54,507 nt of DNA from Macrostomum lignano (lineage: Eukaryota). A program made the translations under genes and the position numbers. Positions within the stretch are counted from its first letter, which is position 1. Every line of letters starts with the position of its first letter. A model generated the notes under the pieces. The model saw only the letters and a program-made list of their open reading frames with translations, searched no databases and was not told the DNA's origin. Positions 1-54,507 of this stretch are shown here, one piece after another. Where the stretch lies: positions 1 to 54,507 of the forward strand of contig NIVC01000429.1 of NCBI GenBank assembly GCA_002269645.1, in the 5' to 3' direction.

Positions 1-175
1 GTCGATGCCGAAATTTGAGGTCGATTTTAAACAGGGCGGAGCTACAGAAAGTTCGCCATCACAACTTCGGCACCAAAATTTGAAGTTGACTTTCGACAAA
101 AATTGTGAGTTTAGGTTGAATAATTATTGTCGCTATATGAATGCAATAACTAGCGCAGTGAATGAAAAGCCGACA

Positions 176-358
176 TGACTCCGCACTCACCTCACTCCGC
201 ACCCACCTCACTCCGCACCCACCTTACTCGGCACCCACCTCACTCCGCACCAACCTCATTCCGCACCCATCTCATTCCGCATCCACCTCACTCCGCACCC
301 ACACCTCGCTCCGCACCCACCTCGCTCCGCACCCAACTCGCCCCGCACCAACCTCATT
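176..358. repeat. Degenerate tandem repeat, about 15-16 bp (ctcactccgcaccca)
   Basis: Recurring ctccgcaccc core, visible directly. Confidence 0.8.
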
Positions 359-413
359 CTAAGGCGACCCCTACAACGTGAGAAAATGTTTGATTATTGG
401 ATTAATTTCTCAG

Positions 414-3400
414 CTTTTAACTCAAACAAACTCTCCAGGAGCTCGGAGGGCAAGCCGACGAACACAACCGATGACACACAGGACGGAAACGAATCGGAGA
501 CGAAGGAAGTTGAGCTGGAGGCCGGATCGCCAAACGAGACAAGCGAAGAATCTCGCGAGGAGGAGTCCGATGACGATGATGAGATGAAAGCTGAGGCGAG
601 TTTGCGACTACAAACCATGCTATATTTTAGAAATTAGTTCGTTCATTTAATACGCTCATGATTCAAGTTAGTCTACTTTTAGAAAACCAAAAAAAATAAT
701 AAACTCAACCATTGCAGCTCGAGGGTGAGTCGCACACGTTCCCAGTACCGCCGCCTCGAATTCTGACCCAGCCGATGGCTGCAGTGAAGAAATCTCCGAG
801 CCTCGTGTTTGGTGAGTACAATGGCAAGCGTTAGCACTGAACTCCGATCTCAGGAAATTGGAGAGCGGGTCTTTGGGATCGTGACTGGAAGACTTGTTCA
901 TGGTATCTGGGATCGTGCTGCGGAATTGAGTATCGGGTATCTGGAATCGGGTATCTGGAATCGGGTATCTGGAATCGGGTATCTGGAATCGGGTATCTGG
1001 AATCGGGTATCTGGAATCGGGTATCTGGAATCGGGTATCTGGAATCGGGTATCTGGAATCGGGTATCTGGAATCGGGTATCTGGAATCGGGTATCTGGAA
1101 TCGGGTATCTGGAATCGGGTATCTGGAATCGGGTATCTGGAATCGGGTATCTGGAATCGGGTATCTGGAATCGGGTATCTGGAATCGGGTATCTGGAATC
1201 GGGTATCTGGAATCGGGTATCTGGAATCGGGTATCTGGAATCGGGTATCTGGAATCGGGTATCTGGAATCGGGTATCTGGAATCGGGTATCTGGAATCGG
1301 GTATCTGGAATCGGGTATCTGGAATCGGGTATCTGGAATCGGGTATCTGGAATCGGGTATCTGGAATCGGGTATCTGGAATCGGGTATCTGGAATCGGGT
1401 ATCTGGAATCGGGTATCTGGAATCGGGTATCTGGAATCGGGTATCTGGAATCGGGTATCTGGAATCGGGTATCTGGAACAGCAAATCAGTAAATCTAGCA
1501 TTAGACAACAGTTTCTGAATCTGACTCTCCATAGGCCATCTCAGCATCATGGTGGCCAGCGTATCAGACGAGGCGATGCTGCTTCCGCTAAAGAGTCCGG
1601 CCTTGGCTGACCTGCTGGACAATGCGCCCAAGTACCGGGCAATTGCGCTACGCTGCGCCTGCGAGCTTATCTTCACTAGGCGCATCATTGTCAAGCGGGT
1701 GGTGAAGTGAGTGGAGACAATACCCGTCTATAAATACTATGAATAGCTGGAATTATTCTAAATAAAACTGTACACTTGAAACAGTCCGAAGACATATTAA
1801 TCAAAACTACTCTCTTTAGTTCAAATCTGTTTTAAGCGCCCTCCACCCCACAGTGCCCACCACACAATAGCGACCACCACCACGTGCCCACCAACCCACA
1901 GCGCTCACCACCCACAGTGCCCACCACTGAACAGCGCCCACCACCACACAGTGCCCACCACCCCACAGCGCCCACCACCCCACAGCGCCCACCACCACAC
2001 AGTGCCCACCACCCCACAGCGCCCACCACCCCACAGCGCCCACCACCACACAGTGCCCACCACCCCACAGCGCCCACCACCCCACAGCGCCCACCACCAC
2101 ACAGTGCACACCACCACACAGTTCCCACCACCCCACAGAGCCCACCACACAACAGCGACCACCACCACGTGCCCACCAACCCACAGCGCCCACCACCCAC
2201 AGTGCCCACCACCCACAGCGCCCACCACCCCACAGCGCCCACCACCACACAGTGCACACCACCACACAGTTCCCACCACCCCACAGAGCCCACCACACAA
2301 CAGCGACCACCACCACGTGCCCACCAACCCACAGCGCCCACCACCCACAGTGCCCACCAACCCCCAGCGCCCACCACCCACAGTGCCCACCACTGAACAG
2401 CGCTCACCACCACACAGTGCCCACCACCACACAGTGCACACCACCCCACAGTGCACACCACCACACAGTGCACACCACCACACAGTTCCCACCACCACAC
2501 AGTGCACACCACCACACAGTGCACACCACCACACAGTGCACACCACCACACAGTTCCCACCACCCCACAGCCCACCACCCCATAACGCCCACCACCCCAA
2601 AGCGCTCACCATTCCATCTAATGTAGTAAGGTTGTAAAAAATGAAGCACAAAATAATATTTCCAATCCCTGTCTATTCATATTTAATAGTAAAATCAGTC
2701 TGCCAAATTGAGCAGGTGGTGTCGCTACTCCCTTCTGCTGCTTCGCGGCCCGTCAGACTCTGCAATAAAAAAATTTCGGCAATGCCTTGAATCAACTAAT
2801 CGAGCTTTCCACGAGGCGGTGCCTTTTGATATTGAGCGTAATAGGCCGCGCCTACTTGCCTCCGAGATGCTGCCAGACAATCTTGGTCTGGCAGTGTGCG
2901 CAGACAGGCTGGGCCCCGCCTCGGCGACCTGGGAGCAGCAGATGCACCTGAACATGCCGCAGAAAAAGCTAGGAAAGCCGCTGTTTGGCAAACAACTTAG
3001 TGAGTGCTGAAGTGGTTTCCCATTGGTTGGGTTAGGTGGGGTGACTGATAACTGGCTGCGCTGGGCGGAGTGGGGTGGTGGCGATGATTGGCTGTGCGGG
3101 GTGGAGTGGCGTGGCTGATGATTGGCTGTGCTGGGCGGAGTGGGGTTTTTTTTATTTTTTTTTAAAGGAGACTCAGAATTTATTAATGCAAAATACTCAA
3201 TTTACTTTTTTGTGGCTGATGATTGGCTGTGCTGGGCGGAGTGGGGTGGCTGATGATTGGCTGTGCTGGGCGGAGTGGGGTGGCTGATGATTGGCTGTGC
3301 TGGGAGGAGAGGCTACTATTTTACTATCTCTACTAGCGGTAATGCTAGTGACAATTCCTCTCAATCCGCCAGGTCAGCTGCTTCCTAACAACAGGGCAAT

Positions 3401-3539
3401 CAGCCCTGTGCTGGCCCACGTTTATCCCAAATGGGGATTCCAGACTTCCAGGCCGATTCCGCACTCGCAGCTGTTCGAGGCGGCTGTGGACGAAGCTTTG
3501 GAGCTGGAGAAACGACAGGCGGCGGAGCTGAAGAAGTAG
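414..3539 (+). CDS. Multi-exon gene, hypothetical protein, 5'-partial; exons 414-595, 718-811, 1535-1706, 2716-2999, 3373-3539
   Basis: Splice sites and phases are mutually consistent: GAG|gcgagt..ttgcag|CTC (phase 0), TTTG|gtgagt..ccatag|GC (1), GAA|gtgagt..gagcag|G (2), CTTA|gtgagt..cgccag|GT (1), ending TAG at 3539. Spliced product: ...DDDDEMKAELEGESHTFPVPPPRIL...RAIALRCACELIFTRRIIVKRVVKWCRYSLLLLRGPS...EALELEKRQAAELKK*. Family not recognised. The 414 acceptor is the least certain boundary. Confidence 0.75.
933..1478. repeat. Perfect 14-bp minisatellite (tcgggtatctggaa) x39, intron 812-1534
   Basis: 546 bp of apparently identical units; a degenerate copy (tggtatctgggatcg) lies just upstream at about 901. 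Confidence 0.97.
1840..2600. repeat. C/A-rich complex tandem repeat (ccaccaccccacagcgc / ccaccacacagtgc), intron 1707-2715
   Basis: Low-complexity mosaic of related 14-20 bp units; generates spurious Pro/His/Thr and Gly/Val/Trp ORFs. Confidence 0.9.
3040..3305. repeat. 34-bp tandem repeat (gatgattggctgtgctgggcggagtggggtggct), intron 3000-3372, interrupted by an AT-rich insert
   Basis: About 6 copies; insert at about 3143-3212. Confidence 0.85.
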
Positions 3540-4612
3540 ATACAGCCTTCATCTGCGAATTCTTGCCCACTTGATTTATGATAATTTATGATGCTCCAAA
3601 GTGCTTGCTTGCTTTAGTATTCTTTTAAAACGTTGCTCATTGGGTTTATAATAAAATATATAGATAGGTCTGCAAGCTACATGGTTCAGTCAAACTGTCT
3701 GTCTGTATCGCTCATTGTGTTTAACTAACTTATCTCTGCTGTCTATCTCTGAGGGCGGGCAAACCCATCAGTTCTTGAAGACAAACATAGATTTTGGCGT
3801 ATTGACTCGAGCACATTCCAGCGGCCACTTCAATCTAATTCTGAACTGAGAACTTTCTGCATATCAAGACTTAGTTTTAAACTTGATTTGTTCATTTGAG
3901 CAAGAGCAATGTGTGAGGCCTCGTCTTCATTTTGCCGTTTATCTCTTGGTGATGCCATTTTTCAATGGCCAGCGTGCCTATTTTTAGGTATTGGTTACAT
4001 TAGTAGACCACTCTTTGGTCCTTAGTTTCCTTATGGTCCATCCTCGATCATCCAGGTCATTTCCTGGTCTCTCTTTAAACCAATTCTTCTTTCAATTCGT
4101 TTAATCTTGCTCATTCCGTCGCTTTCAGACATTTTATTCATCGTGTCAATTCAAGTTAGAGGCCCAAGTGCGCGTCTCTCTATCTCTCGTCTCTCCTTTC
4201 AGCTTTCTTCTTTCGCTCGCCAAGTGCAGGCAAACCTAACTCTGCCTCTCTGGCACCCAGTGGTTGCGTGCCCAGCACAGAGAGAGAGGGGCGGACAGAG
4301 TGTGGGGACAGTAAAGAAAAATGAAAAGCATATACTGCTGCACAAAGCAGCGCATTTTGGTCAGTATGGAGTCGGCATTCGCCAGGAAGGGTTCGGGTTC
4401 GCGCTGTACGCCCTATGCAGAGAGTGGGAGAGAGAGAGGGGAGGGAAGCGACAGACAGAAAGAGGCGAAGGCGCACAGCGCAGCTACCTTAGGAGGCAGC
4501 GGGTGTGCAATTTCCATTAGCTATTAATGCTCTCCTGCGCTCACCTGCGGGTCTCAGCAGACACTGCCTGAAGCAGTTGGGCCGGCCAGCTATTGCAGAC
4601 GCGCACTCGACA

Positions 4613-6892
4613 ATGCCAACAGCGGAACAGCCGCCGACGGCGCGGGTTCGAGTCCAGTCCAGCTTTGCCAGCGGCGCCTCCCAGCCGGAGGAATTCGCGA
4701 TCGAGCCGAGCATGACTGCCAGGGATCTGGCCAGGCTGGTGCTGGCCAGGCACGGGATGGCCGCCAGGGACCCCAGCCTGTACTACTTCACTCTGGATCC
4801 CGGAGGCGGCGGCGGCGGCGGCCTCCCGGATGATGCCAAGCTGCTCCCACAGCTGCTTCTATCCAGAAACAAGAAAAGCAGCAATGGCGGCAAGCCGAGC
4901 CTCCTGGTGATGCACATGCGCTCCGGCGGCCTGGTGAAAATCCACGACGCCGCCTGCTTGATGCCTGGCGGCTACTGCAAGTCGCTGTTCGTGTCCAGGC
5001 GGACAACCGCTGGCGAGGTGCTGCAGCTGCTGTTGGCCTCCTACGGCGCCAAGGCGGCCAGTCAGTCGGCGGAGTTCGTCCTGACGGAGCGGGACGCAGA
5101 GGGCCGCGAGCTGCGCCAGCTGGACCCGGATGACTGTCCGCTGGTCATCCAGCAGGCCAGGAAGGACTTGGAGATTCATTTGAAGCGAACTGGACGCACT
5201 GGAGAACCAGCTGCTCAACAGCCGGTGCAGTCGCCGAAGCCGCCGACACCACAGCAGCACCCGCCGTCACAGAAGCCACCGGAACAAAAAGGCGGGGGAG
5301 GCGGTAGCGAGACGCTGGCGCGCCTGCGCGACAGTTTCCGCGATCTGCAGCGCCTGCGGGCGGAGAACCGCGAGCTGTACGAGCGCGCGCTGCTGACCCA
5401 CCCGACCGAGCCGGCGGAGGCGGCAGCTGCCAGTGACCTGCGCGCCCGGCTACGCAAAGGAGGCGGCAGCGGTTTGGAGAGAAGCGGCTTCGAGTCGTTG
5501 ACGCGAAGACGCGGTGCTGCGCGCCGCCTTCAGCGACGTGAGGGCGCCGAAGCGCCAATGTCGGCGCGCGAGGCGCCGCGATCAGCTCATTATGCCGAAG
5601 TTGCCCCGGCCAAACGCAGCGCCGAGGCTGAGGAGGCCGTCGACAGGTCCACGGCATCGGCGGCGACTTCGTTCCGTCGTCAGACGACCGCCGATTCATC
5701 GAACGCGCGCAGCAGCGTGCGCAGCGTCCGCAGCGCGCGAAGTGAGGTCGCTCAGCGCAGAGTGATAGCTGCGCGGCAGAGTTCGCCACCGACCACGCCG
5801 ACGAACAACGTGCCGACCACGCCGACAACGCCGTTGACGCCGACAACGCCGACATCGGCAACGGGTGCGGCCCGGCGCCAGCTGCCGAGGTTACCCGCCG
5901 CCGGACCAGCGGCGCTCGCCGCCCAGCGCCAGTTGACCGGCACCAAGCGCGACTTTCAATGCCAAGCGGCTCTGGTCGAGCAGGAGTTCGAAGCCACCGA
6001 TAGCAGCAGGTGGCGACCGACGCTGATGGAGCTGCTGTCCGTCTGCCGACTTATCTGCCGCCGGCTGCACCGGCGCTCTTTCACTCACGGCTGGGGCATT
6101 CACTGCTACACCGCTCAGCTGCGCTTGCCAGCGGCTGAAGGCGCCAAGGACGCTTCCGACGCCGCTGACGCCATTTCAGGCCCCGTAGGCCGAAGTCCGG
6201 CTATCGGCATTGTCAACGGTGACAGCGGCGGCTTTGGCGGCGTCTTTCGCGCCAATCCGCGCCTGCTGGAGCGCCTGCGCCGCCTCACCGCCATCGATAG
6301 CGTCGCCGAGGACGGCGCCGCCGGTGGTGCCGACAGCGGCCTGCGAAGTGGAGATCTCCTGGTCGAGGTGAACGGCGTCTCAGTGCTGACCGCGTCGCCG
6401 GATGACATCGAGCGTATGCTGGAGCGGCACTGGACGCTGCACCTGCTGGTGGCGCGGCCGCGCACGAGCCGCCGCAGTCGGGAGAGCGATGCCGACTCTC
6501 TGGACGACGAATCTCTAGCCGCGGCAACTTTAGCGGCGGCGGGGCCGACCTCCTCGACGCCATCGTCGATTGCCGATTCAGAAAATTCGGAGTCAGCCGG
6601 CGGACTGCGGCTGCAGCTTCGGCGGCTTCGGCTGCGCTGCCAGGAGATGGCGGAGCGGGCCAGCGGCTTTGAGAGGCAGACGGAGCAGCTCCGCTCCCTG
6701 CTGGCTCAGCGGGCCCGCGTCAGCGTCCTCGACCAGTCCGGTGTCACTGCCGGCGGTCGCCGTCAGCTGCCAGCGACTCGACAGCCAGCGGGTGACAAGG
6801 CAGTGACAGCGAGTCCGGCGTCGAGAGCCTCCTTCAGGGTGATCCGAGAGCAGCAGCGACCGACAGTTGGGGAGATCACGTCCACGGTGTGA
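4613..6892 (+). CDS. Single-ORF protein with two Ras-association (RA/ubiquitin-like) domains, a coiled coil, a PDZ domain and a C-terminal PDZ-binding motif
   Basis: Open frame 4505-6892, first ATG at 4613. RA-like segments ARVRVQSSF...FAIEPSMTARDLARLVLARHGM...YYFTL and VKIHD...YCKSLFVSRRTTAGEVLQLLL...FVLTE...LRQLDPDDCPL. PDZ-like IDSVAEDGAAG..GLRSGDLLVEVNGVSV...LHLLVAR. Ends -ITSTV*. Strong GC3 codon bias. Confidence 0.85.
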   Translation: MPTAEQPPTARVRVQSSFASGASQPEEFAIEPSMTARDLARLVLARHGMAARDPSLYYFTLDPGGGGGGGLPDDAKLLPQLLLSRNKKSSNGGKPSLLVMHMRSGGLVKIHDAACLMPGGYCKSLFVSRRTTAGEVLQLLLASYGAKAASQSAEFVLTERDAEGRELRQLDPDDCPLVIQQARKDLEIHLKRTGRTGEPAAQQPVQSPKPPTPQQHPPSQKPPEQKGGGGGSETLARLRDSFRDLQRLRAENRELYERALLTHPTEPAEAAAASDLRARLRKGGGSGLERSGFESLTRRRGAARRLQRREGAEAPMSAREAPRSAHYAEVAPAKRSAEAEEAVDRSTASAATSFRRQTTADSSNARSSVRSVRSARSEVAQRRVIAARQSSPPTTPTNNVPTTPTTPLTPTTPTSATGAARRQLPRLPAAGPAALAAQRQLTGTKRDFQCQAALVEQEFEATDSSRWRPTLMELLSVCRLICRRLHRRSFTHGWGIHCYTAQLRLPAAEGAKDASDAADAISGPVGRSPAIGIVNGDSGGFGGVFRANPRLLERLRRLTAIDSVAEDGAAGGADSGLRSGDLLVEVNGVSVLTASPDDIERMLERHWTLHLLVARPRTSRRSRESDADSLDDESLAAATLAAAGPTSSTPSSIADSENSESAGGLRLQLRRLRLRCQEMAERASGFERQTEQLRSLLAQRARVSVLDQSGVTAGGRRQLPATRQPAGDKAVTASPASRASFRVIREQQRPTVGEITSTV

Positions 6893-7959
6893 GATGCCTA
6901 CAGGATTTCCTGCCTAGCGTTGCATGTAAAACGAAGCGAGCATAAGCTGGGTTCGGTGTTGGAAATCAGGGGTCAGGATTTACAGACATCAGTGGTCAGG
7001 AATCATAGCACATACCTAGGCAATTTTGTGCGTTTATTATAAAGTTGAGCTTCTTTAATGATGCAGTTTTTAGTTTTGATTTTTATATTCATAAATTCTG
7101 CTCGTCTTGTCGCACAGTAATCTGTGTCTGTGATATTATGGAAAGTTTTCAATGATCATAATTTAGCGACACATATGAGTTGTGCTTGCTTAAGTTTGAG
7201 ACATCTGTGATGTGTGTAACTTTTATGCAGCTGCCCTCAAATAGGCTTTCAACCATTGAGTTTAGCTTCTGTAGTTAATAGCGACCCCTGTACTCAGCAT
7301 TTAAATTGGCAGTTCTTCTCGCAACTCTTCCACAGTTTGAATGCTACACCTGTTTAAGCCTAATGCTTTACTAGTTCATTATCATACAATATATCTTAGG
7401 CTTTTTCGATATGCAAAGCTTTACATGTACGTTGTAGTAGTGTGTAGTAGTATCTGATGAAAGGGCAAGAAAAATTGAGTAAAATTGAGAGGCCTCTCTA
7501 TCAACCAAGACTTGCGAAACTAAGCCAAAGATAAATACAATTACCGCCCTCTCCTCACACACGCCCTTGCCAGTTCATGCCACTCTTGGATAGGCCCAAC
7601 TTTATCGTTCTCTGAATGAATGTACGCAGTGGCGGAGAGGAGGTTGACGTATCGATTTTGAGGTCCGGCCCTACACCTCGCGTTTTTTCCTTCCCGTTCC
7701 CGTAGCATGCACTCTTTTTTTTAGAGGCAGGGGGGTTGTGTGCACCCTGGCGCACTTTAAGCGACATAGGCACACAACCGGCGAGAGGCATTACTGCCCA
7801 TTCCGCCGACTCCCCTGAGCAGGCACACAAGCGCGCGGATACGTACGCAGGCACACACTCACACAGGAGTGTACAGCGGCCCTAACTTTATTTTATCGTT
7901 AGGCATGTACACTTCGCTGCGCCTTGGGGGGTTGGCTCTCAAGGCCGTTAATTGCACGA

Positions 7960-8066
7960 GCAGAGCCAAGCCGAGATTCCAATTCAGCCCCAAATTAATG
8001 TGACTGCACTTGGAATCGAGCCTGGGTCGCTGGCACACCAGAGCAGCTGCGCTACCGCTGGGCTAC
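7960..8066 (-). mobile_element. tRNA-derived SINE-like head
   Basis: Reverse complement gtagcccagcggtagcgc...ggctcgattcc has A-box-like and B-box-like motifs at tRNA spacing, but no complete cloverleaf. Confidence 0.45.
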
Positions 8067-8076
8067 GGCCCCCCTA

Positions 8077-8407
8077 GCATGCACTCACTTTATCGCTCTA
8101 TCTGAATTGATGTACGCATGTGGGGGAGAGGAGGTTGACTTATCGATTTTAAGGTCTGGCCCTACACCTCGCGTCTTTTCCTACCCGTACCCGCATGCAC
8201 TCACTTTATCGCTCTATCTGAATTGATGTACGCATGTGGGGGAGAGGAGGTTGACTTATCGATTTTAAGGTCTGGCCCTACACCTCGCGTCTTTTCCTAC
8301 CCGTCCCCGCATGCACTCACTTTATCGCTCTATTTGAATTGATGTACGCATGTGGGGGAGAGGAGATTGACTTATTGATTTGAAGGTCTGCCCTACACCT
8401 CGCGTCT
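8077..8407. repeat. 116-bp tandem repeat, about 2.9 copies; diverged copy at about 7595-7715
   Basis: Units start at 8077, 8193 and 8309 (gcatgcactcactttatcgctcta...). Confidence 0.9.
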
Positions 8408-9281
8408 AAGCGAATACTGATATATAAAATCCATAATCTGCCCTTGTCTCCCATAGAATATACGCAGTTTCGAAATTGTCGGTAGATGGAGACAAGCAAA
8501 TAACGCAGTAGTCTACTACTAGTAGTGTCTGAAAATGTTTGCTTTAAAAGCCCGTCGCAAATTTTTCACCTCTCAGTCGTAAATTATAAAATAATTGGTA
8601 TCGCACGGCCTATTGTGCTTCTTTGAGGCCGCGCCTCAACATTCAAACACGAGTAACAAACAACAGTGCAGTTCTTGTTCGCTTTCTTTTGCTTATATTT
8701 TAGATTAGATCACACTAAACCGAAATAAACAAAAATAAAACTGGGTTCGACTCTGACCTGTGTATATAGAATCAATATATTTTAGATGAAGATGTTAAGA
8801 TAGGTGCAAAAAAAATAAATTGCATGGATAACATTTGGGTATTTGTTTAGAATCTCAAAAAAATGGCAGAAAATTCTCCTAAGCACAAAGCTACACTTAC
8901 AAGATCGATACTCAATTCAGCGCTAGCATTGTCAAATAAATACCAGAAGCAGTTGAAAAAATTGAGATTTAAACAAAACCAATTGCTACTAAGTAAACAC
9001 AAGGAATATTTTGCTTATAAGTGAAAAGCTGGAGCTTTGAGTAAGCATATTGCACACGCACGCTAATACGAAATCTGAATTAAGATTTTCTTTGTTAATT
9101 AGTCATCAAATTACCAGCAGGTCAAGCCAATCTTTAAAGCATTTAGTGCAGTGCAGCGGCAGCCGCAGCGCAAGAGATAGGCAAAACTGACATGTTGTAA
9201 AGTACAAGCCGCATCAGGCCCACAGTGACGTGTGCAGCTCGGCGGCAGATTCTCCATCCATATACTGGCGTTGCCGTTCAG

Positions 9282-12200
9282 TCACTGTACCGGCAGGCCG
9301 CTGGGTTTGCCTGTAATCTCCTCTTTTAGCTTAGCGTAGAGACGGAAGCGCAACTGGGCGTATTCCTACGAGACAGCGGCGGGGGGCTTCTGACATTCAT
9401 TTCGGTGTACAGGGTCACGGTGACCTTAGCAACTGAGGATCTGGGAGGCTGGCCCAGCAACTGAGGATCTGGGAGGCTGGCCCAGCAACTGAGGATCTGG
9501 GAGGCTGGCCCAGCAACTGGGGATCTGGGAGGCTGGCCCAGCAACTGAGGATCTGGGAGGCTGGCCCAGCAACTGGGGATCTGGGAGGCTGGCCCAGCAA
9601 CTGAGGATCTGGGAGGCTGGCCCAGCAACTGAGGATCTGGGAGGCTGGCCCAGCAACTGAGGATCTGGGAGGCTGGCCCAGCAACTGGGGATCTGGGAGG
9701 CTGGCCCAGCAACTGAGGATCTGGGAGGCTGGCCCAGCAACTGGGGATCTGGGAGGCTGGCCCAGCAACTGAGGATCTGGGAGGCTGGCCCAGCAAGGAG
9801 GATCTGGGAGGCTGGCCCAGCAACTGAGGATCTGGGAGGCTGGCCCAGCAACTGAGGATCTGGGAGGCTGGTCCAGCAACTAATGATATGGGAGGCTGGC
9901 CCAGCAGCTGAGGATCTGGGAGGCTGGCCCAGCAACTGAGGATCTGGGAGGCTGGCCCAGCAACTGAGGATCTGGGAGGCTGGCCCAGCAACTGAGGATC
10001 TGGGAGGCTGGCCCAGCAACTGAGGATCTGGGAGACTGGCCCAGCAACTGAGGATCTGGGAGGCTGGCCCAGCAACTGAGGATCTGGGAGGCTGGCCCAG
10101 CAGCTGAGGATCTGGGAGGCTGGTCCAGCAACTGAGGATCTGGGAGGCTGGTCCAGCAACTAATGATATGGGAGGCTGGCCCAGCAACTGAGGATCTGGG
10201 AGGCTGGCCCAGCAACTGAGGATCTGGGAGGCTGGCCCAGCAACTGAGGATCTGGGAGGCTGGCCCAGCAACTGAGGATCTGGGAGGCTGGCCCAGCAAC
10301 TGAGGATCTGAGAGACTGGCCCAGCAACTGAGGATCTGGGAGGCTGGTCCAGCAACTGAGGATCTGGGAGGCTGGCCTAGCAACTGAGGATCTGAGAGAC
10401 TGGCCCAGCAACTGAGGATCTGGGAGGCTGGCCCAGCAACTGAGGATCTGGGAGGCTCATCCAGCAACTGAGGATCAGGGAGGCTGGCCTAGCAACTGAG
10501 GATCTGAGAGACTGGCCCAGCAACTGAGGATCTCTGGGAGGCTGGCCCAGCAACAGAGGATCTGGGAGGGTGATGGTGGCCCCAGCAACTGAGGATCTGG
10601 GAGGGTGATGGTGGCCCCAGCAACTGAGGATCTGGGAGGGTGATGGTGGCCCCAGCAACTGAGGATCTGGGAGGGTGATGGTGGCCCCAGCAACTGAGGA
10701 TCTGGGAGGGTGATGGTGGCCCCAGCAACTGAGGATCTGGGAGGGTGATGGTGGCCCCAGCAACTGAGGATCTGGGAGGGTGATGGTGGCCCCAGCAACT
10801 GAGGATCTGGGAGGCTGGCCAGCACCAAAGGCATGCGCTAGTGCACATTGCAGTGCTTTACCTTGAAGTCGAAGTGGATGCTGGATACGGAGGCCTGCAG
10901 CAGGGACCAGACTGACCAGAAGAAATGCGACATCAACGCGCCGTATTTGGCCTCCAGCAGTAGCGCCGCGTCCGCTTCGCTACCGGCGACGGCGTTGTTA
11001 GTCTCCGGCGCCGTTGCGACCTCAACGTCGTCGGCGACTGTGTCAGCGCCTGCGACGTCGCGACAGTCGCTGCTCTCCTGCGTGGGGAACAGGGGCACCT
11101 TGTGGTCGATCTCGGGCTCGCTGTACCAGCGCAGGTAGGAGCGCCAGAAGGTCAGCTGGGCCTCCGGGCTGGGGTAGCAGTCTGGGTGATAGGAGAAGTA
11201 CGGCCACTCGCTCGGCGTATAGTCGAGCGTCCACTCGTTGAAGAAGTTGCCAATGTCGAAGGCGCGCCAGTTGTAGCTGCAGTACTCGAAGTCGATCAGC
11301 TGCAGGCTGAAGCCGTGCTGTCTGGAGGCGTTGTCGAACTTCAGGATGTTGTCTGCGGGAGAGTCACAGCATACGCATGTGCGGAGTCTAGTCTACTATG
11401 TGAGTGTTCAGGGAATAGTTATTGGAGATTACCATGAGGAAGTTAAGGGAATTCTCATGAGGAAGTTAGGGGAATTCTCATGAGGAAGTTAGGGGAATTC
11501 TCATGAGGAAGTTGGGGGCAATTCCCATGAGGAAGTTAGGGGCAATTCCCATGAGGAAGTTAGGGGAGATTCCCATGAGGAAGTTAGGGGCAATTCCCAT
11601 GAGGAAGTTAGGGGCGATTCCCATGAGGAAGTTAGGGGAGATTCCCATGAGGAAGTTAGGGGCGATTCCCATGAGGAAGTTAGGGGCAATTCCCATGAGG
11701 AAGTTAGGGGCAATTCCCATGAGGAAGTTAGGGGCGATTCCCATGAGGAAGTTAGGGGCAATTCCCATGAGGAAGTTAGGGGCAATTCCCATGAGGAAGT
11801 TAGGGGCAATTCCCATGAGGAAGTTAGGGGCGATTTCCATGAGGAAGTTAGGGGCGATTCCCATGAGGAAGTTAGGGGAGATTCCCATGAGGAAGTTAGG
11901 GGCGATTCCCATGAGGAAGTTAGGGGCGATTTCCATGAGGAAGTTAGGGGCGATTCCTATGAGGAAGTTAGGGGCGATTCCTATGAGGAAGTTAGGGGCG
12001 ATTCCCATGAGGAAGTTAGGGGCGATTTCCATGAGAAAGTTAGGGGCGATTCCTATGAGGAAGTTAGGGGCAATTCCCATGAGGAAGTTAGGGGCGATTC
12101 CCATGAGGAAGTTAGGGGCAATTCCCATGAGGAAGTTAGGGGCGATTTCCATGAGGAAGTTAGGGGCGATTCCCATGAGGAAGTTAGGGGAGATTCCCAT

Positions 12201-15200
12201 GAGGAAGTTAGGGGCAATTCCCATGAGGAAGTTAGGGGCGATTTCCATGAGGAAGTTAGGGGCGATTCCTATGAGGAAGTTAGGGGCGATTCCATGAGGA
12301 AGTTAGGGGCGATTTCCATGAGAAAGTTAGGGGCGATTCCTATGAGGAAGTTAGGGGCGATTTCCATGAGAAAGTTAGGGGCGATTCCTATGAGGAAGTT
12401 AGGGGCGATTCCCATGAGGAAGTTAGGGGCAATTCCCATGAGGAAGTTAGGGGCGATTTCCATGAGGAAGTTAGGGGCGATTCCTATGAGGAAGTTAGGG
12501 GCGATTCCCATGAGGAAGTTAGGGGCGATTTCCATGAGAAAGTTAGGGGAATTCTCATGAGGAAGTTGGGGGCAATTCCATGAGGAAGTTAGGGGCAATT
12601 CCCATGAGGAAGTTAGGGGCGATTCTAAGGGGAGGAAAGGGTGATTCTTATTCCTATTAAAGACGCATTTACTATTTTACACATTGGAATGAAAATGTTG
12701 AGCTCCACTCACTCTCCTGCAAGTCGTTGTGACAGAACACCACGGGCGAACTCAGCTGATTGTAGAAGGCGTCTCTGAAAGACCAAGTCGGTTATTAGGG
12801 TATTTTTAATAAAATGATTTAGTGAAATCCATATACTAATTTGAGAGCTGCCATTTTAACTACTTAATTTAGTAGTATTTTCGCCTAGAATATACCGATA
12901 CTTTTACTTTAATTGAACATTCATTCATTCCAAACTGGTTACATCTTGAGCTTTTCCCCGCGTTTCTTTCATGTTTCTTCTGCTCTTTGCTTCTCCCCTC
13001 TCTCTGTTTATCCCCCTCTGCTTCTCCCCCTCTCTGCTTCTCCCCCTCTGCTTCTCCCCTCTGTTCTCCTCTCTCTCTGCTTCTCCCCTCTCTGCTTCTC
13101 CCCCTCTCTGCTTCTCCCCCTCTGCTTCTCCCCCTCTGTTCTCCTCTCTCTCTGCTTCTCCCCTCTCTGCTTCTCCCCTCTGTTCTCCTCTCTCTCTGCT
13201 TCTCCCCCTCTCTGCTTCTCCCCCTCTCTGCTTCTCCCCCTCTGTTCTCCTCTCTCTCTGCTTCTCCCCCTCTCTGCTTCTCCCCCTCTCTGCTTCTCCC
13301 CCTCTCTGCTTCTCCCCCTCTGCTTCTCCCCCTCTGTTCTCCTCTCTCTCTGCTTCTCCCCCTCTCTGCTTCTCCCCCTCTGTTCTCCTCTCTCTCTGCT
13401 TCTCCCCCTCTCTGCTTCTCCCCCTCTGTTCTCCTCTCTCTCTGCTTCTCCCCCTCTCTGCTTCTCCCCCTCTCTGCTTCTCCCCCTCTGTTCTCCTCTC
13501 TCTCTGCTTCTCCCCCTCTCTGCTTCTCCCCCTCTCTGCTTCTCCCCCTCTGCTTCTCCCCCTCTGTTCTCCTCTCTCTCTGCTTCTCCCCCTCTCTGCT
13601 TCTCCCCCTCTCTGCTTCTCCCCCTCTGTTCTCCTCTCTCTCTGCTTCTCCCCCTCTCTGCTTCTCCCCCTCTGCTTCTCCCCCTCTGCTTCTCCCCCTC
13701 TGTTCTCCCCCTCTCTGCTTCTCCCCCTCTGCTTCTCCCCCTCTGTTCTCCTCTCTCTCTGCTTCTCCCCCTCTGCTTCTCCCCCTCTGTTCTCCTCTCT
13801 CTCTGCTTCTCCCCCTCTCTGCTTCTCCCCCCTCTTCTTCTCCCCTCTGTTCTCCTCTCTCTCTGCTTCTCCCCCTCTCTGCTTCTCCCCCTCTCTGCTT
13901 CTCCCCTCTGCTTCTCCCCTCTCTGTTCTCCTCTCTCTCTGCTTCTCCCCCTCTCTGCTTCTCCCCCTCTCTGCTTCTCCCCCTCTGCTTCTCCCCCTCT
14001 GTTCTCCTCTCTCTCTGCTTCTCCCCCTCTCTGCTTCTCCCCCTCTGTTCTCCTCTCTCTCTGCTTCTCCCCCTCTCTGCTTCTCCCCCTCTGTTCTCCT
14101 CTCTCTCTGCTTCTCCCCCTCTCTGCTTCTCCCCCTCTCTGCTTCTCCCCCTCTGCTTCTCCCCCTCTGTTCTCCTCTCTCTCTGCTTCTCCCCCTCTCT
14201 GCTTCTCCCCCTCTGTTCTCCTCTCTCTCTGCTTCTCCCCCTCTCTGCTTCTCCCCCTCTGCTTCTCCCCCTCTGCTTCTCCCCCTCTGTTCTCCCCCTC
14301 TCTGCTTCTCCCCTCTGCTTCTCCCCCTCTGTTCTCCTCTCTCTCTGCTTCTCCCCCTCTGTTCTCCTCTCTCTCTGCTTCTCCCCCTCTGCTTCTCCCC
14401 CTCTCTGCTTCTCCCCCTCTGCTTCTCCCCCTCTGCTTCTCCCCCTCTGCTTCTCCCCCTCTCTGCTTCTCCCTCTCTCTGCTTCTCCCTCTCTCTGCTT
14501 CTCCCCCTCTCTGCTTCTCCCCCTCTGCTTCTCCCCTCTCTGCTTCTCCCCTCTGCTTCTCCATCTTTGCTTCTCCATCTCTGCTTCTCCATCTCTGCTT
14601 CTCCCCCTCTGCTTCTCCCCCTCTGCTTCTCCATCTCTGCTTCTCCCTCTCTGTTTCTAGTTTTGCAGTCCCTGTTGAATTCCCTCTACTTCTCCACTTC
14701 TACACTGATACCCATCCCTTGCCGCCTGCTCCCCCACCTGAGCCAGTCGATCTCCTCATGCACCCGGAAGTCCCGCAGGAAGCGGGCCACCGGGGTGGCA
14801 TTGAAGCCCGGCCGTGGCGGCGGCTCCTCCCGGTCGGTCTTGCCGCTGACAACCTCCTTCACGCTGCGCAGCCAGGACTGCATCATCTTGAACACGAACC
14901 GCGGCTCCTTGGACAGCGGCATCTCCAGGCGGTGCAGCCTGGCCAGGTGCTTGGAGATGATGCCGTGGATCAGCGGCTCGGCCATCTGCTGCCGACGCAA
15001 AGGCGCCGAGTTGGCCACGAACTCCTCGATTCGGCCGCCTTTGAAGACGCCGTACAGATGCGGGCCCATGCGCTTCTCGGACAGCAGGGCGAAGATGACG
15101 GAGTCCAGCACCACCGACTCGGCGTTGTTGCTGAGAATCTCGCCGAACACTCGAATCAGCACCCTGTTGGGCTGGCCCGCCTGCGGCTGCACCGAGTCGG

Positions 15201-18200
15201 CCAGGCTGGCCACGAATAAGTAGTTGCTGAGGCCGCCACTAAAGAGGAGCCGATATGTATAGAAAATTAGTATCTTCTGCCGTAAAAAAATAAAGTGACG
15301 ATTACGAGCTATTCTGCTTCTGGAGATTGTCAATTTAAATAATTGGCTGAAGCAAGGTTTAAAAAAGGACTGGACACAGACCGGAACGAGAATTCTCATT
15401 CAATCTACTCTACCTTAGTCTACTCGGAATCGATCTACTCTACCTTAGTCTACTCGGAATCGATCTACTCTACTTTAATCTACTCGCAACTGATCTACTT
15501 TACCTTAATCTACTTATAATCGATCTACTCTACTTTAATCTACTCGCAGCTGAACTTCTCTACCTTAATCTTCTCGGAACCGATCTACTCTACCTTAAAT
15601 CTACTCGGAACCGATCTACTCTACCTTAATCTTCTCGGAACCGATCTACTCTACCTTAGTCTACTCGGAACCGATCTACTCTACCTTAGTCTACTCGGAA
15701 CCGATCTACTCTACCTTAAATCTACTCGGAACCGATCTACTCTACCTTAGTCTACTCGGAACCGATCTACTCTACCTTAGTCTACTCGGAACCGATCTAC
15801 TCTACCTTAGTCTACTCGGAACCGATCTACTCTACCTTAGTCTACTCGGAACCGATCTACTCTACCTTAATCTACTCGGAACCGATCTACTCTACCTTAG
15901 TCTACTCGGAACCGATCTACTCTACCTTAATCTACTCGGAACCGATCTACTCTACCTTAGTCTACTCGGAACCGATCTACTCTACCTTAGTCTACTCGGA
16001 ACCGATCTACTCTACCTTAGTCTACTCGGAACCGATCTACTCTACCTTAGTCTACTCGGAACCGATCTACTCTACCTTAATCTACTCGGAACCGATCTAC
16101 TCTACCTTAATCTACTCGGAACCGATCTACTCTACCTAGTAAGCTATCTGAGAAATCAACACCGAGCCCAGCAGAGCTGGCACACCTGATCTCATCAAAC
16201 CGAACGCTGTCCACGTGAGCAGCCCAAGCGCCGCCCAGATACTGGGCACACAAACTCAATGCCTGCGCTTTCGTCAGCGGCTGCTCTTGCGACATATCCG
16301 GCACTGGTAGGAACAGTTCTGCTGAATCTAGGTCGAATGAAACTTCTTTTATATGATACTTATTTTAAAAGCCACGCACACTGCTAGGACGGTTGGCTTG
16401 GCTACGTTTTTATCGCACTGTGCCATTCACTCGTTTATCTGGACTCATGGGCTTAGATTGCTCACAAAAAGCAGAAACGGTAGAGTTCAAGACTTAGCAG
16501 CAATCTGGTAGAGACAAAGCGCGCTTGCCACCCCAAAATCGGGTTGCCCAATTGCTCATGCAGCAGAGTTTTCTTTCATTTCCACGTGTACACACAGGAG
16601 ACAGACGGGCTTCAGTAACAGACTATGCCAGGTTGGTCATAAAAACTATCGAATAATTTCTGCTGATTTTCTGACAAAAAAAGTTACAAAAAATCTTAAC
16701 CGGTTAATTCAGCATTGATTGATTTTTATTCTCTAGTATCATGTTGAACTATCCACATGTCCACATGCACCATGCACTGCTTAGACCAAGCTCTTCCAGG
16801 GGGTTTATCTGGTTTTACTCTGGTGAGTCAGCTTCATGGAGTGTTAAACATTTTCGGCCTGGAGTCAACAAAGTTGTATCGTTTCCGGAATTTTTTTAGT
16901 TTTGAATTCAGCAGCGTCACAGATAAGAAATTTGAGGGGCTGAGCAACAGTACGGCTTGCTGAGCACAGCGAGCACCCCCCATTGAGAATACGCAAGGAC
17001 AGGGCAGCTATGCGAAAAACATGACTAAATACAGATTGTAGCCACTCAAAGCCTTTTGCACAGCCTGTGTCCACCTTCTACTGTTTTCTCCCAGCCTGTG
17101 TCCGCCTTTCTCCTGTTTTCTCCCAGCCTGTGTCCGCCTTTCCCCTGTTTTCTCACAGCCTGTGTCCGCCTTTCCCCTGTTTTCTCCCAGCCTGTGTCCG
17201 CCTTTCCCCTGTTTTCTCTCAGCCTGTGTCCGCATTTCCCCTGTTTTCTCCCAGCCTGTGTCCGCCTTTCCCCTGTTTTCTCACAGCCTGTGTCCGCTTT
17301 TCCCCTGTTTTCTCACAGCCTGTGTCCGCATTTCCCCTGTTTTCTCCCAGCCTGTGTCCGCCTTCTACTGTTTTCTCCCAGCCTGTGTCCGCCTTTCCCC
17401 TGTTTTCTCTCAGCCTGTGTCCGCATTTCCCCTGTTTTCTCTCAGCCTGTGTCAGCATTTCCCCTGTTTTCTCCCAGCCTGTGTCCGCATTTCCCCTGTT
17501 TTCTCCCAGCCTGTGTCCGCCTTTCTCCTGTTTTCTCCCAGCCTGTGTCCGCCTTTCCCCTGTTTTCTCACAGCCTGTGTCCGCCTTTCCCCTGTTTTCT
17601 CCCAGCCTGTGTCCGCCTTTCCCCTGTTTTCTCTCAGCCTGTGTCCGCATTTCCCCTGTTTTCTCCCAGCCTGTGTCCGCCTTTCCCCTGTTTTCTCACA
17701 GCCTGTGTCCGCCTTTCCCCTGTTTTCTCACAGCCTGTGTCCGCATTTCCCCTGTTTTCTCCCAGCCTGTGTCCGCCTTCTACTGTTTTCTCCCAGCCTG
17801 TGTCCGCCTTTCCCCTGTTTTCTCTCAGCCTGTGTCCGCATTTCCCCTGTTTTCTCTCAGCCTGTGTCAGCATTTCCCCTGTTTTCTCCCAGCCTGTGTC
17901 CGCATTTCCCCTGTTTTCTCTCAGCCTGTGTCAGCATTTCCCCTGTTTTCTCCCAGCCTGTGTCCGCATTTCCCCTGTTTTCTCTCAGCCTGTGTCAGCA
18001 TTTCCCCTGTTTTCTCCCAGCCTGTGTCCGCATTTCCCCTGTTTTCTCCCAGCCTGTGTCCGCCTTTCCCCTGTTTTCTCACAGCCTGTGTCCGCCTTTC
18101 CCCTGTTTTCTCCCAGCCTGTGTCCGCATTTCCCCTGTTATCTCACAGCCTGTGTCCGCATTTCCCCTGTTTTCTCCCAGCCTGTGTCCGCCTTTCCCCT

Positions 18201-19896
18201 GTTTTCTCCCAGCCTGTGTCCGCTTTTCCCCTGTTTTCTCACAGCCTGTGTCCGCATTTCCCCTGTTTTCTCTCAGCCTGTGTCCGCATTTCCCCTGTTT
18301 TCTCCCAGCTTGTGTCCGCCTTTCCCCTGTTTTCTCCCAGCCTGTGCCCGCCTTTCCCCTGTTTTCTCCCAGCCTGTGTCCGCCTTTCCCCTGTTCTCTC
18401 AGCCTGTGTCCACCTTCTACTGTTTTCTCCCAGCCTGTGTCCGCCTTTCCCCAGTTTTCTCCCAGCCTGTGTCCGCCTTTCCCCTGTTCTCTCAGCCTGT
18501 GTCCACCTTCTACTGTTTTCTCCCAGCCTGTGTCCGCCTTTCCCCAGTTTTCTCCCAGCCTGTGTCCGCATTTCCCCTGTTTTCTCACAGCCTGTGTCCG
18601 CATTTCCCCAGTTTTCTCCCAGCCTGTGTCCGCATTTCCCCTGTTTTCTCACAGCCTGTGTCCGCATTTCCCCTGTTTTCTCACAGCCTGTGTCCGCATT
18701 TCCCCAGTTTTCTCCCAGCCTGTGTCCGCATTTCCCCTGTTTTCTCACAGCCTGTGTCCGCATTTCCCCTGTTTTCTCACAGCCTGTGTCCGCATTTCCC
18801 CAGTTTTCTCCCAGCCTGTGTCCGCATTTCCCCTGTTTTCTCACAGCCTGTGTCCGCATTTCCCCTGTTTTCTCACAGCCTGTGTCCGCCTTTCCCCTGT
18901 TTTCTCCCAGCCTGTGTCCACTTTTCCCCTGTTTTCTCCCAGCCTGTGTCCGCTTTTCCCCTGTTTTCTCCCAGCCTGTGTCCACTTTTCCCCTGTTTTC
19001 TCCCAGCCTGTGTCCGCTTTTCCCCTGTTTTCTCCCAGCCTGTGTCCACTTTTCCCCTGTTTTCTCCCAGCCTGTGTCCGCCTTTCCCCTGTTTTCTCCC
19101 AGCCTGTGTCCGCTTTTCCCCTGTTTTCTCCCAGCCTGTGTCCGCCTTTCCCCTGTTTTCTCTCGCCTGCTCCAACTCGCCAGTTCTATCTCGCCAGTTC
19201 CATTACGATAAGACAAGAATTTACAAAGAAGCAGTGAGAAAGTCAGCAGGTTGCTTTGGCAAACTATCTGCTGTAACAATTGATTCCATATCTTCTTCCG
19301 GTCTGTCACTGTCTCATTTCTTTCTGGAACTCACCTTTTGAAATTGAGCCACACTTGAGCAGAGCAGTAAAACAAACATGGAACAGAAAACAGAAAACTG
19401 CAGCAAAACTAAAGCAAAGTTCCTAATCATACCTATTGATATTTTCTGCTTGGAGAGGCCCAGTTGCGTCACAGTGAATCAAGATTTAAACTCGCAGATT
19501 ATCCTGCAATTGCTCGGTACAGCTCTCGGGTGACTGGTTGGTTCCAACACACCCCAACGGAGCTAAGACCAGTTTTGCAGTCCAAATGTTCATCAAGTTA
19601 ATATTTCAAACACAGAAAGTAAAAAGCAACAGAGAACACTGCAACAGCGTCACCCACCCAGAGTACAACCTGACGGGCACAATGCTAATCTCTGAGCTGT
19701 CTGCCGTGGCCCAAGCCTTGCTGAGGCAGGTGCGGCAGTGGTGCCTCAATCGGTCCATGCTGAACTCGTTCTCCATCTTCTGCTGATCTGCAGACTTGGC
19801 TGAGCTGCTGCTCACGGTGCTGATGCAGCCACTGTTGCTGCTGTTGCCTCCGCCATCACTGATTGATCGACGGAGTTCATCAGCGGCAGGTAGCAT
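9282..19896 (-). CDS. chk: Choline/ethanolamine kinase; exons 19670-19896 (alternative first coding exon A), 14738-15238, 12713-12774, 10862-11352, 9282-9365
   Basis: [10 protein letters not shown]-loop region, [22 protein letters not shown], Brenner motif [14 protein letters not shown] (split by an intron), choline kinase motif [34 protein letters not shown], and C-terminal [10 protein letters not shown]. All GT-AG junctions are phase-consistent (2,2,1,0). The symbol denotes family level only. Confidence 0.93.
9427..10820. repeat. 28-bp minisatellite (ctgaggatctgggaggctggcccagcaa) with a 33-bp variant block at about 10560-10800; fills chk intron 9366-10861
   Basis: About 48 units, visible directly. 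Confidence 0.97.
11432..12630. repeat. 24-bp minisatellite (gaggaagttaggggcRattcccat); fills chk intron 11353-12712
   Basis: About 50 units; source of the MRKLGAIP repeat ORFs. Confidence 0.97.
12975..14655. repeat. CT-rich near-homopyrimidine array (ctctgcttctcccc variants); fills chk intron 12775-14737
   Basis: About 1.7 kb, almost only C/T on the + strand with sparse G. Confidence 0.97.
15400..16138. repeat. 30-bp minisatellite (ctactctaccttagtctactcggaaccgat); chk intron 15239-16185
   Basis: About 24 units, degenerate at the left edge and homogeneous to the right. Confidence 0.95.
16186..16295 (-). CDS. chk: Alternative first coding exon B of choline kinase ([36 protein letters not shown])
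   Basis: Matches the conserved choline kinase N-terminal C..YLGGAW helix. Phase-2 donor AG|gtgtgc fits the 15238 acceptor. Acceptor cctaccag lies 8 nt before the ATG. Confidence 0.8.
17060..19165. repeat. 32-bp minisatellite (cagcctgtgtccgcMtttcccctgttttctcc) between chk alternative exons B and A
   Basis: About 65 units with occasional 29-bp deletion variants. Confidence 0.97.
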
Positions 19897-19949
19897 CACA
19901 ATCCTTTGTCTTGGCGCGTTTACTGCAGAAACCGGAGTGGTAAACAATG

Positions 19950-21058
19950 CTGATTCCACTCTGATCTAACCCGATTCCACACTGATCTAAAAATCATTCC
20001 ACTCTGATCTAATCTCATTCCACTCTGATCTAATCTCATTCCACTCTGATCTAATCTCATTCCACACTGATCTAATATCATTCCACTCTGATCTAATCCT
20101 ATTCCACACTGATCTAATCTTATTCTACTCCGATCTAATCTTAGTTCACTCTGATCTAATCTGATTCTACACTGATCTAATCTCATTCCACACTGATCTA
20201 ATCTCATTCCACTCTGATCTAATCTCATTCCACTCTGATCTAACCCGATTCCATACTGATCTAATCTCATTCCAGTCTGATCTAATCTCATTCCACTCTG
20301 ATCTAACCCGATTCCATACTGATCTAATCCCATTCCACTCTGATCTAACCCGATACCATACTGATCTAATCTCATTCCACTCTGATCTAACCCGATTCCA
20401 TACTGATCTAATCTCATTCCAGTCTGATCTAATCTCATTCCACTCTGATCTAATCTCATTCCACTCTGATCTAATCTCATTCCACTCTGATCTAATCTCA
20501 TTCCACTCTGATCTAAGCCTATTCCACTCTGATCTAATCTGATTCCACTCTGATCTAATCTCATTCCAGTCTGATCTAAGCCTATTCCGCTCTGATCTAA
20601 TCTGATTCCACTCTGATCTAATCTCATTCCACTCTGATCTAAGCCTATTCCACTCTGATCTAATCTGATTCCACTCTGATCTAATCTCATTCCACTCTGA
20701 TCTAAGCCTATTCCGCTCTGATCTAATCTGATTCCACTCTGATCTAATCTCATTCCAGTCTGATCTAATCTGATTCCACATTGACCTAATCTCATTCCAC
20801 TCTGATCTAATCCTATCCCACACTGATCCAATCTCATTCCACTCTGATCTAATCCGATTCTAATTTGATCTAATTTGATCTAATCTGATTCCACTCTGAT
20901 CTAATCCGATTCCACTCTGATCTAATCTGATTTCACACTGATCTAATCTGATTCCACTCTGATATAATCCTTTTCCACTCTGATCTAATCTCATTCCACT
21001 CTGATATAATCCTTTTCCACTCTGATCTAATCTCATTCCACTCTGATCTAATCTCATC
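19950..21058. repeat. 21-bp minisatellite (ttccactctgatctaatctca) directly upstream of chk exon A
   Basis: About 52 units; begins about 25 nt beyond the 19923 acceptor AG. Confidence 0.96.
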
Positions 21059-21754
21059 CCCCCAGCGCAATCTGTTTTCACTGAACCCTATTGGAGACAT
21101 GAAATAATGCCGACTGGACTTTATTAAACAGGGCTCAGACGAAGCAGCTGGCTTTTAAGTTCATATATTACGTAATTATTATAAGCCCAATCACAATGTG
21201 ACAAAGGGGTTCGGCACAAGTTATTAATAGCCGTCTATTAGAGGGAATATTTGACCGAATTTCGAGCAGAAGGATAAACAAATAAATGTCTGCTGTGCAT
21301 TGGCAATCTTGATTGGTCAATTATAAAGAGGTGTAAAAACAGATACCTGTAAATGCCAACAATATAAAAGCACATTTCTTGTAATAAAACTGATAATGCA
21401 GGTCATGAAAATGCAATTATAAATTTCAGATATTAAAAGTGGGCAGATAAAGAACTAAGCAATAATTTGGAGCGATATGTTAGGGAAAAAACGATCTGAA
21501 TTCGCAATTTAGCCTACTACTAGTAAAAGCAAACAAATATTGGCACAATTTTTTGCGCAAACGGCTAAAAATACACTGAGAAGAACGTACTCGATATTAG
21601 AAAAAATAATTATGTATAATAACAGTAATCTTTTGTACAACGGGTGAAAAGCGAGGCTGGGCAGCCCTTGGCAAGGATAAAATTAAAACAAAATCAAATA
21701 ATTTTAAATCCGACACAAAGTACACACAGTCACAAAGAAAGACACAGAGATTAA

Positions 21755-24700
21755 TTAGTTCAACACGCCGCTCAGCCGACGATGCAGCGAGCGACTTCTT
21801 GGCGCGTCTCCGTCCTCCTCCTCCTCCTCGTCGGCGTCGTGGTCGGCGTCGCTAAACAAGTCGGAGTCGTCGACGCCGTCGTCGTCGCTGCTGGCGGCTG
21901 GCCGACGCCGGTGCTGGCGAAGGAAGCGGCGGTGGCGCTGAAGGGAGCCGCCGCCTTCCTGGTCGGCGCGGTCTCGACGCTCGAAATGCGGCTCGTCGTC
22001 GAGGCTGCCGTAGGGACCCGGCGAGGCTGCGGAGTCGCGGAGATGCTGCGGCTGCTGCTCGTCCAGGCCGGCTGTGCGTTATGGTGGGGCACGAAATGAC
22101 AGCTCACTGATTCAGTATGACAGCTCACTGACCCAGCATGACAGCTCAATGACTCTGTATGACAGCTCACTGACCCAGCATGACAGCTCACTGACTCTGT
22201 ATGACAGCTCACTGACTCTGTATGACAGCTCACTGACCCAGCATGACAGCTCACTGACTCAGAATGTCAGCTCACTGACTCAGTATGACAGCTCACTGAC
22301 TCAGAATGTCAGCTCACTGACTCAGAATGTCAGCTCACTGACTCAGAATGTCAGCTCACTGACTCAGTGTGACAGCTCACTGACTCAATATGACAGCTCA
22401 CTGACTCTATATGACAGCTCACTGACCCAGCATGACAGCTCACTGACTCAATATGACAGCTCACTGACTCTATATGACAGCTCACTGACCCAGCATGACA
22501 GCTCACTGACCCAGCATGACAGCTCACTGACTCTATATGACAGCTCACTGACCCAGCATGACAGCTCACTGACTCAGTGTGACAGCTCACTGACTCAGTA
22601 TGACAGCTCACTGACTCAGCATGACAGCTCACTGACTCTGTATGACAGCTCACTGACTCAGTGTGACAGCTCACTGACTCAGCATGACAGCTGACTGACT
22701 CAGTATGACAGCTCACTGACTCAGCATGACAGCTGACTGACTCAGTATGACAGCTCACTGACTCAGCATGACAACTGACTGACTCAGTATGACAGCTCAC
22801 TGACTCAGCATGACAGCTCACTGACTCTGTATGACAGCTCACTGACTCAGTGTGACAGCTCACTGACTCAGTGTGACAGCTCACTGACTCAGCATGACAG
22901 CTGACTGACTCAGTATGACAGCTCACTGACTCAGCATGACAGCTGACTGACTCAGTATGACAGCTCACTGACTCAATATGACAGCTGACTGACTCAGTAT
23001 GACAGCTCACTGACTCAATATGACAGCTGACTGACTCAGTATGACAGCTCACTGACTCAAGATGAGAGCTCTATCAGTCAATAAGAGCGGTCACTCATAA
23101 GATAGAACCTAACACTGTATACCTGTAAGCTTCCACTTTAGTCAACGATGCTTACTCAGCAATAATGAATCACAAAATTTAAGTGATTTAAGTGTCTTCC
23201 TCAAGGACTCAAATTGTTCCAAGGTGGATCGAGAATCGAACCCCCGACCTTTCAGTGGTGAGTCCAACGCTCTAACCACTAGGCTACAACCCCCTAAAAC
23301 TATGCAGTTAGCGAAATGCTAGTAAGCGCATTGCACACCTCGCTTCCAAGCGAAAGCGGCGTCCATAGCAACCGGCTGCTGGGCTGCAGTTGGTCCACGC
23401 CTACCGAACTGCGGCTGGCCGAATTGAGCCGCAGCAGCCGCGGCCGCAGCGGCAGCGGCCGCACCGCCGCCGCCGCCGCCGTATCCCATCAGCAGCTGCT
23501 GCTGCTGGGCCCGAGCTCGCGACTTGGCCGCCTGAGTGCGCACCTTGTGGCCGGACATTGACAAAGACTCGTCGCTTCTAGTTCGGTATAATCTTTGTTG
23601 AGGCGGCTGCTGCGAGTTCAACAGATGGTGGTGATGAGGCTGAGCAGGAGGCTGGACAGTGCCGGGTTGGCGAGGAGCGGCAGCATAGACCGGGGCATTG
23701 CCAATATGGCCGTGCCATTCGCGAAAGCCGTGCTCAATGCAGGACTGCGGATTCAGCTGGCAGGTGCAGTTGCTGGAGGCCATGTACTGCGGGCGGGATG
23801 GTGAGTGAGGAAGCTGGATGATGGGTGATGAAGAGCAACTGTCATGAGCAGCATCTATAACCGATTTTCATAGGTCAGAGATGGCTCAGGGGCGATTCTC
23901 ATAGAATAGAGATGGCTCAGGGGCGATTCTCATAGAATATAGATGGCTCAGGGGCGATTCTCATAGAATAGAGATGGCTCAGGGGCGATTCTTATAGATG
24001 GCTCAGGGGCGATTCTCATAGAATAGAGATGGCTCAGGGGCGATTCTCATAGAATAGAGATGGCTCAGGGGCGATTCTTATAGATGGCTCAGGGGCGATT
24101 CTTATAGAATAGAGATGGCTCAGGGGCGATTCTCATAGAATAGAGATGGCTCAGGGGCGATTCTTATAGATGGCTCAGGGGCGATTCTTATAGAATAGAG
24201 ATGGCTCAGGAGCGATTCTTATAGATGGCTCAGGGGCGATTCTTATAGAATAGAGATGGCTCAGGGGCGATTCTTATAGAATAGAGATGGCTCAGGGGCG
24301 ATTCTCATAGAATATAGATGGCTCAGGGGCGATTCTTATAGATGGCTCAGGGGCGATTCTTATAGAATAGAGATGGCTCAGGAGCGATTCTTATAGATGG
24401 CTCAGGGGCGATTCTTATAGATGGCTCAGGGGCGATTCTTATAGAATAGAGATGGCTCAGGGGCGATTCTCATAGAATAGAGATGGCTCAGGGGCGATTC
24501 TCATAGAATATAGATGGCTCAGGGGCGATTCTTATAGAATAGAGATGGCTCAGGGGCGATTCTTATAGAATAGAGATGGCTCAGGGGCGATTCTTATAGA
24601 ATAGAGATGGCTCAGGGGCGATTCTTATAGAATAGAGATGGCTCAGGGGCGATTCTCATAGAATAGAGATGGCTCAGGGGCGATTCTTATAGATGGCTCA

Positions 24701-27700
24701 GGGGCGATTCTTATAGAATAGAGATGGCTCATGGGCGATTCTAATAGAATAGAGGTGGCTCAGGGGCGATTCTCAAAGAATAGAAATGACTCAGGGGCGA
24801 TTCTCATAGAATATAGATGGCTGAGAGGCGATTCCTATAGAATAGAGGCGGCTCAGGGGCGATTCTCAAAGAATATAGATGGCTCAGGGGCGATTCTCAT
24901 GGAATAGAGATGACTCAGGGGAGATTCTCATAGAATATAGATGGCTCAGGGGAGATTCTCATAGAAAAGAGATGGCTCAGGGGAGATTCTCATAGAAAAG
25001 AGATGGCTCATGGGCGATTCTAATAGAATAGAGATGGCTCAGGGGCGATTCTCATAGATTAGAGATGGCTCAGGGGCGATTCTCAAAGAATAGATATGGG
25101 TCAGGGGCGATTCTCATAGAATAGAGATGGCTCAGGGGCGATTCTCAAAGAATAGATATGGGTCAGGGGCGATCAAACTGACTAAGCTATTGCAATGATA
25201 GTTTAATTGCTTGAGAAGCAGCACAGCACTTACCGACGGTCCCTGCCGGAGGTTGCCGCCCAGATCCGTATAGAAGGTGACCGGGTGGTGCTGGCTTGCC
25301 ACCTGGGCCGGCACAACCGGAGCCGGAGCCACGGCCGACGAAGTCTGCTGCTGCTGTTGCTTCTTTCCGCCCGGCTGATTTTTTCCGCTGCCGCCCCTAC
25401 GGAAAAGCGAAAGCACCGACCATTTGAGCAGTTTAGATTTAGATTTCTTCTTTTGCTGCTGTTGTTGTTGCTGTTGCTGCTGCTGCTGGGGCAGCATCGG
25501 AGGCGTGAGGGTGCGCGTCGGCTGCTGCTTAGGATGCGGCGGAGGCGGCGGAGGCGAAGGCTGAGCAGCTTCGGGCTGCGGCATCATCAGCTGGAGCACC
25601 GCGTCGGTGCCAGCGGAGCCGTGGCCGCTGTCGGACGGTCCGCCAGGATGCTGCTGATGATGCAGCTGATGATGAAGCATCTGCTGTTGCTGCTGCTGTT
25701 GATGATGATGCAGCATCGCAGCTGCGGCGGCGGCAGACCCGCCAGAGCTGACAGACACGGAGCCGGCAGTGGCCAGGCTAAGCAGCAGCTGGACGACATC
25801 CGAGTAGCCTTTGCGCTTCGCGACGTCCACCGGGGACTCGCCCTGCTGGTTGCGCTGGCTCGGGTCGGCCCGGCAGTCCAGCAGCATGCCGGCGATTCGT
25901 CGGCGACGCAGCGCGGCGGCCACGTGCAGCGCCGTGTCGCCGTTTTTATTGCGACAGTTGACCCGGACAACTGGCCCGGCGCTTAATAGGATGCGCGCCG
26001 CGCCTGGATTGCGGATGCGCGCTTTTCAGTGTAAGTTCAGCATTAAAAAATATGAAGTCAATAGTCACGGAAGAGCTGTGAGTACCCTGGTCCCACAATC
26101 AACGCTAATGATTCTGCCCATTCCGGTGACTCCAGAGCAGCACATACGTACACACGCTAGTAGTACTAAGTATTTGACGAGGCATTTTGGCTTAATAAGA
26201 CAGTCATAGTTACTCCTGCCGTATACCCAAAGTTGCGTTAATTTTGCTTTAGGGTTTCTTTTACATGTAAGTCGCATTTTTGGCCCAAAACTAAGCCGCA
26301 TTTTTGTTAAAACTAAGCCGCATTTTTGTTAAGTCGCACAGCCGACCGAATTTTGAAGGTTGCGTATGTATGCTTCAGAAGTATGAATTGCACGACAAAC
26401 TCCAACCAAATGGCTGAGGCCTTGCAACAAAGCACAGGGAGAGGTGGGCTTACGCCCCCCGACTGCCGGCAATCCCGCGCGGCTGTCCCCTGTCCTTCCT
26501 CCGCCCTGCGGAGGGCCCTGCTTGGACTCAACCGCAGGGACATCAGGGCGGTGACCATGGCCCTCTCGGCTCATGGCTGTTTTGCCAGGCATCGTTACCT
26601 CCAGGAGAAAATCTACAGCGAGGAATGCCCTTTCTGCTCTGCCTCTCCGGTGTCAAGAACGCGGAGCACTTTATCTGTGAATGCCCCGTCTTTACTCAGG
26701 ACAGGACAGGCCCACTACCTCGGCCCAAACCCGGACCTCTCCGACGTTTTCAGGCCCGAGAATCTCTGCCAGCTCGTCCGCTACCTAAGGGCTACTGGGC
26801 GAGCGAACATCCACCTCCTGGACTCTCCGGAGGGAGACCGCGCTGCGGACACCGGCACCACTAACTGCTCGTGGTCGCCTCCCCGCTGCATCCAGATGCC
26901 CGGAGCCCCCCTGCAGCTGAGTCAAGTAGGTCAGAGGCCTTGCAAGGAATCGAACTAGGGGTCGTGGCGCTTGAGAGTCTAAAAGTGTTTACCGTTGGCT
27001 ACTTCCTACCTAGGCACTTTAATTCTGACGACCCCCCCCCCCAGAGGCCTCACCTGGCCTGCCGTAGCGAGCAGCCGTGTGCAGCGCTGTGTCGCCGAAT
27101 GTGTTCTGCCTATTGGGATCGGCGCCAGCGTGCAGCAGGGCCCGGGTGCACTCGTTGTGCCCGTTCTGCACGGCCAAGTGCAGCGGAGTGGCCTGGGCTC
27201 GATTCTCGGCGTTGGCGTCGCTGCCGGCCCGGCATAGCAGGTCGACGGTGCGCGAGTAGCCCTGCCAGGCGGCATCGTGCAACGCCGAATTGCCGCCACG
27301 ACGTTCGTCGCGCGCGTTCGTATCGGCGCCGGCGTCAACCAGCAGCTGGGCGAGCTGGGCGTGGCCATGCCGGGCCGCCAGCTGGAGCGGCGTCACGCCG
27401 GATGCGTCGCCAGCGCTGACTGGCGCGCCGGCGTCCAGCAGCAGACGGCAGATTTGGACGTGGCCGCCGGCCGCAGCCAAGTGAAGGGCAAGACGGCCTT
27501 CCTGGTGGGAAGGATTGGGGAGATTCTCAACATTAGCTTAGTGCAGGGTCGGCAGACTTCAGCATAACACCCGGCCGACCCGGCCGGCTGGCAGGGGGCC
27601 CAACCAATGTAAGTCGCAAAAATGCCCACCCAAAAATACAGACGTACTACTAATTAGATGACGAGACATTTAGCTTTAGTAAGATACTCATAGTTACTCC

Positions 27701-29472
27701 TGTCGTTTACCTGCGTAAAACATTGCTTAAGGGTTTCTTTCACAGGTACGTCGCATTTTTGGTCAAAAAGTAACTCGCACGGCCAGTGTTAATCAGGGGG
27801 GTTGCGCATGTATGTATCCGGCCCTCGAGTCCTTTGAAAATTCGCTCAAGGTTTGTCTCTTCAGCTCCCTTCGAAAAGTTTGCCATTCCCTGGCTTAGTG
27901 TGTTCAATTTGGGGCTGCGGACGCTGCCGCAAGTCAAGGTGACAGGCCACTGAGGCAATCATCCCTGGGAACGCACGCAGGGTGTACAGCAGTCCTGACT
28001 TTCTCATGGTCAGGTGTAAACACTGTGCCTTGGCGGTTGGCCCTCTTCACGGGCTTGAATAGCACTACAAGCACCTAGGCCAATTTTACCGGGCGATTCT
28101 CACAGGTAGCTAAGCTATTAACTGAGCGATTCTCACAGGTAGCTAAGCTGGCGATTCTCACAGGTAGCTAAGCTGGCGATTCTCATAGGTAGCTAAGCTA
28201 ATAACTGGGCGATTCTCAGAGGAAGCTAAGCTAATAACTGGGCGATTCTCACAGGAAGCTAAGCTAATAACTGGGCGATTCTCATAGGTATATAAGCTAA
28301 TAACTGAGCGATTCTCACAGGTAGCTAAGCTAATAACTGAGCGATTCTCACAGGTAGCTAAGCTAATAACTGGGCGATTCTCACAGGTAGCTAAGCTAAT
28401 AACTGGGCGATTCTCACAGGTAGCTAAGCTAATAACTGGGCGATTCTCACAGGTAGCTAAGCTAATAACTGGGCGATTCTCACAGGTAGCTAAGCTAATA
28501 ACTGGGCGATTCTCACAGGTAGCTAAGCTAATAACTGGGCGATTCTCACAGGTAGCTAAGCTAATAACTGGGCGATTCTCACAGGTAGCTAAGCTAATAA
28601 CTGGGCGATTCTCACAGGTAGCTAAGCTATTAATAACTGGGCGATTCTCACAGGTAGCTAAGCTAATAACTGAGCGATTCTCACAGGTAGCTAAGCTAAT
28701 AACTGAGCGATTCTCACAGGTAGCTAAGCTAATAACTGGGCGATTCTCACAGGTAGCTAAGCTAATAACTGAGCGATTCTCACAGGTAGCTAAGCTGGCG
28801 ATTCTCATAGGTAGCTAAGCTAATAACTGGGCGATTCTCACAGGTAGCTAAGCTGGCGATTCTCATAGGTAGCTAAGCTAATAACTGGGCGATTCTCACA
28901 GGTAGCTAAGCTGGCGATTCTCATAGGTAGCTAAGCTAATAACTGGGCGATTCTCACAGGTAGCTAAGCTAATAACTGGGCGATTCTCATAGGTATATAA
29001 GCTAATAACTGAGCGATTCTCACAGGTAGCTAAGCTAATAACTGGGCGATTCTCACAGGTAGCTAAGCTAATAACTGAGCGATTATCACAGGTAGCTAAG
29101 CTAATAACTGAGCGATTATCACAGGTAGCTAAGCTGGCGATCCTCATAGGTAGCTAAGCTAATAACTGGGCGCTTCTCACAGAAGGTAGCTAAGCTCCCC
29201 ACATTTAACTACTGAGGTACTAACTTGACAATTCTTATTGATATAGCTGCCACTATTTGCAGAGTGAAGTTCAGGAGTATTTGAAAAATAGCAATCAAAA
29301 ATGGTTTGAATGAATACTTAAAAAAGATAGCCATTTTAAATTTTAAAACTATTAACTAGCTACAAACCTTATCAGGTTCGATTGGTGCCTTGGCTCTGAG
29401 TAGTTCACCAACAAGGCCCACTTGACCTTGTCCTGCTGCATTGCGCAATTGTTCAGCAAGTGAGGCTTCCAT
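21755..29472 (-). CDS. ANKRD6: Ankyrin repeat protein, ANKRD6/diversin/Diego-like; exons 29368-29472, 27054-27501, 25234-26003, 23339-23786, 21755-22071 (695 aa)
   Basis: [17 protein letters not shown]...PDK|[14 protein letters not shown]...[20 protein letters not shown]...[19 protein letters not shown]...[12 protein letters not shown]...[11 protein letters not shown] parallels vertebrate ANKRD6 repeat for repeat ([42 protein letters not shown], recalled from memory). Phases 0,1,0,1 are consistent; the CDS sums to 2088 nt. Confidence 0.85.
22095..23070. repeat. 21-bp minisatellite (tgacagctcactgactcagYa); ANKRD6 last intron
   Basis: About 46 units starting about 23 nt from the acceptor. Confidence 0.96.
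23100..23292 (-). mobile_element. tRNA-derived SINE with a CORE-like segment
   Basis: Reverse complement ggggttgtagcctagtggttagagcg...ggttcgattctc (A and B boxes) followed by gagtccttgaggaagacacttaa, similar to the CORE-SINE motif gtgaccttgggcaagtcacttaa. Confidence 0.6.
23875..25172. repeat. 31-bp/24-bp minisatellite (gatggctcaggggcgattctYata[gaataga]); ANKRD6 intron 23787-25233
   Basis: About 44 units of two interspersed lengths. Confidence 0.96.
26150..26345. repeat. Dispersed repeat, related copy at about 27605-27790; possible non-autonomous DNA transposon remnant
   Basis: taagacagtcatagttactcctgccg...agggtttctttYaca..gtcgcatttttgg is shared by both introns flanking ANKRD6 exon 2; it contains recurrent taagtcgca/taagccgca motifs. 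Confidence 0.5.
26380..26900 (+). mobile_element. Degenerate 3' fragment of a non-LTR retrotransposon ORF2 (C-terminal Cys/His knuckle), antisense within an ANKRD6 intron
   Basis: [28 protein letters not shown]...EECPFC then, after a frameshift, [11 protein letters not shown], then [22 protein letters not shown]. This matches the typical LINE C-terminal LTGH...C..C...ET.EH....CP pattern. Confidence 0.7.
28090..29185. repeat. 33-bp (and 25-bp) minisatellite (gggcgattctcacaggtagctaagctaataact); ANKRD6 intron 1
   Basis: About 35 units; source of the [11 protein letters not shown] repeat ORFs. Confidence 0.96.
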
Positions 29473-32400
29473 TGGATTTGATTTACTTACATGCATTAAT
29501 AATTGTTTTTATAATTAATATAAATCAAACCTTTGAAGTTAAATTAATCAATATTATAGTTAGGATTTGATATAAAAGTTACATGATTATTTTTAAATAA
29601 TATAATTTTTAGTTCAACTTCAATTTTCTAATTAAGTCTAAGATAGCATTACTGCTAAAAAATGCTACTGATTATAACCTTTGAAATTTCATCCTTATTA
29701 TATATTTATTATTTCATATATAGGCAATTGACAATAGTCAATAGTTATATAAAATCAATAATAAGAATAAAAACATAATAAAATAAATATATTCAATAAG
29801 AAAATATACTTTTGAATTATTAAAAATGTTAAATTCATTTTAATAGTTTTGTAAGAAATGATTTATTAACAATAATAAATATAATATTTGAACACTTAAA
29901 AATAATACAAAATAGTAAATTGTTTTTTGAAATAAATTACCATGTCCTTATTTTTCGTAACTCTCAAAATATTGAGAAAAATAATCTAATTTTTATATTA
30001 TATCTATGAATATGACTTTAATTTAACAAACCTAAACATTAATTAAGCAATTTTTTATTCAAGCAAGTTATTCTATAATGGCTAGGCCTAAAAGTAAAAC
30101 ATTTAATGTCATGAAAAATACTACTTTGATTTTTATTATAGCTTAATGCTTTGAGTTTGACAAAATGAAAGTACAAGTGGCTACTGGCTTAGCTAGCAAT
30201 CACATTTTTAATTTTTAACTAAACTAAAGACAAAGTTGACTAGGCCCTAATCATTAACTACAAGTCTAAGTCTACATATTATTAAGAAGCTTAAAGCTAT
30301 TAACAGTAGCAGACCTCGACATTATTGAGAAAGCAAATCCAATAAGCTAGGCTGCAATTCTTTAATGTGATGGTACATACATACATGTGGCAGGAAGACA
30401 GCTCAGACAGACAGGCCCTATGAGGCTATGCCCTATGGGCTATGCCCCTATTGCAATATGCTTCATATATACTATTTTTATTTTAGCAATCTCACTACAT
30501 TAGACCTAATTGTAAGGCTTAACGCCTGACAGACGCCTGACAGACTTTTTCATTATTACTTGCCCTTGGAGCTAATCCACCGTTTAATATTAATAAACGA
30601 GCGCTCTACGAGCGCATTTCTTCGACGTCGGTCAGTTTAAAATTAATCCACTGTTCAATATAAACAAAACTTGTCTGGCAAAAAAAGCTGTAGTGAATAA
30701 TTTCTTATATTCAAAATACGATTTTAGACTATCTATCTAAGAGAAAAAATACTTAGTTTTGCCTAATAAACTCGTATGAGTAATAGGCCTAGATAGACTT
30801 CAGTAAAGCGTAGCAAGGACCACTAGAAGAAGAACTAGTGGTCCTTGAAGCGTAGTTGTGAACCTCAGTTTTGTGTCGTGGAGTCTCCATCTTAATTAAT
30901 AATTCTTACAGCTTCCCCCCATACTATTTATCACAATTAATTCACTTTGTCTTTCCTATGAGCTTGACTGCATAAACTACAAAGTACTTAGCTAGTTCAT
31001 TTCTTTTTTGTGTAGTAAGTTGTCACAAGTCATAATCGCACAACACTACATATGTACTTATTTTGCAAGTACGAAAATCCAATCGCTGACGGCGCAGTAT
31101 GCTTCACAGTTTCAAACAAAAAAAACTGCTAATTTCATACTTCTGCACGCGCACGCTTTTTACATGGACTGTACTTTAGTGCTAAGCTTTAATTTATAGA
31201 GTATACATGCATGTACTACGATATAGTTTGTGTGCCATGTACATGTGGAGGGACCAGCCTTCAAGAGCTTGATCGGAGGCTTATCGGGGATCAGAGAGTA
31301 AAATGAAGTCAAAATGAAATAAATGAGATAAAATCAGCGTCGCCGCCCATCTCCGCTAACGCCTGCATGGCGACCACACGGCATATGGTACCAGTATTAT
31401 TTAGCAAATATTAATCGAGGTTACAACTGCATCAGAACGAACTACTCTATAAGATAAATACTTCGTATATTTGAAGGCGCAGTAGTGTCCCTTGCACGTG
31501 TTAAATTAATAGATGGAGGTGGACCCAAAATTTCCAGAAGAAGCTGCACAAAGAAGCAAATTTTGCTAAAATTTCGCGCACTTGACAGTCTTTAGTAGTA
31601 TTTTTCCTGAATTTACGTTGATAAACTGATGAAGCTTCATGAAGTTTCATGTTTGATCTTGAAAATCAAACCATTTGTCATTCGGAAGTCCATACGGTGA
31701 GATAATGGGAGCTGTTTCTGATACATGCAGTGCTAAGAAACAAAAGGACTTCTACATGTACAGCTCGAGTTCTACATGCATCGGTTGCAACACCAAATAG
31801 CATTAATGGTAAATAAACCTGCATGGATAAGTGCTTTTAAACTCACTCTCTCACTATTTCTTCACCAAGTCAAGCGGATTCAGGTGAGAGAAAATGCTAT
31901 CAGGAAATGGAAAAAACGGTGGCAAAGTATTGCAGATATTTTAGGAATTCCTGGCACGACAGAAATTCTCCTTCGCCCCAATTGCCGAAATGGCATGCAG
32001 CTTCTGTTCAAGCCGCCGGAGAAAGGGCAGATGAAGTGAGTGCTGCAAGGCATTTCCCTGTGGCAGAAATTGCAGCCACGTGGCCTCTTAAAGCAAGAAG
32101 AGGATCGCACGGGAATTTTTTTCCGCGAAGTAAAGGAACAAGTCAGAACTGCGTCAGCGACTTTCTTTCGTCAGCAGTCCTTGAATGCCCCGGGCGCTGG
32201 ATTGGGCGGCACGGCCTGGAAGACAGAAATTATACACTGGTATTTGCCAGTCAGGCCAAGGGATTCCTTCCAGGAGAGGCGGGGGGCGTGAGGGAGCCAA
32301 CTGTTGCCTCCACCGACTGCGCGCTGGCTGGTTCAATCAACTTCGCCCTTCGCTACCAAGTGTACCGTCAAAGGCATCCCCGGCATTGAGCTGGAGGCCT

Positions 32401-33395
32401 CTGCGACTACCAATCAGCGGCTTGTATGGGACTGGGCGGGACTGCATGGCCTGGCCTTCAATAGGGGGTTTGGGAGAATAAGCCGACACCATGGAATTTT
32501 TCGGGAAGCAGAACTGACACAAGCCGGTCGTTTTTTCGTCTCAACTGGCATTGCGGATCCGCTGTAAGCCTGTCAGTCAGTCGATCGGGTTTCACAGCTC
32601 GCCCCGTCGGCGTTTGGCTGAGAATTTTTTGCCCAATTTCAAAAAAAACTTATCTAAAGTTAAGTCCTGGTAAGTTGAGTTGACCTCTTGATAATTAAAC
32701 ACCATTATGTCTCTCTGTGCCTAGCGACTAAAGCTACTCGACTGTCTAAGACTCAAAAATCATAATCTGCGTGCAGTACTCCCGTAGCCTCTGGTCAGGG
32801 ATCACTGTTAGTTTTTATTAAACTGGGCTAACTGGCTAAAAATAGAACATAAATAATTACAACTTTTCCTATTTCTGTGATGCTTCGACAAAATAAGCTC
32901 GTAATAGATTTCCAGCTTCTACAAAAATTGTTAGAATTCGTCAAAACAAATTAACATGCAGTTCTTTCGCTAATTATTACCTGCCATACCTGTAACCAAG
33001 CAGATACTGCACCCTCACGCGATCTTCGAAAGTCTATATAGAAGAATAGAAACGGAAATGTTGGAAAATTGCCCTTCAAAAATCAAATTTGAAGTCACAC
33101 ACAGATTTTCCAGTCCAAGGGTGGCTGGCTGTATAGAGCAGTGCCGCACATTTTACGGTTGGGGAAATGACGGAATAGTAACGAGTTTTGCAGCACTCAC
33201 GGAAATTTTAGCCCTTGTTTGGCGCCTCTGTCCTGGAATGCCTTCCAGCACTCCTCGCGCTCATTTTGGCATAAGCAGGAAGGAGCTCAATTTTGTGAAA
33301 GGGAGCACAACCATTTGTTTGCCACAAAGCATTTTGCTTTGGGAGGCCGTAAGAATCTGGCTTAATTCCCTCACCTCAACTCACCGCCCAATCAG

Positions 33396-33923
33396 GCGAC
33401 CCCATCGACGTCATCGAGCTCTGGCGGAATTCAGCGACGTCGCCAGCTGCGCGTCAGGGTTCGCCCGCTGTACCCGATCACAGTGCCGCTGCGAGACCGC
33501 CGCCTGCCCGCCAGCTTCTGGACGCACCCGAATCGACGGCCGCAAACTGAAGCAGCCTCCCTGCCAGCTCCGCAGTACTCGGTGGCCTCTTCCCAATCGC
33601 ATCTGACCGCCCTGACCGCGTCCTGGGCTGCCGCTGCCGCAGCTGCAGCTGCTGTTAAAATCCCTCCACCGCCACCGCCACCTCCGCCGACGCTGATGCC
33701 GCCGCCGATGCCTCCGCCGCTAACCAAGGCGCCGACGCCGCAGCTGCCGCAGACAGCGTACATGCAGCAGACTGTCTCGGCTGCCGCAGACGCCGCTGCC
33801 GCTGCTGCCGCGGCGACGCCGGTTACGCAAGCAGCAGACCAGTCGACGAGATCGATTGATGGAGGAGATCGATGCACTTTGGCGCACTGGTCGGCTGTCA
33901 TACACTCGGGCGGATTCTACTAA
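33396..33923 (+). CDS. Terminal exon of a small low-complexity protein with a YAP/FAM181-type TEAD-binding omega-loop motif; start exon not found
   Basis: Acceptor ccgcccaatcag| at 33395, then an open frame ATPSTSSSSGGIQRRRQLRVRVRPLYPITVPLRDRRLPASFWTHPN...poly-Ala, poly-Pro...GGFY*. Confidence 0.6.
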   Translation, partial: ATPSTSSSSGGIQRRRQLRVRVRPLYPITVPLRDRRLPASFWTHPNRRPQTEAASLPAPQYSVASSQSHLTALTASWAAAAAAAAAVKIPPPPPPPPPTLMPPPMPPPLTKAPTPQLPQTAYMQQTVSAAADAAAAAAAATPVTQAADQSTRSIDGGDRCTLAHWSAVIHSGGFY

Positions 33924-34270
33924 CCGGACTTGCATATCGTGCGCTGTAAATACATGCAAACACGTTGACGGCATCCCAACTAGAATTTATAAGAAATAGA
34001 GCTAAAAAATTTTTTCATCAAAGAAAGTACTGAATGACCTTTCTTTTCTGATATATACGAATTGCTTCACTTTGAGTTTTAGACATGGAAAATACAATTA
34101 AATGTTTTATTTATGCTAATAAATCTGAGATAAAAAATACAAAAATCATATGTTTCAAATTAAAGACCTCAGAGTTAATATGCAAGCCGGATCTGTGACC
34201 ACAGAAGTTATCGTTGAATCAGGAAGTAAAGACTGGCGTCCTATGAAAAGTTTGTTTCAAGCGTTTGGTT

Positions 34271-34468
34271 TTGTCCAGCTCGCAGGCCATCTCATCCGCG
34301 CCGAGTCGTACTGCCCACAGCCGGTGCAGGAGGTGCTGCTGCTCACGCTGCAGGCACCCTACCGGCGAGGTCAAGCGCGAACTCGGCGTTACGTCGACTG
34401 TCTGCTGGCTGACGCCGGCGCCCCGGACACTGCCGGTGGCGCGGCCTTTGTTCGCGCCCAAGCCATGA
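34271..34468 (+). other. GC-rich exon-like island, product unknown
   Basis: GC-rich segment in AT-rich surroundings, preceded by ttttgtccag. One frame reads ...HSRCRRCCCSRCRHPTGEVKRELG...PLFAPKP*. Frame and strand are not resolved. Confidence 0.25.
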
Positions 34469-35786
34469 CGCTGACTTTTGCCATCCTGACAGCGCATTTT
34501 GTTGTTGTTGTTGTTGTTGTTTAGTTTTGTAGAACGCATTAAATCAACTAGCGATTGCTTGTGACAATGGCGCCGACACCATTAAAGAGATACACAGTAA
34601 CATTTTTCCTTCGATAAACTTATAAAGCTAGCTTGGACAAAACGGCATGCCAGCCTTATATGATCGTCGACCGTCGTTATAGCAGAAGGAATGATGTCAA
34701 ATAAGTCCTCGTGTTTAATTTTTCCATCTGGCTAAATATCTAACAAGACAACAAGAGAAAGTGTAAGTTGCTGCTGTCTAAAAAGCAGCTAGAAAGAAAA
34801 GCAAGATGGCAGCATTCGGTGCATCAGACCACCGAGCATTCGGTGGTCCCTCGCTAGATAATAGATGGCCAACACGCGGTCTGCTGCAGCTAAAAACAGA
34901 CGCGGCGAATTCGTTTGATCTCCAAACCGTCTGCTGGGCGAGGCGCAGGGCCGGCCTTCATCAATCGCCAGGGTTCGCTACCACGCCCGCCACCGCGCCG
35001 CCGACACCAGAAGTATATTCGTGTGCTCCCCAGCCGTCTGGCGGATTTCACTTTTGATTCTTCACTGCATCGATCTCGGTGTCTGAGACTCGCAAACTGT
35101 CTGCGCGTCTGTACTGTCTGTAAACTATCCGCTAAACTATCTGTCTCGCTATAGGAACCACGACGAGCTGCGGTCAAGATTTTACCATCACCTCTTTAAC
35201 TTCTCTACTATTAAACTATAAGAGTTTCAAATCCTGTGTTAGAAAATCTGTGTGTTTTATATTTGAGCCAAGTAGCAAACTTATGCGGCATGTCTGCAAA
35301 TGATAATGATCAATCATCAGTAACCTTTTAGAACAGGCGGTCTTTCTCGATCCCCCAATCCCAATACTCGCAGCTACAACTATCATCATCCCTCCAATCC
35401 ACCGGTGCACCAAAACCAATAAAAAGTTGAGCGCTAAAATCATAAATTGAGAACAGAAAGTGATGCCCAGGGATGCATGGTATGACATGCGCCTCCCCAT
35501 ATTAAAAATCCTGCTGCATGATGCTGCAGATCTTCACCTCCAAATTCATCGGTATTGCGCTCGTATATTCAACTAATCTTTGCACTGTAACTCGAATACT
35601 AAAAGTATATACTTTATATTTAAAATCAGAACCTTAACTACATGTATAGAGTGCGAAACGATGTGCTCCGCTTGTGTTGGCAGACGACTACTTTACTAGT
35701 ATTATACAAGCAATGTTTCAGAGAGAACTTAATTCAGTATATCAGTTGTCCTGCTGATATGCATATTATCGATCATTCCTGCCAAG

Positions 35787-36090
35787 CAGGGGCATCGCCA
35801 TGGATTTTATGGTGGGGAGGACAAAGCCAAGAATTCAACATTTACATGTACATGACTGAATTTGGCACTATTTTGGCGCCTCAGGCACTCATTTTGGCGC
35901 CACAGGTACTCATTTTGGCGCCGCGAGCATTCCTTTTGGAAGGCGCCAAATTTTGGCGCCCTGAAGAAAAACTATTGATTGCCACAACGACTCACAAGGT
36001 GGGGTGGGGGGACAAAGCATTGGCATGCCCCCCGAGCTTTTACTGAGGGGGGACATGTCCCCCTGTCCTCCCCCGGTGGCGACGCGCCTG
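35787..36090. mobile_element. MITE-like element, about 300 bp, with imperfect 14-bp TIRs and 3-4 internal 21-bp repeats
   Basis: Left end caggggcatcgcca, right end tggcgacgcgcctg; internal ttttggcgccWcaggYactca units. No clear target-site duplication seen. Confidence 0.65.
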
Positions 36091-37682
36091 CCTACTGCCA
36101 GAATATAAAAAAATCTACATTTCTTTACAACTCGAAATTGGTAAGGGCAAAAAGGTAATTCGAAATGTAAATATAAATAAATAGATATTTTTTCTTGGCA
36201 TTACATTCCCAATACGCAATATTTTATACGGTATGCGTTCGTATATTCAACTAAATTTCTCAACATTGCACAATAAATCAGCTCTAGAGTTTGCAAGGCA
36301 AAATTTTCGGATTTAATCCACAGAAACGTAAATAGAAATAATATTTTTTATAGAATTATCAAAACATCTAGTATACTTTAAAGTCTTTCTAACATAAGAT
36401 TTCTTTATAATGATTCAAGTAAAGTAGCTTTTTTGTTAAAGTGCGCGTGATAATATGTTATTTTGTGTTTCTCAGAATATCTATTTTCGCGTTTGAATTT
36501 CTACGAGTCGTCTGACTGGACCCGTCCTCCACATCAAGTCGTTTTTAGCTTAATAGTAATTTAACGTCTCAGAAGAATGGCCTTGAATTTAATAACATTT
36601 CTGATCCTTTTGTCGTAATTACCTTTCCGATTAAAAAATTATTTTGTCGAAGACTATCCTAGCACTACCTAAAATATTCATCTTATATATAGATTAAAAA
36701 TATCAAAAATATACAAATTGGAGTTTAATCAATTGTAATATATTGATATCAAATAGTAAGTAGTAATAGTAAAAAATAAATCGTAAATAAAAATATAATT
36801 AAAATAGTAATTAAAATATTCTAAATACACGCTACAAGAATCATTTATAAAAAAGCTATTTTTTGTTTTTTTATGTAGAATACACAATTGAATACTGTAT
36901 GTGGCAGTACAAGTGTTAAAAAAACAATAAATTTGATTTAGTCATTATTCTGATGGCCCAAAAGAAGCAGAATGTGCATTCAGATTATTCCATTTGATCC
37001 TGCCCCATTTTTTAATTAATGGTCCATTTATCATTTACTTCATCATGCTTTACATATTCTCAAAAAGAAAAAAATCTCATTAAGATATTGGCATATTTAA
37101 ATGCTAAAATTAGGATTTTAATCTAGAAATTGCTAGAAGAGTTATCAACTATTTAATAGTGATATCATATAAAATAATCCTACTGCATACATTTTTTCGA
37201 TTTGCACATTAGCTCTACAATCTTTAACTATGAAACGTTATGATTAGTAAAATACTGAGAAACTGACAGCAGCTAAGAAAGACTTTTTCAAATTTAAATT
37301 CCAGTGAAATCATATTAAAATAAAAAGTAAATTAAATATAAGCTATATCGTAAGTATATTAATTTCTACAAAAAAATTATAATTTAGTTTTTATAAGTGA
37401 AATTGCATTTCCATGTGAAATTTCAGCTTTTATTCACTAGTTACTATAGGTCCTAACAGTCTTTAAAGCTCAAATATTTCAAGCCAAATTTTTAGGCACA
37501 AGCTTTTAGAGCTATATCAAGTTATCAACGCCCATTGGCTGTCGTAGCTGAACCAATATTTCTCCGCCATTGGCCTGTCTGGGGGCACCCATAGAATATA
37601 ATAAAGGTTGCTCCCGAATGCCTATCGAACCCCAAATCTGCTGTCCATCCTGAAATCTCACCCCGTCCAATCCGCAGCACAG

Positions 37683-40600
37683 ATGGGAAACGAAGTGTCT
37701 CTGCCGGAGCTGTGCGCTCACTTCGACACCGAGGAGATTCGCCGACTAGGCAAGCGATTCAAGAAGATCGACCTGGACGGCAGCGGAGCGCTCAGCGTCG
37801 ACGAATTCCTGCGCCTGCCCGAGCTGCAGCAGAACCCGCTGGTGCAGCGCGTCATCGACATCTTCGACACTGACCAGAACGGCGAGGTGGACTTCAAGGA
37901 GTTCATTGAAGGTAAGCTTAATAACAATAAGAAGAAGAATAGCTGCAGTAGGGCTCTGCACATCCTGGCGCAACGTCTTCAGCGACATCGTCCCGCAACC
38001 AGCACTGACGGCAACTCTACATATGTACATGACTAAATTCCTACATGACATTATTCTCAGAATCGCTGTTGTCAGCGCTTATTTTAGCGCCGCAGGCAGT
38101 CATTTTAGCGCCGCAGGCAGTCATTTTAGCGCCGCAGGCAGTCATTTAGCGCCGCAGGCAGTCATTTTAGCGCCGCAGGCAGTCATTTTAGCGCCGCAGG
38201 CAGTCATTTTAGCGCCGCAGGCAGTCATTTTAGCGCCGCAGGCACTCATTTAGCGCCGCAGGCAGTCATTTTAGCGCCGCAGGCACTCATTTTAGCGCCG
38301 CAGGCAGTCATTTTAGCGCCGCAGGCAGTCATTTTAGCGCCGCAGGCAGTCATTTAGCGCCGCAGGCAGTCATTTTAGCGCCGCAGGCAGTCATTTAGCG
38401 CCGCAGGCAGTCATTTTAGCGCCGCTGGCACTCATTTTAGCGCCACTGGCACTCATTTTAGCGCCACAGGCACTCATTTTGTCGCCCTAAGGCAATTTTT
38501 TTATTTCCATAACAGGTAACAAGGTGGGGGTGGGGGACATAGCATTGGCATGTCCCCCAATAGATTTTACTGGGGGGCATGTCCCCCCTGCCCCCCCCCC
38601 CGGTGGCAAAGCCCCAGCCTGAGCCAATCTCCGCGCACGAGCCCCAAATGAATGCGGCCACGCACGGAATCGAACCAAGGGTCGTGACGCGAAAGCCAGA
38701 TGCGTTTATTGCTGAGCTGCTCTGCCTCAAAGGTTAGCTTTGCATTAAATGACAAGTAGCTGCTGATGCTGTGAGATGCCCGATGAAGTCACAGCTGAGG
38801 CTTGAGTCATGCCCGACCTTTGACAGATAAACACCCGCTCACACAGGGCTGACCATTCTTGCTGACCAGTAAGCACCCACACGGCTTCAAAGTTCAGTGT
38901 TTCATTAGATAAGCCATCAAGGAACCCATCGAGTCAGACACTTTCGGACACTGGACAAGCAATTAGGGTGCCGAATAGAAATTAGCATAATTCCCACTGG
39001 ACAGACGCGTGCAGCCGAATCGAGCCTGTCACTTCCCGTTATGCCATCGAGGGCGGCAAAAGTTTCAGGACGGGATTAGCAGCAGCACTGCTTCTGCCTG
39101 CTCCTAGAAGAGTTTCCTGACCGGCCATCTTAAATCCCAGCACATTCTCAATCCTCTCTCATTTTTCATTTCCGTCTTTCTCTCGCACTTCATCTTCTGC
39201 GGACTGCGGAGAGTCTACTTTGTCTTTTAGTGCCGGGACTTCGGCTGCCCAGTCGCGATGCTCAGCCCTGAAGTGCTTTGTCAGCTTCAGTATTGAGGCT
39301 CTGGGGATTCTTGAGACCAGCTGGATAGGAGCTGGGCCTCCTATTTCCTTCAACTGTCTCTTTTGCAGGAGGTTAATTAAACAGCCTAAGACTGATCGAG
39401 TTGGATGCGGAGGGCGGGGTCTGGGAAACTGACGGAGGCTGAGAAGAGGTGGAGCTGGCGTTAGATTTCACTCTGCTTAGTTTTCGGTCAGAAGGAAACG
39501 AAAATGTTCGACGGCGATTTTTCTTAGTTTTTGTTTTTTCGCTCCTCGGGTTTCTTGATAATGCATTGCTTCTGTCCAAGTTGTCTCTATACGAGCCAAG
39601 AGAGAGAGAAAGAGGAGTAATTGGAGACTGGGGATTAAGGAGGCTGGAAAATGAAGTGAAGTCTATAGGAGTAAAATTGAAACTACAAGCTCTCAACAAG
39701 CAAACGTACATAAAAGAAGGCAGAATTGAAAAAGGAGAGAAGGGAGAGGGGAGAGGAGGGGGAGAGGGGAGAGGAGAGAGGAGAGAAAGGAGAGGAGAGA
39801 GCGAGCTCATAGGTAGGAAAAGATAGATTGGTGAGATAATGGAAGGCAATAGCTATAAAAATTCAGAGAAAGTGGCGGGCAGAGAGGTCGCTAGCAGTCA
39901 ATCTCTAAATTCTATCGAATGAGTTTTGCTTTGATTATTCGGTAATCCCTTTCGGTAATCTTTGTTTTCAAAGATTCCCCCCTCTCGCACTTCCAACCGA
40001 TTGGAATTTCATTCCGAAGTAGCTCGTCATAAAAAGGAGTTACTTATAGGAGTTAACGCAGGCGTGTCTTTTGTATGATCAGTTTTGTGTTTTTGAATTT
40101 CGGACTTGCGTGCTTGTGGTGGCAGATACGAGCCATCTCCGAATCCTGGCTATGCCTTGCTGTGCTTTGCTTTTTAAAAACATTATTTACTCCCACCGTC
40201 GTACGAGTATTTGCTCTGTCGCATCACTGAAGACTCGGTCCTGGCTCTTTTTCCTTCGCAAGAAAGCATTTTTTAGCTCGGGATGGGACTCTAACGATGC
40301 TTGTGTTTGCTAGAATCCGAATCAGACTGCACCGGTCTGTTTAATCATGACAGAGCAAATTGGCAAATACCCAGCTGGCAAATGTTTGAAGGTTTCAATG
40401 AAAGTTTATGGTCCACTAGAGAAGTGTTAATGCCACAGCTAAATCAACAGAAACTTCATCCGACTACGAGACGTAGTTTAATTGAGATTCTTTGCTGGAC
40501 TTGAAAAACAGCTTTTTGAGGGCTGCTAAGACTTATTTTGAAGGGATGTTGAGTAGCGAAGCGATAAGAGGCAGAGCAGCTCAACGACCACGACTCCTGA

Positions 40601-43600
40601 TTCGATTCCGTACATTGGATTGTCGTTCAATTCATGCACACCCATGAGGATCAGACCCCAAGACACAGACAGAATGTACATATCTGATTTGTGACAATGT
40701 GGGTTTTATTGATTCAAATGAATCATGGAAGATTGTAGTGCATCCTGTGCGTGACCAGTGCTCAGATTTGGCTACGGGTGGGCGACTTGAATAGCGGCCG
40801 CCGGGCCTTATCTTCCCTGAAGACTGGGAGGGGTTCAAGCTTCTAAGGGAGGGGGGAGTTTAACGATCCGCAGTCAGGTGAGGACTGGCGCACAGGTAGG
40901 TTCGGCCACACCTGTGTTAATTGCAGTTTTTATTGCCCAGGTGGGGGGTGAGAGGTGGACGGGCGGTGACCAGTCCAGTCTCCGGTCTCACGACAGCGCC
41001 CGTGCCTTCTCTGTTCAGCTCGCCTTTTCCCCATCCCAGCGCAGAACGCGAGTATATGCCCCACTAATTGGCCCGGCACTAGCGCGCTTCCCCTTTTCTC
41101 CCAACAACTCCCGCATCGTCTCCGGAGACAGAGGAGCTACGCGAGGAGAAATTTAAAGGACAGGCCTCGGCTTGAAGTTGGGGACAGGAGAATCCAATCC
41201 CCCAAGGAGTAGAACTTGGCGCTTCTCCCCGCCACCAACCCTTAGCAAGCCACTCAATTCCCCTTTTCATCGCCATCTACCGCCTGTTACCCCTAAGCCA
41301 GGATTTTTTATTTATCCCACAGCAAGCGATTCAGGGTTTTAGCGGCTCTGATTGCAGCCTCGACGAACTCTAGGGGTTTGGCTTGCTGTATATCCTTTGC
41401 CGTCATCTCCAAACCCATCTGCACCTGCAAACAATTCATCAGCTGAGCACCTCCGCCCCGACCCACTCAAAAATTTCAGGCATGTCGCAGTTCTCCGTTC
41501 GAGGCGACAAAGACTCCAAGCTGAGATTTGCCTTCCGCATCTACGATATGGACAAAGACGGCTATATTAGCAATGGAGAGCTTTTCCAGGTTAGCATATG
41601 CTTTCTGCGGGCCACAGTCTCCGATCGCTGTTTCTGTGTCTGATGCGTCATCGTCTCCAATCTCTGTTTCTGTGTCTGATGCGTCACCGTCTCTGATCTC
41701 TGTTTCTGTGTTTGATGCGTCACCGTCTCTGATCTCTGTTTCTGTGTTTGATGCGTCACCGTCTCTGATCTCTGTTTCTGTGTCTGATGCGTCACCGTCT
41801 CTGATCTCTGTTTCTGTGTCTGATGCGTCATCGTCTCTGATCTCTGTTTCTGTGTCTGATGCGTCACCGTCTCTGATCTCTGTTTCTGTGTCTGATGCGT
41901 CACCGTCTCCGATCTCTGTTTCTGTGTCTGATGCGTCACCGTCTCTGATCTCTGTTTCTGTATCTGATGCGTCACCGTCTCCGATCTCTGTTTCTGTGTC
42001 TGATGCGTCACCGTCTCCGATCACTGTTTCTGTGTTTGATGCGTCACCGTCTCTGATCTCTGTTTCTGTGTCTGATGCGTCATCGTCTCTGATCTCTGTT
42101 TCTGTGTCTGATGCGTCACCGTCTCTGATCTCTGTTTCTGTGTCTGATGCGTCACCGTCTCTGATCTCTGTTTCTGTGTCTGATGCGTCACCGTCTCTGA
42201 TCTCTGTTTCTGTGTCTGATGCGTCATCGTCTCTGATCTCTGTTTCTGTGTCTGATGCGTCACCGTCTCTGATCTCTGTTTCTGTGTCTGATGCGTCACC
42301 GTCTCTGATCTCTGTTTCTGTGTCTGATGCGTCACCGTCTCTGATCTCTGTTTCTGTATCTGATGCGTCACCGTCTCCGATCTCTGTTTCTGTGTCTGAT
42401 GCGTCACCGTCTCTGATCTCTGTTTCTGTGTCTGATGCGTCATCGTCTCCGATCTCTGTTTCTGTGTCTGATGCGTCACCGTCTCTGATCTCTGTTTCTG
42501 TGTCTGATGCGTCACCGTCTCCGATCTCTGTTTCTGTGTCTGATGCGTCATCGTCTCCGATCTCTGTTTCTGTGTCTGATGCGTCACCGTCTCTGATCTC
42601 TGTTTCTGTGTCTGATGCGTCACCGTCTCCGATCTCTGTTTCTGTGTCTGATGCGTCACCGTCTCTGATCTCTGTTTCTGTATCTGATGCGTCACCGTCT
42701 CCGATCTCTGTTTCTGTGTCTGATGCGTCACCGTCTCCGATCACTGTTTCTGTGTTTGATGCGTCACCGTCTCTGATCTCTGTTTCTGTGTCTGATGCGT
42801 CATCGTCTCTGATCTCTGTTTCTGTGTCTGATGCGTCACCGTCTCTGATCTCTGTTTCTGTGTCTGATGCGTCACCGTCTCCGATCTCTGTTTCTGTGTC
42901 TGATGCGTCACCGTCTCTGATCTCTGTTTCTGTGTCTGATGCGTCACCGTCTCTGATCTCTGTTTCTGTGTCTGATGCGTCACCGTCTCTGATCGCTGTT
43001 TTTGTGTCCGATGCGTCACCGTCTCTGATCTCTGTTTTTGTGTCCGATGCGTCACCGTCTCCGATCTCTGTTTCTGTGTCTGATGCGTCACCGTCTCCGA
43101 TCTCTGTTTCTGTGTCTGATGCGTCACCGTCTCTGATCTCTGTTTCTGTGTCTGATGCGTCACCGTCTCCGATCTCTGTTTCTGTGTCTGATGCGTCACC
43201 GTCTCTGATCGCTGTTTCTGTGTCTGATGCGTCATCGTCTCCGATCTCTGTTTCTGTGTCTGATGCGTCACCGTCTCCGATCACTGTTTCTGTGTTTGAT
43301 GCGTCACCGTCTCTGATCTCTGTTTCTGTGTCTGATGCGTCATCGTCTCTGATCTCTGTTTCTGTGTCTGATGCGTCACCGTCTCTGATCTCTGTTTCTG
43401 TGTCTGATGCGTCACCGTCTCTGATCTCTGTTTCTGTGTCTGATGCGTCACCGTCTCCGATCTCTGTTTCTGTGTCTGATGCGTCACCGTCTCTGATCTC
43501 TGTTTCTGTATCTGATGCGTCACCGTCTCCGATCTCTGTTTCTGTGTCTGATGCGTCACCGTCTCCGATCACTGTTTCTGTGTTTGATGCGTCACCGTCT

Positions 43601-46600
43601 CTGATCTCTGTTTCTGTGTCTGATGCGTCACCGTCTCTGATCTCTGTTTCTGTATCTGATGCGTCACCGTCTCCGATCTCTGTTTCTGTGTCTGATGCGT
43701 CACCGTCTCTGATCTCTGTTTCTGTGTCTGATGCGTCATCGTCTCCGATCTCTGTTTCTGTGTCTGATGCGTCACCGTCTCTGATCTCTGTTTCTGTGTC
43801 TGATGCGTCATCGTCTCTGATCTCTGTTTCTGTGTCTGATGCGTCACCGTCTCTGATCGCTGTTTTTGTGTCCGATGCGTCACCGTCTCTGATCTCTGTT
43901 TTTGTGTCCGATGCGTCACCGTCTCCGATCTCTGTTTCTGTGTCTGATGCGTCACCGTCTCCGATCTCTGTTTCTGTGTCTGATGCGTCACCGTCTCTGA
44001 TCTCTGTTTCTGTGTCTGATGCGTCACCGTCTCCGATCTCTGTTTCTGTGTCTGATGCGTCACCGTCTCCGATCGCTGTTTCTGTGTCTGATGCGTCATC
44101 GTCTCCGATCTCTGTTTCTGTGTCTGATGCGTCACCGTCTCCGATCACTGTTTCTGTGTTTGATGCGTCACCGTCTCTGATCTCTGTTTCTGTGTCTGAT
44201 GCGTCATCGTCTCTGATCTCTGTTTCTGTGTCTGATGCGTCACCGTCTCTGATCTCTGTTTCTGTGTCTGATGCGTCACCGTCTCTGATCTCTGTTTCTG
44301 TGTCTGATGCGTCACCGTCTCCGATCTCTGTTTCTGTGTCTGATGCGTCACCGTCTCTGATCTCTGTTTCTGTATCTGATGCGTCACCGTCTCCGATCTC
44401 TGTTTCTGTGTCTGATGCGTCACCGTCTCCGATCACTGTTTCTGTGTTTGATGCGTCACCGTCTCTGATCTCTGTTTCTGTGTCTGATGCGTCATCGTCT
44501 CTGATCTCTGTTTCTGTGTCTGATGCGTCACCGTCTCTGATCTCTGTTTCTGTGTCTGATGCGTCACCGTCTCCGATCTCTGTTTCTGTGTCTGATGCGT
44601 CACCGTCTCTGATCTCTGTTTCTGTGTCTGATGCGTCATCGTCTCTGATCACTGTTTCTGTGTCTGATGCGTCACCGTCTCTGATCTCTGTTTCTGTGTC
44701 TGATGCGTCACCGTCTCTGATCTCTGTTTCTGTGTCTGATGCGTCATCGTCTCTGATCTCTGTTTCTGTGTCTGATGCGTCACCGTCTCTGATCTCTGTT
44801 TCTGTGTCTGATGCGTCACCGTCTCTGATCTCTGTTTCTGTGTCTGATGCGTCACCGTCTCTGATCGCTGTTTTTGTGTCCGATGCGTCACCGTCTCCGA
44901 TCTCTGTTTCTGTGTCTGATGCGTCACCGTCTCTGATCGCTGTTTTTGTGTCCGATGCGTCACCACCTCTAATCCTGGTCAGTTTATGTACATTCTCCTC
45001 TCTCTTTACTCTCGCTCTCTCATCCTGTCTCCTCTGTTTCTCTCGTCCATTCTCATTGATCGCTCGGAGCCGCTAACTCTCCGCAGTCCAGTTCTGAGAC
45101 CGTGATTCCTCACTCGCTTGCACTGCTCTTTTTCATGATCCGTTAATCTCTGATTCGGTTCTGACGACTCAAGGGAGCTCAGCTGATAAGCGAGAGGAGA
45201 GAGAGGAGAAGAAAAGGAGTTGCGACTACTGCCACCTTTCCATTAGTCTGGGACCCTCTTTTGACAGTGAATGCGTGACCATTCTCGGTCTAAGAGTCGC
45301 ATGGCCTCCGCTCCGCTGCTCCCCAACTCCCTAGCAGACAAAAATATCGTCTCAGCTACGGCCTCCTGCGGTCCGCCTTCTTATCCGCCCACTTCCTCCC
45401 CCTCAGCTCGAACCGCGAGAGAAGCCTCCTATGCAGCTAGGATAAATTGGGAATGGGAGGCGAGCTCAGCGGAGCAAGCAGAATTTCTGGCTAAAGGGAG
45501 AGAAAAAAGGGGACAGAGTCAATCAGGACGGCCACAGAGGCATAGCCGGCTGAATAAAGTAGATCACCGCCTGGGGGCGATTCCTGTAAATAAGGAGACA
45601 AAGGATAGCCGATCCTGATCAGGCATCGCGGCCTTTCCCGCGGATTGCCTTTGATTCTTTCTGGGCTGCCGCGCTGCTGACCCCAGACGCGGGTTATGGC
45701 TTATAAGCTCTCTCGAGTCAAGAAGGGAGGACTGACGCAGATAGATTGCAGCAGCGGGACCTCTTGAGTGCTGCTGAGCGCATCTCTTTCCATCTCTCTT
45801 CTCCATCTCTTGTCTTCTCTTTAATTGCAAGCTGAGCAGCTGCGGCAGCTGATGAGGCACTTAGATAAACACACGGGGAGGCTTCTTTGTAGGCAGGTTG
45901 CCGTAGCGATTTTAATGGATACTCGTACAGTCTGTTAAGCACAGCCTTCCTATCTTAGTTCCTCGTTGCTTGCGTGTATTCGAATAGTTGAGGCTTATTA
46001 AAAGTGCTAGTGGCTAGGCAAGGCTTTATGAAGCGTGTGTGTTGAACCGAATTCGAATTCACGTAAGAACTTCTTTGCTTTGATCACTATTTTGCATACA
46101 TCGCCTCAAAATATTCACGAGTCTACTATGTCTGTGTAGCTATAGCTCTTCTTTGGAAACCAGCCTCTGAGTTAAGCAGAGTTAGCGGTGGTTAGTACGC
46201 AGCTGAATAGCCCCAAAAGGCAACTACCGTGAGCGACGGGCAAAGTAAGCTGAGCTGCAGTTCACCCTGCTGTGATTGTGCAGCAGCTCTGAGCTGCAGT
46301 TCACTCTGCTGTGATTGGGCAGCAGCTCTGAGCTGCAGTTCACTCTGCTGTGATTGGGCAGCAGCTCTGAGCTGCAGTTCACTCTGCATTTAACCACCTC
46401 GCACGTGATGGACATATTGAAGAAAGTCTTTTTACTCTTTACTGCCCGCCTCCACCCAGGTGCTCAAGATGATGGTTGGCAGCAACCTGAAGGACGCCCA
46501 GCTGCAGCAGATCGTCGACAAGACGATCATCTTCGCCGATAAAGACGGCGACGGTCGAATCTCGTTCAGCGAATTCTGTGACCTGGTCGGCACCATGGAC

Positions 46601-46630
46601 GTGCACAAGAAGATGACCATCGATATTTGA
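37683..46630 (+). CDS. PPP3R1: Calcineurin B, regulatory subunit of PP2B; exons 37683-37911, 41480-41589, 46460-46630 (169 aa)
   Basis: [42 protein letters not shown]...[16 protein letters not shown]|[36 protein letters not shown]|[40 protein letters not shown]...KKMTIDI*. Four EF-hands, N-myristoylation Gly2, phases 1 and 0. Confidence 0.97.
38025..38621. mobile_element. Second copy of the 35787-36090 element, with its internal 21-bp repeat expanded to about 19 units (38083-38480, ttttagcgccgcaggcagtca)
   Basis: The shared right part acaaggtgggg..ggacaWagcattggcatg...ttttactgRggggg.catgtccccctg...ccggtggc and the shared left motif atgtacatgact flank the array. Confidence 0.75.
38645..38720 (-). 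mobile_element. tRNA-derived SINE-like head
   Basis: Reverse complement agctcagcaataaacgc...ggttcgattcc, with a clear B box and a degenerate A box. Confidence 0.35.
41612..44965. repeat. 36-bp minisatellite (gatctctgtttctgtgtctgatgcgtcaccgtctct), about 93 units; calcineurin B intron 2
   Basis: Begins about 25 nt after the 41590 donor; source of the 1058-aa and 1182-aa artefact ORFs. Confidence 0.98.
46250..46386. repeat. 39-bp tandem repeat, about 3.4 copies (ctgagctgcagttcactctgctgtgattgggcagcagct)
   Basis: Visible directly, about 75 nt upstream of calcineurin B exon 3. Confidence 0.9.
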
Positions 46631-47659
46631 TCGGATTTTAGCCCCCATCAATCCGCTGATTAGTCAGACAGACTCCCCGTCTCTGGGTGGACAATCAGTG
46701 ATTTGCAGCAAAACAAATCGAAAGATGCTTAGCCATCTCTAGTTTTTTTAAACAAATAAGCACACAACCTTTGTGTCGAATTCATTTACGTAAGTCAAAT
46801 GTTTTACAAATGGATTGCTAATCTAGCCAACATGGTTCAAGGAATAGAATGGATTGTCAATTTCTGTTTTATTTAGGTTTTAGATTAGGCAACTAATATA
46901 TGAGAATACTATATGTTGCTAAAGGCCTGTGGTAGACCAACCAACTCATTTTTGGCTGGCGAGTTCATTAAAGACGTGTTCAATGATAATTATTCTGTAG
47001 AAGAGGCCGCCATTATGTTTAATCGCTTATCAATGTAGATTCGCTGCTTTTGTGCTTGTCTAAAAATTGCGTCTGTCATAATCGGCTCGCGTCAATCATT
47101 AGTTTTCTATTAGTGCTCAAAACCCACCGCAGTTCATAAACTACAGTGAAACACTTGGATCTCAAGGCCTGACCTGATCAAGTCATACGGTTTTTTAACA
47201 AGTGCACTACTTTTAGTAGCTTTTGTTTGTTTTTGATTTTTAGTAACTTTTTGCATGTCGGCTTTTATTCTCTAAAGCAGTTTATTGAAGCCAACCCGGA
47301 TTTTGATGTTGGTTTTTGAAGGCCACTGACGGGTTTTGTACTTTTAGTATTCAATTTGCGTTGTTCTGGTGCATCACCAAGCACGCTGTATACTGAAACC
47401 AATTTCAAAGATTATAGAGTTTGCCATAGGCGACTCAAACTTTTTCAAAAGCTTTTTTGTAGCAATGCTTTTTACTGTATAGGAAGCCGAATTCTGTTGG
47501 ATTTTAATGCTTAGCAACAATAAAAATGTTGTCTGTTTTCAATATTTTTTGTTTCGTGATAATTTAAACAAGCGCCTGGCTGCAATCTTTTTGTTTAATT
47601 TCGCGAATCAAATCAAATTACATTTTTTACTCAATATATTTAGAAACAGACCTCGCGAA

Positions 47660-48345
47660 TGCACGGGAGGGAAAAGGGAATAGAGAGTGGGGAAGGGAGA
47701 GTGGGGAAGGGAGAGTGGGGAAGGGAGAGTGGGGAAGGGAGAGTGGGGAAGGGAGAGTGGGAAGGGAGAGTGGGGAAGGGAGAGTGGGGAAGGGAGAGTG
47801 GGGAAGGGAGAGTATGGAAGGGAGAGTGGGGAAGGGAGAGTGGGGAAGGGAGAGTGGGGAAGGGAGAGTGGGGAAGGGAGAGTATGGAAGGGAGAGTGGG
47901 GAAGGGAGAGTGGGGAAGGGAGAGTGGGGAAGGGAGAGTGGGGAAGGGAGAGTGGGGAAGAGAGTGGGGAAGAGAGAGTGGGGAAGGGAGAGTGGGGAAG
48001 GGAGAGTGGGGAAGGGAGAGTGGGGAAGGGAGAGTCGGGAAGGGAGAGTGGGGAAGGGAGAGTGGGGAAGGGAGAGTGGGGAAGGGAGAGTGGCAATGGA
48101 GAGTGGGGAAGGGAGAGTGGGGAAGAGAGTGGGGAAGAGAGAGTGGGGAAGGGAGAGTGGGGAAGGAGAGTGGGGAAGGGAGAGTGGGGAAGGGAGAGTC
48201 GGGAAGGGAGAGTGGGGAAGGGAGAGTGGGGAAGGGAGAGTGGGGAAGGGAGAGTGGCAATGGAGAGTGGGGAAGGGAGAGTGGGGAAGGGAGAGTAGCA
48301 ATGGAGAGTGGGGAAGGGAGAGTAAGGAAGTGAGAGTGGGGAGCT
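47660..48345. repeat. 14-bp purine-rich minisatellite (ggggaagggagagt), intergenic between the convergent calcineurin B and GR-like genes
   Basis: About 48 units. Confidence 0.96.
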
Positions 48346-48789
48346 GGAGAGAGTGGTAAAGGAAAGAGATGAAGGCATTGCTTCGCAAGAAGTTTCCGCC
48401 AAACATTTTAGATCTCCTTTTTAGTGCATTATAGTGGATTTGTTCAGCCAAACTGACATTAAAATCATTTCTTCTAGTTAAAAACCCGCGACTAATGGCC
48501 TGTCTGTAATACTTTAAGTAGTGTCACAATTTAACTAATGGGCATCAATTCTTTAAATGTTTCGTTAAGATGTATTACACTGCGACAAAAAAGAGTCGGT
48601 TGAATAAGATATATATTTGTATAGATTAATGGCTGATTTGAACTTCGGACATGCAGAAAATCGAAAATCTAAAATGATTGACTTTACAAAAATCTGGGCT
48701 AGAAACATCGAATCAAAAAGGTCACGTCCAGCCAGTGCATGGATCGAAAAATAAAATAGCGAAGCTCTGGCAGGAGTGATAGCCCTGTT

Positions 48790-51700
48790 TCAAGTGGCCC
48801 AATGGGCGGTTGATAATGTCCAATAGTCCGTGGAGTTGCCCAGTCGAAGACCGTAAGTTGTAGCCACGGTGGGGGTGGCAATGGTCTGGGCCCTCAGCCT
48901 GTCGTCCTGGCCGTATGAGGCGCCCAGCTTCACGAATAGCAGCGTGTAGGAGAGGATCATAGCCGCAATCTGTTGGAGTTGGGGGAGTTGGTAGCATGGG
49001 AAGTCGGTAGTAAGGCTTAATCCCAGGCTCGTTTCGATGTGAAATTTCAAGCTTGTGAATGAAACCGACCCTCCCATCGATCTATTATAATAATCAATAC
49101 TTCGATAACCAAATAACCCAAGAGCCAAGTTTTCTTGTAAAATGCTCTTACTCTACTTAGTTTTGGCGAACCAGTATGATTGCAAACGGCTTTCTAAATT
49201 TTAAGCCACGGCAAGAATTTTTTATTTAGAAAATTTCAAGGCTGTTGGGTTAAGAAGTGAAGCACGTGCGGCGTAAACAACTTGCTATCGGTGCTAGTCA
49301 TGATGTACATTAGCTGAAGCCACTGAAAATGTACATTACTGAGGAAGGCAATAAAAACAATAAAATTGCTTAGACAATTGCATTGAAATGGTTTGCGTGT
49401 GGAAGACGCGGTCGGAGGGGCTGAGATAAGGAAGATCGATAAAAATGAGAGCCAATAGAAAGTGGGGAGGTAGGGTGAAAGAGAGGACAGCATCGTACAT
49501 AGCGATGTGTCCTTTATCGACTTTAATCGAATCCAAGCGAGCGGTCAAGCTAATCCAACTAATTAAACTAATCTTCTGTAATTAAATCCCAAATTAAGTT
49601 GAACATGGAAATGTGTCTAAACTAAAACAACTGGATTCTTTCGACTTGACTTCTGAGCTACTAGCGCATTAAGTAGAGACTAGTGGATAGCTTGAAACGG
49701 GTACAGAAGTGTCATTTAGCTGTTTAAATCGAAACCATCCATGCATTCCAACCCGCACTTACAGTCAGGGTGCTGGTCCTAGACAGAGTGAACAGATTCC
49801 ACGCAGTGAAGCCAATGTTTCCAATTGTCAGCTTGTTGAGAAAGATCATTAGCTGAAGGAGAAAATTGCGAAGCAATATTGATTCGAAACTTAATAAAAC
49901 TGCCGAATACAAATAAGGTTACACGATTAGGGTTTCAATTATAGAGTTAGGGTTAAGGGTTAAAGGGTGAGGTTTAGAATTCGATAGTTTTTTTTTTAAT
50001 CAGAGAGGTAGAGACTTCAGGATTGTAGGAATTATTATACGATAAAATGCTGGCATTGTTTGATTGAAGGCCCGATGCTTTGATAGCAGAGTGGTTCTTG
50101 CATCGCTTCTTTGTTAGCCCAATGAGCAATGACCTCTTAACGATCAGCTGTAGAAATAACACTTTTTTGGTTTATATACCGACTCAGATAAATGACCTTA
50201 CCTGGCTAATCTTGGCTGGATTCACGGCATAATCTCGCAGGTTCATGTCCTGGATGATGTTCAGCGGGGAGCAAGCCTTCAAAGTGAGGTGGTAATGATA
50301 GGTTAATAGTAATCAATAATTTAATAATTTAATAATTTAATGAGTACATATTTCTTACAAAACCTAATGTGCTACATCTATAGATTTAAGCAAAATTGGA
50401 AATTAATTTTATTTATAGAAGGTTGCCAATGAGCCAACGTCGCCGCCAGCGCTGCGCAAGTTAAGCAGAGTTGGCCATGGTTAGTTAGTACGGTGCTTGC
50501 ATCCATCATCAAGGCAGCCACAATCAGCGAGGGACAAGCTGTAGAAACTGCACCCAGCCATCGCGGATGCGCGATTCGCAGCGGGTCGGGCGTATTTCAA
50601 TGACACCTGTTCACTCACCGCCTGGTTGACTTTCGCGGCCGAAATGGTGACGCCGAACAGACGGACCAGAGCAGACAGCAGCCAGAACCAGGCCTGCACG
50701 GCGGACCCATCGTGTGGGTACTGGCCCACCACCAGGTTGTACAGGATGAGGCAGACGCTGAGAACGTCTGTTAGGAACAAAACGAACACGTAGAAGTTAA
50801 ACAGGTCGTCTAGTTTAGTAACCAAGCGACTGATTCGCCAGGACTCAGCCCGGAACTTCTCGATGTCGCCAACAAAGATGTAGTCGTTCGTGCAGGCCAG
50901 ACGCAGCCGGTGGGCCAAGTAACGAAACTCGCGCTCAAAAATCCAAGTGAAACTGCAGAACAGCAGGGCCGGATAGACCCAGGCTGCGGCTGAGAACGCG
51001 CTAAAGATGAACTCCAGGCAGGTGAGAATGCCGCGGCTTGCCTGCGTCCACGGCACTACGAGGGTGTAAGGCCTCATGAACACCCGCAGGAACCCGCTGT
51101 CCGCCCGAGCCACCCACGACAAGTAAGTAGCCAGCTCTAGCACCATCACCAGCGCTCCCACCGCTACCGTGATCTTCGTACGTCGGCTGAGTGCGAATCT
51201 GAGGAAATACATGTGTAAATTAAAGCAGTAAAACGTAGTTTTGCATTACGGTTTAAGTCATCATGCTATCGGATTCTGTACGGATAGCTTTAAGGCCCTG
51301 TGTCTTCATACTATCGGATTCTGTACGGGTAGCTTTAAGGCCTGTCTTCATGATATCGGATTCTGCACGGGTAGCTTTAAGCCTTGTGTCTTCATGCTAT
51401 CGGATTGTGTACGGGTAGCTTTAAGCCTTGTGTCTTCATGCTATCGAATTCTGTACGGGTAGCTTTAAGCCTTGTGTCTTGTGTAAGCTAGTGAGTCCCC
51501 AATTACCTGTAAGCCAGGTTGTGCCGCTTGCCCATAAATTCGTGACACGCCTTGAAGAATCGCGGAAATTTGCCGGAAGCGCGGAACATCACGGAGGTGG
51601 CCACCGCCGTCTGAATATAAATGGCGTGCTGCGTCAGCTTGAAGAACAACAGCGAGTCGAACTTCTCCTGGCCCCAGTCGTAAACGAAGAAGAATCGAAG

Positions 51701-51939
51701 CGGTTGAACCAGGCGGCCAGCAGCACGAGGCCCGAGTAGATGTAGCTGTTGGTGAACTTCGGGGCCGCTCGGCCGCCCTTCTGACGTGTATGGAAAACGC
51801 CGAACAGCTTGAGAACCATGAACAGCGGGTGTAGCGGACTGTAGAGAGACACGTAGCTCCGCTTGTAGTTGGTGCCTTGCTCGCTGTGCCCGATCTGCGC
51901 CAGATCCTCCAGCTGGGAGAGGCTCCTCTGGCCCAACTT
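48790..51939 (-). CDS. Gustatory-receptor-like (GRL / 7tm_7-type) membrane protein; exons 51507-51939 (frameshift near 51702), 50619-51198, 50202-50276, 49763-49852, 48790-48969
   Basis: Multiple hydrophobic helices. GRL-like segments PLFMVLKLFGVF, FEREFRYLAHRL, SRLVTKLDDLFNFYVFVLF, TISAAKVNQA|ACSPL, LMIFLNKL...IGFTAWNLFTL, IAAMILSYTLLFVKL. The last three introns are phase 0. Confidence 0.78.
51260..51480. repeat. About 43-45-bp tandem repeat, about 5 copies (atgctatcggattctgtacgggtagctttaagccttgtgtcttc); GR-like intron 51199-51506
   Basis: Visible directly. Confidence 0.9.
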
Positions 51940-52021
51940 CTGCAGTGAGTGCCGGGCGCTGGACGAGGCAAACTGATAGTCCAGCCGTAGCCGCCCGCTG
52001 GGCCGCCAGCTTTTTATCCAC

Positions 52022-53207
<1,186 letters not shown>

Positions 53208-53499
53208 TGAAATTTATTGTTTTTTAAGCCTACCAGTTTTTCCAAGATATGTCTGATATCAGCTAGCAGCGAGGAGGCCAGTATTTCAGGAGTCCATGGC
53301 AAACTGCTGCACCGCCAAGTCTAAAAGCAGCTAGCCTTAAAATAAATTTAAATGAATTGAATATTGCGCACTTATTCTTGTTATTTATTATTGTCGATTG
53401 ATATAAGAGAGAGATGGGAGAGAATACGCTCGTGGGAATATGTTAGATTATGCAAAATATATGAGATGGAGTAGAGATAGTTGGATCGAAAATTTGAAC

Positions 53500-53875
53500 A
53501 GGTGAGATCAGAGTGAGATCAAAGTGAGAGAAAGGTGAGACATGTGAGATCAAAGTGAGAGAAAGGTGAGACATGTGAGATCAAAGTGAGAGAAAGGTGA
53601 GACATGTGAGATCAGAATTAGATAAAGGTGGGGCATGTGAGATCAAAGTGAGATAAAGGTGAGACATGTGAGATCAAAGTGAGATAAAGGTGAGATATGT
53701 GAGATCAAAGTGAGATAAAGGGAGAGACAAAGGTGAGACGTGAGATCAAAGTGAGAAAAAGTAGGTGAGACATGTGAGATCAAAGTGAGATAAAGGTGAA
53801 ACTTGTGAACTCAAAGTGAGATAAAGGTGAGGTAGGTGAGATCAAAGTGAGATAAAGGTGAGACAGGTGAGACAA
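53500..53875. repeat. About 31-bp degenerate tandem repeat (gtgagatcaaagtgagaKaaaggtgagacat)
   Basis: About 12 units. Confidence 0.88.
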
Positions 53876-54055
53876 GTAAAAAAAAAGCAGCAAAGCAGAG
53901 CTTGCTCTAAAAGGTTAGCAGCTCTTGCAGCTGCTCAACGAAACAGCAACAAGAAGATCTCAAATAGACTAATTAGATTTCTTCACCCTGCTGGTCGGGC
54001 CATCTCCAGAAATGAATTTCTTCGAAGTATTTTAGCGCACACCCCAACCACACAG

Positions 54056-54185
54056 GCGCCACTCCTCAACTTGTTATCGAGCAGCCAATTCGCAAATGGC
54101 TGGCGCCTCGCTTTTCCTTTATCAGTTCGGTCACACAAGGCACTATTGGATTGGATTGGACTATATTGGACAGAGCAGCTGGCAG
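54056..54185 (+). CDS. Possible exon with a C-type-lectin-like motif
   Basis: cacacag| ... STCYRAANSQMAGASLFLYQFGHTRHYWIGLDYIGQSSWQ|gtaatg. Support is limited to CY and YWIGL motifs plus splice-like ends. Confidence 0.2.
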
Positions 54186-54507
54186 GTAATGAATGCAAAA
54201 GGCGACGGAGTCGTGTTTAAAGTCCGCCACGCCGCATTTTGGACCCTCTTGGCAACCGCTATCCCTCTGAGGCTGACCAAGATACGAGATAAAACTCAGC
54301 TAAACGCTCAAGGTGCAAAGCGAGATCGTGACCTGAAGGAGTCGTCTTGAGCCCACCGTCTGTTCGGAATCCAGAGCTACCTGCAGCTGCGACCATCCCA
54401 TTGAATTGAGTAAGCCTTAGTTTCGTTAATTGCTAGTTTAATTTCAGTGGCAGCAAGCGCAGCACATTGAAAACAGAACTGGTGCTAACCAGCCAACAAA
54501 CCAGTTA

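What the first reader, a model, noticed from the sequence alone, without database searches (positions are those of the whole stretch)
11432..29185. Three otherwise different intronic minisatellites share a GGGCGATTCYCA core in the same orientation
The 24-mer at 11.4-12.6 kb (aggggcgattcccatgag), the 31-mer at 23.9-25.2 kb (aggggcgattctcatag) and the 33-mer at 28.1-29.2 kb (tgggcgattctcacag) share about 12 nt while the rest of each unit differs. All lie in introns of minus-strand genes (sense TGRGAATCGCCC). A chance 12-nt match among three short units is unlikely. The core may be a transposon terminus or a protein-binding or recombinogenic motif that nucleates amplification together with whatever flanking sequence is adjacent. 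A solo ggggcgattcc occurs at 45574.
Basis: partly seen in the sequence, partly recalled or inferred. Interest (0 to 1): 0.7.

Follow-up and report, generated by a model that had tools for sequence, protein, structure and literature searches.

The report
Related minisatellite arrays in neighbouring introns
Three (probably four) tandem-repeat arrays sitting in introns of neighbouring genes share a 12-15 base stretch far more often than chance allows, most likely because they are diverged sister copies of one repeat family rather than because the shared stretch is a special signal; this is an ordinary kind of repeat evolution in an unusually repeat-packed locus.

Summary
Arrays A (11427-12625, 24 nt), B (23862-25173, 31/24 nt) and C (28091-29196, 33/25 nt) all carry GGGCGATTCYCA on the + strand. 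Three of 20 array units sharing such a 12-mer arose in 2 of 3000 shuffles.

"Otherwise different" is overstated:
- The units align collinearly without gaps: head GGGGCGATTCTCAY plus a purine-rich tail AGGWAGCTMAG.
- All three have a 24-25 nt base unit.
- C's tail resembles the tails of A, B and a fourth array, D (51257-51480), at p about 0.01-0.08 each. This is moderate evidence, not decisive.

Nothing supports a transposon end or a binding or recombination signal:
- Flanks do not align, and there are no inverted repeats around the arrays.
- Solo cores are not enriched outside the arrays.
- No tRNA or Rfam family matches, and the strands have no unusual hairpin potential.
- Inside each array the most polymorphic position lies within the core.

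Best reading: sister arrays of one minisatellite family, seeded locally and then expanded and homogenised independently. About 35% of this window is minisatellite, and several other local families exist.

The host genome and its relatives could not be reached, so genome-wide enrichment and orthologous empty sites remain untested. Interest is low to moderate.

The parts
11427..12625 (+). Array A: about 50 units of 24 nt, TTAGGGGCGATTCCCATGAGGAAG. It fills a roughly 1.34 kb intron of a minus-strand choline-kinase-like gene. Edge units carry TCT (GGGGAATTCTCAT, GGGCGATTCTAA, GGGTGATTCTTAT) instead of the interior CCC.
23862..25173 (+). Array B: about 44 units of 31 nt, AGGGGCGATTCTCATAGAATAGAGATGGCTC, mixed with 24-nt short units (…TTATAGATGGCTC). 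It fills a roughly 1.44 kb intron of a minus-strand ankyrin-repeat gene.
28091..29196 (+). Array C: about 35 units of 33 nt, GGGCGATTCTCACAGGTAGCTAAGCTAATAACT, with 25-nt short units. Units 5-6 (28207-28272) carry the A-like tail …GAGGAAGCTA. The array lies in an AT-rich stretch upstream of the ankyrin exon, probably an intron.
51257..51480 (+). Array D, a probable fourth member: 5 units of 44 nt. The segment GATTCTGTACGGGTAGCTTTAAGC aligns to C's GATTCT-CACAGGTAGC--TAAGC. It lies between two minus-strand ORFs; one (50481-51212) matches insect chemoreceptor families, the other (51503-52060) has no Pfam match.
45574..45585 (+). Solo GGGGCGATTCCT, equal to a variant of the A core. Not distinguishable from chance.
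27518..27541 (+). Solo GGGAGATTCTCAACATTAGCTTAG, 560 bp left of array C and next to the ankyrin exon's 3' splice site. It looks C-like in head and tail, but its overall identity (18/27) is matched by three other random windows.

Best explanation
A, B and C, and probably D, are diverged sister arrays of one minisatellite family.

Proposed history:
- A progenitor repeat of about 24-25 nt had a head GGGGCGATTCTCAY and a purine-rich tail of roughly AGGWAGCTMAG.
- Copies of it were seeded into several introns of neighbouring minus-strand genes.
- Each array then expanded and was homogenised on its own, by unequal exchange and replication slippage.
- Each fixed its own substitutions and unit-length changes: +7 nt in B-long, +8 nt in C-long, about +20 nt in D.
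- The 12-15 nt "core" is simply the part of the progenitor that has been least overwritten. It need not have a function.

Shown:
- The arrays exist and share the head beyond chance.
- The units are collinear and in the same orientation.
- Identity within an array is higher than between arrays.
- No transposon hallmarks were found.
- The core is the most polymorphic part of each array.

Inferred:
- Common descent.
- The seeding step.
- The direction of the unit-length changes.

Not resolved: how the seeds moved. Candidates are a mobile carrier, re-insertion of excised repeat circles, or local ectopic repair.
For: Shared head is not chance:
- 2 of 3000 shuffles reach the observed three-way sharing; p = 0.011 for a three-way 9-mer.

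Unit-level local alignments:
- B-C 17, A-C 16, A-B 14-15 and C-D 14 out of 24. Against the 18 unrelated arrays, on either strand, the maximum is 10-13.
- In an all-against-all run of 462 comparisons (median 8, 99th percentile 15), these four pairs are among the top 11.

Alignments extend past the core:
- A GGGCGATTCCCATGAGGAAGTTA against C unit 5 GGGCGATTCTCA-GAGGAAGCTA is 20/23. A B variant against a C variant is 20/22.
- Nine representative units align with no internal gap.
- Base unit lengths are 24, 24 and 25 nt.

Tails alone, with registers of unrelated arrays as the null:
- A-C p = 0.013-0.037; B-C p = 0.013-0.08; C-D p = 0.04-0.08.

Other points:
- A's edge units carry the B/C-type TCT, as expected if edges keep older states.
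- TRF within-array matches are 87-93%, while consensus units of different arrays agree on little beyond the head. This is the pattern of concerted evolution.
- The same window offers a local precedent. A dispersed element carries 3 units of a 21-mer at 35864 and 19 units at 38081, followed by about 170 nt of shared flank.
- Other neighbouring arrays also fall into families: 9428/10546 and 178/1838/3036.
- Spread of satellite repeats to new euchromatic loci, followed by local expansion through unequal exchange, is documented in Drosophila (PMC7403614).
Against: - Homology beyond the core is only moderately supported. With a column-permutation null, the tail tests give A-C p = 0.054, C-D p = 0.062, B-C p = 0.46 and A-B about 1. 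The tails are all purine-rich, which inflates chance matches.
- A and B share nothing outside a 15-nt block. A functional core would give exactly that pattern.
- The flanks give no help. B's right flank shares the 10-mer CTAAGCTATT with C at p = 0.013 for one test, about 0.1 after allowing for the eight flanks examined. B's left flank gives p = 0.23.
- No carrier element, target-site duplication or empty site was seen.
- Only one 54.5 kb window was available. Four arrays in one orientation has p = 0.125 and means little.
Confidence: 0.55

Rival explanations
1. The core is a cis-acting signal, such as a protein-binding, break-prone or recombinogenic motif. It triggers tandem amplification of itself plus whatever lies next to it, so arrays with unrelated tails arise independently wherever the motif occurs. 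This would be an invertebrate analogue of the classic shared minisatellite core.
For: - Identity is concentrated in one 12-15 nt block. The A-B tails are unrelated.
- Sharing is far above chance.
- All four arrays have one orientation relative to transcription.
- On the left side, A, B and C each begin at or within a few bases of the head.
Against: - Inside each array the most polymorphic column lies in the core: 30% in A, 50% in B, 30% in C. The tails are nearly invariant.
- Only 10 of 49 A units keep the exact core.
- Solo cores are not enriched outside the arrays.
- Hairpin potential is not unusual: z ranges from -1.8 to +0.5.
- C's tail resembles the tails of A, B and D.
- Eighteen other arrays in the same window expanded without this core.
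- No paper in the library holds the motif in such a role.
Confidence: 0.15
2. The core is the terminus or subterminal repeat of a transposon (MITE, foldback or Helitron type). The arrays grew at insertion sites from that end.
For: - Elements that carry their own short tandem repeats exist in this very window (35864 and 38081).
- Such elements are known in bivalves and insects (PMC3879986; PMC4079207 and PMC7492417 were listed, and only their titles and abstract openings were seen).
Against: - The flanks of A, B, C and D share nothing.
- No terminal inverted repeats.
- The introns holding A and B contain only about 60-80 nt besides the array on each side, which looks like native intron.
- No tRNA or Rfam match, so no sign of a SINE origin.
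- No solo element copies in the window.
Confidence: 0.1
3. Chance resemblance among many short units in a repeat-dense window.
For: - There are 22 arrays in 54.5 kb.
- Pairs of unrelated units share up to 10-mers.
- A pair sharing a 12-mer has p of about 0.03.
- A bacterial plasmid's iterons share a 16-mer with A purely by coincidence.
Against: The observed three-way sharing arises in 2 of 3000 shuffles. The family pairs top the empirical distribution of 462 comparisons. All are in the same orientation and the same register.
Confidence: 0.04

Closest known systems
Dispersed euchromatic satellite families that spread to new loci and then expand locally, such as Rsp-like and 1.688 on the Drosophila X (PMC7403614); a Tribolium paper on satellite spread in gene-rich regions (PMC11610590) was seen by title and abstract opening only
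   Same: Several nearby euchromatic, gene-embedded arrays with related units. Each array is homogenised on its own. There are no transposon hallmarks at the array edges. Related arrays cluster locally.
   Different: Units here are 24-44 nt rather than roughly 100-360 nt. Divergence between arrays is so large that only a 12-15 nt head is clearly shared. Spread, circles and microhomology junctions were not shown here.
Human hypervariable minisatellites that share a G-rich core (Jeffreys 1985). This is recalled from my own knowledge, and the papers listed were not read.
   Same: Different minisatellite loci share a 10-15 nt core while the rest of the unit differs. The same question arises: is the core a signal or a sign of shared ancestry?
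   Different: The core sequence is unrelated (GGGCGATTCYCA against GGGCAGGAXG). Here the tails keep some similarity. The core is the most polymorphic part of each array. Hypervariability and hotspot association are untested.
Tandem-repeat-containing MITEs and related elements: DTC84/pearl (PMC3879986, abstract read). Tetris (PMC4079207) and oyster Helentron-borne repeats (PMC7492417) were seen by title and abstract opening only.
   Same: Short tandem repeats that are seeded at many loci and can expand. A direct example of this type lies in the same window (35864 and 38081).
   Different: A, B, C and D have no conserved flanking cassette, inverted repeats or target-site duplication.

Membership tests
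Dispersed minisatellite / satellite family (paralogous arrays under concerted evolution) | Head-to-tail arrays with units of 10-100 nt at two or more separate loci | tested here: met
   TRF reports arrays at 11427-12625, 23862-25173, 28091-29196 and 51257-51480
Dispersed minisatellite / satellite family (paralogous arrays under concerted evolution) | Units from different loci are homologous along the whole unit, not only in a short motif | tested here: inconclusive
   The alignment is collinear and gap-free, and variant pairs reach 20/23 and 20/22. Tail-only tests give p of 0.013-0.08 for C against A, B and D. A composition-preserving null gives 0.05-0.46, and A-B shows nothing.
Dispersed minisatellite / satellite family (paralogous arrays under concerted evolution) | Identity within an array exceeds identity between arrays | tested here: met
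   Within arrays TRF gives 87-93% matches. Consensus units of different arrays share only 9-12 nt exactly and differ over most of the tail.
Dispersed minisatellite / satellite family (paralogous arrays under concerted evolution) | Further copies elsewhere in the genome | not testable with these tools
   The host genome and its relatives are absent from the collections. The metagenome hits are unrelated prokaryotic repeats.
Core-sharing hypervariable minisatellites (Jeffreys type) | A short core shared by units that are otherwise unrelated | tested here: inconclusive
   The core is shared, but the tails are not clearly unrelated.
Core-sharing hypervariable minisatellites (Jeffreys type) | Core resembles the G-rich, chi-like consensus GGGCAGGAXG | tested here: not met
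   The core read from the sequence is GGGCGATTCYCA. The consensus it is compared with is recalled from memory.
Core-sharing hypervariable minisatellites (Jeffreys type) | Length hypervariability and association with recombination hotspots | not testable with these tools
   Only a single haplotype is available.
Transposon-borne tandem repeats (MITE, foldback, Helitron) | Conserved non-repeat flanks shared by copies | tested here: not met
   Self-BLAST and flank alignments find nothing for A-D. The same test does detect another element in the window.
Transposon-borne tandem repeats (MITE, foldback, Helitron) | Terminal inverted repeats or target-site duplications around the array | tested here: not met
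   No inverted repeat pair brackets any of the four arrays.
tRNA-derived SINE | tRNA-like head with A and B boxes | tested here: not met
   ARAGORN finds 0 genes. Rfam finds 0 matches at gathering score.

The most novel reading that the evidence does not exclude
GGGCGATTCYCA is the recognition site of a host or transposon-derived DNA-binding or nicking factor. That factor provokes local break repair and so seeds and expands minisatellites in transcribed introns in one orientation. This would be a sequence-specific driver of the extraordinary minisatellite load of this genome.
Probability: 0.08. Interest if true: 0.7.

Novelty: new member of a known kind. Interest (0 to 1): 0.3.

Why it matters
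If the family reading is right, the locus is a compact example of how minisatellites bud off, land in neighbouring short introns, inflate them about tenfold (from roughly 130 nt to 1.3-1.4 kb) and then drift apart until only a short head betrays their kinship. That helps in annotating repeat-rich genomes. It also warns against reading shared "cores" as functional motifs.

The more striking fact is the locus itself. About 35% of a gene-dense 54.5 kb window is minisatellite, with a different array in almost every intron.

Tried and rejected
- tRNA or SINE origin of the core. I recalled a resemblance to the B-box GGTTCGATTCC. ARAGORN and Rfam found nothing.
- Protein look-ups to reach the host genome or orthologous introns. 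The choline kinase exon gave no hits. Calcineurin B gave at best 83% identity, from scattered phyla. No relative is available, so I did not spend the third search or the contig look-ups.
- Scan of metagenome contigs for two cores at minisatellite spacing. It returned 16 loci, all unrelated prokaryote-type repeats: pentapeptide-repeat coding sequence, cyanobacterial-type repeats and plasmid iterons. My prior expectation of about 0.7 chance hits was wrong, because it ignored how common tandem arrays are. The viral contig scan gave 0 hits.
- L001, whose 22-nt array shares the 16-mer TAGGGGCGATTCCCAT with A. It is a bacterial Rep3 plasmid with iterons. This is coincidence.
- My own stronger claim that the units are clearly homologous throughout. 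I had to soften it after the tails-only permutation test was not significant.
- B's flanks as decayed C-type units. The left flank gave p = 0.23. The right flank gave p = 0.013 before correction. This is suggestive only.
- The solo unit at 27518 as progenitor of C. It is not exceptional by overall identity.
- Whole-array Smith-Waterman scores. They are confounded by accumulation over many units and by low-complexity CT-rich arrays.
- Literature search for the motif. There were only incidental hits, in a coronavirus CRISPR-Cas13b paper and two bacterial papers.
Full report
**What is there**

The window is a gene-dense animal locus, probably arthropod. It holds:
- a Ras-association/PDZ protein on the + strand;
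- exons of a choline kinase, an ankyrin-repeat protein and an insect-type chemoreceptor on the minus strand;
- a calcineurin-B-like EF-hand gene on the + strand (ORFs).

TRF reports about 22 distinct minisatellite arrays, which together cover about 35% of the 54,507 bases. The three flagged arrays are as described:
- A, 11427-12625: 24 nt, about 50 copies.
- B, 23862-25173: 31 nt, about 44 copies, with 24-nt short units.
- C, 28091-29196: 33 nt, about 35 copies, with 25-nt short units.

From the splice sites visible, A fills an intron of about 1.34 kb in the choline kinase gene. B fills an intron of about 1.44 kb in the ankyrin gene. Only about 60-80 nt of non-repeat intron remains on each side. 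C lies upstream of an internal ankyrin exon with a 3' splice site at about 27502. It is therefore probably in the next intron, but this is inferred.

**Is the shared core real and more than chance?**

Yes.
- GGGCGATTCYCA occurs 47 times. Every hit is on the + strand and inside A, B or C.
- Among 20 array consensus units, three units sharing a 12-mer with one free position arose in 2 of 3000 composition-preserving shuffles.
- A three-way shared 9-mer among 21 units has p = 0.011, and a pair sharing a 12-mer has p = 0.03.

Two caveats apply. In A only 10 of 49 units carry the exact core, and the commonest variant is GGGGCAATTCCC. Unrelated units in this window share up to 10-mers by chance.

**Are the units "otherwise different"?**

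Evidence for similarity beyond the core:
- I aligned one-unit-long windows against whole arrays. The scores were B-C 17, A-C 16, A-B 14-15 and C-D 14 out of 24. D is a fourth array, the 44-mer at 51257-51480. Against the 18 unrelated arrays, on either strand, the maximum was 10-13.
- In an all-against-all version of 462 comparisons (median 8, 99th percentile 15), these four pairs sit in the top 11.
- The best alignments run past the core:
  - A GGGCGATTCCCATGAGGAAGTTA against C unit 5 GGGCGATTCTCA-GAGGAAGCTA, 20/23.
  - B variant GGGCGATTCTCATA-GAATATA against C variant GGGCGATTCTCATAGGTATATA, 20/22.
  - C GATTCT-CACAGGTAGC--TAAGC against D GATTCTGCACGGGTAGCTTTAAGC.
- Nine representative units align with no internal gap as a head GGGGCGATTCTCAY plus a tail of about AGGWAGCTMAG.
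- The base unit lengths are 24, 24 and 25 nt. B-long, C-long and D carry an extra 7, 8 and about 20 nt.
- A's edge units carry the B/C-type TCT rather than the interior CCC.

Evidence that limits the claim:
- When the core is removed, a column-permutation null gives A-C p = 0.054, C-D p = 0.062, B-C p = 0.46 and A-B about 1. The tails are all purine-rich, which inflates chance matches.
- A second null, built from registers of unrelated arrays, gives A-C p = 0.013-0.037, B-C p = 0.013-0.08 and C-D p = 0.04-0.08. A-B again shows nothing.
- B's right flank shares the 10-mer CTAAGCTATT with C at p = 0.013 uncorrected. Its left flank gives p = 0.23.

I therefore treat homology beyond the core as likely, with C as the hub, but not proven.

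Transposon terminus:
- The flanks of A-D share nothing by self-BLAST or MAFFT.
- No inverted repeats bracket the arrays.
- No tRNA or Rfam family matches.

Widespread binding or recombinogenic motif:
- Outside the arrays there are only 3 sites with up to 2 mismatches, against about 5 expected for the whole window.
- A profile of the base unit finds no solo copy better than E = 5.
- The solos at 45574 and 27518 cannot be separated from chance.

Constraint on the core:
- In each array the most polymorphic column lies inside the 12-mer: A, the G of the CpG, 30%; B, the Y, 50%; C, the second G, 30%.
- The tails are almost invariant.

Structure:
- Two to three units of each array, folded as single-stranded DNA on either strand, are no more stable than shuffles. 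The z-scores range from -1.8 to +0.5.

**Context that favours a family-by-descent reading**

The same window shows that repeats here travel and then expand.
- A dispersed element has 3 units of a 21-mer at 35864 and 19 units at 38081, followed by about 170 nt of shared flank.
- A 116-nt unit has a solo copy at 7599-7714 next to its 2.9-copy array at 8077.
- Another dispersed repeat flanks the ankyrin exon, at 26160-26300 and 27644-27779.
- Other neighbouring arrays also share parts of their units: 9428/10546 and 178/1838/3036.

Spread of satellite repeats to new euchromatic loci, with later local expansion by unequal exchange, is documented. Circular DNA and microhomology-mediated repair are the suggested routes (PMC7403614). 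Tandem repeats carried and seeded by MITE-type elements are documented too (PMC3879986).

**Attempts to reach other genomes**

- The choline kinase exon found no relatives.
- Calcineurin B found many eukaryotic hits, but none above 83% identity, and they came from scattered phyla. Neither the host nor a close relative is available, so orthologous introns could not be compared.
- A metagenome scan for two cores at minisatellite spacing returned 16 loci. All are unrelated prokaryote-type repeats.
- The most similar locus, L001, shares a 16-mer with A. It is a Rep3 plasmid with iterons, ParM, KorA and UmuDC-type genes. These hits show only that any 12-mer recurs in some array somewhere.
- No paper in the library holds the motif in a relevant context.

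**Verdict**

The best explanation (confidence about 0.55) is that A, B, C and probably D are sister arrays of one minisatellite family. They were seeded into neighbouring introns, then expanded and homogenised independently. The "core" is the least overwritten remnant of their common unit.

A cis-acting core that nucleates arrays remains possible (about 0.15). It is disfavoured by the variability pattern, the lack of solo enrichment and the residual tail similarity. A transposon terminus (about 0.1) and chance (about 0.04) are less likely.

This is a new member of a known kind of repeat behaviour. The extreme minisatellite load of the locus is the more unusual feature.

Noticed in passing
window 1-54507, especially 9428-21057: About 35% of this gene-dense window is minisatellite, in roughly 22 arrays with units of 14-116 nt, up to 111 copies and up to 3.3 kb. 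Several different arrays (9428, 11427, 12983, 15403, 17061) follow one another through the stretch that holds the choline-kinase-like exons. The two introns whose splice sites I read (A's and B's) would be only about 130-140 nt long without their arrays.
   Followed up: partly
window 35864-36093 and 38081-38620: A dispersed element carries its own 21-nt minisatellite, CATTTTRGCGCCRCAGGCAST. One copy has about 3 units and the other about 19. Both are followed by about 170 nt of shared sequence with G/C-run palindromes (GGGGGGACATGTCCCCC). The two copies lie on either side of the calcineurin-B-like exon at 37608-38036.
   Followed up: partly
window 26160-26300 and 27644-27779: Two copies, 77% identical, of a short dispersed repeat ending in a 22-nt mini-array (TAAGCCGCATTTTTGGCCAAAAC). 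They lie on either side of the ankyrin exon at 27019-27501.
   Followed up: no
window 7599-7714 and 8077-8407: A 116-nt unit is present as a solo copy (87% identical) about 360 bp upstream of its own 2.9-copy tandem array.
   Followed up: no
window 28103-29153: Array C carries 30 copies of CAGGTAG or TAGGTAG on the + strand, out of 39 in the whole window against about 10 expected. From memory, these heptamers are the TAGteam/Zelda-type motif of insects. This was not tested, and the match may be incidental.
   Followed up: no
window 178-3309; 19953-21057, 41613-44964 and 53500-53872: Other arrays may also form local families. The C-rich units at 178, 1838 and 3036 (inverted) share CCACCCCAC-type stretches. 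The 21-mer at 19953 and the 36-mer at 41613 share CTCTGATCT, and the array at 53500 (inverted) scores 14/21 against the 19953 array. Low complexity makes these uncertain.
   Followed up: partly
window 11427-12625: The only CpG of the A unit lies in the core and has decayed in many units: CG to CA in about 14 units and CG to AG in 4 (plus 4 edge-type GGGGAATT units), out of 49. In A and B-long the 3' half of the core forms a short inverted repeat with the start of the tail (ATTCT-CAT-AGAAT in B, TTCC-CATGA-GGAA in A). This gives no significant folding.
   Followed up: partly
L001 1-608 and 1496-1602 (metagenome contig Ga0157364_1012850): This is a bacterial plasmid fragment. Its Rep3-family initiator gene is flanked by a 22-nt iteron array and, on the other side and inverted, a 61-nt array. 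Both contain TAGGGGCRATTCCCA, which is identical over 16 nt to array A of this animal locus. I judge this a coincidence.
   Followed up: yes
window 37608-37840: The calcineurin-B-like N-terminal exon is at most 83% identical to any protein in the 5.8-billion-sequence collection, and the best hits come from scattered phyla (flatworm, psyllid, nematode, fish, coral). The choline kinase exon found no relative at all. The source organism seems poorly represented in public data.
   Followed up: partly
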